NCBI GenBank assembly: GCA_030532905.1
Contig: JAUNKE010000001.1
Location: 8,601-72,600 of the forward strand
Origin: Peptostreptococcaceae bacterium
GTDB taxonomy: Bacteria; Bacillota; Clostridia; Peptostreptococcales; Filifactoraceae
Length of the DNA stretch: 64,000 nt
Reading direction: 5' to 3'
Part shown: piece after piece, positions 1 through 64,000 of the stretch
How the letters are laid out: every line of letters starts with the position of its first letter
How positions within the stretch are numbered: position 1 is the first letter of the stretch
The notes under the pieces: generated by a model
Database searches by the model: none
Told to the model about the DNA's origin: nothing
The model's input: the letters and a program-made list of their open reading frames with translations, nothing else
Made by a program: the position numbers and the translations under genes

Positions 1-285
1 CATCGCCGCCACATCGCGCGGGTCTTCCACCACACAGATGATGCTGTTGTCTCTGGAAGGATTTTTGCAAATCGAACAAGGACTGCTGTCCGAAATATTG
101 CAGCATTCTTCGCAATACATAATATTATTTTTTGCATTGATAATCGACTCCGCCAGCGCGCTCACATCTTTGTTCGGCATATTGATGATATGAAACGCAA
201 GACGCTGCGCAGTCTTTCTTCCCACTCCCGGCAAATGCGCCAGATTCTCGATGAGATTGTCGATATGATTTGAAAAATGTTGCAT
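1..285 (-). CDS. recR: Recombination protein RecR. The N-terminal part is present and the gene continues beyond the window start.
   Basis: The reverse-strand translation from the ATG at 283-285 reads [33 protein letters not shown]...CEEC...C, which is the RecR HhH/Zn-finger N-terminus. The start overlaps the ybaB stop by 1 nt. Confidence 0.8.
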   Translation of the reverse strand, partial: MQHFSNHIDNLIENLAHLPGVGRKTAQRLAFHIINMPNKDVSALAESIINAKNNIMYCEECCNISDSSPCSICKNPSRDNSIICVVEDPRDVAAM

Positions 286-626
286 TAGAACAGACCCGGA
301 ATTCCGAGCCCTCCGGTCACCTTGCTCATCGATGAACTCATCATCTCCTCTGCCGAAGCAAGTGCCTGATTTACTGCGGTCAAAATTAAATCTTCAACAG
401 TCTCCGCATCTTCCGGATCCAAAACCTCCGGATTGATTTTAATCGATACGATGGACTTTGCCCCGTTCGCACGCACGACCACCGCACCTCCGCCGACGGA
501 TGCTTCCACTTCCTTGGTCGCAAGCTCCTCCTGAACCTTTTGCATTTCCTTTTGCATTTTTTGAGCCTGCTTAATCATATTATTCATATTCCCGGGCATT
601 CCCGGAAATCCGCCTCTTTTTGCCAT
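285..626 (-). CDS. ybaB: Nucleoid-associated protein YbaB/EbfC
   Basis: The 113-aa ORF (MAKRGG...[12 protein letters not shown]...GGLGIPGLF) has typical YbaB family length and motifs. The conserved recR-ybaB linkage supports the call. Confidence 0.85.
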
Positions 627-944
627 TGAAACCTCCTTATTATATCTGTTTCTATCTATTATTCCTAAACATATATTTTACCACAAAAAGTCCAAAAAGA
701 ATATATGAAAATGCAAAAAGCAAACCCTTTGAGCAGAGCTTGCCGACATATTTTTTATGATTGAAAATCTATGGAAATTTTTCGTTACAATTCGGATTTT
801 GATTTTAGTCTGATTTCTATTCACATTTTACACGGAATCCGCTTTTGCAATTACGATTTATAATCTCCGCAAAACTTTTCATAGAAAAATCAAGACTTAT
901 ATGTATAGATAAATCCAATCGGCGAAAGAAGAAATAAAATTTCT

Positions 945-990
945 GTCGTGAAAAAGCAAAAACCGCTGCGGCTACAACGGTTTTTGCTTT
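945..990 (-). terminator. Rho-independent terminator downstream of the DUF438 gene
   Basis: There is a gcaaaaaccg / cggtttttgc 10-bp stem with a T-run on the minus strand. Confidence 0.6.
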
Positions 991-1095
991 AGGTATTAAC
1001 TAAGGTTATGTTTTCGGAGAATGTGTTAGCTTTGGCTAACACCTAAATAGTAACATGATAATAAATCTTTGTCAACACTTTTTTCAAAAAAATTT

Positions 1096-2067
1096 TTATT
1101 CCGCGATTCTTTTTTTCAAAAGAGCAATAAATTCTTCCGCTTCAAAGCCTCCGCGCTGTGCAACCATCTGCACATTCGCAATATTTTTCATCGTGTTCAT
1201 CACGAAAGGATTATTTATTTTTCCGTCGCAGGATGCAATTTCTTTTAAATAATCTTCAAGCTGCGGATAAAATTCAAGCAGCTCTCCGATTTGGGTTGAC
1301 GGGGTGATAACAAAATCGCAACCGCCTTGAAGATTTTCGCTTCTCGTGATTTCACCTTTGCATTTCGCACTGCGCATGGATTCACAGTCCGCGGATTTTT
1401 CTTCCGTTTGAATCATCAAAAATTCTTTGTCCGATAAAAGTGCATAGGCGGTCGGATATAGAATCTCTTCTTCCTTGCTCATCAAATCCAACCCCAGCGA
1501 AGTAACCGCCTCGTTCATTTCGCTGAAAATATCGTCCTGATTCAGCTGGATCGTATTTTGGGTATCGTCAATCAATTTTTGAAATTCGTTGTCCAAGGTT
1601 CTCATAACTTGCGACGCGACAAAAAAACCTTTGAGCTCCAACGCCGGATAAAGCCAATTTTGCTTTCTTGTAAAATGCGTTTTTTTCTCCGATAATTTAT
1701 TGTATAAATCCAAACGGATAACCGCTCCCGCCTGCTCCTTTAATTCCTGTAAAGTATATAAAACGGACTTGATTTCATCCACCTCCGCCTGATAGCTGCT
1801 CAGCGGATGATTGCTCGGCAAATGAAGTTTCTCAACTTCAATCGTTCCGTCAAAAATCTCCATAATTTCAGGCAGCTCCTCCAAGATTTCATTGTAGGAT
1901 ATACCCATATTTTCCAAATTCTGCTGTGCAATCGCAAATTCACAAGCACTGAAGGACATATTTTTCTCGCGTAAACAATCTTTCGCCTGTCCCTTGCTGA
2001 TTTCGCCTCTTAGATATTGAAACTTCAGCTCCGTCAAAAATGTCACTTTGTTGTTGTCAATGTTCAT
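1096..2067 (-). CDS. DUF438 (hemerythrin-like) plus DUF1858 domain protein
   Basis: The 323-aa ORF has a DUF1858-like C-terminal region (ITPSTQIGELLEFYPQLEDYL...NNPFVMNTMKN). An RBS (AAGGAGAG) precedes the ATG. Confidence 0.6.
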   Translation of the reverse strand: MNIDNNKVTFLTELKFQYLRGEISKGQAKDCLREKNMSFSACEFAIAQQNLENMGISYNEILEELPEIMEIFDGTIEVEKLHLPSNHPLSSYQAEVDEIKSVLYTLQELKEQAGAVIRLDLYNKLSEKKTHFTRKQNWLYPALELKGFFVASQVMRTLDNEFQKLIDDTQNTIQLNQDDIFSEMNEAVTSLGLDLMSKEEEILYPTAYALLSDKEFLMIQTEEKSADCESMRSAKCKGEITRSENLQGGCDFVITPSTQIGELLEFYPQLEDYLKEIASCDGKINNPFVMNTMKNIANVQMVAQRGGFEAEEFIALLKKRIAE

Positions 2068-2369
2068 CTCTCTCTCCTTGCCGGTTTTCTAAGTGTATCG
2101 CTCCTTCTTTACACGGTAAATTTTGAATGGAAAAACATCTGTCCACTTCATTTTGTTAATAGTATATTATATTATAATACCGCATTTCCTATTATACTTC
2201 CGTAACATCGGTTACTTCAAGTAATTTCAGTAAAAAATTTTTTTCATATTTTTTACATCTCATCACTCGTTCGAATATTTTATTTCCCATTTCTGATTAG
2301 AAAACAGTTTATATGGATAGAAATAACTTATAGGTACGATAAAAAAATTCTATACAAATGGAGGATATT

Positions 2370-2903
2370 ATGAGCATTTATGATATCAAAGTAAAAAATG
2401 TGGAAGGTGAAATGATTCCGCTTTCCGATTACAAAGGAAAGGTGTTGCTGATTGTCAACATCGCAACCGCTTGAGGTCTTACTCCTCAACTTCAAGGTCT
2501 TGAAGAATTATACAAAAAATACAATAAGGACGGATTGGAAATTCTCGGATTCCCATGCAACCAATTTTTGAGCCAAAATCCGGAGGACGGTAAGGAAACC
2601 GTAAAATATTGTATGGTAAATTATGGCGTTACTTTTGAGAATTTCGAAAAAGTGGATGTCAACGGCAAAAACGCCGACCCTTTGTTTGTTTATTTGAAAG
2701 AGCAAAAGGGAGAAGACAAAACCAATCCGGCATCCGGCGGTCTGATTGAAAAATTGACCAGCTTGGCGCAGGTTTTCCACGGCAGCGAGCTCAACTGGAA
2801 CTTTACGAAATTCCTTGTCGATAGAGAAGGAAATGTAGTGGAAAGATTTTCACCGACATACTCCGCTGAAGAATTGGATGCGGAAATCGCAAAATTGTTA
2901 TAG
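2370..2903 (+). CDS. gpx: Glutathione peroxidase. It is a selenoprotein candidate, with the in-frame TGA at 2472-2474 decoded as selenocysteine.
   Basis: The translation reads MSIYDIKVKNVEGEMIPLSDYKGKVLLIVNIATA-[TGA]-GLTPQLQGLEELYKKY...FPCNQF...WNFTKFLVDREGNVVERF. The TGA sits exactly at the catalytic Cys/Sec position of the GPx NxAxxCG motif. A CTTCAAG/CTTGAAG hairpin lies 15 nt downstream. The ORF track reports only the post-TGA fragment (2535..2903). Confidence 0.75.
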
Positions 2904-2907
2904 AAAA

Positions 2908-2944
2908 ACGAAGGGCTTTTGATTATTCGAAAGTCCTTTTTTGT
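2908..2944 (+). terminator. Rho-independent terminator of gpx
   Basis: The sequence aagggctttt...aaagtcctttttt forms a stem followed by a T-run. Confidence 0.6.
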
Positions 2945-3037
2945 ATCCAATTTGTAACTATTCGATTATTTACATCCTGATATTTATTGAGTATAATAAA
3001 GTTAAGGAAAAATTTTTCAACCAAAAAGGAGGATTCT

Positions 3038-4429
3038 ATGGAACCGGTTGTAATTGTAGCTTTTATTGTTGCACTCGTGGCGCTTGTTCTCATTACCATC
3101 CCGCTATGGTATATCAAATCACCGCCCGACAAAGCATTCATCATTTCCGGATTAGGACGACGAAAGGTCATCATCGGAAAATCCGGAGTCAAAATTCCAT
3201 TTTTACAACGACTCGACAAATTGAGTCTGGAAATGGTTTCGGTCGATGTCAAAACCGATTCATTTGTACCGACCAATGACTACATCAATGTAAAAATCGA
3301 CGGTGCCGTCAAAATCAAAATCGGCTCCGACCAAGAGTTGATTGAACTTGCCGCACAAAACTTTCTGAATCGTGCACCCGACTACATCATCGCACAGGTG
3401 AAGGATGTGCTCGAAGGAAACACCCGTGAAATCATCGGTAGTATGCCTTTCGAAAGCATCGTTCAGGATCGTAAATCCTTTGTTGAAAAAGTTCAGGAGA
3501 ACGCGGTGCCCGACCTTCGTAAAATGGGATTGGAAATCATCTCCTTCAATGTGCAATCCGTAATCGACGAAAATAATATCATCGTTGACCTCGGTATCGA
3601 CAATGTATCTCAAATTCGTAAAAAAGCTCAGATTGCAAAAGCACAGGCTGATCGAGATGTTGCCATCGCAACCTCCGAAGCGAAGAAAATGGCAAATGAC
3701 GCGGAAGTGCTTGCCGAAACCGAAATCGCATCCAAGCAAAAAGAGTTGGCGGTGCGAGTGGCTGAATTCAAAATCGAACAGGACACCAAGCAGGCGGAAG
3801 CGGATGCCGCTTACAAAATTCAGATGGAAGAGCGTCGTGCCATCATCGAGGAAAAAACCGCTGCTGCAAACCTTGTAAAGACGGAAAAAGAAGTTTTGGT
3901 TCGCCAAAGAATTTTGCAGGCGGAAATCGAAAAACAAGCGGAAGCGGATAAATTTAAAGAAATGCAGATGGCGGATGCCGAGCTGTATCGTCGTCAGCAG
4001 GAAGCGCAAGCTCGCTTGATCGAGAAGCAGCGTGAAGCGGAAGGTATTTTGGAAATCGGTAAAGCGGAAGCGGAAGCGATTCGTGCCAAAGCGCTTGCGG
4101 AAGCGGAAGGTATCAACGCGAAAGCCGAAGCGATGAAAAAATACGGTGAAGCGGCAATTTTGGAAATGTACTTCGACAAATTGCCGGACATCGCAAAAAA
4201 TGTTGCCGAGCCGTTGACCAATGTCGAAAAGATTACAATGTACGGCGATGCGCAGAATGCTAAATTAGTCGGCGACATCGTAAAAGCGACTACACAAATT
4301 TCCGACGGATTGACCGAGGGAATGGGAATCGACATCAAATCCTTTATCCAAACTTTGATGAGCAAAAAAGAAGCGCCGATGGACATTCCACCGATGGATA
4401 TTGCACCGACACCTGAGAATCCGCAGTAA
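3038..4429 (+). CDS. floT: Flotillin-like SPFH/Band-7 protein (FloT/YuaG-type)
   Basis: An N-terminal TM segment is followed by an SPFH domain and a long Ala/Glu-rich coiled coil (EAEAIRAKALAEAEG repeats). An RBS (AAAGGAGG) sits before the ATG at 3038. Confidence 0.8.
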   Translation: MEPVVIVAFIVALVALVLITIPLWYIKSPPDKAFIISGLGRRKVIIGKSGVKIPFLQRLDKLSLEMVSVDVKTDSFVPTNDYINVKIDGAVKIKIGSDQELIELAAQNFLNRAPDYIIAQVKDVLEGNTREIIGSMPFESIVQDRKSFVEKVQENAVPDLRKMGLEIISFNVQSVIDENNIIVDLGIDNVSQIRKKAQIAKAQADRDVAIATSEAKKMANDAEVLAETEIASKQKELAVRVAEFKIEQDTKQAEADAAYKIQMEERRAIIEEKTAAANLVKTEKEVLVRQRILQAEIEKQAEADKFKEMQMADAELYRRQQEAQARLIEKQREAEGILEIGKAEAEAIRAKALAEAEGINAKAEAMKKYGEAAILEMYFDKLPDIAKNVAEPLTNVEKITMYGDAQNAKLVGDIVKATTQISDGLTEGMGIDIKSFIQTLMSKKEAPMDIPPMDIAPTPENPQ

Positions 4430-4530
4430 ACCAGGCAAATAAAGTTTTGGCGAAGCCGGTTTACTTCTTTTGAAGTCGGATTATCAGCATTAAATTGAAA
4501 CCACAGAGGTTTATATAAAAACCGGAAAAC

Positions 4531-4580
4531 AAAGACCTGACTGTCCATTTGGAGCGTCAGGTCTTTGTTTTTCATTTTTT
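4531..4580. terminator. Bidirectional rho-independent terminator between convergent genes
   Basis: An aaagacctgac...gtcaggtcttt stem has T-runs on both strands. Confidence 0.7.
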
Positions 4581-4790
4581 GATATTCTTACTCCAAAAAT
4601 CGATTTTGGATTTTTATTCTCGAATTTCGTTTTGAAAATCCGATTTGTGCTTTCGATTCTTATCTTCAGAATTATTTTTCCAAATTCAATTTCGAATTCC
4701 CATTTTTAATTTCCAACAAAATATGCATTTGCTATTGCAATTTAGGTTTTAATTTCCAAATCCGATTTGCATTTTCAACAACTATGCGGC
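4581..4790. repeat. AT-rich degenerate repeats (aaatccgatttg-containing units) in a 200-bp non-coding tract
   Basis: Words such as ttttgaaaatccgatttgtgctttcg and aatttccaaatccgatttgcattttc recur. No ORF is present. Confidence 0.4.
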
Positions 4791-6560
4791 TTTTGCAAAA
4801 ATCACATCCAAATCCTGTGTCATATAGAGATAATGACCTTTTTCAAGAGTCGGCATATTTGCAAATTTGCCCTTGTTTTCTCCCGCCACGAAGCTGTTGT
4901 CTTTCACATTGATTTTCACAACAAACTCGCCTTTGGTCAAAGTAATCATTTTGGCCTTCGCATCATAATCCACTTTGTATCCTTTTGCCGTTGCAAATTC
5001 ACGAATTCCAACTTTGGAATCCGTCGGCATCGCTTGTTCTTGAGCTTGCGCCTTTTCATCGAAAATGATTCGCGTTTCAAATTTGCCATCAACGGTTCCC
5101 TGCTTTTTCACATAGTCGAGCAAAGTATCCATCAATGTATTGTACTCCGCCTTGATCGGATATTGTTTCAACATATCGTATCCGTCGCCGCCCGCAGCCA
5201 TAAAGTCATTGGTTGCGACCTTATACATCTTGTCCATCACAATCGGCTCGCCTTGAATTTTGACATTGCTGACTCTCTTGCCCGCCACCGCTTTGGTATT
5301 CAATGTGAAAGTTGCGCCGGCGATATGAGGGAATGCCCCTTTTTCATTCGGATATTCATTCGTACCATGCTCAAGCGCCGCTACGATGTCGGAGCCTTTC
5401 ACTTCTTTGACCATAATCGTGTTACCGAACGGGAATACCGTCACCATATCACGCAATGTGATGTCGCCCGTCTTGATGGATGCACGAATTCCACCGCCGT
5501 TGGTGATAGCCATATCCGCCTTTGTCAAATCCAGCATCGCATCGGTTGCAAGTTGTCCGAGATTGGATTCGCCGGTACGCACGACAGTTCGCTCGCCCAC
5601 CAATTCTTTGCTCGTCTTTCCTACCACTTTATCCAAAATCACTTTTTGTTTGTCTTCCACTTTTTTGATTGCATCCAAAATGCTCTGCTCCGGTTTTACA
5701 TTCGCCATCGCATCATATTTCAAAAGTGTCGCCTGCACATCGGTCACTTTTTTGTCGCTCAATTTGATCTCCACTTTTCCGACCGCCTTCATAGAGCTTC
5801 CCGTACTGACGATGAAAGAATTTCCTTCTTTCAAACCTTTTTCAATCATCGTATGGCTGTGTCCGTCAATAATCAAGTCGATACCTTCCACATTTTTCGC
5901 AATGATGTCGGATGTGTAATCGCCCTCATACAGACCGAGATGCGCCAACATAATGACCACATCCGCTTTTTCCGTGTTGCGCAACTTGTCAACCGACTCT
6001 TTCGCCGCCTTGACCATGTCGGTGAACACATAGCCCTTCACATTGTCCGGATGCGTTTTGAATGCGGTCTCCGGTGTCGCAATTCCGAAAATACCGACCT
6101 TCACACCCTTCACTTCTTTTACAATATAGGATTTGAACATCTGCTTGCCGTCCTTTTCGATATTGGCTGCAAGCATCGGAAATTTCAATTCCTTTTCAAT
6201 TTCAAACAAATTTTCCGCAGTAAAATCAAACTCATGGTTTCCAACCGCCATCGCATCGTAGCCGACCTCGTTGACCATCGGAATCATGCTCTTCCCTTTT
6301 TCCAAATTCGCAATCGGCAATCCTTGGAACATATCACCCGCATCCAACACGAGAATTTCGTCGCTTTTTCGAAGCTCCTCCACATAGCCGCCCAACTTGG
6401 CAAGACCGATTTGCGATTTGCCGTTATCGACAACCGCCGCATGCACATCATTCGTATGAATGATTGTGAGCGTTTTTTCTTCCGCCGCGAAAGCAGAAGA
6501 CCCGAAAATCGTTGTGGCAAGCATTACACCGACCACGACTTTACTGATGAATTTTTTCAT
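4782..6560 (-). CDS. Secreted bifunctional 5'-nucleotidase / 2',3'-cyclic-nucleotide phosphodiesterase family protein with a C-terminal extra domain
   Basis: A signal peptide (MKKFISKVVVGVMLATTIFGSSAFAA) is followed by metallophosphatase motifs (GNHEFD, DAGD) and a 5'-nucleotidase C-terminal domain. An RBS (AAGGAG) precedes the start. Confidence 0.8.
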   Translation of the reverse strand: MKKFISKVVVGVMLATTIFGSSAFAAEEKTLTIIHTNDVHAAVVDNGKSQIGLAKLGGYVEELRKSDEILVLDAGDMFQGLPIANLEKGKSMIPMVNEVGYDAMAVGNHEFDFTAENLFEIEKELKFPMLAANIEKDGKQMFKSYIVKEVKGVKVGIFGIATPETAFKTHPDNVKGYVFTDMVKAAKESVDKLRNTEKADVVIMLAHLGLYEGDYTSDIIAKNVEGIDLIIDGHSHTMIEKGLKEGNSFIVSTGSSMKAVGKVEIKLSDKKVTDVQATLLKYDAMANVKPEQSILDAIKKVEDKQKVILDKVVGKTSKELVGERTVVRTGESNLGQLATDAMLDLTKADMAITNGGGIRASIKTGDITLRDMVTVFPFGNTIMVKEVKGSDIVAALEHGTNEYPNEKGAFPHIAGATFTLNTKAVAGKRVSNVKIQGEPIVMDKMYKVATNDFMAAGGDGYDMLKQYPIKAEYNTLMDTLLDYVKKQGTVDGKFETRIIFDEKAQAQEQAMPTDSKVGIREFATAKGYKVDYDAKAKMITLTKGEFVVKINVKDNSFVAGENKGKFANMPTLEKGHYLYMTQDLDVIFAKAA

Positions 6561-6593
6561 ACAACACTCCTTTACTCCTCTATAGATATAAAC

Positions 6594-6619
6594 AAAGCGC
6601 GGAATTTCTTCCACGCTTT
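6594..6619. terminator. Palindromic hairpin (aaagcgcggaatttcttccacgcttt). It is the likely fic terminator and is a near-identical copy of the hairpin at 7781-7806.
   Basis: It is an imperfect 11-bp-arm palindrome with T-rich flanks on the minus strand. Confidence 0.5.
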
Positions 6620-6698
6620 CATTTTATCATATTTTGTTATAACGGTATAGAGTTCATCCGGCGATAATACCCGCCGTTTCGATTTTCAACGGTTTTTG

Positions 6699-7598
6699 TT
6701 AATCCCGCATAATTCTCAAATAGAAATCCAATCTTGCGTTGACATAACCCGCAAACAAATTCTCCATCGCCGATATATCATCTTTTAGATGGTATTCATC
6801 AAATGCATCGTAATAGGCGATGCGATCCGTAAATTTAATATCGATCGGCGGATAGCCCGCTTTCATCAATTCCAAATTCACGAGCAGCCTTCCCGTCCTT
6901 CCGTTACCGTCAATAAAAGGATGTATCGCTTCGAATTCAATATGAAATCGAGCCAACTTCGTCACAATCGGCTCTTGACTTGCTGAAAATTTTTCCAAAA
7001 GCTGCTGCATTTTCGGCTCAATCAAATAAGGTTGAACCGGCTCATGCTTTGCGCCCATAATTCGAACCGGCACTCTGCGATAGATACCGCGGTCCTCTCT
7101 TTTATCCGCAAGAACAAGATAATGAATCTGCTTAATAACTCTCTCGCTCATCGGAATATTATCTTTTACAAGCTCATGGACAAAATCAAAAGCCTCCTTG
7201 TGAGCGATTGCTTCCAGATGGTCTTTTAACGGTTTACGGTCGATGGTCAAGCCGCGTAAAACCAAGTCCGTTTCTCTTAAAGTTAAAGTATTTCCTTCAA
7301 TCGCATTGGAATTATAGGTGAACTCGACTGCAAATTCCTCATTCAACCTTTGAACTTCTCCTGCGGTTAAAGGTCTTTTGTTATCCAGCTCCGTCTTCTT
7401 TCGCTCAATTTGAGACAAAATACTTTCTTTAGATTTATATCGTCTGTCAGCGGGTTTTACTGCATCAACAGGAATTTTCCAGCCTCGTCCTTCTTGATAT
7501 GCACCGGCGATTTTACCTTCGGCACAAAGAACTCTTATCCTTCTATCCGAAATCCCCCATTTTTCAGCAGCCTGCTTTACCGTCATGAACATTTTCAT
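6699..7598 (-). CDS. fic: Fic/DOC family protein with an N-terminal HTH (excisionase/MerR-like) domain
   Basis: It carries the canonical Fic motif HPFIDGNGRTGR, the inhibitory helix motif SNAIEGN, and an N-terminal TVKQAAEKWGISDRRIRVLCAEGKI HTH. Confidence 0.85.
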   Translation of the reverse strand: MKMFMTVKQAAEKWGISDRRIRVLCAEGKIAGAYQEGRGWKIPVDAVKPADRRYKSKESILSQIERKKTELDNKRPLTAGEVQRLNEEFAVEFTYNSNAIEGNTLTLRETDLVLRGLTIDRKPLKDHLEAIAHKEAFDFVHELVKDNIPMSERVIKQIHYLVLADKREDRGIYRRVPVRIMGAKHEPVQPYLIEPKMQQLLEKFSASQEPIVTKLARFHIEFEAIHPFIDGNGRTGRLLVNLELMKAGYPPIDIKFTDRIAYYDAFDEYHLKDDISAMENLFAGYVNARLDFYLRIMRD

Positions 7599-7780
7599 CC
7601 CTCCAATCCATTACATTATACCTTTTTATCGGAACAATGGCAACGACATCGGAACAATACTTCTCTATTTATCGGAATAATATAGTGCAGAAGGGATAAC
7701 CTCCTCACAATTTTATAAAAAAACAACAGTTCATCCACTTCGCCACATTTTTTCTTCTCCGTTTACGCTTTTGAAAAATT

Positions 7781-7806
7781 AAAGCGTGGAATTTCTCCCG
7801 CGCTTT
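7781..7806. terminator. Palindromic hairpin (aaagcgtggaatttctcccgcgcttt). It is the likely terminator of the aminotransferase gene and a second copy of the 6594-6619 element.
   Basis: It matches the 6594-6619 element at 23 of 26 positions. A T-rich tract follows it on the minus strand. Confidence 0.5.
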
Positions 7807-7964
7807 GTGCATTGTCTGAAACATCAAAACCGGAATATCAAATCAAAATTCAATATCCAATCGAAAGCTCATTTTCGCTCACGAATAATAAAGTCGAAAG
7901 TCTCTCATCCAACTGTCTTTGTCGGCAATTCTTCACGATTGCTCCATCGCCTTCGCCATGCCGG

Positions 7965-9242
7965 CTATTTCTTTTTGCAGCCTCCGCCGCTTGGTGCCGA
8001 TCCGACTTCGTCCATCGCTTTTTTGATGATGGCAGGTGATTTGGCGCAGTTTTTCTCATCCACCGCACAAATTGCAAATCGCACACCTTTTTTGAGCGCT
8101 ACGGCATATATATTGTACTCGGTAAGTTTTTCAACCAATTTCTTCGGATGATGATACGGAATCGTCGTGAAGAAACCGTCGCGATACGGTAAGATTTCAA
8201 GTCCAACTTCCTTCGCCGCCTCAACGAAAGCATGCGCTCTTTTTTGAAGCACTTCCTTCCAGTAGTTGCGCTCTTTTTCATAAGCCTTGAGCTTCGCTTC
8301 ATCCTTATCGATTTCAATCAAAGTTTCCATCGCCGCACGCGTTCCGTTTGACCAATTCGCGCGACCCGCATGAAGACAGGAGTAGTAGAAGTCGATGACA
8401 ACATCTTCCACCGCTGAAACCCCGATAAGCGCTCCCATACGAAGTCCGTACATCGTATATCCTTTGGACATGGAGAAAGCAATCATCACAAATACATTCT
8501 GCGGCAGATTTTCAAATTTCTTGAAAAACTCGCGCTGAGAAGTTCCCTGCCCCGCATAGTCGATATATGCCGTATCCACAACCAAAATAATTTTATTTTC
8601 AGCATCCGCCTCCGCATTTTTCTTCAAAATGTCGATGACCTGATCCCATTCTTCATTGCTCAAGCTGTATCCGGTCGGATTGTGCGCCGGTGTGTTGATA
8701 ATCGCAAGCGCTCTTTTTTGGTCTTTGACGAGCTGCGTATATTTTTCGTCAAAATCCGCGATGTCAAATCCGCCTTCGTCGTTGAACAAACGGAAATTAC
8801 GAAGTCCTCTGCCACCCTCTTCCGAAATCGTCTTGTACGGCGACCAGAACCAATCCGCCACCAAAATATCATCGCCCTTGTCGGTATAATTCCAAACCGC
8901 ATGCTTCAATCCGCCGGTTCCGCCCGGAATCGCTACCGAGCGAATATGTGCATTCGGACGATACTGTGCAAAACAAGCTTTCTCAATCGCTTTCAAAAAG
9001 TCCGGTTGTCCGGCAAGCTGTGCATACGCGGCAATTCTTGCATTCGGAAGATTTTTCAGCTCGGTGTAAACCGTGTCCAAGCAAACCAAATTCCCGTCGT
9101 CATCCATAATTGCTCCGAGAGTCGCATTGATGACATTCTCTCGCCCGAATTTTTCTTCCGCTTCTTTCGCTCTACCCGCAATTTCAAAAATCGCATCATT
9201 TTCAATTGGCCATTGCGCATGCTCCGCCGTCATTCTAATCAT
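7965..9242 (-). CDS. Class I (aspartate/aromatic) aminotransferase
   Basis: Motifs NPTGYSLSNEEW, SMSKGYTMYGLRMGALIG and the PLP-lysine context are present, at about 420 aa. Confidence 0.8.
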   Translation of the reverse strand: MIRMTAEHAQWPIENDAIFEIAGRAKEAEEKFGRENVINATLGAIMDDDGNLVCLDTVYTELKNLPNARIAAYAQLAGQPDFLKAIEKACFAQYRPNAHIRSVAIPGGTGGLKHAVWNYTDKGDDILVADWFWSPYKTISEEGGRGLRNFRLFNDEGGFDIADFDEKYTQLVKDQKRALAIINTPAHNPTGYSLSNEEWDQVIDILKKNAEADAENKIILVVDTAYIDYAGQGTSQREFFKKFENLPQNVFVMIAFSMSKGYTMYGLRMGALIGVSAVEDVVIDFYYSCLHAGRANWSNGTRAAMETLIEIDKDEAKLKAYEKERNYWKEVLQKRAHAFVEAAKEVGLEILPYRDGFFTTIPYHHPKKLVEKLTEYNIYAVALKKGVRFAICAVDEKNCAKSPAIIKKAMDEVGSAPSGGGCKKK

Positions 9243-9278
9243 AATTTCCTCCTAAGATTATAAAATTTCAAACCAAAT

Positions 9279-10340
9279 TTATCTGTTTTCCACAAATTCA
9301 TGGGCATCTTCCTGACCCATCAGCACACGATATGCTCCATGCGCCAGCGACTCCAATTCATTTTCGCCCGGCAAAACATGCACCGGTGCGATGAACTTCA
9401 CTTTTTTGGTAATATAGTCGGTAATATATTTGGAATAGGCAATTCCTCCGGTGATAACAACGGCATCCACTTCGCCGTCCAAGACGACTGCGAGTTCGCC
9501 GATGGATTTTGCAATCTGATACGCCATCGCATCATACACCAACTTCGCCTGCTGATCGCCCTGCTCAATCATCTTTTCAACATCGAGCGCCGAATTCGTT
9601 CCGAGCAGCGACACCAAGCCCGCTCCCCCACGCATTTTCTTCGTCAAAGTCGGCAAATCGAATTGCAAGGCATATTTCATAAAATCTTTGATTGGCAGAC
9701 GACCCGAGCGCTCCGGTGAAAACGGCCCTTCGTCATCCGAAACGATGTCGAGCATTCTGCCCTGTCGATGCGCCGAAAGCGACATCCCGCCCCCCAGATG
9801 AGCGACGATTTGATTCGTTTGATTGTACGGCTTGCCGAGTTTTTCAGCCGATTTGATTGCCGAAGCACGCATATTGAGCGCATGAGAAAGGCTCTTACGC
9901 TTAATTTCTTTGATTCCGGTGAGACGCGCGACATCGTCCAGCTCATCCACCGCCACCGAATCGTAAATATATGCCGGAACGCCGACCGAATCCGCAATAT
10001 CCTTCGCAATCAGTCCGCCCAGATTGGACGCATGCTCCAGTACGGGACGATTGAGCAGCACATCCGCCATCACATCGTTGACCACATAAGCCCCCGATTG
10101 AACCGGCGGCAAAATTCCGCCACGACCGACCACCGCACTCAAATCCTTAGTGGAATAGCCTGCCTTTTCCAACACCGAAATAATCGCATCCTTGCGCATT
10201 TCATACTGCGACGCGATGCTCGGGTATTTCGCCAATTCTTCGTTGGAATGCTCCAAGCTTTCCTTAAACAGTAAATCCTTGTCTTCATAAAGCGCAATCT
10301 TGGTCGAAGTTGACCCCGGATTGATTGCTAATATTTTCAT
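9279..10340 (-). CDS. buk: Butyrate kinase
   Basis: MKILAINPGSTSTKIALYED...HLGGGMS...ITGGIAYS is a full-length Buk match. An RBS (AAGGAG) precedes the start. Confidence 0.85.
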   Translation of the reverse strand: MKILAINPGSTSTKIALYEDKDLLFKESLEHSNEELAKYPSIASQYEMRKDAIISVLEKAGYSTKDLSAVVGRGGILPPVQSGAYVVNDVMADVLLNRPVLEHASNLGGLIAKDIADSVGVPAYIYDSVAVDELDDVARLTGIKEIKRKSLSHALNMRASAIKSAEKLGKPYNQTNQIVAHLGGGMSLSAHRQGRMLDIVSDDEGPFSPERSGRLPIKDFMKYALQFDLPTLTKKMRGGAGLVSLLGTNSALDVEKMIEQGDQQAKLVYDAMAYQIAKSIGELAVVLDGEVDAVVITGGIAYSKYITDYITKKVKFIAPVHVLPGENELESLAHGAYRVLMGQEDAHEFVENR

Positions 10341-10429
10341 ACACAGCTCCTTTATCATGAGATTTTTTTCTATTCAATCTACCTATAATTATAGTATGAA
10401 TTCGTTTTTTTGTCATTATGGATTTAGGC

Positions 10430-11824
10430 TTATGCAAAAATCTTATCACAGACTTGTTCAATAATCTTCGGCAATTGTGCGCTCTCCACATTGTAGAAAT
10501 ACAGCAACAGATTCGGCTTCTTCTGCGCATAGTCCGACTGCACATAGCTGCCGAAAGGCGTCGCCTTCATGCCATGGCGTACAAATTCGTCCGCAATCTC
10601 CTCTTCCGAATATTTGCAGCGAAGCTCAATTATCATAAAGAGTCCCGATGTATTGCTGATGATGCGCACTTTTCCCCGATACGATTCATTCAGAAAATCG
10701 GAGAGCATGCTCGCCTTTTCGCTGTATAATCTTCGAATCCGCCGAATATGCCGCTGATAATATCCGTCCTCCATAAATTTGCAGAGCGCGAGTTGGTCAA
10801 CCTTCGACACCCCCTGCGAATAAGAATTTTTGATTTCCTGATAAATCGCCAAAAGCTCCTTCGGCAAAACCAGATAGCTGATTCGTATCGACGGCAAAAG
10901 AGTCGATGAAAAAGAGCCCATATAAATCACGCGTCCGCTCTTATCCATCGCTTTGAGTGCGGGAATCGGACGACCGAAATATCGCAATTCCGAATCATAA
11001 TCATCCTCGATAATATAGCCCCTCGTGTCGCGCGCCCACGAAAGCAGTTGACTTCTTCGAGCCGCCGACATCACGATGCCCGTCGGAAATTGATGCGACG
11101 GACTCACATAGAGCAGGTCGAGCTTTTTGGCAAAAGCATCCGCAAGCAAAATCCCCTCCTCATCAATCGGCAAATTGTGAATCTTAAAATGCTGTGCGCC
11201 GAAAATATTACGGCTGAGCACATAGCCAGGGTCTTCAAAACCGATGCTCTTTCTTCCGGCGCGATTGAGAATGGCGGTCAAAATATTCATCAGCTGCTGC
11301 GTTCCCGCACCGACGACCACTTCATCACTGTTGCAGTGAACCCCGCGAGACTGAAACACATATTTCGCAATCTGCTCCCGCAATTCCATCTCTCCTTGAA
11401 AATCCGCATCCGCAAGCAAAAACTTGGATTGATACACGAGCACATGATTCAAACATTTCTTCCATTTTATAAAATCAAAACATTCCTCATCATAAATGGA
11501 AACCATACGCTCGAAATGAACCTTGCTCGCATCATGGGCACTGTCATACGAAAGGCTCATCACCTCTTCCACAAAATCGAGCTTGTTGACATAGTAACCC
11601 GACTTTTCCTTGTTCAAAATATAGCCTTCCATCGCCAATTGGTCATAGGCAAGACGAATCGTCGTGATGCTGATTCCCATTTTTTTCGACAGATTTCGAA
11701 TCGACGGCAGTTTCTCTCCCTCGCGAATGGAGCCGTTTTCAATCTCGGTTTTGATATATTTATACAGCTGTGAATACATCGGCTCCTTGGACGAGCGATC
11801 CAGCGTCGGCAAAATTTCTCTCAT
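10430..11824 (-). CDS. MocR/PdxR-family transcriptional regulator (GntR HTH plus aminotransferase-like domain)
   Basis: An N-terminal GntR HTH (LPSIRNLSKKMGISITTIRLAYDQL) is fused to a class-I aminotransferase fold. Total length is 464 aa. Confidence 0.8.
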   Translation of the reverse strand: MREILPTLDRSSKEPMYSQLYKYIKTEIENGSIREGEKLPSIRNLSKKMGISITTIRLAYDQLAMEGYILNKEKSGYYVNKLDFVEEVMSLSYDSAHDASKVHFERMVSIYDEECFDFIKWKKCLNHVLVYQSKFLLADADFQGEMELREQIAKYVFQSRGVHCNSDEVVVGAGTQQLMNILTAILNRAGRKSIGFEDPGYVLSRNIFGAQHFKIHNLPIDEEGILLADAFAKKLDLLYVSPSHQFPTGIVMSAARRSQLLSWARDTRGYIIEDDYDSELRYFGRPIPALKAMDKSGRVIYMGSFSSTLLPSIRISYLVLPKELLAIYQEIKNSYSQGVSKVDQLALCKFMEDGYYQRHIRRIRRLYSEKASMLSDFLNESYRGKVRIISNTSGLFMIIELRCKYSEEEIADEFVRHGMKATPFGSYVQSDYAQKKPNLLLYFYNVESAQLPKIIEQVCDKIFA

Positions 11825-12223
11825 ACAAACTCCTCTTAACCATCCGGCATTTTATCCGATTATAATAATAAGCGACTCGGATAATGCATTGTATCATTTT
11901 ACATTAGTATATCGAATTTTATGCTTTTCATCAAGAAAGGACTTTGTTCCATTTTGAAAACGGATAACGATTCAATCGGGCTTTTCCTACAAAATTTTTA
12001 CTTGCATTACCAAAAAATTCGCCTTCCGTTTTATAAAATAAGGTTACCGCTTTTCATACCATCAGAAGATTGCAGTCCGTTTGGACAACTCAAACCGTCG
12101 GTTTTGAAAAGGTCTGAAGAATTCTTGTGAAATATTTTATTTTCAGCAAAAATTAGTGACAAACCGGTTACATTGGTATATACTATAAATTGGAATATTA
12201 TATGTGTCCTTGACACGGCATGG

Positions 12224-13367
12224 GGGAAATGTTATGAAGAAACATTTTAGCATTGCATTGTCACTAGCGCTTTTTATCAGTTCCGGCGCAATGGCAAAAG
12301 CAGACAACTTCTCCGATGCACAAAACCACTGGGCAAAAGACAGTATTGAAAAAGTTGTTACGCTGGGCTATATGAAAGGGCTCGGCAACAATCGATTCGG
12401 TACCCAGAAAAATGTCTCCCGAGAAGAGCTTGCCGCAATCGTTGTGCGACTCGCAGGCGATCCGTCCGCTTCGACTTCACTGAAATTCAGTGACACCGTC
12501 GGAAGATGGAGCGAGCAGGTTATCTTAAAGAGTGTGGCATCCGACTTTATGGTGCCGGTCAATTCCAACAATTTTGCCCCGGCGCAAAATGCAACAAGAG
12601 AAGAAGTCGCAAGAGCGATTCAACGCAGCTTGCGATACAAAGGCGTACAACTACCGACGACGCCTCAGAATTTCAGCGACATCGCCAATTCGCCATATCA
12701 AAGCGAAATTCAAAATGTCGCATCACTCGGTATTATGAGTGGCTATCCCGATGGAACTTTCGCACCGCGCAAAAGTATTACCCGCGCCGAGCTGGCATCC
12801 ATCATCGTGCGTGCAAATGAAGTGATAAACGGAGGAATCCTTCCTCAAACCCAAAGTGCATCTCAAAAACCGGAAAAGAAAACACAGGTCACAGCAAAAA
12901 AAGATCAAAAGAAAAACAGTGCCAAACCAAAGCAATCATCTGATATTATTAATGTTACGGTTCAAACGAGCCAAGGCACGACAACAGTTTCCGGAAAATA
13001 CAACAGGGAATATGCACAAAAAGTGCTTGAACTTGTAAATGCGGAAAGAACAAAAGCGGGAATCTCCCCATTGAAATGGGCGGATGACTTGGACTCCGGA
13101 ACGGATATACGAGCTGCGGAACTTACTGTATTTTGGGATCATACCAGACCGAATGGGAAACCATTTCACTCAGTAGGAACTGACTGTTGGTCTGAAAACA
13201 TCGCTGCCGGACAACAAAGTCCGCAAGAAGTGGTCAACTCTTGGATGAACTCACCGGGTCATCGCAAGAATATCATGAACAAGGAATACACCAAAATGAG
13301 CGTGTCGCTCTTTATTCCGAATCAAACGACCGAATACAAAACTTATTGGGTACAACATTTTGCATAG
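12224..13367 (+). CDS. Cell-surface protein with three SLH domains and a C-terminal CAP/SCP/PR-1-like domain
   Basis: A signal peptide is followed by three SLH repeats (FSDAQNHWAKDSIEKVV...; FSDTVGRWSEQVILKSV...; FSDIANSPYQSEIQNVASLGIMSGYPDGTFAP), a K/Q-rich linker, and a CAP domain (HRKNIMNKEYTKMSVS). Confidence 0.75.
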
Positions 13368-13373
13368 CACAAC

Positions 13374-13400
13374 AAAAGGACGAGCAATCGTCCTTTTTGT
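13374..13400. terminator. Bidirectional terminator between convergent genes
   Basis: An aaaaggacga-gcaa-tcgtccttttt hairpin has T/A runs on both sides. Confidence 0.65.
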
Positions 13401-13405
13401 TTGTT

Positions 13406-13975
13406 CTATTTATCCGCGAACAGCCCTTTCGCAAAATATTGAATAAAGGTCTGCAGCGCTTCTTTACTTCCTTCAAAATCTTCTTCTCCGACATGATAGT
13501 CGATGTAGTTGATAAGCTCATAGGCTTTCAGAATTTTGGACACTTCGGCATCGTCATAATTCGCCCGTCCGAGCTGAACCCGAAAATAGTTCATCAGGAA
13601 ATGATGAAAGGAATTGCCGGACATTCCGTTCTCCGAGCGATAGTGCTCATGAAGCATCTTGCCCAACTTGTCGCTGTTCCATTCAACCAGAATCGGATTG
13701 CTCAAAAGCACATCGAGACTGTAATGGAAAATATCTTCCACAACATCTATCGGCTTCTTGCTCCAATCGATACGCTCGACCAACTCTCTGCGCATCCGCT
13801 CATTTTCCCGAATATAGACCTGCAAAAAAATATCTTCTTTCGCTTGATAATATTTATAAAACGAGCCCACCGCCATATTCGCCCTCTTCGTAATCAGTGC
13901 GATATTCGTGTTCTTGTAGCCTCTCTCTAAAAAAATTTCATAAGCGGCATCATCCAGCAATTTTTTCTTGTCCAT
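13406..13975 (-). CDS. TetR/AcrR family transcriptional regulator
   Basis: An N-terminal TetR HTH (LLDDAAYEIFLERGYKNTNIALITKRANMAVGSFYKYY) is present. Length is 189 aa. Confidence 0.8.
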   Translation of the reverse strand: MDKKKLLDDAAYEIFLERGYKNTNIALITKRANMAVGSFYKYYQAKEDIFLQVYIRENERMRRELVERIDWSKKPIDVVEDIFHYSLDVLLSNPILVEWNSDKLGKMLHEHYRSENGMSGNSFHHFLMNYFRVQLGRANYDDAEVSKILKAYELINYIDYHVGEEDFEGSKEALQTFIQYFAKGLFADK

Positions 13976-14100
13976 TGCAATCCCCCTTCCAAAATGAATT
14001 TAAAACAAAAGCTATTCATAATTGATAGTAGCATTAAATATTTTGAAAGTCAACTTTTTTGCACCAATCCAAATTCACAAAGCATTTCCAAATTCAAAAG

Positions 14101-15003
14101 CTAGGCGGTTTCCTGATTCTTGCGCGACGCCGCAAGCAGCGTAATCGATGTATAAATCATAACCGTCACCACGAGCCATTTGAGCATATACAGACTCAGC
14201 CCCTCAAAGAATTTGTACGCGATAAGCACACCGGGTACGCCGAGCATCGCAATCGCAAGAGAAGCTTTTTTGTTGTAAGCTCCCTCCTTGACAAATTTGA
14301 TGGATGCGACCGGCATCAGAAAAGCACAGGATGCCATCATAATCGGAAAAGCCGCTCTCGTATTCATTCCCAGAAAAATCACGAGCGCCAGACAAGGTGC
14401 ATAAAGACCGATGCCCGCCGTCATGAGCGCGCCCAAAATGAAATTCACGAAAATCCCGATGAATAATTTTGCCCCCGAAAGTCCGATGACGACCGATTCT
14501 TCATTCGCCGTCGGCAAAATCCCGGTCAACTGTAAGACCACAATCGTTCCGGTGACCGCCAGCGCAAAAGCCATCACGCGCTGCACCGTCTTGGTCGGCA
14601 ATTTTGAAACGATGCCCGCTCCGAGATAAGCGCCCGCCGTTGCCGAAGAAAGCATGCTCACCAAAGTAATCGGCTCCACTTCAATTCGGCTGATGAACAA
14701 AAAAGCTTCCGTCATCACCGGAATACAGCAGCCGACATTGAGCGTTCCCGGCAAAACGCGGTCTTCAATCTGCTTAAAAAAACGCAGCAGAGAAGTCGCA
14801 ATCGCAAAAGAACCGATGCCCAAAGTATCGAAAAAATTGGCAATCATTCCGATGGTTCCCGAAATCAAAAAGTTGGTGTGCTCCTTCTCATCTTTGCGTT
14901 TGATCAAATCCATGACAAAAACCGCCAGGAAAGCAATCAGAAATAGCCCCAAGACCGTCAGCAAAACATTTACAGCATTCAAAAAACTATTCTCCGTTCG
15001 CAT
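14101..15003 (-). CDS. TSUP (TauE/SafE) family membrane transporter
   Basis: It is a multi-TM protein with the duplicated TSUP G-rich motifs. A GGGAGG RBS precedes the ATG at 15003. It lies 67 bp downstream of prdF on the same strand. Confidence 0.7.
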   Translation of the reverse strand: MRTENSFLNAVNVLLTVLGLFLIAFLAVFVMDLIKRKDEKEHTNFLISGTIGMIANFFDTLGIGSFAIATSLLRFFKQIEDRVLPGTLNVGCCIPVMTEAFLFISRIEVEPITLVSMLSSATAGAYLGAGIVSKLPTKTVQRVMAFALAVTGTIVVLQLTGILPTANEESVVIGLSGAKLFIGIFVNFILGALMTAGIGLYAPCLALVIFLGMNTRAAFPIMMASCAFLMPVASIKFVKEGAYNKKASLAIAMLGVPGVLIAYKFFEGLSLYMLKWLVVTVMIYTSITLLAASRKNQETA

Positions 15004-15070
15004 AGATACCTCCCGTCCAATTTGCTCATCAGCATCCGAGGTTTCCAAATCTCAAGCGGCTTATCAATTT

Positions 15071-16072
15071 TTACAGGATGAATCCGTATTTGACGGGATC
15101 ATTTTCGTCAATGACAAAGTGACTGAAGCCCGTAATATAAGCGGAGCCCGCTATTTTAGGAATAATCGCATCATAGTCGCCTACCTTGTCCGTGCCGACG
15201 ATTTCTCCATGAAACAGCGTTCCCAAAATGCTTTCATAGACGAATTTTTCGCCCTGCTTAATCTCTCCTTTGGCAAAGAGAGTCGCCAATTTTGCGGAAG
15301 TTCCCGTACCGCATGGCGAGCGATCCACCTGACCCTGCCCGAAAATCACGACATTCTTGTAGGTCGCCTCCGGATGAGTCGGCTCATCATAAATTTCCAC
15401 CAAATCCACCGTCTTGATATGTTTCAATATCGGATGCTGAATTTCAATTTCCCGATTGATGACAGAGCGCAATTTCATCGCCGCCTCCGTCAGATTTTTA
15501 CTGTTCTCCGGCTTAATTTCAAGCCCGAGCTCTTTGGCATGAACGATTGCAAAAAAGCTTCCGCCGAATGAAATGTCAAAAGTGATTTCCTTGCCGTCGA
15601 GCACCACCTTCTGATTTTGTTTATACAAAAAAGCAGGCACATTGACAAATGCGACGCTCTTGACCTTTCCGTTTTCAACTTTCGCTTCCGCACGCACGAT
15701 GCCCGCCGGTGCTTCGAGCACGACAGTCGTAATCGGCTCCACCATCGGCACCATTCCCGTTTCAATTGCCGCCGTCACCGCACCGATGGTTCCGTGACCG
15801 CACATATTGAGATAGCCCCCGCCATCCATAAATATAATACCCAAATCCGCCTCCGGACTCACCGGCGCCAGCAAAATCGAGCCGAACATATCCCGATGTC
15901 CTCTCGGCTCCAGCATCACCGCCGTCCTCAGATAGTCCAAATTCTGCTCAAGATATTCCTTTTTCTCCGGCATCGTTGCGCCTTTGATATTCGGAATCCC
16001 GCCCACGATAATTCGAGTCGGCTCGCCTGCAGTATGAGAATCAATGGCATGTAATCCGCGGGAAAATATCAT
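15071..16072 (-). CDS. prdF: Proline racemase
   Basis: IDSHTAGEPTRII, the two catalytic Cys (NMCGHGT and SPCGTGTSA), and its position at the end of the prd operon support the call. Confidence 0.85.
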   Translation of the reverse strand: MIFSRGLHAIDSHTAGEPTRIIVGGIPNIKGATMPEKKEYLEQNLDYLRTAVMLEPRGHRDMFGSILLAPVSPEADLGIIFMDGGGYLNMCGHGTIGAVTAAIETGMVPMVEPITTVVLEAPAGIVRAEAKVENGKVKSVAFVNVPAFLYKQNQKVVLDGKEITFDISFGGSFFAIVHAKELGLEIKPENSKNLTEAAMKLRSVINREIEIQHPILKHIKTVDLVEIYDEPTHPEATYKNVVIFGQGQVDRSPCGTGTSAKLATLFAKGEIKQGEKFVYESILGTLFHGEIVGTDKVGDYDAIIPKIAGSAYITGFSHFVIDENDPVKYGFIL

Positions 16073-16539
16073 CTTTCTTTCCTCCTCATTTTCAGTTTCA
16101 AAAAAGCGACCGCCTTTTTCGCGTCCAATCTGTCCGCTGTATTTTCGCCCACCACTTCGGTTTCGATACCCTCCGCCGACTTGTTGATGTCAACAATGGT
16201 GTCCATATATTTGTTCGTAACGACAAATTTTGCCTGTGTTCCGTTAAAAGTCATGCCGACTACGGCGATATCACGCTTGCCGATTTCTTCAAAAGTATTG
16301 GCATAATCGACATGAGAATTTCCCCAACCGTCACAGGACAAAATACAACCGTCCACACGCATCGCCTCAAGCATCTGCGCGGTTCTTTGTCCCACTCTTT
16401 CCTTTTCCGAATTGTCCTGCGGTGTTCCCACCACAATGACACCGACGAGATCCACATCCGTATCCTCACCCAACACTTCTAAAAGCGGGTCGCGAAAATG
16501 ATGCAGACTCGTCTCCTTCGTCGATGGCCCTACGCCCAT
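16069..16539 (-). CDS. prdE: D-proline reductase-associated protein PrdE (paralog of the PrdA C-terminal region)
   Basis: The 156-aa ORF is homologous to the PrdA C-terminal region (GVIVVGTPQDNSEK...TFNGTQAKFVVTNKYMD). Operon context supports the call. Confidence 0.7.
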   Translation of the reverse strand: MGVGPSTKETSLHHFRDPLLEVLGEDTDVDLVGVIVVGTPQDNSEKERVGQRTAQMLEAMRVDGCILSCDGWGNSHVDYANTFEEIGKRDIAVVGMTFNGTQAKFVVTNKYMDTIVDINKSAEGIETEVVGENTADRLDAKKAVAFLKLKMRRKER

Positions 16540-16547
16540 AAGTCCTC

Positions 16548-17297
16548 CTAATCCATTGCCCGAAGCGCCCCGTCACGAAATTCGTTCGGCGACAAAACGA
16601 CGGGCATATTGCCAAGCTCGATAATCGAAACGCCGCCGGCAAAACCCGAAGGCTCTTTCGGGAAAAGCAGATTGTCATACATCGCTCCCTGTCCGGCGAC
16701 CTGCTTGACGATGGCGACTCGCTTGACGCCCGAACGAGCTTTGTCATAAAACTCATGCACCTCATTCGCATTTTTGGACTCTTGTTTTTTCAGCGTCATT
16801 CGTATATTTTGTATAATTTCGTCGCAGATTTGAAAAGCGGCGGTCGGCAATCGTCTGTCATAGGGCTCGCCACCTTTGAGCAACACATCGATATGAATGA
16901 TATAATCCTCTTCGCGCGGCGTCCCCGCCTTTCCGAATTTCATCTGCCGGCTCAAAATTCCTTCCGACGAGCCGAACTCATGCATCTGTCGCCCGTCTTC
17001 GTCACAACCGGTCAGCATCACATAGACACCCGTCATCGTGAAGGTGATTCCTTCGCCCAATTTGCCGAGCACCTTGGTTGAAATCGGAATGATGTCCATA
17101 ATCGTATTGATTTCCCGCTCATGATCATGCGGTTTGATAATATCGATATGAACTTTTCGAATCAAAGGATGAGACAGCGCATCGACAACCTTTTTATCCA
17201 GTAGCAACAAGCCGTTTTGAAATTCAAATCCGTCGCCGAAAATCACTTCATGCACATGAAATGAACGGATGACCAATCTCCGTAATATTTCTTCCAT
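16548..17297 (-). CDS. prdD: D-proline reductase-associated protein PrdD (paralog of the PrdA N/middle region)
   Basis: The 249-aa ORF is similar to the PrdA central region (ITFTMTGVYVMLTGCDEDGRQMHEFGSSEG). Confidence 0.7.
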   Translation of the reverse strand: MEEILRRLVIRSFHVHEVIFGDGFEFQNGLLLLDKKVVDALSHPLIRKVHIDIIKPHDHEREINTIMDIIPISTKVLGKLGEGITFTMTGVYVMLTGCDEDGRQMHEFGSSEGILSRQMKFGKAGTPREEDYIIHIDVLLKGGEPYDRRLPTAAFQICDEIIQNIRMTLKKQESKNANEVHEFYDKARSGVKRVAIVKQVAGQGAMYDNLLFPKEPSGFAGGVSIIELGNMPVVLSPNEFRDGALRAMD

Positions 17298-17330
17298 AAT
17301 TCACCGTTTCGGAGGGAAGATCCCTCCACC

Positions 17331-18056
17331 TTAAACTTTTGCATTGTATTCGAACGGCAGCGGAATGATTTGTCCCGCACTCGTCATCTCCATCATCGCT
17401 TCCAGCGAAGCTTTGACGATTTCGGTTTGCATTTCGATGTCATTCGGCGCACCCGCATTCGCGCCCATCGGCACAAGAGGCGCAACCGCCCGAGGCGTTC
17501 CGTTTTGTCGAACGACCGGCGGCAAAGCTGCGATGATAACCGTCGGAATACCGGCAGCTTCAATTGCTCTCTGCACAATCACGGCAGAGCGGTGGCAAGT
17601 ACCTCAGCCGGCGGTCAGCAGCACATAGTCCACGCCTTCTTCCTTGAGCTGCTTGGCAATCTCCGGTCCGGTTTCGTTCGTAAACTTCGACTGGTCGCCG
17701 CCGCCGCCCATAAATCCGAAATGAATCGGCGCAACCGCTTTGATAAATCCTTCTTTTGCAAGTTCCTGCAAGCGCTCAATCGGGAACATGCAGTTGATGT
17801 CCTTGTTGACATCTCCGTTGTCATATCCTCCGTGAGATACCATCAGCTCCTCGCCTTTGACATCGCCCGGAATCGTGCGGAATGTAAAATCTCCCGCCAA
17901 ATTAAAACGCTCGTCCTTTTTCAAATGCACACCTGCCGCAGTTGCCAATGCAACCACCGATTCATTCAGCGGTTTGGAAACCGGCGTCCACACCGGCGGC
18001 GGCGTAACAGGCACAAATATTTCCGATTGTAGTCCTTTTACGACTGTAAGGCTCAT
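17331..18056 (-). CDS. prdB: D-proline reductase subunit PrdB. It is a selenoprotein, with the in-frame TGA at 17604-17606 (minus strand) read as Sec.
   Basis: The two ORF fragments are in frame across TGA: ...DYVLLTAG-U-GTCHRSAVIVQRAIEAAGIPTV... (the PrdB/GrdB-type UxxC motif). A CTCTGC/GCAGAG hairpin lies 14 nt downstream of the UGA. Confidence 0.85.
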
Positions 18057-18325
18057 TTTGAATCCTCCATTTTCTTCTGCTTTTTATACTCCAAATTCTG
18101 AGCATATTTTTCATTCACTTGCGGCCCGAGCACCTCCGGATAGCTCAACAAAAATCCTACTTCCAATCCCTCTTTGAGTTCATAGTCCGTAATCACCATC
18201 CGAACCGGCACACGCCATTGCCCCATTCTTCCTTTGAGATCGATCGCCACAAGACCGTCCTTGACTTCGACAATTACACCTTCCACATAATTTTCCGTGG
18301 AAGCATATTTCAATTTATCCATCAT
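18053..18325 (-). CDS. Small prd-operon protein between prdA and prdB (hypothetical)
   Basis: The 90-aa ORF overlaps both neighbours by 4 nt. A small ORF at this position is conserved in prd operons. Confidence 0.6.
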   Translation of the reverse strand: MMDKLKYASTENYVEGVIVEVKDGLVAIDLKGRMGQWRVPVRMVITDYELKEGLEVGFLLSYPEVLGPQVNEKYAQNLEYKKQKKMEDSK

Positions 18326-20205
18326 TCCACTTCGTAAATTTCCATTCTTTTTTTACTCTTCGGCAGCACCTGCTCGTTATCAACCAACTCAATTTTCTCG
18401 CCGAGCGCTTTCTCAATCATCTCGATATTGTTCAGCTTCACACTCGGATTCCATTTGCGCTCCGCCTCTTTGACTTCTTCACCCGCCATCGCCGTTTTGA
18501 GCATCGCCATCGCACGAATCGCGTCCTCTTTACACAGCGTATTGTTGGATAAAATTTCATTTTCGATTCCCTGAGAAGATTTGTTGTTGTCAATCATATG
18601 CTTCATATATTTATTGCCGACCACCAATGCTCCTTGAACTGCGGAATAAGTGACGCCGACAACTTCCACACCGCGCATTCCGATTTGCTCATGATGCGAT
18701 GCAAAGTCGATATGATTGTTTCCGAAGCCTTCCGTCGTAATAATTGCACCATCGACATCCATCGCCTCGACCGTCATACCCAATCGATTCGACACATAGA
18801 ATTTCTCCGAGTTGATTTGCGGTGAGCCGACAAAGATAACACCCGCCAAATCCACTTCTTCATCACGCATCGCTTCAATGACCAAAGGCTCTCTGAAATA
18901 ATGACGCGAATTTTCTTTGGACGCAGATCCGATACAGGTCAGCGCATGAATTCCGCCATCGAGCACTTCAAGCGGCGAAAGCACCACCGGCAAGTTCCCC
19001 AAATCGACATTCGGCTTCGCTCCGAGCGTGCCGACCGGCTCCACCGGAAGAATCAGATTGTCATGCATTGCACCCTGTCCCATAATCTCTTTGACGATGA
19101 CGATTTTCTTTTTGCCCGCTCGTCTTTTTTGTACGAATTCTTCTTCGCGAGTGACCAAAGAATCGTCGGCCTTTTTTAGCGCCTTTCGAATCTCTTCCGT
19201 AATAAAATCCGACACCTTGTGTGCGGCAAGCGGTCCCGGTCTCTCCATATTCGTATGCGCCTTGATGACCACCTCGGTCTTGATAAAAATCTCGCCCTTG
19301 TCCGGCGCTCCCGGTCTTCCCCACATAATATTTTTGTCAAGCTCGCCTTCGGATGAGCCGAACTCTCCGATTTGAACTCCGTTTTCATCCGTTCCCGTCA
19401 CCATCATGATGACACCGTCGAGCACTCTCGTAATTCCGCTGCCGAGCTCGCCTTCCTCTTTGGTTGCAATCGGCTGAACATCCATAATCGTTTCGGAATA
19501 ATTGCCGTACTTCTCCGGTGTGATGATATCCACCTTCATCGAAACAACCAATTCCTGCGTTTCGACCGCATCCTTTTCAATCCCTTCCCGAATGTATAAA
19601 GTCTTGCCCTCGATTTTGGTTTCCGAGCCGAATTCCACTTTATCAATTTGGAAATGGCGACGCTTGAGTGAGCGAATCACTCTCTCCGACGGAGTCTTTT
19701 GATTTTGCGCAGACGCTTGCTCGGATGCCGCTCCCGCTTGCGCTGCCGCATGAGAACTTCCCGAGAACATATTCTCCGCCATGCCGGCACGCGCAACGCT
19801 GAGCGGAATTTCAAGATTGATGTCGCGACCTTCACCGATATGAATTCGAATTATTCCCGCATTTTCCGCAATCGCTGCGACCGGCGCGATTGGCGCAACC
19901 GATGCAACCGGCTCCATCACCGGAGCTTTACTCTCCTTTTGCTCTGCCGGCGATGCGATGCCCGAAAGCATTTCTTTTGTCAAAGGCGTCAACGCATCCA
20001 CCGTCTGCGTCAACTTTGCGCCGAGCACTTCTTCAATCGTCAGCGTGTCCTCCCCGATTTGCAACAAGCCGGACTCCACAAGGTCCGGAAAAATTGCGGG
20101 GTCTTCCAAATTGGATACTTCAATAATATTGCCCGCTTCGAATCGACAGCACAATACCGCCGGGTCTTTTGCATGAGCCTTGGCGGTTTCAATCGTAATT
20201 GACAT
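18322..20205 (-). CDS. prdA: D-proline reductase proprotein PrdA (pyruvoyl-dependent)
   Basis: The 627-aa ORF contains the processing-site context ...GGIHALTCIGSASK... typical of PrdA. Confidence 0.85.
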   Translation of the reverse strand: MSITIETAKAHAKDPAVLCCRFEAGNIIEVSNLEDPAIFPDLVESGLLQIGEDTLTIEEVLGAKLTQTVDALTPLTKEMLSGIASPAEQKESKAPVMEPVASVAPIAPVAAIAENAGIIRIHIGEGRDINLEIPLSVARAGMAENMFSGSSHAAAQAGAASEQASAQNQKTPSERVIRSLKRRHFQIDKVEFGSETKIEGKTLYIREGIEKDAVETQELVVSMKVDIITPEKYGNYSETIMDVQPIATKEEGELGSGITRVLDGVIMMVTGTDENGVQIGEFGSSEGELDKNIMWGRPGAPDKGEIFIKTEVVIKAHTNMERPGPLAAHKVSDFITEEIRKALKKADDSLVTREEEFVQKRRAGKKKIVIVKEIMGQGAMHDNLILPVEPVGTLGAKPNVDLGNLPVVLSPLEVLDGGIHALTCIGSASKENSRHYFREPLVIEAMRDEEVDLAGVIFVGSPQINSEKFYVSNRLGMTVEAMDVDGAIITTEGFGNNHIDFASHHEQIGMRGVEVVGVTYSAVQGALVVGNKYMKHMIDNNKSSQGIENEILSNNTLCKEDAIRAMAMLKTAMAGEEVKEAERKWNPSVKLNNIEMIEKALGEKIELVDNEQVLPKSKKRMEIYEVE

Positions 20206-20238
20206 AATTCCTCCTTTATCCTCACTAAAATTTTTAAT

Positions 20239-21513
20239 TTATTTTTTTCTTCGATACAGTCGATGGCCACCCGCTCTGAGCGCATGGTCGGTACTGTGAT
20301 AAACCGGCACTCCCAACCTGGGAGCTACTTGCATGACCGTATTCGTTCAATCCTCACAAGTTCCGATAATAATGACCTCCGCACCCATCTTTTTGAGCTC
20401 CAGCACTTTTTCCGCCTGACCCGGACAAATTCCCGGCAAAGTACAGCGAAAACGCCCGTTGATTTCTTCCATCCTTTTGCATTTGACCGATGCCACCACT
20501 TCGCTGCCCATGCCATGCGCAATTTCACTCAAGCGATCCAACTGGGCTCCGCATTCGCATTCAATCACGCCGACTTTTCTTTTCTCATTCGGAAAAGGCA
20601 TCGCCACGATGATTCCGCCGAGCGTCTTGGTGATCGGCGAATCTTCTTCGGCATGCTTTCCCGTAAAAGGACCGCCGGCGATAATTTCGCCATGAGGCTC
20701 GACATAGCCGCCCGATTTTTCGATATAGTCACCGATTTTCATTCCCAACGGTACATCCAAGTACACCATCTCGTTTTGCACCCGACCCGTGACGGTAAAA
20801 TCCTTCGTCATTACGGGCATTTTGTCCTCGATGGCGCGCGCAACATTTTTGAGCGTTTCCACATTCGACACGACGGCATTGGCTTCAATCGGCAAAGCAC
20901 CCAAAGGCAATTCCACTCCGAGAAGCTCGCGCACAATCACTCGTTCATCGCCCGCCGGATACATATCGGAGAGAAATTTCACTTCAATGCCCTCAAAATT
21001 TTTCGCCGCCTTCGCAACCGCAATCATCTCCTGCTTGTGCTTCGGTTTGATGGCGATATAACCATGCGCGGCTCCCGTAATTTCCATCACATATTTCATT
21101 CCTTTGAGGACGATTTCGGGATTTTCCCGCAAAATCTTCATATTATGGTCAAGCAGCGGCTCACATTCCGCAGCATTCGCAAGAACATATCCGCCGTCCA
21201 GCTTTGCTTTGAACTTGACATGAGCCGGAAAACCCGCTCCGCCCGCGCCGACAATTCCCGCTTCTTCAATCAACGCCAAAGGCTCTTGAGATTGCAAACG
21301 AATATAATCGCTTACATCCACCGCGCCTTCGGATTCGATTTCAATTTTCTCCTCATCGATGACAACAATTTTTCCGTTGACCGAGGAATGAATATTCGCA
21401 CCCAATCCGTTCGGTTTCGCAATCAGTTGCCCTCTACGAACTTCATCGCCCACCGCAACAATCGGCTGACATGGTGCGCCGACATGCTGCCTCAGCGGCA
21501 ATACAATTTTCAC
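20239..21513 (-). CDS. prdC: Proline-reductase-associated electron-transfer protein PrdC (RnfC-like). It is predicted to contain Sec at the TGA (20347-20349) with a 35-aa C-terminal extension.
   Basis: The RnfC-like sequence ends ...IIIGTCED-TGA and then continues in frame as TNTVMQVAPRLGVPVYHSTDHALRAGGHRLYRRKK-TAA. A CUCCCA-GGU-UGGGAG hairpin lies 22 nt after the UGA. With the extension the prdC-prdA gap is 33 nt rather than 141 nt. The likely start is GTG at 21513 with a GGGAGG RBS. The conventional no-Sec reading would be 20347..21513. Confidence 0.65.
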
Positions 21514-21585
21514 AATAACCTCCCTCTTTTCCAAGCGATTGTCAATCCGTTGACATTCGAGCTCGGAAAAAGTTAAACTATATTC

Positions 21586-21614
21586 ATTATAGGATATCTG
21601 AATGTCCTTTGCAA
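21586..21614 (-). promoter_or_regulatory. Sigma-A-type promoter for the prdC-prdF operon (TTGCAA-N17-TATAAT)
   Basis: The minus strand reads ttgcaaaggacattcagatatccTATAAT, about 70 nt upstream of the prdC start. Confidence 0.5.
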
Positions 21615-21748
21615 CTGTCCGTTTTTCGACAACAAAAAAATATCAACTCCAAAAATTGATTTTCAGATATTGATATTCTTTATTTTTTCGTTTCAGCTTT
21701 CCATAAAATTATTTTATCCGTTTTTCGTCACTGTCGAATATCGGACAT

Positions 21749-23110
21749 CTATTTTCTTCTCTTGCTTGGAAATTCTTTAAGCTGGTACTGCTCGATTTTA
21801 TACATCAGCGTCGTGCGCGGAATATTCAGCAGGCGCGCGGTCTGCGATTTATTCCAGTTACAGTTTTCCAAAGCTTCTTCAATAATATGTTTTTCATATT
21901 CGCCGACGGTTTTCGCAAGGTCATTGATTTGTGAATACGAGCGCGCGAATTTCGCCGCACTCTCCTTGACCGCATAAGGCACCATTTCCATCGTGATTTC
22001 TTCGCCGCCGCACATAACAATCATGTGCTCCATAATGTTTCTGAGCTCCCGAAGATTTCCGCCCCATTCATATTCCAACAAAACATTCATCACCCGCGGT
22101 GAAATGCTCGGTTGCTTCACCTGATATTTTTCAGCAAGCTCCCGCAAAAAGAAATCCGCGAGCAAGGTGATATCCGAGCCGCGCTCCCGCAGCGGCGGAA
22201 TTTTGAGTTCAATCACATTGAGCCGATAATACAGCTCCTCCAAAAACTCGCCCCGCTCCACCTGCTCCTTGATATTCTTCGCGCTCGATGCGATGATGCG
22301 CGCATTGATTCGAATTTTTCTTTTGCTGCCCAAGCGGGAAATTTCCATATTCTGCAACGCATTGAGCAATTTGGATTGCATTTCGAGCGACATATTGGAA
22401 ATTCCGCTCAAATAAAGAGTTCCCTCATTCGCCAGCTCAAAAAAGCCCGCGCGCTCATCATTCGCCAGCTCGATGCCGAAAAATTCTTCCTCAAACAGAG
22501 CTGCCGGAATCGCCCCGCAATTGACGCTGATAAAAATTCCTTCGCGCCGACTCATTCGATGCAGTTCACGCGCCAACGCTTTTTTCCCGACGCCGCTCTC
22601 TCCCGAAATCAAAACATTCACATCGGTTTTTGCAATCTGATTCATCTTATACATCAGCTCGACCATCTTTGTCGAATTACCGATGATGACGGAGGATTGC
22701 TCGCTGAGACTTTGACTTTCCAAAAACTCCACACGCTCCTGCAAAGTATCGACCTGCTCCTGCAATTTGGCAATCTCGCTCAAATCCTTATCCACACAAA
22801 CTACGCCAATCATATCGAGCTCGTCGTACAAAATTTTCGCCTTCACCAAAATATTGCAGCCCGTTCGAGTGGATGTGTAGATATTTTGTTGCTCCTCCTT
22901 CGTTTTGAGCACCTTCATAATGACGGTGTCGGGCAACACTTCGTCCATCTTCTTACCCAAAATCTCTTCCTTCGGCAAATCATAAATCTGCTCCGATTTT
23001 TTATTCCAAATCGTGACGATGCCGTCATTATCGACCGCACAAATCGCCTCGTCGATATCGTCGAGAATAAAATCCCGCGTTGCGACATCCCACAAAAGTT
23101 TGCTTCTCAT
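21749..23110 (-). CDS. prdR: Sigma-54-dependent transcriptional activator PrdR (PAS, AAA+ and Fis-type HTH)
   Basis: It has Walker A (GESGVGKK), the GAFTGA-region context, a C-terminal HTH (QTARLLNIPRTTLMYKI), and sits adjacent to and divergent-like with respect to the prd genes. Confidence 0.8.
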   Translation of the reverse strand: MRSKLLWDVATRDFILDDIDEAICAVDNDGIVTIWNKKSEQIYDLPKEEILGKKMDEVLPDTVIMKVLKTKEEQQNIYTSTRTGCNILVKAKILYDELDMIGVVCVDKDLSEIAKLQEQVDTLQERVEFLESQSLSEQSSVIIGNSTKMVELMYKMNQIAKTDVNVLISGESGVGKKALARELHRMSRREGIFISVNCGAIPAALFEEEFFGIELANDERAGFFELANEGTLYLSGISNMSLEMQSKLLNALQNMEISRLGSKRKIRINARIIASSAKNIKEQVERGEFLEELYYRLNVIELKIPPLRERGSDITLLADFFLRELAEKYQVKQPSISPRVMNVLLEYEWGGNLRELRNIMEHMIVMCGGEEITMEMVPYAVKESAAKFARSYSQINDLAKTVGEYEKHIIEEALENCNWNKSQTARLLNIPRTTLMYKIEQYQLKEFPSKRRK

Positions 23111-23235
23111 CGTTCTTCCTTTCGACCCGATTTCCATTTCATTCCGATTCTATTGTATACCATCCGCCTTCTTTTGAAAACAAAAAGCCGATTCATACCT
23201 TCGTACAAACCGACTTTTGAAAATCTATTGAAAAT

Positions 23236-25236
23236 CTAAAATAATTTTTCAAAGCTGTAGCTTAGTTTTCCATTTTGATTTCTCATGCTCAGCATTTTGA
23301 AATCCGCATCACTTGTCGCTTTGGCAACCGCATTGTCCATCACCGTAATGTAGCTGACATTGCCCTCCGCATACGAGCCGAACGCATCGCCGTATGAAAT
23401 CACATAGACATTTTTACTCTTTGCCGCTTCATTGACCAGCTTTCTGAACAGTTTTTTCTCCGCCGGATTCAGCTTGAAGCTTCCGTTAAACATTACAACG
23501 ACATTCGAATTCGCGGATGCCAATCCGTTTTTGAGCGCATTCCACTGACCGCTCGTTCCACCGATTCCTTTGTTGACCGTCAAACCGACAAAGCTTACAC
23601 CGGAACTGTCAAGAACCTGTCCGCCCTGATTGACGGATTCTTTATTGACCTTCAACGAATTGCTCAATTCCTGACTCTTGTTGAACATATTGATGGCTGT
23701 CTTGGCATTTGCGGATTTTTCAACAATTTTTGCATTGAGCACCTGTCCGAGCACATCATTTTTGTCCGAACTTCCATTCGGCACGACGGCAAAATCCATT
23801 GCGCCGCCCTCCGCTTGAAGATTCGGGTCATTCGGATTGATGCCCACGACATTGATTGGAATCGAAGTCGATGCCGAGCCGGAGCTGATGAGCAAATTGC
23901 CCGTCCCGCCCGAATTTGCAGTAATATATCCATTGTTGTAAGTGACATTCACACCCGAGCCGCTGACCGAAACACCGCCGAGCGCAATCGGATTCATCGA
24001 CGAGTCAAATCCCTGCACCACGAGTTTCACTTGGTCGCCCTGCACGATGCTGTCCGTCTCCAACACCGCCTCCAGCTTGGATAAAGCACCGCGCGGACTG
24101 CTGTTGACCACCGAAATTCCGTTGAGCAACTTGCGCTCCTTGCCTACCAAATGATTTGTGATTTTGCCGTTGATAATCAGCTCCGTCGAGCCGCCGCCGT
24201 CAAGCATCATCGCATCCTTCACATTCTGCGACTGCAAAAAGCTCGCCACATCATTTTCATTCATTCCGATGTATGCGCCGGTTCTTCCATCCGTTACCAT
24301 AAAGACCAATTTATTGTCAAAAGTCACACCGATTGCCGTACGCTGCGACTTGCCTTTCACCCGATGCGTAATCGCCGTCGGCTGACCGTCCTTCAGAACC
24401 ATCGTTCCGCCACCGATTGCCGTCACCATATTCGAATAAGCCTGCTCCGCATTGCTCGACAAAGAAACCGAATCGCCGACCGCAAATTTGCTCGCCAACT
24501 CACTTCCTTTCGCACCGCCCGCCAGCACGACAAAACCGTCCGCAGGCACCTGCGTCGCCTGCTCACCGACGCGCACTTCCGCCACCGAGCCGTTGCGAAC
24601 GACAACTTCCGTAAGCTGTTTGCTCGGCTTCGAGCCGATAGTCATCTTGCGATATTCACTCGTAAATATAATCGGGAAATTGAAACTCGCCGAATGTTTG
24701 TTCAAACTGATGGAATTGTAGGTCTGTCCATTGCTGTCGTTCGTCAACACGACACCCGATGTCAGATAGTCGAAAATCAAATTCCCGTTGCTGTCCAAAA
24801 TCATCGACGCCATCTCCCCGTTTTTGTACGACGGCGAAGAAATCATCTTGCCCGCATCCACCATAATACCGGTCGAATAACTCGGGTCACTCGTATGAAA
24901 AAAGTCCCCGTTGATGGAAGCGACCGCATTCGGATTTTGCCCCGCGAGCACCGAAAGCTCCTTACGATTCACAAAACCCGTTCCTTTATTATACAAAAGA
25001 TTCAGCCCCAGTGACGCATCGCTCAAATCCGCAATCGTCAAATAAATCGACTGCACCCCGTTCTCAAAAGTTTGTACAATCCTTTTGTGCGTCACCCCGC
25101 GACTGATTGGGATCTCATACATATTTTCATCAATCATCGAGCCGTAGCTGACCACCGATGCCATTTGAAAAAGCGCTATTGCCGAAATCACAAAACGCTT
25201 CAACTTACCCTTAAAATTTTGTGTATTAAACTTCAT
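23236..25236 (-). CDS. Secreted phosphodiester glycosidase (NAGPA-like) family protein with a C-terminal extension
   Basis: The 666-aa ORF has a signal peptide. The central region (DGGGSTELIINGKI...) matches phosphodiester glycosidase. Confidence 0.6.
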   Translation of the reverse strand: MKFNTQNFKGKLKRFVISAIALFQMASVVSYGSMIDENMYEIPISRGVTHKRIVQTFENGVQSIYLTIADLSDASLGLNLLYNKGTGFVNRKELSVLAGQNPNAVASINGDFFHTSDPSYSTGIMVDAGKMISSPSYKNGEMASMILDSNGNLIFDYLTSGVVLTNDSNGQTYNSISLNKHSASFNFPIIFTSEYRKMTIGSKPSKQLTEVVVRNGSVAEVRVGEQATQVPADGFVVLAGGAKGSELASKFAVGDSVSLSSNAEQAYSNMVTAIGGGTMVLKDGQPTAITHRVKGKSQRTAIGVTFDNKLVFMVTDGRTGAYIGMNENDVASFLQSQNVKDAMMLDGGGSTELIINGKITNHLVGKERKLLNGISVVNSSPRGALSKLEAVLETDSIVQGDQVKLVVQGFDSSMNPIALGGVSVSGSGVNVTYNNGYITANSGGTGNLLISSGSASTSIPINVVGINPNDPNLQAEGGAMDFAVVPNGSSDKNDVLGQVLNAKIVEKSANAKTAINMFNKSQELSNSLKVNKESVNQGGQVLDSSGVSFVGLTVNKGIGGTSGQWNALKNGLASANSNVVVMFNGSFKLNPAEKKLFRKLVNEAAKSKNVYVISYGDAFGSYAEGNVSYITVMDNAVAKATSDADFKMLSMRNQNGKLSYSFEKLF

Positions 25237-25342
25237 TTCTTCACCATCCTTCTTTCCATATTATAGCTTAGCCTTTTTGAAAACAAATTACAACCATGTT
25301 ACAATAGCTTAACAAATTCTAGGTAAAAAACAAAAAAGTTTC

Positions 25343-25375
25343 CACCAAAAAAACAGATTCCTCATCTGTTTTTTA
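25343..25375 (-). terminator. Terminator of the metal ABC permease gene
   Basis: An aaacagat...atctgttt hairpin has A/T runs on both sides. Confidence 0.55.
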
Positions 25376-25391
25376 TCTCCATCGTTTAAGA

Positions 25392-26219
25392 TTACAATTT
25401 ACTTTTCGGCAAATAAATTCGAATAAAAGAAAAAAGTGCAAACATAAAAATATTGACGATAACGACACTCGCGCCCGTCGGCGTTCCCGCGACATAGCTG
25501 ATCATCATTCCGAAAACAAAGCCGAGCAACGAAATAATCGCCGAGCTGATGATGACCGTTCGAAAATGTCGAAACACACGCATCGAAGTGAGCGCTGGAA
25601 AAATAATGAGGCTCGAAATCAGCAAAGCCCCCATAATCCGCATCCCCAAAACGATGGTAATCGCCGTCAAAAAAGCGAGCAACATATTGTAGAAATCCAC
25701 ATTGATTCCGGTCGCTCTCGAAAAAGCTTCGTCAAAAGTAATCGCAAACAGATTGTTGTAAAACAACACAAAAAGAATCAGCACGATACCGCTGAGCACC
25801 AAGCTGAGCACAACATCCGCCCGACTCATCGCCAAAATGCTGCCGAACATATAACTGTATAAATCATTGTTGAGCCCCTTCGCCAACGCAATCACCGTCA
25901 CCCCGATTGCCAAAGCCGATGTCGAAATCATCGCAATCGCCGAATCCCCTTTTATCTTACTGCTCTCACTGATGCGCAAAAGCAAAAAAGCCGACAAAAC
26001 GACAATCGGAATTGTAATTTGAAGCGGTGCCATATTGAGAGCAGTCGCAACCGCCAACGAGCCGAAGCCGACATGCGAAAGACCGTCGCCAATCATCGCA
26101 TAGCGTTTGAGCACCAAGCTGACCCCGAGCATCGACGCACAGAGCGACACCACGATACCGACCACAAAGGCTTTGAGCAGAAACTCATAGCTCAACATCG
26201 TGTTTAACAAACTAATCAT
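25392..26219 (-). CDS. znuB: Metal (Zn/Mn) ABC transporter permease, ZnuB/MntB family
   Basis: The 275-aa polytopic protein shows typical ZnuB family architecture. It overlaps the upstream ATPase gene. Confidence 0.75.
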   Translation of the reverse strand: MISLLNTMLSYEFLLKAFVVGIVVSLCASMLGVSLVLKRYAMIGDGLSHVGFGSLAVATALNMAPLQITIPIVVLSAFLLLRISESSKIKGDSAIAMISTSALAIGVTVIALAKGLNNDLYSYMFGSILAMSRADVVLSLVLSGIVLILFVLFYNNLFAITFDEAFSRATGINVDFYNMLLAFLTAITIVLGMRIMGALLISSLIIFPALTSMRVFRHFRTVIISSAIISLLGFVFGMMISYVAGTPTGASVVIVNIFMFALFSFIRIYLPKSKL

Positions 26220-26922
26220 AACTCATTCCCCCAAGATACGATTGGGCAAGACTCGTCTGCAAATACTCCGCTTTCGCTCCGCTGAACAATACCCTATTGC
26301 GCAAATGCAAAATATGTGTCGCCTCATCGATTGCCGTACCCACATCGTGAGAAACCATGATAATCGTAATTCCGCGCTGTTTATTCAACATCTTCACCAC
26401 TTCGTACAATTCCTTGCTGACCAAAGGATCCAAACCCGCGACCGGCTCATCCAAAAGCAACAATTTTGAGGTCGCGCACAGCGCCCGAGCCAACAAAACC
26501 CGCTGCTGCTGACCGCCGGATAACTCCTGATAACTTTTCTTCTTCAAATTTTCGATGCCGAGCAAATGCATATTCTCCATCGCCCGTTCATGATCCTTCG
26601 TATTATAAAAAGGAAATAATTTTTTCCGATTCAAACAACCCGACATCACGACCTCTTTGACCGACGCCGGAAAATCCTTCTGCGCAGATGTTTGTTGCGG
26701 CAAATAGCCGATTTCATTTTGAAGCAATCCGTCGCCCATCGTAATCTTACCCTTGAGCGCAGGCTTGAGTCCGAGCAAAGCCTTTATCAAGGTACTTTTC
26801 CCCGAGCCGTTCTCTCCGACGATGCACAGATAATCCTTTGCGTTCACCGTCAAATCCAAATTCTCCAAAACAATTGTATTCTCATATCCCAAAGTGACAT
26901 TTTCACATTTGATAAGTGCCAT
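26212..26922 (-). CDS. znuC: Metal ABC transporter ATP-binding protein, ZnuC family
   Basis: Walker A (GENGSGKST), the signature LSGGQQQR, and Walker B (LLLDEP) are present. Confidence 0.8.
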   Translation of the reverse strand: MALIKCENVTLGYENTIVLENLDLTVNAKDYLCIVGENGSGKSTLIKALLGLKPALKGKITMGDGLLQNEIGYLPQQTSAQKDFPASVKEVVMSGCLNRKKLFPFYNTKDHERAMENMHLLGIENLKKKSYQELSGGQQQRVLLARALCATSKLLLLDEPVAGLDPLVSKELYEVVKMLNKQRGITIIMVSHDVGTAIDEATHILHLRNRVLFSGAKAEYLQTSLAQSYLGGMSYD

Positions 26923-27162
26923 AAATCCTCCATATTGTCGTTCCCAATTCTAAAATCTTAAAAGTATCCGAAATCGAGCAAACAATACAGCATTTCCCCG
27001 ACAAGCTCCATTCAATTTGAAGAATGAAGGTTCTATCGCTGCTCAGTCCATTGTAATGATTTTAGACGAAACGATTTGAAATTCATTTTCAAATCATTAT
27101 AACATCGTGTAAAAATACCGTCAACAAACGAGAAGGCAAATTCGATTTCAAAAAAAGCGCCA

Positions 27163-27214
27163 AAAATCACAAAAACAAAAAAATACCTACACTTCACATT
27201 GAAATGTAGGTATT
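27163..27214 (-). terminator. Terminator of nhaC
   Basis: An aatacctaca...tgtaggtatt hairpin is followed by an A-run on the plus strand (T-run on the minus strand). Confidence 0.6.
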
Positions 27215-27267
27215 GTGCTGAATTATTTTCGTCAACGCAACAATAAATTAAAATTCTATTCCATTTT

Positions 27268-28812
27268 CTATGCAAGATGCTGAATCGCCGCTTTCGATTT
27301 TTCGTAAGCTTCTTTTTCCGCATCCGTCATCTTCATCTGACCGATGCCCAAGAATGCCATCACAACCGAAACAACCGGATTGATTAGATTGAAGAAACAG
27401 AACGGAAGATATTTTACCGTATCAACGCCTAGAGACTTCGCCATATAAGCCCCGCAAGTATTCCAAGGAACCAATGCGGATGTAATCGTACCGCCGTCCT
27501 CCAAAGTACGCGACAGATTTCGCGGAGATAATCCGCGCTCCGCATACGCATCCTTATACATACGACCCGGAATTACAATCGATAGATATTGGTCAGATGC
27601 GATAACATTGATAAAGATGGTTGAGAAAATCGTAACTGCTACCAAAGAGCCCGTTCCCTTTGCCAACTTCAACAAAGAACCCGCCAACACTTCAAGCATT
27701 CCCGTAGATTCCATAATCCCGCCGAAAGACAACGCACAGATAATCAAAGAAACCGTCCACATCATCGACTGCATTCCACCCCGTGACAGCAACTGGTCGA
27801 TAACATCGCTGCCGGTAGAGACAATTTCCGCTCCGCTCGGCAAAGCATCCATCATAAGCCCCAATTCTTTGGCGGCACCGAAAGTGATTTGTTCATCACC
27901 CAAAGTTATATATCCATAACTGATTCCATCATTCGCAACGCTGAGAATAGTTCCCAAACTTGCACCTTGGAAAAGGAATGCAAACAAACATCCGAGAAAC
28001 AGACCGCCGAGCAATCCCGGAATCGCCGGTACTTTAAAAATAACCATCGCAATAACCAATATCGGTGGAATGAGCATCAACAAATTGATATTAAAGTTTG
28101 TTCTCAGCACCTCAAGCATTCCGTTAATTTCATGAGCATCCAATTCCTGTCCCGCATATTTCATCGACAAAAAGCCAAAAAGCACCAAGGCAATCAAATA
28201 AGAAGGACCCGTTGTATAAATCATGTGACGAATATGGTCAAACAAAGTAGAACCCGCCATCGCCGGCGCAAGATTCGTCGTATCCGATAAAGGAGACATT
28301 TTATCTCCAAAATATGCTCCCGAGATAATCGCTCCTGCAGCTACCGGCTCCGGAATATTGATCCCTTTGGCAATACCGATGAGCGCCACGCCTACTGTTG
28401 CCGAAGTTGTCCACGAAGAACCTGTCGCAATCGAAACAACGGAGCACAAAATCACCGTCGCAACCAAGAAGATACTCGGTGATAAAATTTGCAATCCATA
28501 ATAAATCATCGACGGCACGATACCGCCCAAAATCCATGAACCGACAAGCATACCGATGACCATCAAGATCAGCGATGCCTGCATTCCCATGTTGATGGTT
28601 TTCAAAATCCCATCTTCCATGTCCGCCCAAGAATTACCAAGTAAAAACACCGCTACCGCTACCGCAACGCAAGAACCTGCTACCAACGGAATATGTGGTG
28701 CTTTTTCCAATTTTACCACGCCCACATACAAAAAAATCATCAATGCGATGACCGGAATAAGCGCAACTCCTAATGTCGCTTGCTTCTTAATTCTTTTTTT
28801 CCCTTCCGTCAT
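27268..28812 (-). CDS. nhaC: Na+/H+ antiporter NhaC family
   Basis: The 514-aa protein has about 12 TM segments and NhaC family sequence features. Confidence 0.75.
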   Translation of the reverse strand: MTEGKKRIKKQATLGVALIPVIALMIFLYVGVVKLEKAPHIPLVAGSCVAVAVAVFLLGNSWADMEDGILKTINMGMQASLILMVIGMLVGSWILGGIVPSMIYYGLQILSPSIFLVATVILCSVVSIATGSSWTTSATVGVALIGIAKGINIPEPVAAGAIISGAYFGDKMSPLSDTTNLAPAMAGSTLFDHIRHMIYTTGPSYLIALVLFGFLSMKYAGQELDAHEINGMLEVLRTNFNINLLMLIPPILVIAMVIFKVPAIPGLLGGLFLGCLFAFLFQGASLGTILSVANDGISYGYITLGDEQITFGAAKELGLMMDALPSGAEIVSTGSDVIDQLLSRGGMQSMMWTVSLIICALSFGGIMESTGMLEVLAGSLLKLAKGTGSLVAVTIFSTIFINVIASDQYLSIVIPGRMYKDAYAERGLSPRNLSRTLEDGGTITSALVPWNTCGAYMAKSLGVDTVKYLPFCFFNLINPVVSVVMAFLGIGQMKMTDAEKEAYEKSKAAIQHLA

Positions 28813-29200
28813 AAAAACCTCCTATGTAGTTTTATTTTTTTGTCGATTGAAAACGATGTTGTCGCCGAGAAGTCAATTCCCGAGCAATCGTTTCCAAAAT
28901 ACCTAAAAACATAATAACGAATTATCAGCAAATTGTCAACAAAAAATATAAGAGTTTATTCAGTAAGCAAATTATATCAAACAAAATCAGTATAACCAAA
29001 TTTTCCTTAGCTAACTTTCAAATAAAGCTTACAAAATTAAATATGCTTAAAAAATGCGCATTTTGAAAATCTTTTTGCAAAACGAAATGTCAAAACCGAT
29101 AAGCAAATCAAAAAACCTAAAGGTCTGTAATAAAAAAGAGAATACAAAACGAATCCACAATAAAACTCGATTTGACTTCTCTCCATCATCTTTCCGCTAT

Positions 29201-29983
29201 CTATTCAATGACATATACCCGACCTATTTTTTCGATTTGCTGTTGATATACCTCAACATCCCCTTCGACACAAAATATCGGTCGTACCGCTAAAATGGAA
29301 TTGACTGGTACGGAGCCCACAATTCCTCTGTCATCAGCCACACCACGTACCGTATAATCATACCAAGTAGAAGCTGTTCTAAGCCAATAATTGAAGGTCT
29401 TTCCATTTTTGAATCGTCCTATTCGTATCAATCCATCCGGTGATTCTTCGAAATATTTTTGCTTTATTCCTTCTTCAGCTACTACTGATGAGTCCGGCGC
29501 ATCCACTTCGTATGCGGACAGTAAAAATATCTTACGCTTTATTTTCTCTGTTTCCAATACAGGACCTGCTGATACACTTTCTTCCGTAGTAATATCAATA
29601 TCCATTTCCAATATCAGTTCTTTCATTTTAGGACTTAAAGTATTGTAGAACTCATTGGACAAAAACACATCCATCAAACTGTTTGGATAATAGGCATTGC
29701 GAAATCCGTTAGCTTCATATATATTAAATGCTCTCGGTTCATCCAATAGGAATTTTCTCATCAATAATGTTTTACCATAATAGTCTTTGCTTAGCACCAT
29801 ATATGGTTCGTACTCATCGTTCTCCTTGATATATACATAATTTTCTTTACCAAATAAATTATCATAAGCTAATTCTTTTATCGGACGGGGATTGCTATTT
29901 TCACTTTCAAATTTTGTGCAAGCAACACATAACAAGCCGACCGTAACCAGCACCAAAATATATTTCAGTTTATTAATCTTCAT
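29201..29983 (-). CDS. Putative lipoprotein of unknown function
   Basis: A lipobox (LLCVAC) follows MKINKLKYILVLVTVG. The protein has no recognisable catalytic motif. Confidence 0.55.
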   Translation of the reverse strand: MKINKLKYILVLVTVGLLCVACTKFESENSNPRPIKELAYDNLFGKENYVYIKENDEYEPYMVLSKDYYGKTLLMRKFLLDEPRAFNIYEANGFRNAYYPNSLMDVFLSNEFYNTLSPKMKELILEMDIDITTEESVSAGPVLETEKIKRKIFLLSAYEVDAPDSSVVAEEGIKQKYFEESPDGLIRIGRFKNGKTFNYWLRTASTWYDYTVRGVADDRGIVGSVPVNSILAVRPIFCVEGDVEVYQQQIEKIGRVYVIE

Positions 29984-30083
29984 CTCAGTTTGCCCCGTTC
30001 CTATTCTATTTTCAAACAAAATAAAAGTCGATATATTTTAGCACAAGGATTGTTTATAACCCATTCATTCCTTGAGCAGTTTG

Positions 30084-30920
30084 TTATTGAATCGTCGCGC
30101 CGTCAATAAGAGACAATCGGGCTTCTTCTACTATATTAGGATAAGCTTCCATTAAACTCTCGCACATTTTCAGTAATTCATCCTCTGTGCTTTTGGAAAC
30201 TTTTATAGTGTATCTTCCTATTGCTGTAGCTTTTCCAATAATTTTAGCATTCATCGATTTCACTACATTTTCAACTTGCTCCGACGAAATATTTTCTTTT
30301 GCATATATTACAATCCTATTGTTTATAAACTTCCTTCCCGTCCCATCTGATAAGTCTGATATTTCGTCCGGTTGAATATTAGGAGTTTGAAATCCCGAAT
30401 CAAAGTCTGGTCTTTCCCTCACATCAAAAGTTGCACTTTTACCGGTTGAATCAACCACCTTAAACACCACTTTGTTTTCTCCCGGCAGCAGTAGCACTCT
30501 CGCTGCTCCCAGCTTTCCTTTTTGTTGAACTCCTTTTTTCCCTGCAATATAAATAAATTCTTCGAAATCATCGTTGATGATATAGCTCACTTGCGTTATT
30601 GTTGCATTCTTGCTCGGCTTGGCGGTGTACTTCACATCAATGGCATTGTTTTCCACTTTACCGGTTGGAAATGGAGTGGACACAACGATGCTCGGATTTT
30701 TGCCGGCTTTCTCCTTTTTGTTTTTCTTATTCGAATTCTTCTTGTTGGAATTTGATTTTTTAACATGCTTCGCCAAAGGAACATTTTTCTCCGATATCTT
30801 TGGAATCAAAGTTCCCTCTTGAAAAATATCCACAGAATCTTTCCCTTCTGCAAAGGACATTCCGGAGCTGAACATCAAAAATGACAGCGCTAATGCAAAA
30901 AATCTTTTGTTATATTTCAT
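30084..30920 (-). CDS. Secreted protein of unknown function with a C-terminal subtilisin-propeptide (I9)-like region
   Basis: A signal peptide and a Lys/Asn-rich linker are present. The C-terminus (SSEQVENVVKSMNAKIIGK...YTIKVSKSTEDELLKMCESLMEAYPNIVEEA) is I9-like. Confidence 0.45.
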   Translation of the reverse strand: MKYNKRFFALALSFLMFSSGMSFAEGKDSVDIFQEGTLIPKISEKNVPLAKHVKKSNSNKKNSNKKNKKEKAGKNPSIVVSTPFPTGKVENNAIDVKYTAKPSKNATITQVSYIINDDFEEFIYIAGKKGVQQKGKLGAARVLLLPGENKVVFKVVDSTGKSATFDVRERPDFDSGFQTPNIQPDEISDLSDGTGRKFINNRIVIYAKENISSEQVENVVKSMNAKIIGKATAIGRYTIKVSKSTEDELLKMCESLMEAYPNIVEEARLSLIDGATIQ

Positions 30921-31007
30921 CTTCTACCCCCGTTCCAATTCTATATCTTTAAATATCATACCCAAAGTGATACAAAAATACATAATTTATTCAAAGACGA
31001 CTCAATT

Positions 31008-32375
31008 TTATTTTGTAAAGCATTTGATTTTGTTGATGCCGAGTCTTTGGAGCAACTGCGCCGCCTGCTCGTTCATCTCCTCATATTCCATCACGACCGG
31101 AATCCCGGGCGGATACGGTACGATGTCTTCGGCAATCACGAGACCGATGCTTTCGGAAACATCCACCACCGATATGCTTCGATTTTTGCAATCCTCCATT
31201 CGCTCCCGATTTACCTTTTCCATCTTCGGCAAAAAAATCATCGGCTTTAAGCTCGATTTTTTCCCATATTTTCGAATCGCATCCAAAATTGAATCCGTCA
31301 AATAGTCGATGTCCTCCTCGCTGTGCGCCGTACCGAGCATAAACAAAAGCGAATCATCCACCACCATCTCGCATTGAATTCGATATTCCCTGCGCAAGAT
31401 TTGAGCCGCCTCTTTGCCGAGCGGAGTTTTCACAAACAGCTTGCAAAAATCCTGCCCGAGCGCATTTTTATACACGAGCACATCCTCCGATTCGAGTTTT
31501 TCACAAGCTCGCTCATACAATTTTTTTAATCGCAGCAGCTCCGCTTCTCCACATTCTTCCATCATCGACACCGCCAACTCCGCCGACGCCATCAGCAAAT
31601 ACGACGGACTGGACGAAAGATAAAAACGCAAATTCTCCTCCACCTTCTCAATTTGCGCTTCGGACAAATTCTCGCCGATATGCAAAAGCGAAGTCTGTGT
31701 GAAAGCCGGCAAAGTTTTGTGCAAACTGTGGATGCAGATATCGCTGTGCAACACCGCCGAATCCGGCAATTCTTTTGAAAAAGCGAAACTCGCCCCATGC
31801 GCCGAATCCACAATCAACGGGATTTTTTTGCTCTGCAAATAATCATAAATGCTTTTCAAATCATAGGCTCTGCCGTAATAATTCGGATAGGTCAGCACCA
31901 CCGCGCGCACATCACTTGCTTGCTCGATTGCCGCGATGACATCCTGCAATTCAATATGCGAATCGACTCCGAACAATTCATCCGTTCGGGGATAAATATA
32001 GACGGCATCGAGCGATTTTTTGCGAATCAGATTCCGAATACTCTTGTGCGAATTCCTTCCCACGATGACAGTTTTCCCTTCCGGAATCAGCGCATCCATC
32101 GCAATATGAATTCCTGATGTACTCCCGTTCACCAAGAAATACGATTTTTTCGCCCCATAAATTTTGGCGATCCGCTCCAGCGATTCCAAGATAATGCCCA
32201 TCGGCTCAGCCAAATTATCCGTTCCGTCCACCTCCGTCACATCCAGCGCAAACAGATTTTGATACAATTTTTCATACTGCGCCGGCATCTTTCCGTAATG
32301 CCCCGGCATGTGAAAACGCAAAATCTTCTCTTTATTATATTTCATCAATCCGTCCAACAACGGCGTCTTCGTCAT
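31008..32375 (-). CDS. Orn/Lys/Arg decarboxylase (OKR_DC_1 family, PLP-dependent)
   Basis: The 455-aa ORF has the PLP lysine context SLHKTLPAFTQTS and a family-typical N-terminal region. Confidence 0.75.
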   Translation of the reverse strand: MTKTPLLDGLMKYNKEKILRFHMPGHYGKMPAQYEKLYQNLFALDVTEVDGTDNLAEPMGIILESLERIAKIYGAKKSYFLVNGSTSGIHIAMDALIPEGKTVIVGRNSHKSIRNLIRKKSLDAVYIYPRTDELFGVDSHIELQDVIAAIEQASDVRAVVLTYPNYYGRAYDLKSIYDYLQSKKIPLIVDSAHGASFAFSKELPDSAVLHSDICIHSLHKTLPAFTQTSLLHIGENLSEAQIEKVEENLRFYLSSSPSYLLMASAELAVSMMEECGEAELLRLKKLYERACEKLESEDVLVYKNALGQDFCKLFVKTPLGKEAAQILRREYRIQCEMVVDDSLLFMLGTAHSEEDIDYLTDSILDAIRKYGKKSSLKPMIFLPKMEKVNRERMEDCKNRSISVVDVSESIGLVIAEDIVPYPPGIPVVMEYEEMNEQAAQLLQRLGINKIKCFTK

Positions 32376-33349
32376 TTCCCGCTCCTATCTCCATCCAATT
32401 TTTTCATCACGCGATTCCTTTTGTCGAAACAAACCACCTCGTCCAAACCGAAAGATCGCACATAATCGCTCGCCATGTCAAAATTCATGCCGACATGCTC
32501 CGGAAAATGCCCATCGCTCGAAATCATAATCGGCAAATCATACTCTTTCACAAGATTCATAAATTTGGGATAAGGCGAGATTTCACGAATCGGATATCGA
32601 TAGCTCGTGCCCGTATTGACATCGACCACCATATTCTGCGCCTTGAAAATCTCCGCCGCCCGCTTGAGCAAAGGCGCGACCCGCTGAGAATCCGGCAAAT
32701 GACCGAACAACCGCAAATTAAACGGATGCCCGATAATATCATACAGCCCGCTGCTCACCACCTTCTCCATCTCCTCAACATAGGACTACCAAATGCTCAC
32801 CAAGTCGCCTTTGTCAAAATTGTCCTTGAGCACTTCAAAATCAAAACCCCATCCGCGCACAAAATGCACTGACACCATCCGATAATCCCAATCGTAGCCG
32901 CTCAAAATTTCCGCGACCTTTTTTTGATTTTGAAAATTACAAACCTCAATGCCCATCTTGACGGGATAACCCTTCGCTTTCAGATTTGTTATAAACTCCT
33001 GATACTTCGGCAACGAGTGGACAAATTTGCTCTTAGGATTGGCAAGCCACCGTTTTTGAAAATTGCCAATCGGCGAATCATCCAAAATCAAATCTTCATA
33101 ATACAGCTCCCGAAATTCCTCAAAAGCATGCGAATGCTCCGAAAATCCAATCTCCGACAAGCCGATTTTTTGCGCCTGCTCCAAAAAACGAAGCACATAC
33201 TCCTCATCATAATCGCCATATTCCAAATGCAAATGATAATCCGACCACATATCTCCTCCAAAAAATCTTTTTTGCGTCGTCAATCTATGATATACTGAAA
33301 CCATAACAAATTTAACCGCTCCATGCGAGTACAAGGAGAAGCTATGCAT
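32372..33349 (-). pseudogene. hisK: Histidinol-phosphatase (PHP family, HisK-like) interrupted by an in-frame TAG at 32786-32788
   Basis: The two ORF fragments are contiguous in one frame: ...KGDLVSIW-TAG-SYVEEMEKVVSSGLYDIIGHPFNL... PHP metal-binding His motifs (HLHLEYG, SEHSHA, GHP, SSDGH) span both halves. Confidence 0.6.
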
Positions 33350-33670
33350 TACAAAGTTCTATTTCGAATCGAAAAATACGATTTGCTCGACAAACTCAAA
33401 GCTAAAATCTACAATTACAATCGCTACTGCGAAGAGATGGGCGATACTGCCGAAATCCTTGTCGTATTTGCCGGCAATGTCGTTCAACATTTCAAAAATC
33501 AGAACCATGAGCTCACCGATATGGACATTCAAATCGCCCTCTGCCACAATGCACTCAGCGGCTCCGGGATGGAAGATATCTTCTACAAAAACATCACCAC
33601 CGTACGCGCCGGCATCGGAGAAATCATCAAACGCAAATCCGAAGGCTATATTGAATACACCATCGAATAA
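33344..33670 (+). CDS. DsrE/YchN-like family small protein
   Basis: The 108-aa ORF has an RBS (AAGGAG) before the ATG at 33344. The Cys-containing ALCHNAL motif resembles the DsrE/F fold. Confidence 0.45.
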   Translation: MHYKVLFRIEKYDLLDKLKAKIYNYNRYCEEMGDTAEILVVFAGNVVQHFKNQNHELTDMDIQIALCHNALSGSGMEDIFYKNITTVRAGIGEIIKRKSEGYIEYTIE

Positions 33671-33676
33671 AAATCG

Positions 33677-33704
33677 CCTTTTGCCCTGTGCAAAAGGTTT
33701 TTTT
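33677..33704 (+). terminator. Rho-independent terminator
   Basis: A ccttttgc-cctgt-gcaaaagg stem is followed by TTTTTTT. Confidence 0.7.
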
Positions 33705-34034
33705 ATGCCGAAACACTCTTCTTTCGCCACCAATTTTTCGCTCGATCCATCATCGCCCGATTGTATGCCACTTCCTTTTCAAAACTCCTACTTTCTCTAT
33801 TCTACACTTTGTGCAGGCGGATTGCAAGACGGCGCCTCAACATCACCGTTCCATCCTTATAAAGAAAGAAACACATATCCGAACGCTCGCTCAAAATCGT
33901 ATTGAAATCCGAACCCCCAATACAAGTCTATCAAGCACAAACATTGAACAAAATTTCAAAAAATGCTATAATTCTATTGAGAAGAGAACGCGGATAAAAA
34001 TCCATATAGAAGAAAAAATTCGGAAGGTAAGATT

Positions 34035-34856
34035 ATGAAAAGAAAATTGACAGCAACATTCGCTTTGGCAATTTCAATGATGCTCGCCATGACCGCTTGC
34101 AGCAAAGCGCCGGAGCAGGAAAAATCCCAAAACGATAATCCAAGCGTTACCGAAACGGATAAAGACAACGCAAAATCCGATACAGAATCCGAGGATATCT
34201 TGGACAAAAAAGAATTTGAAAAAAATTTCAACGAACAGAACCAAACGCTTCAAAATGTTCACTTTCAGTTTGACGGCGACTATCTGTTCTTCGGAACACA
34301 ATCCTATGTAAAACTCGACAGTCTGTATTTTTACGACCCGCAAACTTTAGAAAACACCGCTTACTATGTAAAGCTCCACACAAAAGACCCGAAAAAAGAG
34401 AACTCCGGCGAGACCATCCACATCAGTCCCGGCGGGCATTATGTAAAATGGGAAGGCGAAAAGGACTGGACGAAGGGAACATCTGAAGGCGATTTGATTG
34501 ACTATCACGGTTTCTCAAATATTTTACAAAAAATCATGCGAGAAGACCCCTACGAACTGAAAAAAACCGAATCCGGATACGAAGTCCTCGTCAATGACAA
34601 AAATTTTGACCTCCTCGGCACTTTTAAGGGCGAATTGGATTTTTGGCTGAAAGGAATCGACCAAACGGAAGTAGATAAAGAAGTCATTTTCTTAATCGAC
34701 GAAGAAACTTTCTACATTAAGGAAATTTCCGTCGATATGAACCATCAGGCAAATGATGTTAAAACCATAAAGACACATACAAAAATAATTGCAACCGAGC
34801 ATAACCAAGTCGATTTGAAAATGCTCGAAAAAATCTATGCGGAGGCGGAACAATAA
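34035..34856 (+). CDS. Lipoprotein of unknown function
   Basis: A lipobox (LAMTAC) follows the signal peptide. The mature protein is 273 aa. Confidence 0.55.
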   Translation: MKRKLTATFALAISMMLAMTACSKAPEQEKSQNDNPSVTETDKDNAKSDTESEDILDKKEFEKNFNEQNQTLQNVHFQFDGDYLFFGTQSYVKLDSLYFYDPQTLENTAYYVKLHTKDPKKENSGETIHISPGGHYVKWEGEKDWTKGTSEGDLIDYHGFSNILQKIMREDPYELKKTESGYEVLVNDKNFDLLGTFKGELDFWLKGIDQTEVDKEVIFLIDEETFYIKEISVDMNHQANDVKTIKTHTKIIATEHNQVDLKMLEKIYAEAEQ

Positions 34857-34943
34857 AGGAAGTCGTTTGAATCTTGGAAAAACCTTGTTCACCATTCTTA
34901 AAAGAGATTCCGATGAGAATCGACGAAAAGAAAGGACGAAAAG

Positions 34944-36101
34944 ATGAAGAAAAGAATCAGTACAACGAATGGAAAAACCCAAAAAGCGCTTGCGCTGTTG
35001 TCGGCAATCATGCTGTTGATGCTTGCCGCCTGCGCGCCGAATCAGCAGAGCAGCGCCGATACCAAAATCACATCCGAAGTCGATGCGATGAGTATCGAGA
35101 TATTCAACGCCGTTTTTGAAAGTCATGAAAAAGAAAACAATCTCGTGTTGTCTCCGCTCTCGATTCAGCGACTGCTCGACTTGATGGCATTGGCAACCGA
35201 CGAGCGAGCGGATTTGAAGACGCTGTCCGTCTATGACGAAAATCATTTGGAAAATTTGAATCTCGCGAACAGCAAGATGGAAAGTCTGATTTTGATTAAC
35301 AAAGCCATAAGCGATACCAAGCCGGAGCTTTCTTTCAAAAATATTAAAATTACGGAATTTCCAAAACAGGCAACCAAAGAAAAGATCAATCTTCAAAAAA
35401 GAGTGCTCGACGAAGTGCTCAACGAGGAAAGCATCAGCGCCGAATCCGTCTTGGTGCTGCTCGATGCGATTCAATATTATGCAGAATGGACGGAGCCGTT
35501 CGACACCGCTTTGACCGCCGATGCGGATTTTACAACCTTTGAAAAGAAAAAAATATCCGTACCGACCATGTCCAAAAAATTCGACAGCCTTAACTATTGG
35601 ACGGATGATGAAAAAGAAATCGCTCAGCTTGACGGCAAAAACGACGCCAAAGTCTATTTCATCAAACCGAAAAAAGACATTGAAAAATTAGACCTTGCCA
35701 AAGCCGTCAGCGAATTCAAAGAGAACGCCAACAATGGCGAAGTGCTGTTCAAGATGCCGAAAATCGAGTACAAACTGACGAGCGACCTCAAAGAAATGTT
35801 TGAAAAAATCGGTCTCGGCAAGATGCTTGTCAACTACGAGCTTGAAAAACTGCTGCCGGGCGTTCCGCTTAAAATCACCTCGGCAACGCAGACCGCGACA
35901 CTCAAAATCGACGAAAAAGGTGCGCGCGCCAAAGCCGTCACCGAAATTCAAAACGAAGCCGCTTCCGCACTGGACGAGCCGACCGAAATCAAGATGGACA
36001 GCCCATACTACATCGTCATGACCGATGTGGAAAAAAATACGGGAGAAAGCATCATCACTTTCGTTTGCTACATCGCCGACCCGAGTCAAAAAGAAAAATA
36101 G
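34944..36101 (+). CDS. Serpin-family protein (lipoprotein form)
   Basis: It has a lipobox (LAACAP), an N-terminal serpin motif (NLVLSPLSIQRLLDLMALA), a hinge/RCL-like segment (KGARAKAVTEIQNEAASA), and a C-terminal MDSPYYIVMTD motif similar to the serpin s5B region. Confidence 0.6.
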   Translation: MKKRISTTNGKTQKALALLSAIMLLMLAACAPNQQSSADTKITSEVDAMSIEIFNAVFESHEKENNLVLSPLSIQRLLDLMALATDERADLKTLSVYDENHLENLNLANSKMESLILINKAISDTKPELSFKNIKITEFPKQATKEKINLQKRVLDEVLNEESISAESVLVLLDAIQYYAEWTEPFDTALTADADFTTFEKKKISVPTMSKKFDSLNYWTDDEKEIAQLDGKNDAKVYFIKPKKDIEKLDLAKAVSEFKENANNGEVLFKMPKIEYKLTSDLKEMFEKIGLGKMLVNYELEKLLPGVPLKITSATQTATLKIDEKGARAKAVTEIQNEAASALDEPTEIKMDSPYYIVMTDVEKNTGESIITFVCYIADPSQKEK

Positions 36102-36132
36102 CGATAGAAATTCAACGAAATGACCAAAAAAA

Positions 36133-36288
36133 TTTCCGTTCCGATGGGACGGCAAAGCGGTGGGGTTCTAGACCTAACCGGATTTTCAAGCAAAGCGATG
36201 AAAATCTTTGGTAGGTCACATGCATGGGTTGACGAGATATACAATGACCGCAGGGAGATTGTATGTCCGTAACCTACTGCCACCGTTC
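36133..36288 (+). ncRNA. Structured-RNA-like repeat element, copy 1 (unknown family), in the 3' UTR of the serpin gene
   Basis: The 156-nt segment is about 90% identical to 42166-42327. It contains CCGTTCC-GAT-GGGACGG, GATTTTCA/TGAAAATC and ATACAAT/ATTGTAT hairpins and a GGTAGGT/ACCTAC closing pair. Confidence 0.5.
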
Positions 36289-36304
36289 TTTATAATTCAA
36301 AAAG

Positions 36305-36346
36305 CCGACCCCCTCATTAGAACAAAACTGAGGAGGTCGGTTTTTT
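36305..36346. terminator. Bidirectional terminator between the serpin gene and selO
   Basis: The sequence ccgaccccctca...tgaggaggtcgg TTTTTT forms a stem with a T-run. Confidence 0.7.
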
Positions 36347-37859
36347 AAGTTCCGCAGAAAGTGCGATAGCCCGCCATCGAATACTTCGGCAATTCCTGAT
36401 ATTCCCTATCCTTTTCGTCATAGCGATAAGGTGCTTGTAAAACGCTCAACAATTCCCGAAACGGATTCAACTCTCCTTCGAGCGCCTTTTGCAAAACCTC
36501 TTCCACCCGAAAATTGCGCGGTATCACAAAAGGATTGGCTTCCTGCATCCGCCGAGCGATTTCCGATTGTAACATCACGGACGCCGTTTCTTTGTCTTCC
36601 ATCTTCTGATTTTCCAAACGCGCCGACCATTTTTGATGCCATCGCTCAAAATTCTCATCGGCAAAGAGTCGCTGCGTGCCTTCCAAATAAGCACCGTCAC
36701 GCTCCATCCTCTCCAGCGTCAAACGCACAAAAGTATTTGTAAAATCCGCTTCATTTTCGAGCATCAGCGAAAGCAATTCGTCAATCAAAGTCGCATCCTC
36801 CGCTTTTTTGTCGAAAATCCCAAGCTTTTGACAGATTCCGTCAAACCAAAATTCTTCATAGAGCGGCTTAAACTTCATAATTTCCTCATTGGCAATTAAG
36901 AGCGCCTCTTCCTCATTTGCCGACAACAACGGCAGCAAAGTTTCCGCAAATCTCGCCAAATTCCACTGCGCAATCGGCGGCTGATTCTCATAGCGATATC
37001 TGCCATGCCTGTCAATCGAGCTGAACACCGTCTTCGGATTGTACGCATCCATAAAAGCGCAAGGTCCGTAATCAATCGTCTCGCCCGAAATCACCATATT
37101 GTCGGTATTCATCACCCCATGAATGAATCCGACCGACTGCCATTTTGCAATCAGCGACGCCTGATTCTCGATGACCGCTCTTAAAAACAGACGATATTTT
37201 TCATCTTCCTTTGCTTCCGCCAAATGCGAAAAATGTCGCAAAATCGTATAATCGGCAAGCGCACGAAGATTCGAAGGCTCCAGCGATGCCGCAAACTGAA
37301 AAGTTCCGACCCGAATATGACTGCTCGCCACCCGCGTCAGCACCGCCCCCGGCAAAATGCCCTCCCGACGAATGTCCTCGCCCGTAGTAACCACCGCAAG
37401 ACTTCGCGTGCTCGGAATCCCGAAAGCCGCCATCGCCTCGCTGATTAAATACTCCCGAAGCATCGGTGCAAGCGAAGCCCGACCGTCGCCACCGCGCGAA
37501 TACACCGTTCTGCCGCTGCCCTTGAGCTGCACATCCACCCGCTCGCCCGAGGACAACACTTTTTCGCCGAGCAAAATCGCCCGACCGTCGCCGAGCATAT
37601 TCAAATAACCGTATTGATGACCCGCATAAGCTTGCGCAATCGGCGATGTGCCCGCCAAAAACTCATTCCCCGAAAAAATTCCCGCCTTCTCCACATCCGA
37701 TAAACCGATTGAATCCGGAAATCCCAAATCTTTCGCCAGCTTTTCATTCCACAAAACCAAATTCGGCTCCGGAAAATTCGATTTCTTGGCATAGGTGAAA
37801 AATTCCTTCGGCAAATTTTCATAGCTGTTTTCCAAATCCCAAACGATTTGTTTTTCCAT
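36345..37859 (-). CDS. selO: Protein adenylyltransferase SelO/YdiU (UPF0061) homolog. It is Cys-type, with a normal TAA stop.
   Basis: The 504-aa ORF is a full-length YdiU family match (HQYGYLNMLGDGRAILLGE; DYGPCAFMD). The C-terminus is ...TFCGT. Confidence 0.75.
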   Translation of the reverse strand: MEKQIVWDLENSYENLPKEFFTYAKKSNFPEPNLVLWNEKLAKDLGFPDSIGLSDVEKAGIFSGNEFLAGTSPIAQAYAGHQYGYLNMLGDGRAILLGEKVLSSGERVDVQLKGSGRTVYSRGGDGRASLAPMLREYLISEAMAAFGIPSTRSLAVVTTGEDIRREGILPGAVLTRVASSHIRVGTFQFAASLEPSNLRALADYTILRHFSHLAEAKEDEKYRLFLRAVIENQASLIAKWQSVGFIHGVMNTDNMVISGETIDYGPCAFMDAYNPKTVFSSIDRHGRYRYENQPPIAQWNLARFAETLLPLLSANEEEALLIANEEIMKFKPLYEEFWFDGICQKLGIFDKKAEDATLIDELLSLMLENEADFTNTFVRLTLERMERDGAYLEGTQRLFADENFERWHQKWSARLENQKMEDKETASVMLQSEIARRMQEANPFVIPRNFRVEEVLQKALEGELNPFRELLSVLQAPYRYDEKDREYQELPKYSMAGYRTFCGT

Positions 37860-37935
37860 ATTTTCCTCTTTTCAAATGAAATGATGGCAAAAAAGGCATG
37901 GCAATCGCCACACCTTCCATCACTCAAAAATTCGT

Positions 37936-39381
37936 TTAGTACGCTCTTGCAAAATATGCCAAACGCTTCGCCGGCTTTCCGCAATTCACGCATACATCCG
38001 ATACCTGCTCGGTATCATGGAATGGGAAACAACGAAGAGTCGCCGCGGTTTCCGCCTTGATTTGCTCCTCACATTCCTCACATTCACAATGCATCGCACG
38101 AATGAAGCCTGGATTTTCGACCAAAGCTTTTTTGAACTCATCCATATTTTTCACCGTCGTCGTTCTCGACTCCCGATGCGCCTTCGCTTTTTCAAACAGA
38201 TTCTTCTGAATCTCCTCCATCAGATTGCCCAAATAATCGGCAAGACCGTCGATGGACACCTGCTGTTTTTCCAAAGTGTCGCGACGCACAATCGTCACCT
38301 GATTATTCTCCAAATCACGAGGTCCGACCTCAATTCGCGCAGGAATTCCGAGCATTTCCGCTTCGTTGAACTTATAGCCCGGCGATTTCTCGCTGCTGTC
38401 ATCCACATCGACACGCAAAGTTTGTTTCAATTCCGCATAGAGCTCATTCACCTTGTCGAGCACACCTTCCTTGTGCTGCTGAATCGGAATGATACGCACT
38501 TGAGTCGGTGCCATTCTCGGCGGAATCACCAAACCGCGATTGTCCGAGTGAACCATAATCAGACCGCCGATAAGACGAGTCGAAATTCCCCACGATGTAT
38601 GATACGGATGGCTCAGCCCGCCGTTTCTGTCCTGATATTCAATGCCGAAAGCCTTGGTAAAATGCTGCGCCAAAAAATGACTCGTTCCCGATTGAAGCGC
38701 CTTGCCGTCATGCATCAAAGCCTCAATCGTATAAGTGTCCTGCGCTCCCGCAAAACGCTCGCGAATCGACTTTTGCCCCTTCACCACCGGCATCGCCATC
38801 AGCTCCTGCGCCACTTCCTCATAGATGTCGAGCATCTGCAAAGTTTCCTTCACCGCCTCTTCTTCCGTCTCGTGAAGCGTGTGACCCTCCTGCCACAAAA
38901 ACTCCGATGTTCTCAAGAAAGGACGCGTCGATTTCTCCCAGCGCACCACCGAGCACCACTGATTATATAGATACGGAAGGTCACGATACGAGCGCAACCA
39001 CTTTTTATACATCTCACAAATAATCGTCTCCGAAGTCGGACGCACGACCAAACGCTCCGCCAAACGCTCACGACCCGCATGCGTTACCCATGCCACTTCC
39101 GGCGCAAAACCTTCGACATGCTCCGCCTCTTTCATCAACAAATTTTCTGGAATCAGCAAAGGGAAATAGCAATTCTTGTGCCCCGTCTCTTTAAATCGTC
39201 TGTCCGCAAAACTTTGGATGCTCTCCCAAAGCGCATAGCCATACGGTTTGATTACCATAAAGCCCTTGACCGGTGAATAATCCACAAGATCCGCCTTCGT
39301 AATGATATCCGTGTACCATTGCGCAAAGTCATCCTCCATATTCGTGATTTCTTTTACAAATTGTTGTTCTTTCTTCGCCAT
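37936..39381 (-). CDS. proS: Prolyl-tRNA synthetase (archaeal/eukaryote-like type)
   Basis: Class II motifs, a C-terminal Zn-binding CxxC...CxxC region, and an RBS (GGAGGA) before the ATG at 39381. Confidence 0.85.
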   Translation of the reverse strand: MAKKEQQFVKEITNMEDDFAQWYTDIITKADLVDYSPVKGFMVIKPYGYALWESIQSFADRRFKETGHKNCYFPLLIPENLLMKEAEHVEGFAPEVAWVTHAGRERLAERLVVRPTSETIICEMYKKWLRSYRDLPYLYNQWCSVVRWEKSTRPFLRTSEFLWQEGHTLHETEEEAVKETLQMLDIYEEVAQELMAMPVVKGQKSIRERFAGAQDTYTIEALMHDGKALQSGTSHFLAQHFTKAFGIEYQDRNGGLSHPYHTSWGISTRLIGGLIMVHSDNRGLVIPPRMAPTQVRIIPIQQHKEGVLDKVNELYAELKQTLRVDVDDSSEKSPGYKFNEAEMLGIPARIEVGPRDLENNQVTIVRRDTLEKQQVSIDGLADYLGNLMEEIQKNLFEKAKAHRESRTTTVKNMDEFKKALVENPGFIRAMHCECEECEEQIKAETAATLRCFPFHDTEQVSDVCVNCGKPAKRLAYFARAY

Positions 39382-39393
39382 ACAATCCTCCAT

Positions 39394-39612
39394 CTTCGAG
39401 CACCGAAATTAAAAAATCCTCCCACCTCAATAGAGGCGAAAGGATCGCGGTACCACTCTAATTATTCCAAAGGAATATCTCAACAGGCTATAACGCGCCC
39501 AACCGTGATTGCTCATCGCTCCGAAGCAGGACATATTTTTTCAAACAAAAGGCTCTCAGCAACTCCTTCTCTCTGTGTATTTTCCAAAATACGATTCTTC
39601 ATCCACGCATAT
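39394..39612 (-). promoter_or_regulatory. T-box riboswitch leader of proS
   Basis: The minus strand carries the T-box consensus AATTAGAGTGGTACCGCGATCC (plus 39444-39465) followed by a terminator hairpin and T-run. A TATAAT is present at 39622-39627. Confidence 0.8.
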
Positions 39613-39796
39613 TATTTCTAAATTATAAACAAAAATCGGATTTTTGTCCATATCTTTTTTCAATTTCAAAAAATTTCGTATAGCGTTACAAAAAAGTTAT
39701 AAACAACAACAAAAATACATTGACATTTTACAGATATTTTTATAGAATAGCAATCGTGTGCTTCAACACGCATAAAAAATAGAGTAGGAAAGAAAT

Positions 39797-50035: not shown

Positions 50036-50764
50036 TTAAAAACTTTTTCTGCTCATCAGTCGGTTTGCTACAAAGACAAGCAACACAATGTAGAGAATAC
50101 ACAAGATTACAAAGAACGAATAATTTCCTTGCGTAATTTGTTGTGGAGCATTGGAACTCATTCCATAGCTCATCAACGCATACGGCCAAAGATGACCGAA
50201 TCCTTTTACGAGCGCAATGATTCCCGAGATTCCTCCAATAAATGAAATCCCTATCGGCAACGCAAAACTCTTGATATAGGCGGATAACAGCAACTGAATA
50301 CTCGCCGTTACCATGCCGCCCAGCGTACCAAAAGCTCCCCACATAAACATCAAATGAATTGGCGGCGGTTCAGTCAAACCAGCGATTTTACCCGATATGA
50401 CAAATAATACGGCAATCCATAGCTGAGTGAGTAAAATCAATTTAGTAACGCTAGCAAGTTTCGCCACAAAAATCAGTTTACGCGAAACCGGCAAACTCAA
50501 CATCTTATTCCAATTGTGATTATTATGTTCCAGTCGCATCAAATAAGAGCAAAACACCCCCAACATAACCGGCAATATAAAATAACTGACAAACAGCGTA
50601 TGTTGCGTCCATAGACTATACCATTCTTTTTTTAGAATTCCAATATTTCCCAAATAGTTCGCCGTACCGAGAAAGGCTGAGAAAATCGGCAATACAATGC
50701 AAACAATCCACATCGGTGAGCGTCTGAGCTTCATCTGCTCCGCTTGAATCAATCGTACTAACAT
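50036..50764 (-). CDS. Lantibiotic-immunity-type ABC-2 permease (MutG/EpiG-like)
   Basis: The 242-aa protein has 6 TM segments and is the third gene of an F-E-G ABC module. Confidence 0.65.
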   Translation of the reverse strand: MLVRLIQAEQMKLRRSPMWIVCIVLPIFSAFLGTANYLGNIGILKKEWYSLWTQHTLFVSYFILPVMLGVFCSYLMRLEHNNHNWNKMLSLPVSRKLIFVAKLASVTKLILLTQLWIAVLFVISGKIAGLTEPPPIHLMFMWGAFGTLGGMVTASIQLLLSAYIKSFALPIGISFIGGISGIIALVKGFGHLWPYALMSYGMSSNAPQQITQGNYSFFVILCILYIVLLVFVANRLMSRKSF

Positions 50765-51513
50765 AATTCCTCCTTACAAAATAATTTTCTTCCGACCCAA
50801 TAAATTATTGTTCCCATGCCCAGCAATATCCCAAAAGAAAACCAATCGATAGGCAAGGTTTCAAAATGCGCATTTGCCATTCGCATTTCTTTGTCCCAAC
50901 CAAATAAGCCGACCAGTTGAAATATACCGAAGTAACTCCACAAAAGAATTCTTTGGATAACCGTTTGTTTAAAAAACAAAGAAAACAATCCGATAAAACC
51001 TCCTGTTATCCCTACCAAAAATGATATTGTTTGGTTTTTGAACAGAATCGACAGGCAATGATGCAAAATGTAAATTACAATTACCGCAGCCGATGTAAAC
51101 ATCAAATACAACAAATATAATTTTATCGGAAAATGGCCAAAACCTTTCCAACTGCCAATCCCTATTATAGTCAACCATTGAAATAATATACATGATTCAA
51201 GAACAACAACTCCGTAGAGCAGCTTACAATCGAAGAGTACAGCTCTATCCATCATAGTCCCCAATTTTTTAAACATCCCACCCTTATGCTCCAAATCACA
51301 AATACGAGATGAAATCACGATGGCCACTAAAGGCAAAAAAATCGTGTTCATAATCGGCAGTTGATAGAGTAACATCAACCAGCCGTTTACATTTTGAGAT
51401 CCTTTCAGCGCGTAAAACAACCACATCACTTGCACCATAATTATTCCGATTGCACTTAAAGCGATAAATCGTCTTCTGCTTTTTTGAAATTCACATCGTA
51501 ATAACTTAATCAT
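50758..51513 (-). CDS. Lantibiotic-immunity-type ABC-2 permease (MutE/EpiE-like)
   Basis: The 251-aa protein has 6 TM segments. Its termini overlap the neighbouring genes. Confidence 0.65.
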   Translation of the reverse strand: MIKLLRCEFQKSRRRFIALSAIGIIMVQVMWLFYALKGSQNVNGWLMLLYQLPIMNTIFLPLVAIVISSRICDLEHKGGMFKKLGTMMDRAVLFDCKLLYGVVVLESCILFQWLTIIGIGSWKGFGHFPIKLYLLYLMFTSAAVIVIYILHHCLSILFKNQTISFLVGITGGFIGLFSLFFKQTVIQRILLWSYFGIFQLVGLFGWDKEMRMANAHFETLPIDWFSFGILLGMGTIIYWVGRKLFCKEELC

Positions 51514-52238
51514 AGACTTTGTCCCCTTCCTGTAAGCTCCAAGAATATCTGCTCCAAAGTTTTGCCCTTACCACAATTCAATCCGCTCAATTCTCCTTGA
51601 TACATCATTCTTCCTCCCGCGATGATCCCAACATCCTCTGCCATCTGCTCAATTTCAGATAACAAATGACTTGACACGATGATTGTCATATCAAATTTTT
51701 GAGGCAAAATTTTGATCAGTTCACGCATTTCCTGAATTCCCGCCGGATCCAGTCCATTGGTAGGTTCATCCAAAATCAACAGTTTCGGCTTTGACAAAAG
51801 CGCAGAAGCAATGCCCAACCTCTGTTTCATCCCGAGCGAAAATTTGGACACCTTCTTATCCCGTTGGTTCTCCAAACGAACAATTTTAAGCACCGTTTCA
51901 ATATTTTTGTTCGGTACATCCAGAAGGGTTGCAAAAATTTTAAGATTTTCTTCCGCCGTCAGATGTCCGTAATACGACGGGCTCTCAATGAGAGAACCTA
52001 CCGAGCGTAATATTTCAATCCGATTACTCTCATTCATTCTTTTTCCAAAGATATCAATTACACCATTCGTCGGATATACCAAACCCAAAATCATTTTCAG
52101 CGTAGTGGATTTCCCCGCACCGTTCGGTCCTAAAAAACCATAAATTCTTCCTTCTCGTACCACCATATCCATATTGTCAACGACCACTTCGTCCCCATAT
52201 TTTTTTGTTAAAGCCTGAGTTCTGATAATTTCTTTCAT
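51510..52238 (-). CDS. ABC transporter ATP-binding protein (lantibiotic protection LanF-like)
   Basis: Walker A (GPNGAGKST), the signature FSLGMKQR, and Walker B (LILDEP) are present. Confidence 0.75.
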   Translation of the reverse strand: MKEIIRTQALTKKYGDEVVVDNMDMVVREGRIYGFLGPNGAGKSTTLKMILGLVYPTNGVIDIFGKRMNESNRIEILRSVGSLIESPSYYGHLTAEENLKIFATLLDVPNKNIETVLKIVRLENQRDKKVSKFSLGMKQRLGIASALLSKPKLLILDEPTNGLDPAGIQEMRELIKILPQKFDMTIIVSSHLLSEIEQMAEDVGIIAGGRMMYQGELSGLNCGKGKTLEQIFLELTGRGQSL

Positions 52239-52488
52239 TGTCTAATCCTTTCTTTCCTATAAGTATTCAAGAGCATCTTTTATCTTTTGGTTGCGATGCG
52301 TCTTGACACCTTTATATTATCAGACCCACCTGAAAATCAACTTAAATCAACCTTTCATAAACCTTAAATCGAGTTTTTTATCCAAAAAAACAGTCGGAAG
52401 TAACCGGTCTTATGTTAAAATTAGAGAAACAATCTTATCTCAGCACGAGAAAATGAATGAAATTATAATCTCAAACGAAGGGGGAATC

Positions 52489-53193
52489 ATGCAAGAAACA
52501 AAAAATAAAAAAATTCTTATCGTGGATGACGAGCGGGAATTATTGAAAGTAACCAAAGAATATCTTCAAGCGGAAGGTTTCTTGAACATTTACACCGCAG
52601 AAAACTGTTTTGACGCTCTCCAAATTGTAAAAAATCATCCAATTGCACTTTGTATCTTGGATATCATGTTACCGGATGGAGACGGTTTTTCACTGTTAGA
52701 ACAAATTCGCCAACATTCTCAGGCTCCTATCATATTCCTGACGGCTCGTGGCGAAGCGGAAGACAAAATCAGAGGATTCGGATTGGGCGCGGAGGATTAT
52801 ATCGTAAAACCTTTCTTGATGAAGGAGCTCTCACTTCGAATATCGGCACTGCTCAAAAGAGTTTATTCCATCGTTCAGGAGGATACTGCCGTTATAATAG
52901 GAAAAAGAACGATTGATTTTGAAACAGCAACGGTTCGATGGGAAGAAAATGAAGTTCAACTCACCGCAAAAGAGTTTTTGTTATTGAAAAAACTGTGTGA
53001 AAATCAGAACCGGATTGTTACTAGTGATTCACTTTGTATGACCGCATGGGGAGATGAATATTATGGATACGAAAATACACTGATGGTACACATCCGCAGA
53101 CTAAGAGAAAAAATTGAAGATAACCCGTCTTCTCCACATCATTTAATTACTGTGAAAGGACTTGGATATAAGCTGGTGACCAATCATGAATAA
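52489..53193 (+). CDS. OmpR-family response regulator
   Basis: A receiver domain (ILIVDDE...DIMLPDGDG) is followed by a winged-helix output domain. An RBS (GAAGGGGG) precedes the start. Confidence 0.8.
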   Translation: MQETKNKKILIVDDERELLKVTKEYLQAEGFLNIYTAENCFDALQIVKNHPIALCILDIMLPDGDGFSLLEQIRQHSQAPIIFLTARGEAEDKIRGFGLGAEDYIVKPFLMKELSLRISALLKRVYSIVQEDTAVIIGKRTIDFETATVRWEENEVQLTAKEFLLLKKLCENQNRIVTSDSLCMTAWGDEYYGYENTLMVHIRRLREKIEDNPSSPHHLITVKGLGYKLVTNHE

Positions 53194-54514
53194 ACCTTCC
53201 ATACGCATTTTCTTATATTTTTCGGGAATTGCCACATTGGTGTCGATAACGCTTTTTGTTTTCAATCTTCTTGGAGTAATATACTTTTTGGGGGACGGAA
53301 ACTTCCAAAAAAATGTTTCAAATCGGATTTTCGATGAACTTCAAGAACAATTTGATGAAAAAAATCTTCATTTAAAAACCATGGATATATTGCCCCAAAA
53401 TACTTGGTGCATCCTTATCGATAAAAACGGAGATATGATTTGGTCGCAAAACAAACCTCATGATATTGACACACATTATGATATCAATGATATCGCACGA
53501 ATGAGTCGATGGTTTCTCAAAGACTATCCGGTATATCTTCGTACAACGGATTATGGCTTATTCATATTGGGATACCCGAAAAACTCCTATGCAAAATACA
53601 GTATTATACTTTCGGCAGAATGGTTTGAATACGCCCCTAAACGATTGATCGCCATTATCGTTTTTAATTTGCTGTTTTCTTTGGCACTTATCACTCTTTT
53701 AGGACAGAGCTTTTACAAAAAAATGATTCAACTGAGCAATGCTATCTATAATCTTCAGGAGGAAAAAAGCATCCGTCTCAACGAGCGCGGCATCTTTAAG
53801 GAACTTGATCGAAGTATCAACAAAACATCGCAAGTCATTGAGCAAAAAAATCAGGCACTCAGCCTTAAAGAAGAAGCCCGAAGCAATTGGATTGCAGGAA
53901 TTTCTCATGACATTCGTACTCCATTGGCCATTGTGCTGGGCAATGCGGAAGCTCTGGTACAGACCGGCTCACTCAGCGAAACACAGCTCCAAAAAATAAA
54001 TGCCATCTCCCAACAAAGCCTCAAAATTAAAAAACTGATTGAAAATCTGAACTTAGTTTCTTCACTCGAATACAATATGCAGCCTTTAAATAAGAAAAAG
54101 GTTCGAATTTGCCCTCTTTTACGCCGAATCGCCGGTGACATTATCAATCGAGGACTACCGAATAACTTTGATATCGAATTGGATTTACAAGATGAAAATA
54201 CGGAGGTTTTAATAGACGAATTTCTGATCGAGCGAGCAATCGTCAATTTAATGGATAACAGTATCCATCATAACGAACGAGCAACCATTAAGATATCCGC
54301 AAAAAACAATGATGGCTATGCACAAATAACTGTTTCCGATAACGGAAAAGGAGTTGCTCAAGATATATTGGAGCAAATCGCGATTATTCCAAAGACGGCA
54401 CATGGACTTGGTCTGCCGATGTCATATCGCATCATCCTATCGCATAACGGCAAGATGTCTTTTGAGAATAATAAAGGTTTTTCAGCACAAATATTTTTAC
54501 CTGTCGCAGAATAA
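53186..54514 (+). CDS. Sensor histidine kinase (partner of the 52489 response regulator)
   Basis: It has two N-terminal TM segments, an H-box (ISHDIRTPLAI) and an HATPase_c domain (DNGKGV...GLGL). It overlaps the response-regulator stop. Confidence 0.8.
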   Translation: MNKPSIRIFLYFSGIATLVSITLFVFNLLGVIYFLGDGNFQKNVSNRIFDELQEQFDEKNLHLKTMDILPQNTWCILIDKNGDMIWSQNKPHDIDTHYDINDIARMSRWFLKDYPVYLRTTDYGLFILGYPKNSYAKYSIILSAEWFEYAPKRLIAIIVFNLLFSLALITLLGQSFYKKMIQLSNAIYNLQEEKSIRLNERGIFKELDRSINKTSQVIEQKNQALSLKEEARSNWIAGISHDIRTPLAIVLGNAEALVQTGSLSETQLQKINAISQQSLKIKKLIENLNLVSSLEYNMQPLNKKKVRICPLLRRIAGDIINRGLPNNFDIELDLQDENTEVLIDEFLIERAIVNLMDNSIHHNERATIKISAKNNDGYAQITVSDNGKGVAQDILEQIAIIPKTAHGLGLPMSYRIILSHNGKMSFENNKGFSAQIFLPVAE

Positions 54515-54676
54515 TAAAATAAATATGGATTTATTCTCAACATTACTTCCTACAAGCTGATGTAAAAAAGACATATCTCGAAAAAATCATTGCGTTATAC
54601 CCGATGATTTCTCAAAGATATGTCTTTTCTATATTTTTTTATAAACAAATAATCCATCCAAGATTGCTGCACCCTG

Positions 54677-55672
54677 TTATTTTGCGACTTGGAGAAGCGT
54701 TTGGATTCGATGGTAAACCTGCGGGTCTTGATTCTCGCGCTCCACCCTTTCTTCAAAAAATTCCAAAGGATTTTGCCCGTGCATATTTTCGATGGTAAGC
54801 GATGCCCCCCTCTCAATCATTTCCCGAATGATTTCAATTTCTCCTTCGCCTATTTTTTCATCGTAATCTATCCAAGAAATATAAGCAAAAAGTGCATTCG
54901 GATGATAAGACTCCTGACCAAAAGTAACCTGTGCGCCATGCTCCATCATAAAACGAAGCATCTGATTGTCTTCCTCACTGGAGCCAACAGTAGATAACAC
55001 ACTCATCCTATACGAAATAAATTGCTCCATGGAATACTCTCCCGATTCAAGCTGTTCTTTAGAATCAAATTTTGCTCCATGACGCAAAAAACATTCGGCA
55101 ACATCGGCATGATGGAAAACCAATGCCTGATTCAATACATCAATACTTCCAAAATCCTCCCAACGATAGTAAATCAACTCCGGGTTCTCGGACAGCATTT
55201 TTTCCACCACTTCCACTTCACCGTCTTTAACAGCATAAAACAATTTATTAACCGTTTCACGACTGACCTCCCATTCTCCATCCGCCGTTATAATGGTTTC
55301 AGGCGGCCAGGAAGAATTAAAATTCCGAGCAAAGAGACTCCATTTGAAAAAAGCATATCCCGTCGTCAATATGGCTATACATATAAAAACCCCCGCCACC
55401 GCCTGAGATATTTTGGCGCGTTTTTTCAAAGTTTTCAGCTGTTGCAACAGTTTTTCATCCCGCTTTGCACTTTCCCCGATTTCATCCATGAGCGTCTCCA
55501 GTTCCTCCGCCCGAGCTTTAGACTTCTTTCCTTGCTTCCATTCGTAAAAACCGATTCCGAACATCAATATGACAAATACCAAGAACGCAATAAGCGCCAA
55601 CAACACAAGGCCCAGAGCAATCTTTACGAAAAACATAAAAAAGTCCGCCATTTGATTCAGTTCCGATGCCAT
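54677..55672 (-). CDS. Membrane-anchored ankyrin-repeat-like protein of unknown function
   Basis: The N-terminal region has two TM-like segments around a charged segment. The C-terminal region has repeated helix-hairpin motifs (LVFHHADVAECFLRHGAKFD; MMEHGAQV). Confidence 0.4.
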   Translation of the reverse strand: MASELNQMADFFMFFVKIALGLVLLALIAFLVFVILMFGIGFYEWKQGKKSKARAEELETLMDEIGESAKRDEKLLQQLKTLKKRAKISQAVAGVFICIAILTTGYAFFKWSLFARNFNSSWPPETIITADGEWEVSRETVNKLFYAVKDGEVEVVEKMLSENPELIYYRWEDFGSIDVLNQALVFHHADVAECFLRHGAKFDSKEQLESGEYSMEQFISYRMSVLSTVGSSEEDNQMLRFMMEHGAQVTFGQESYHPNALFAYISWIDYDEKIGEGEIEIIREMIERGASLTIENMHGQNPLEFFEERVERENQDPQVYHRIQTLLQVAK

Positions 55673-55848
55673 ATTTCCCCCTTTCGTTGCACAAAAGAAT
55701 CACCGCAAAGCAAACCGGATTTTCCTTTGCTCCGATAAACAAAAAATTTGTCCAAGCGGCATCCAAAAGTTGAGCCGACGGCATAATCCGATACCGATTT
55801 TTGAATGGGACGGTATTCCCGCTTCCGACAAAAACATTTCCATTCGTA

Positions 55849-56691
55849 TTATTTCACTTTGTAAATGATTTTTAGCACTTCATCCGCTTTCAGAGCGCGA
55901 ATTCCTTCATCATCCTTCATCAACGAATTTTCACGAATATCCCATCGCATTTGATTGTAATTTTTCAAATAGCTCTTATCCAACACCTTCGGTTTGAACT
56001 TTTCATACCACTTCGGATAATAGGTCTTCATATATTGATTTGCCAATTTACTCGCCTGACTGTTTTTACTGCCCTTTGCATTGACCGTTCCGTTGATTTG
56101 AACTCCGGGCGGCGATGCATGAACGAGCACTACGCTGCCGTCCGAGCATGAGCCGATTACAATATAGACATGCGTTTTATTGCTCATAATATCACCGGGC
56201 TTATAATCTTTGACGGATTTTGCCGGTATGTATTTTCCCCAGCCCCGCTGAGCAAAATCCTTCGCCATCTTTTCCGCCTTCATCACATAACCTTCTCCAC
56301 CATCTTCGCTGTGAAGAAAATTATAAGTTGTCCAACCGACATAACCGGAGCAATCCAATCCGTTGTGAATTTGGTATCTCGTCTTGTTGAAATCATAATT
56401 TTTATTTTGCTTTTTGAAAAAACTTTCCCATTGCTCGCTCAAACCGATACTGCGCGCCTCAATTCCCGCAGCCGTATCCTCTTCGTTCCAACCGCCGCCC
56501 CATACATACATCGTCTTCCCGACCGGCTGAACGGCAATCTCCAGCAACTGCCGAATGCTTTGCTCCGACACCGCTTTCGTCTTATCCTGCTCCTGATTGG
56601 TCGTCGTTTCAAAAAGTGCATTTGCCGGGTAAAAATCCAAACTCAGCAACACCAGCACGATGCTTAAAACCATTATAAATTTTCTATTCAT
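55849..56691 (-). CDS. Secreted NlpC/P60-like cysteine peptidase family protein (putative)
   Basis: A signal peptide is present. Cys in the DCSGYVGW motif and downstream His (HVYIVIG / LVHASP) fit the papain-like order. An RBS (GAGGGAG) precedes the start. Confidence 0.5.
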   Translation of the reverse strand: MNRKFIMVLSIVLVLLSLDFYPANALFETTTNQEQDKTKAVSEQSIRQLLEIAVQPVGKTMYVWGGGWNEEDTAAGIEARSIGLSEQWESFFKKQNKNYDFNKTRYQIHNGLDCSGYVGWTTYNFLHSEDGGEGYVMKAEKMAKDFAQRGWGKYIPAKSVKDYKPGDIMSNKTHVYIVIGSCSDGSVVLVHASPPGVQINGTVNAKGSKNSQASKLANQYMKTYYPKWYEKFKPKVLDKSYLKNYNQMRWDIRENSLMKDDEGIRALKADEVLKIIYKVK

Positions 56692-56965
56692 ATCTCCCTC
56701 TTTTTCTCGTCTTGTTGAAAATCGGTTTTGTGTTCTTTCCTTATTATAGCATCTACATTCCATTCAAAAATATATCACACCGAAATGTTATAAAATTGTA
56801 AAGTTGCTCTCGATGCCCCAAAAAATTCTCAAAAGAAATTCCAAAGTGTAAAAGGAAAGTCTAAAATTAAGAAGCCGAAGCAAATTAAAAAATGAAATCC
56901 GAAAATACATCTCCACAGCTTTACACGAAATTTATTTCCCTAAGGATTAACACTCATTCCAAAAT

Positions 56966-57013
56966 ACAAAAAAATTATATTCAAAAGCCATTGCTCACGA
57001 GAACAATGGCTTT
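56966..57013 (-). terminator. Terminator downstream of the DUF1648-like membrane protein gene
   Basis: An aaagccattg...caatggcttt 10-bp stem is followed by a T-run on the minus strand. Confidence 0.65.
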
Positions 57014-57106
57014 GTAAATTGATAGCAGCGGATTGTAAATCCGGATTGCTTTGGAGCAATTTCAATACGATTCTTCAATCGGTTGCTTTTACCTGATGCA
57101 ATTCAT

Positions 57107-58213
57107 TTACAAAATAAATGGTAATAGAATCGAAAACAAGATTATCAAAAGGATGACCGCTATACAAATTTTTCCGGCTGTCGTTGCCACATTGATGGTA
57201 TATCCGACGCCCACTTTTTTCGGAACAAGTGTCGCCGGGTCATTCGGATTGTAATAAAACATTCCCCACAACCATTTTCCGTCATCATCATAACTTGCAT
57301 TATTGTCCATCGCCGTTTCCGATTTCAAGCGCTCTCCCGATGTCCCGACCTTAAGTCCTGCTAAAACCGGTAAAAAGACAGAACCGATCAACATCAATGT
57401 TATAAAAGCGCCTACTCCTTTGTCCAACTTATCTCCGCTCATCGGGAGATAGGTAAGCCCCGTTAAAATCGACATCATGAAGCTCATGAGCGCAAAACAA
57501 ATTCCCCACCAAAAATCAGCTTTTTCCGCTCGCTTGATCGCCTCGTCCAAATCTTTCGGACTGAAACTTTTGCGTACCACCCTCATAAAATAGTGGCATG
57601 TCATAAAAGATAACACCATCAAGACGGAAAATATATAAGGAAACAATACCTTCCCCATCGACTTGGCTCCAAAGCTGTCCGGCTCTAAATAAAAATTATA
57701 ATGCGTCGGAATTTGCTCCGGCAAAAAATCATAATTTTTGATGCTCAAAATAATAGGAATAATTGAAATAACTAAGCTTGGAATATAGTACCAAACAATC
57801 GACCTCCGCTTCGCACGACGAGTTGACATTTTCAAATCGATCGCAATTTTTTGCTCTTCGATGAAAAATCCATTCTCAGCCTTCCATGCCTGTATTTTTT
57901 TATGAAATCCGACATAGATTGCATTGACCGCAACAATATACAGCAGCACGACAAAAAGGGTTACAATCACCGAATTTCTCGGATAAAAATAGGTATAAAG
58001 CATAGCTGAAAACATAAAGAAAATCCCGAGCTTCGTTACTTGATTTTTGAAGCGGTTTACCATTTGTTGAAGCAGCGGGCTTTTCAAACCTTCTTCCGAC
58101 AAAGTCACGCCCAATACGACATTGCGCTTGCTCAAAGTCGGAGTCAGTCTGCACAATCCGATTAAAAGCAGTAACTGAAAGCTGTTGATGAATAACAAAA
58201 ATATTTTTGGCAT
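57107..58213 (-). CDS. Polytopic membrane protein (DUF1648/SdpI-like) co-located with a GntR (YtrA-type) regulator
   Basis: The 368-aa protein has multiple TM segments. It pairs with the upstream small GntR regulator, as in ytrA-like operons. Confidence 0.5.
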   Translation of the reverse strand: MPKIFLLFINSFQLLLLIGLCRLTPTLSKRNVVLGVTLSEEGLKSPLLQQMVNRFKNQVTKLGIFFMFSAMLYTYFYPRNSVIVTLFVVLLYIVAVNAIYVGFHKKIQAWKAENGFFIEEQKIAIDLKMSTRRAKRRSIVWYYIPSLVISIIPIILSIKNYDFLPEQIPTHYNFYLEPDSFGAKSMGKVLFPYIFSVLMVLSFMTCHYFMRVVRKSFSPKDLDEAIKRAEKADFWWGICFALMSFMMSILTGLTYLPMSGDKLDKGVGAFITLMLIGSVFLPVLAGLKVGTSGERLKSETAMDNNASYDDDGKWLWGMFYYNPNDPATLVPKKVGVGYTINVATTAGKICIAVILLIILFSILLPFIL

Positions 58214-58379
58214 AGGAAACCTCTTTTCATCATAGGTATTGAAAAAGAATCCATCTCAATCACCGTTGTAGATTCTTCGAATCAGGATTCAAATTTTTAT
58301 AAACCTAAAACTACAAATTTGATAGGTCTTTTCCAAGTTGTAAAGTATGTTGTAGAAAAAATATAATACTCATGGTTAA

Positions 58380-58742
58380 CTAATCCACGCAAAGCTTCAG
58401 TAAAAACAACTGAATCTCATCCATACTCATTCCGCGATTCTTAAAATCCGCAATCCAATAACGCAATTCGTCCTCACGCTCTTTGAGCACAACCTCGTCC
58501 ATCTGCGAAAAGCCTTCGCGAATATAGACGCCGCGCCGACGGTCAATCTCCACATAACCCTTTGCCTTTAGAATCTGATAAGATTTGTTGACGGTATGAA
58601 GATTGATTCCGATTTCCTCCGCCAACTGTCGAACCGACGGAAGCATCTCTCCGGATTTCAGATTTCCCCGGTCGATTTCGAGGATGACCTGTCGAACGAT
58701 TTGCTCATAAATCGGTATTTCACTTTTGAAATCAATTATCAT
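58380..58742 (-). CDS. GntR family (YtrA subfamily) transcriptional regulator
   Basis: The 120-aa protein has a GntR HTH (MLPSVRQLAEEIGINLHTVNKSYQIL). Confidence 0.8.
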   Translation of the reverse strand: MIIDFKSEIPIYEQIVRQVILEIDRGNLKSGEMLPSVRQLAEEIGINLHTVNKSYQILKAKGYVEIDRRRGVYIREGFSQMDEVVLKEREDELRYWIADFKNRGMSMDEIQLFLLKLCVD

Positions 58743-59018
58743 TGAGAACTCCTTTCTCTGTTATGCTTATAATATAACAATATGCACAGGAAGTCAATCG
58801 CTATCCGAAAATCTTATCCGACCTTCTTTTGTCGGGAATGATAGGCTTTTTTCTTTTCTTATGTTACAATGCTCTTATAATTGTAGTCATACTCTGATAT
58901 CTGTCGAAATGATTTACATTGCGTATTAAGTTAAAATCGATTTGAACTTTGTCGAAAAAACAGCAGCATCTTTATCTCGTCCACTATTTTTTGTTATATA
59001 AATTCTGAAAGGAGCAAA

Positions 59019-59669
59019 ATGAAAAAAATTTTTCTGATTGAAGACAATCTCGATTTGGCGAATCAAATCAAGTCCTATTTAGAGAAGGAAAATTATATCG
59101 TCGATGTTGCCACCTGTATTCAAGATGCAACCCGTGATATCAAATCGCATTACGACCTGAGCTTATTGGATATCCATCTTCCGGACGGAAACGGAATCCA
59201 TCTGCTGAACTTGCTTAAAGACTGCGGACAGCGCGTCATCATCACAACTATAAAAGATGACGAAAACTTTATAATACAGGCATTGGATAACGGAGCGGAC
59301 GATTATATCACCAAGCCGTTTGCGCTTGGCGTTTTGCGAGCAAGAATCGATGCTTGTTTGAGAAATTCCGTTCACTCATCCGATAAAATATGCTACAAGG
59401 GATTTGTTTTTGACAAAAGCAACGGATGCATCTTTTATGAAAACAAAATGCTTGATTTAACACCGAAAGAGCTTGAGCTGCTCTCCTTGTTTATCCAATA
59501 TCCCCACCGAATTTTTACGCGCGAATATCTCTTGAAAAATTATTGGGACATTCACGAAAACTATGTCAACGACAACACATTGACGGTCACCATCAAACGA
59601 ATTCGGGAAAAAACAGGAAAGGACAGTATCCTTACCATTCGAGGTATCGGATATCGAATGAACTCATGA
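59019..59669 (+). CDS. OmpR-family response regulator (BceR-like)
   Basis: A receiver domain (IFLIEDN...LDIHLPDGNG) is followed by a winged-helix output domain. An RBS (AAAGGAG) precedes the start. Confidence 0.8.
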   Translation: MKKIFLIEDNLDLANQIKSYLEKENYIVDVATCIQDATRDIKSHYDLSLLDIHLPDGNGIHLLNLLKDCGQRVIITTIKDDENFIIQALDNGADDYITKPFALGVLRARIDACLRNSVHSSDKICYKGFVFDKSNGCIFYENKMLDLTPKELELLSLFIQYPHRIFTREYLLKNYWDIHENYVNDNTLTVTIKRIREKTGKDSILTIRGIGYRMNS

Positions 59670-60526
59670 TATTCTTGATTATATTTTGCGCTATGATTCT
59701 CAGCGCTTGGATTACATTTCTGATTTGTAAATACAAAAACCAAAAACGAATCAACGAAATGCTGTCGCTCATTTCCAGACTGGAGCGTAGAGATTATACA
59801 TTTCCTATGAAGCAGGACGATTTTTCCGTTTTAGAGGATGAGATTTATAAATTATTTCTCAAAACGGTGGAGCAGCATGAGCTGACAAAAAAATTTGCAA
59901 CAGAACAGGGAAAAAATTTGGAGGATATCGCTCATCAAATCAAAACTCCCATCACTTCTATTTTGTTTGAGCTCGAAACAATGCCTCCCGATGATTCCAT
60001 TCTACATATTCGAAGGCAGATTGTTCGACTCTCCGAACTGGTGCATATCTTACTCAAACTCTCCAGTCTTGAAGTAAATCAGGAGAATATGAAAAGCGAG
60101 TCGGTTCTGTTACCGGAGATTGTTGAGTATGCGTTGGATGTTCTTTCAGGCGATATTGAGGCGCAGCATGTTTTGATTCAAAACAAAGTCGAAAATCATG
60201 TAATAAACGGTGACTTTTACTGGTTGAGCGAAGCATTTATCAACATTTTGAAAAATGCTGTCCAAATATCCGAAAGAAAAACGATTTATCTATATTCAAA
60301 AGAAAACCCGCTATATATTGACTTGGTCATTGAAGATGAGGCGGGCGGAATCCCCAAAGAATTGATGAAAAATATTTTCAAGCGCTTTTATAAAACACCG
60401 GATTCAAACGGTTTTGGCATCGGACTTGCCATCTCAAAACTCATTGTCGAAAAAAACAACGGAATGCTTATTGCGATGAATAAAAATCAAGGCGCTTGCT
60501 TTGTCATGCGATTCTATAAAAAATAA
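59666..60526 (+). CDS. Intramembrane-sensing histidine kinase (BceS-like)
   Basis: The ~286-aa protein has two TM segments with a minimal loop, an H-box (IAHQIKTPITSI) and an HATPase_c domain. Its start overlaps the response-regulator stop (ATGA). Confidence 0.75.
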   Translation: MIFLIIFCAMILSAWITFLICKYKNQKRINEMLSLISRLERRDYTFPMKQDDFSVLEDEIYKLFLKTVEQHELTKKFATEQGKNLEDIAHQIKTPITSILFELETMPPDDSILHIRRQIVRLSELVHILLKLSSLEVNQENMKSESVLLPEIVEYALDVLSGDIEAQHVLIQNKVENHVINGDFYWLSEAFINILKNAVQISERKTIYLYSKENPLYIDLVIEDEAGGIPKELMKNIFKRFYKTPDSNGFGIGLAISKLIVEKNNGMLIAMNKNQGACFVMRFYKK

Positions 60527-60578
60527 TCTTGTCATCTTATTGTCACCCGGCATGAATATAATGAAGATGGAGGTGAAT

Positions 60579-61259
60579 ATGAATATTTTACGAACGGAAA
60601 ATTTAACAAAAATCTACGGAACGGGAGATAAGCGCGTTGTAGCACTGGACAAGGTCAATCTGTCCGTGAATCGCGGCGATTTTTTATCGATTGTCGGAAC
60701 GAGCGGAAGCGGAAAATCCACTCTGCTTCATTTAATCGGCGGCGTGGATCGTCCGACGGACGGCAAAATTTTTTTGGAAGAAACGGATATCTCCACTTAC
60801 ACCGAAAAAGAATTGGCGCTTTTTCGACGCCGAAAAGTCGGTTTGATTTATCAGTTTTACAATCTTATCCCCAGCTTGAGCGTCAAACATAATATTTTAT
60901 TACCATTAACATTGGATCATCGGAAGGTGGAAAAAGATTATTTTGAAGAGATTGTCGAAAAACTTTCTCTCAAGGAGAAACTAAACTCTTTTCCAAGCGA
61001 GCTTTCGGGCGGTCAACAACAACGCGTAGCCATTGCACGCAGCCTGATTTATCGACCGGCAATTATATTAGCCGATGAACCGACCGGCAACTTGGATCGA
61101 AAAAATTCATGCGAAATCATGGATTTGCTCAGATTCTCCAATAAAAATTACAAGCAAACCATCTTACTGATTACACATGACGAGTCGCTTGCACTCGAAT
61201 CCGACCGTGTTATCACATTGGAAGACGGTCAAATTATAGGAGATGAGTATTATGAATAA
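60579..61259 (+). CDS. ABC transporter ATP-binding protein (BceA/MacB-type)
   Basis: Walker A (GTSGSGKST), the signature LSGGQQQR, and Walker B (ILADEP) are present. An RBS (GGAGGTG) precedes the start. Confidence 0.8.
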   Translation: MNILRTENLTKIYGTGDKRVVALDKVNLSVNRGDFLSIVGTSGSGKSTLLHLIGGVDRPTDGKIFLEETDISTYTEKELALFRRRKVGLIYQFYNLIPSLSVKHNILLPLTLDHRKVEKDYFEEIVEKLSLKEKLNSFPSELSGGQQQRVAIARSLIYRPAIILADEPTGNLDRKNSCEIMDLLRFSNKNYKQTILLITHDESLALESDRVITLEDGQIIGDEYYE

Positions 61260-63759
61260 AAAAAATTTCTCGATTCTCCTATCCGTTTTTATATGCTCCC
61301 TGATTTTTACAATCCTCGGTTATACGGAATATACGCAAACCATCGGAGCATACTTTGAAAACAAACGAACTCATCCCGAGGATATTCGTATCGAAAATGC
61401 TTTAGATGAAAAACAAATCGAAGAGCTACAACAGATAGCAAATATTCAATCGATCGGCTTGCAGCAAGAACCTTTCTCCGCAAAAATCGGCGATCACCTG
61501 CTGGAGATTACCAATTTCAATCCCGACTACTATCAAATGGTCGAAAAAATGGTCGTTGAAGGCAAGGAGCCGAAGAATTCTCACGAAATACTTATCGGAA
61601 AAGATTTGAAAGAAAAACTTCGATTAAATCTCGGCGATACGGTAACCGTCAACTTCGGAAAAAGGATTCAAAACAATAAAGTGATTTTGCCCGGATCGAT
61701 TCGCATTCAGAAAGAGGACTTTGAAATAACAAATTCACATCAATTCACTATCGTCGGCTTTACACAACAAAAATATCATCCGAATATGCAACTGTTTTCT
61801 GCAAACGGATTGATTCATAAGGACGGAAAATACTATCCACTTATCAAAGTGAAAAATATTTTCAAAATTTTTGAGACCAAAAAACAACTGGATGAACTTA
61901 TCAGCCGAAGTTATCATCTGACGCCGAATTTAACAATCGATCGCAGCACCTTGGAATTCTTCGGCATTTCGGAAGAGCGATTTATGCCCTCAATATTTGT
62001 GTCTCGTATCGCTCCTTTGCTCATCATCGCCGTCATTTTGGTTTTTATGGTAAGCAATGTTTTCAACATCTGGGCGATTTATAAAATCAAAGAATTCTCG
62101 ATGTATAAATCCATCGGTGCAAGCAAGATGCAAATATATCTTCTTTTGCTCAAACAATCGATTACGATATCCATTCTGCCGATGATTCTCGGTCATTTGT
62201 CAGGCATAGGAATCGTCTATTTGATTTACCAATCGATGTTGCGAAAAATCAGTATGATTTTTCAGATAACGCAAGAGAGTTTCCAACTGAATTTTGCAGT
62301 GAGCTTTGCTATATTGGCAATTATCGTCCTCATTGTCATGACGGCAAGTATATTCCCGGCACGAAAAGTCTCGAAAATTGATATTATCGATGGTCTAAAA
62401 GGAAATTTGCATTTCAAAAATTATAAAAAACGACAACGAAAGAATTTATTTTCCGAGCTGAAAGTCAACAATCGAAAAATTTTCAGAGCACAAATTCTCG
62501 TTTCCATCGCGGGACTCGTTCTTGTTCTTCTGCTGATATCATCTACCGCAATAGACAATATCAACTCTTATCTGTTCCACAAGAACGACTCCGACTTCAA
62601 TCTGCTTTTGCGTTACAGCTCGGCAAATAATCACTACCCTGCGATCTTTGACGAGTTGGTGGAAAATATCCTTCCCGAAAAACATTTTGTATCCATTTCC
62701 AAATATATGCTCATCGATCGTGAAAGATTAAACTATTCGGATGCCTTTCAACAGATCGGTTTTGACAAAAAGTATGAGCGAACCGATTCGATGTTTTCGC
62801 TCGGTTATTTGGAAGGTTCCCTCTACGGATTGGATAAAGAAACTTTTGAAAAAATCGGCGGCAAAGGAGACGAAATCTTATTATACAATCAAGTACATGC
62901 AAGGCTCGATCAACCCGTCTCCAACGAGCAGCTCGTTCCTTATTTGGATAATGTGGACAAGCTTTGGATAAAATATGATTTGGATAATGAAAAGTATTAT
63001 CCGATAACAATCGACCGTGAAATTTCCTCATTCGGTCAAGCGGATAAGGCGAAACTGCCTTTCAAAATCTATCCTGTTGAGGATTTGGGATTCTATCATT
63101 TACCTTATCAAGTGATTTTGATAACCTCCATCGATGGCTTCAATCGTATCATTGAGGACGCAAGTCGAGACTACGCCGCATCCAATCAGGAATTCCCTCG
63201 ATTGTATTACAACCTGAATCTCCAAGTGGATGCTCCCGCCATCAAGGATTTGAGTCTGTATATGGATAGCAGAATGCACGAAACGGTTACGCAGAACGAA
63301 AAGTATCAAATACGAAACAGCATCGTCGAAAAAGAATTCGTACAGTCCCAAAAAAATTTCATAAAATTTCTAAACCTGTTTACACTGGTCGGCACGCTTT
63401 GTCTCAATATCGCAAACTGTTACTCCACCGCCAATCTCAGTTTTTTCAACCGAAAAAATGAAATCGGAACTTTGCTCAGCTGCGGTATGGACAGACGGGA
63501 GCTCAAGAAGATCTTATACGATGAGGTAAAAAGGCAAATTGCAATCTCTCTGATTATCTCGTTTTCTATAACCTTGCTCTTTATTGGGTATGTAGTTTTG
63601 ACAGTTCCGGGTATCGAGTGGCATTTGATCGTGCGATTTATTTCATATCCTTTTCTTCTTTTCGCGGTCGGATGTATTGCTTTCTTCAACTTTTTGATTT
63701 ACACTTGTGCGATGAATTCCATTTTGAAAAAGGATATTCTCTCATTGATTCGAGAGTGA
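61252..63759 (+). CDS. FtsX-family ABC permease with a large extracellular domain (BceB-like)
   Basis: The ~835-aa protein has two FtsX modules (TM clusters at about 250-400 and 700-835) flanking a large soluble region. Confidence 0.75.
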   Translation: MNKKNFSILLSVFICSLIFTILGYTEYTQTIGAYFENKRTHPEDIRIENALDEKQIEELQQIANIQSIGLQQEPFSAKIGDHLLEITNFNPDYYQMVEKMVVEGKEPKNSHEILIGKDLKEKLRLNLGDTVTVNFGKRIQNNKVILPGSIRIQKEDFEITNSHQFTIVGFTQQKYHPNMQLFSANGLIHKDGKYYPLIKVKNIFKIFETKKQLDELISRSYHLTPNLTIDRSTLEFFGISEERFMPSIFVSRIAPLLIIAVILVFMVSNVFNIWAIYKIKEFSMYKSIGASKMQIYLLLLKQSITISILPMILGHLSGIGIVYLIYQSMLRKISMIFQITQESFQLNFAVSFAILAIIVLIVMTASIFPARKVSKIDIIDGLKGNLHFKNYKKRQRKNLFSELKVNNRKIFRAQILVSIAGLVLVLLLISSTAIDNINSYLFHKNDSDFNLLLRYSSANNHYPAIFDELVENILPEKHFVSISKYMLIDRERLNYSDAFQQIGFDKKYERTDSMFSLGYLEGSLYGLDKETFEKIGGKGDEILLYNQVHARLDQPVSNEQLVPYLDNVDKLWIKYDLDNEKYYPITIDREISSFGQADKAKLPFKIYPVEDLGFYHLPYQVILITSIDGFNRIIEDASRDYAASNQEFPRLYYNLNLQVDAPAIKDLSLYMDSRMHETVTQNEKYQIRNSIVEKEFVQSQKNFIKFLNLFTLVGTLCLNIANCYSTANLSFFNRKNEIGTLLSCGMDRRELKKILYDEVKRQIAISLIISFSITLLFIGYVVLTVPGIEWHLIVRFISYPFLLFAVGCIAFFNFLIYTCAMNSILKKDILSLIRE

Positions 63760-63776
63760 CACCGAAAACCACAAAA

Positions 63777-63815
63777 CCTCCTAAGCGTTGTTTGCCTTAG
63801 GAGGTTTCTCATGGT
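63777..63815 (+). terminator. Rho-independent terminator after the permease gene
   Basis: An acctcctaag...cttaggaggt stem is followed by a T-rich tract. Confidence 0.65.
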
Positions 63816-64000
63816 TTTGAAAGTAGTTGTTGTTCGTTTTCTATCCGGTTTTATCTTTTAGAACTTTCGTATTCTCGTTGTTTACATTTATGAAGAAAGT
63901 TTTTCTTACTCTTTCATTTTTGAGTTGATCTTGTTTTTCAGGAAATAAAATACATAGCCGAACAGCAGATAGCCTACCAAAATTCCCGCCGAATATTTCA

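Follow-up and report, generated by a model that had tools for sequence, protein, structure and literature searches.

The DNA analyzed here, a 64-kb stretch of a Peptostreptococcaceae contig referred to below as the window, contains two long copies, one truncated head and one body-less "mini" unit of a structured intergenic sequence. These probably belong to a lineage-restricted family of non-autonomous small interspersed palindromic repeats, selfish and insertion-polymorphic in the manner of BOX, bcr1 and REP/MITE elements, and they are best read as a new family of a familiar kind. The family is modular and nested, which is the decisive finding of this analysis. Its interpretation as a repeat follows from the existence of several forms, from truncation, nesting, arm shuffling and decay, from presence/absence variation, from the lack of transcription signals of its own and from a narrow host range. 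As with MITEs and other interspersed repeats, multiple non-coding copies were found, and their presence or absence differed between close relatives. We know of no previous description of such repeats in the Peptostreptococcaceae or Filifactoraceae, to which this adds a modular, nested palindromic repeat family in a setting of a few related gut or oral anaerobes.

The two long copies were delimited by repeat search, profile, covariance model and folding. A first-pass annotation of the same DNA had reported two copies of ~90% identity, and the repeat search bore this out with direct repeats at 36134-36295 and 42166-42327 (162 nt, 90% identity), while nhmmer and a covariance model placed the copies at 36130-36297 and 42162-42329. 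The first, copy A, is a ~165-nt long form on the plus strand (36131..36295) with a 5' hairpin P0 at 36136-36152, arms of the closing stem P1 at 36156-36163 and 36280-36287, and a ~114-nt body at 36167-36280 that comprises P2 (36171-36217) and P3 (36223-36279). Its tail is degenerate, with CTTTATAA replacing CCCTACAA. Copy A starts 32 nt past the stop (36101) of a serpin gene (34944-36101, Pfam Serpin), and 9 nt separate its end from a hairpin at 36299-36346. This hairpin lies outside the repeat and folds on both strands (-23.8 kcal/mol on the plus strand and -26.8 kcal/mol on the minus strand) between an A-run and a T-run, which identifies it as a bidirectional intrinsic terminator, common to the convergent serpin (+) and SelO (-) genes; a simple terminator scan missed it because of its 12-nt loop. 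The placement of copy A between the serpin stop and a bidirectional terminator, as first annotated, is therefore correct. The window SelO has a 100% identical counterpart in a protein (P0001) for which NCBI gives a Peptostreptococcaceae MAG as the source. Because copy A is positioned between the serpin stop and the terminator, transcription of the serpin gene probably runs through it passively and adds a -65 kcal/mol structure to the 3' UTR. Copy A could thereby change the stability or decay of the serpin mRNA 3' end, but any such effect would be a side effect of the landing site and not a conserved function.

The second long copy, copy B, occupies 42164..42327 on the plus strand, with P0 at 42168-42184, P1 arms at 42186-42194 and 42313-42321, a body at 42199-42312 (P2 42203-42249, P3 42254-42312) and the 3' end CCCTACAA. 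The spacer that contains it, 875 nt long, separates a transglutaminase/GA-module gene (39797-41650) from a gene for a 1612-aa DUF4011 helicase-nuclease (42526-47364). A promoter-like site at 41788-41816, conserved with the related contig L186, lies upstream, which would put copy B into a long leader of the helicase transcript. We also considered whether copy B is tied to the PDC-S37/Hhe-like helicase downstream of it and rejected this, as the orthologous gene in L186 has no P0-P1-body unit upstream. Past copy B, a 3' extension (CGA GATAATCAAAG N6 TATTCAAAACAA) at 42328..42359 on the plus strand is conserved with positions 10311-10341 of L191, a locus of another species; since it is kept at an unrelated locus, the extension belongs to the element. 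About 35 nt past the CTACAA motif (GATAATCAAAG-N6-TATTCAAAAYAA) are conserved between these two copies at unrelated loci, and the unit thus extends further 3' than first annotated.

Copy B is part of a ~416-bp cluster (41912-42327) made up of an inverted mini with its tail, a truncated head and copy B itself. The truncated head (42096..42139, plus strand) consists of P0, a P1 5' arm of the copy A type, the junction and the start of P2, and breaks off within the P2 5' arm. The mini, recognized by folding and by comparison with L191, lies at 41981..42028 on the minus strand and is followed on that strand by a 3' extension at 41935..41980 (…ATATTCAAAATACAAATTGTTGACAAC). The tails of the mini units are related to the extensions of copy B and the L191 copy, and in translation they match the ends of three publicly annotated ORFs (P0121, P0140 and P0143). 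The outward-facing tails of the cluster form a 41-nt inverted repeat, I2 (41952-41992 / 42316-42356), to which the 41935..41980 region contributes together with 42316-42356. The cluster is flanked by a duplication of ~80-95 bp, its two parts being X2 (~42328-42413), immediately past copy B, and its diverged duplicate X1 (41833..41911, plus strand); this sequence is single in L186 (~5097-5012), and the duplication is not typical of a target-site duplication. A similar cluster, with a degenerate extra head, is present in L191.

The mini units show how the family is built. The window mini has its own P0 hairpin (CGACAAAC-TTT-GTTTGTCG as DNA, CGACAAAC-UUU-GUUUGUCG as RNA), and the sequence that follows P0', CGGAACGGTGGGGT|CACCGTTCCCTACAA (elsewhere written CGGAACGGUGGGGU|CACCGUUCCCUACAA), forms a P1 hairpin with a 4-nt loop and then an unpaired tag; the ~114-nt body is missing. 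Its 28-nt core (window minus strand, 41981-42008) is identical at 28 of 28 positions in L191, and such identity in two species indicates that the mini is a genuine form and not a one-off deletion. L191 also contains a long copy (10068-10345) with an 80-nt mini set into the apical loop of P2: in a global alignment of this copy with copy B, there is a single 80-nt gap exactly at the P2 loop. In the model we propose, the basic unit is the mini, composed of a short P0 5' hairpin, a GC-rich P1 hairpin of 9-10 bp (GGAACGGTGG...CCACCGTTCC), an unpaired CTACAA tail and the ~35-nt 3' extension. The long form carries the ~114-nt two-hairpin body (P2 and P3) inside the P1 loop. Copies lie in intergenic DNA, often beside terminators or within other hairpin loops, and become truncated, recombined and degraded over time; any transcript running through a copy would passively gain a highly stable structure.

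On the plus strand, the long form folds into the P0 5' hairpin (CCGUUCC-GAU-GGAACGG) followed by a three-way junction of the closing stem P1 with P2 and P3. The fold is highly stable in both window copies (copy A, -65.2 kcal/mol, z -5.3; copy B, -70.4 kcal/mol, z -8.4), with 0 of 200 shuffles as stable in either case. The plus strand folds better than the minus strand in three of the four full copies, and 2-7 G-U pairs form on the plus strand. Structural comparisons were based on the four distinct full-length DNA copies, namely the two in the window and two from a Filifactoraceae MAG (L086 and L090), whose structure-annotated alignment (A2) has 96.4% of cells in pairs. The wobble in the first hairpin that had been noted earlier is present, as P0 has a U-G pair in copy A and U-A in the other copies. 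The closing stems had been described as different between the window copies yet complementary within each, and this also holds: the P1 arms are AGCGGUGG/CCACCGUU in copy A and GGAACGAAG/CUUCGUUCC in copy B, each pairing internally. Among the four sequences, six pairs in P0, P1 and P3 have changed on both sides, against 2.6 +/- 1.2 in shuffled alignments; 5 of 500 shuffles reach six, and slid controls reach 0-3. A further P0 variant, CUGUCCC/GGGACAG, occurs in L191. Variation is distributed unevenly, with 3 of 60 columns variable in P2 and the junctions versus 40 of 102 elsewhere, although 15 of those 60 columns are biased by the search word through which L086 and L090 were found. In L090 the fold is lost (-43.7 kcal/mol).

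The P1 arms also occur in mixed combinations. Type I arms are GGAACGGTGG/CCACCGTTCC, while copy A shares the type II 5' arm AAAGCGGTGG with the partial head at 42096-42139, which retains a copy-A-type arm (AAAGCGGTGA) as had been observed before. In L090, the type II 3' arm CCACCGCTTT stands behind a type I 5' arm. This mixing, together with truncated, body-less and nested copies, supports the earlier suggestion of recombination or mobility between copies.

Further copies were sought in public collections. A 15-mer (GGTTCTAGACCTAAC) scanned against a 596-Gb genome collection matched at least 109 loci, 107 of them by chance, and among the matches listed only L086 and L090 were true copies. All 71 matches to an 18-mer from the P2 loop in a metagenome collection were due to chance, and neither two word scans of viral contigs nor a blastn search of plasmid and phage sequences gave a real match. 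When the translated element was made into a profile and compared with 1.84 billion representative proteins, five ORFs came back, all of them running through repeat copies (P0121 and P0140-P0143 in public annotation). P0121 and P0143 come from Peptostreptococcaceae MAGs and the other three are NCBI or NCBI+Logan entries, of which P0142 was traced to the Filifactoraceae MAG D-73_MAG_2. Every copy detected is in a Peptostreptococcaceae or Filifactoraceae MAG or an NCBI/Logan contig. The copies of the D-73_MAG_2 lineage are L086 (the same as L190, the two loci being 99.8% identical), L090 and L191. Judged from sequence, D-73_MAG_2 and its near-twin GCA_041848385.1 are a species different from that of the window. 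The helicase gene of the D-73_MAG_2 lineage has only 80.7% nucleotide identity to that of the window over the 1.25 kb that can be compared, while the element copies are 86-92% identical between the two species. A weak match within the window at 33843-33852 (GGAACGGTGA) was judged to be due to chance.

A contrast in presence is provided by the closest syntenic relative, L186, a Logan contig with an 89% identical SelO that is syntenic with the window over the helicase, ProRS, SelO and serpin genes. Its serpin-SelO spacer is 128 nt long and keeps the base of the terminator stem, but the element is absent, as is the P0-P1-body unit upstream of the orthologous helicase gene. Over the whole 18.6 kb of L186, nhmmer and the covariance model detected zero copies. 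At the site of copy B, L186 retains sequence weakly similar to the 3' extension, and the difference at this site may reflect a deletion in L186 rather than an insertion in the window. Another contig, L187 (SelO 92%), stops short of the intergenic region. L189 was considered as an empty site and rejected, as the locus is paralogous and not orthologous.

All copies are intergenic, and their contexts differ: copy A occupies a 3' UTR position, L086 runs antisense to the genes on either side, and L090 follows a divergent gene and precedes a terminator. Homology among the copies starts exactly at P0, which indicates that a promoter is not carried by the unit, and consensus promoter scans detected none immediately upstream of the copies. 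By such scans, the P0-P1-body unit carries neither promoter nor terminator. No transposase, reverse transcriptase or recombinase was found in the 64-kb window or the fetched loci, and no short direct repeat that might represent a target-site duplication is common to the flanks of the four long copies. The ends of the long form (TTCCGTTCC... and ...CCCTACAA) are not inverted repeats such as the terminal ones of ~15-30 bp that mark a MITE. Inverted extension-like sequences do occur around the copy B cluster (I2), and L086 has one upstream of its copy (688-716); inverted repeats could thus conceivably delimit a larger unit. Mobility in trans by an enzyme is something we infer, along with transcription of the copies and any effect on mRNA. 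Such a repeat may tune the stability of the mRNAs in which it lands, among them that of the serpin, through its 3' UTR, and that of the candidate defense helicase, through its long leader.

Forms without the middle module also occur among BOX elements, which are composed of boxA, boxB(n) and boxC in the way that the present family is composed of head, body and tail, with the body-less mini as its short form. Like the present repeats, BOX of Streptococcus pneumoniae is a small, non-coding Firmicutes element interspersed in intergenic DNA, with ends that pair into an extensive secondary structure, a distribution over a few close species, spurious ORFs and an expected effect on co-transcribed genes (PMC3049150). 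A parasitic nature, with effects on co-transcribed genes, is ascribed to BOX as well as to RUP and SPRITE (PMC3049150). In contrast to BOX, to which the family is likened here by its build and distribution, a short GC-rich hairpin holds the body in its loop, and there are an extra 5' hairpin and a 3' extension. A second parallel is bcr1 of the Bacillus cereus group, another Firmicutes element, of ~155-165 bp, whose distribution differs between close relatives; compensatory changes preserve, in its RNA, a double-stranded structure, and some copies have lost stability (PMC3184786). It has been counted among the bacterial MITEs (PMC3733652). Unlike the present element, bcr1 has 5-bp flanking direct repeats, whereas neither direct nor terminal inverted repeats could be demonstrated here, and the 5' hairpin and three-way junction distinguish the present element from it.

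A narrower version of the repeat reading, which we entertain tentatively as possible but unlikely, is that the family is REP/REPIN-like and that an HUH tyrosine transposase (RAYT or an IS200/IS605 relative) moves it by way of hairpins in single-stranded DNA. A GTAG REP is a palindrome of 20-40 bp with a stem of 5-13 bp, a loop of 2-20 nt and an unpaired terminal GTAG (PMC3733652). Read on the minus strand, P1 is GTAG-GGAACGGTGG...CCACCGTTCC, in the format of a GTAG-tagged REP, which makes an HUH/RAYT-type enzyme an attractive candidate mover, and the mini units fit these dimensions, with an unpaired GTAG beside a 9-bp GC-rich stem and a 4-nt loop (41983-42008 on the plus strand). The long form does not: its P1 "loop" is ~125 nt, and with the structured ~114-nt insert in that loop it is about five times the length of a REP. 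Copy B, L086, L191, the P0121 copy and both minis carry the tag, but it is degenerate in copy A and L090, and a GTAG beside a hairpin in a few related copies can be plain inheritance. Within REP subfamilies, stem residues can be exchanged for other complementary ones and G-T pairs occur (PMC3733652), as they do here, and the copies resemble GTAG REPs in being placed downstream of genes and between convergent ones, in clusters and in inverted pairs (PMC3733652). That a target-site duplication is not evident is also in keeping with this mechanism. However, no Y1/RAYT gene was present among the ~52 ORFs of the window, the six ORFs of L086/L090 or the Pfam matches of L186, L188, L189 and L191. Copy number also appears low, and PMC3733652 does not report GTAG REPs from Firmicutes.

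The structure could alternatively be that of a genuine functional non-coding RNA family with several copies per genome, acting as a multi-copy sRNA or a cis-acting UTR module, with P2 and the junctions as its conserved functional core and P0, P1 and P3 kept by selection on RNA structure. We consider this doubtful. The very stable plus-strand fold, the G-U pairs specific to that strand, compensatory changes above both shuffled and slid controls, the near invariance of P2 and the junctions, and the intergenic position of all copies are what such a family would show, and the copies are more similar across the two species than the comparable stretch of helicase gene (86-92% versus ~81%). The uneven variation and the plus-strand preference would thus also fit a functional RNA core. 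However, the unit is missing from both orthologous sites in the closest relative, L186, it lacks its own promoter and terminator, and L086 is antisense to its neighbors. Truncated, body-less, nested and decayed copies exist, and the body can be wholly missing while the remainder is still conserved. The alignment includes only four full sequences, two of which were found through an exact 15-mer in the conserved part. Rfam has no match to the element: a gathering-threshold scan of the whole window with Rfam 15 returned only a cobalamin riboswitch elsewhere, and at E<=10 nothing fell inside the element in the regions 36050-36400 and 41900-42420. The first-pass annotation had argued from the compensatory pattern for selection on RNA structure. 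The element is indeed structured and non-coding with compensatory changes in P0, P1 and P3, but compensation alone does not establish RNA function because palindromic stems of the REP, bcr1 and BOX types typically show it as well (PMC3733652, PMC3184786). The literature on the BOX/RUP/SPRITE, bcr1 and REP/BIME families documents compensatory stem changes along with G-T pairs and spurious ORFs (PMC3049150, PMC3184786, PMC3733652), and two-copy compensatory stem changes should not be taken as proof of a functional RNA. The further idea of a serpin-linked RNA element or 3'-UTR-derived sRNA is not supported, in view of the element-less 128-nt spacer in L186, the promoterless unit, the varying orientation of the copies and the loss of the fold in L090.

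Another possibility is that the mini and the ~114-nt body are hairpin-loop-seeking mobile units, of a sort not yet described, that each insert precisely into apical hairpin loops. The near-invariant core of P2 and the junctions might then work, as RNA or as single-stranded DNA, in the unit's own propagation, serving for instance as its recognition or catalytic part, and the element would be more than a passenger. The body in P1, the mini in P2 and the copies beside terminators would be instances of such insertion; we regard this reading as improbable. Palindrome-targeting insertion sequences are known, with IS1397 and ISKpn1 inserting into REP loops and IS110-family elements into REPs. The units found inside hairpin loops here, the body in P1 and the mini in the L191 P2, resemble these; however, insertion sequences are autonomous and encode a transposase, while here insert and target are both short non-coding repeats. 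If hairpin-loop insertion were true, the family would offer a compact system for studying target choice by non-autonomous palindromic repeats.

That the element encodes a small protein in the plus-strand frame SVPMERRNGGVLDLTRFSSKAMKIFGRSHAWVDEIYNDRREIVCP is scarcely credible. The frame is open in copy A, copy B, L086, P0121 and P0140-P0142 and is annotated in public MAGs. Contrary to the earlier statement that the copies share no ORF, the same plus-strand frame is open in both window copies, as a 50-aa ORF at 36120-36272 in copy A and a 78-aa ORF at 42152-42388 in copy B. The conclusion drawn from that statement, that selection is not on a protein, nevertheless stands. Start codons vary among copies, the frame is interrupted by a stop in L090 and shifted there by a 2-nt deletion, and two minus-strand frames are also open, making three open frames at once. 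Variable sites are distributed 4/7/6 over codon positions 1/2/3 with no third-position excess, all P1 changes are non-synonymous, and the only proteins matched among the 1.84 billion were the ORFs through repeat copies described above. The frame of the element is non-coding.

Several known classes of element were considered and rejected. A retron ncRNA (msr-msd) is not supported, as the window has no reverse transcriptase and the neighbors are serpin/SelO for copy A and transglutaminase-like/DUF4011 helicase-nuclease for copy B. Integron attC sites have core sites R''/R' of the form RYYYAAC...GTTRRRY; the P1 arms GGAACGGTGG/CCACCGTTCC misfit this consensus, the window has no integrase, and L186 keeps the serpin without the element. 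An IS200/IS605-derived PATE or a TnpB/IscB guide-RNA scaffold was rejected on the grounds that P0 has no 3' counterpart, the 5' flanks share no motif, TnpA and TnpB were not found in the window or the fetched loci, and HEARO and other Rfam scaffolds were unmatched. ARAGORN detected no T-loop or tRNA-like structure, and a hammerhead-type three-way junction was dismissed as its core motifs are absent and Rfam has no match.

As a palindromic repeat, the family accounts for two long "structured" intergenic stretches and for the spurious hypothetical proteins P0121 and P0140-P0143, and it is probably also a reason why contigs of these organisms break in short-read assemblies. Short Logan contigs with exact serpin or SelO matches break within the element; this was considered as a sign of many copies and rejected, as the two window copies suffice to produce such breaks.

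The repeat copy at 42164-42327 lies in the long region upstream of a plus-strand gene (42526-47364) encoding a 1612-aa helicase protein with DUF4011, AAA_11/12, REase_MTES_1575, and DUF3320 domains. This protein is a full-length match to the PADLOC candidate defence gene PDC-S37 (1143.7 bits) and also matches Hhe; its match to MkoA is partial. The unit of P0 hairpin, P1 stem, and body that makes up the long repeat copies is absent upstream of the helicase ortholog in L186, a Logan contig that is syntenic with the window. L186 also lacks the transglutaminase-core/GA-module/MucBP gene at 39797-41650 together with its flanks (39660-41783 in all), and about 164 nt are found in their place. The spacer between ProRS and the helicase gene is a hot spot of gain and loss. 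Elsewhere, a 372-aa gene at L186 11186-12304 has no counterpart at the corresponding window position, 33781-33935.

Both species carry repeats of the motif AAAAAGCTAGACAAAT ahead of the helicase gene, twice followed by TTGCAACGATTTTTTGYATTTAG; they lie at 41868-41911, 42370-42413, and 42495-42514 in the window and at about 4930-5060 in L186. This motif resembles a part (GTTGACAACT) of the 3' extension of the body-less repeat form, or mini unit (41981-42028, minus strand). The AAAAAGCTAGACAAAT repeats could be an operator or promoter motif, or else an old remnant of the repeat.

The nested repeat cluster of D-73_MAG_2 (L191) has on one side the HsdM, HsdR, and two HsdS genes of a type I restriction-modification system, along with KAP NTPase genes and a RhuM-like gene (335-9820), and on the other a gene for an SLH/LRR surface protein of 2882 aa. 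The copy at L086, a locus of the D-73_MAG_2 lineage, adjoins a gene for a protein of ~580-650 aa (978-2918) in which no Pfam domains were found. This protein belongs to a multi-paralog family, frequently arranged in tandem, that also occurs at loci L188-L190 and among database proteins P0122-P0139. A search with the family returned just 18 matches; those that are named all come from Peptostreptococcaceae MAGs, and the remainder are NCBI or Logan entries.

On the plus strand, positions 49617-49777 hold a cobalamin riboswitch (RF00174 in Rfam, 75.3 bits), with a minus-strand BKACE gene (48644-49531) on one side and a minus-strand gene for an ABC-2 permease (50036-50764) on the other. Over about 2.6 kb past the riboswitch, no plus-strand ORF reaches 90 aa; the target of the riboswitch may be a non-coding or antisense transcript instead of a downstream gene.

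Two further minus-strand regions were annotated in the window. The HTH and Fic/DOC protein encoded at 6699-7598 matches the PADLOC models PDC-S04 and SoFic. At 15071-20205, a proline racemase gene adjoins genes with matches to the Pfam families Gly_reductase and GRDB, an arrangement that fits a member of the Peptostreptococcaceae living by Stickland fermentation. The Gly_reductase-family ORFs at 16069-16539 and 16548-17297 are neighbours in different reading frames.
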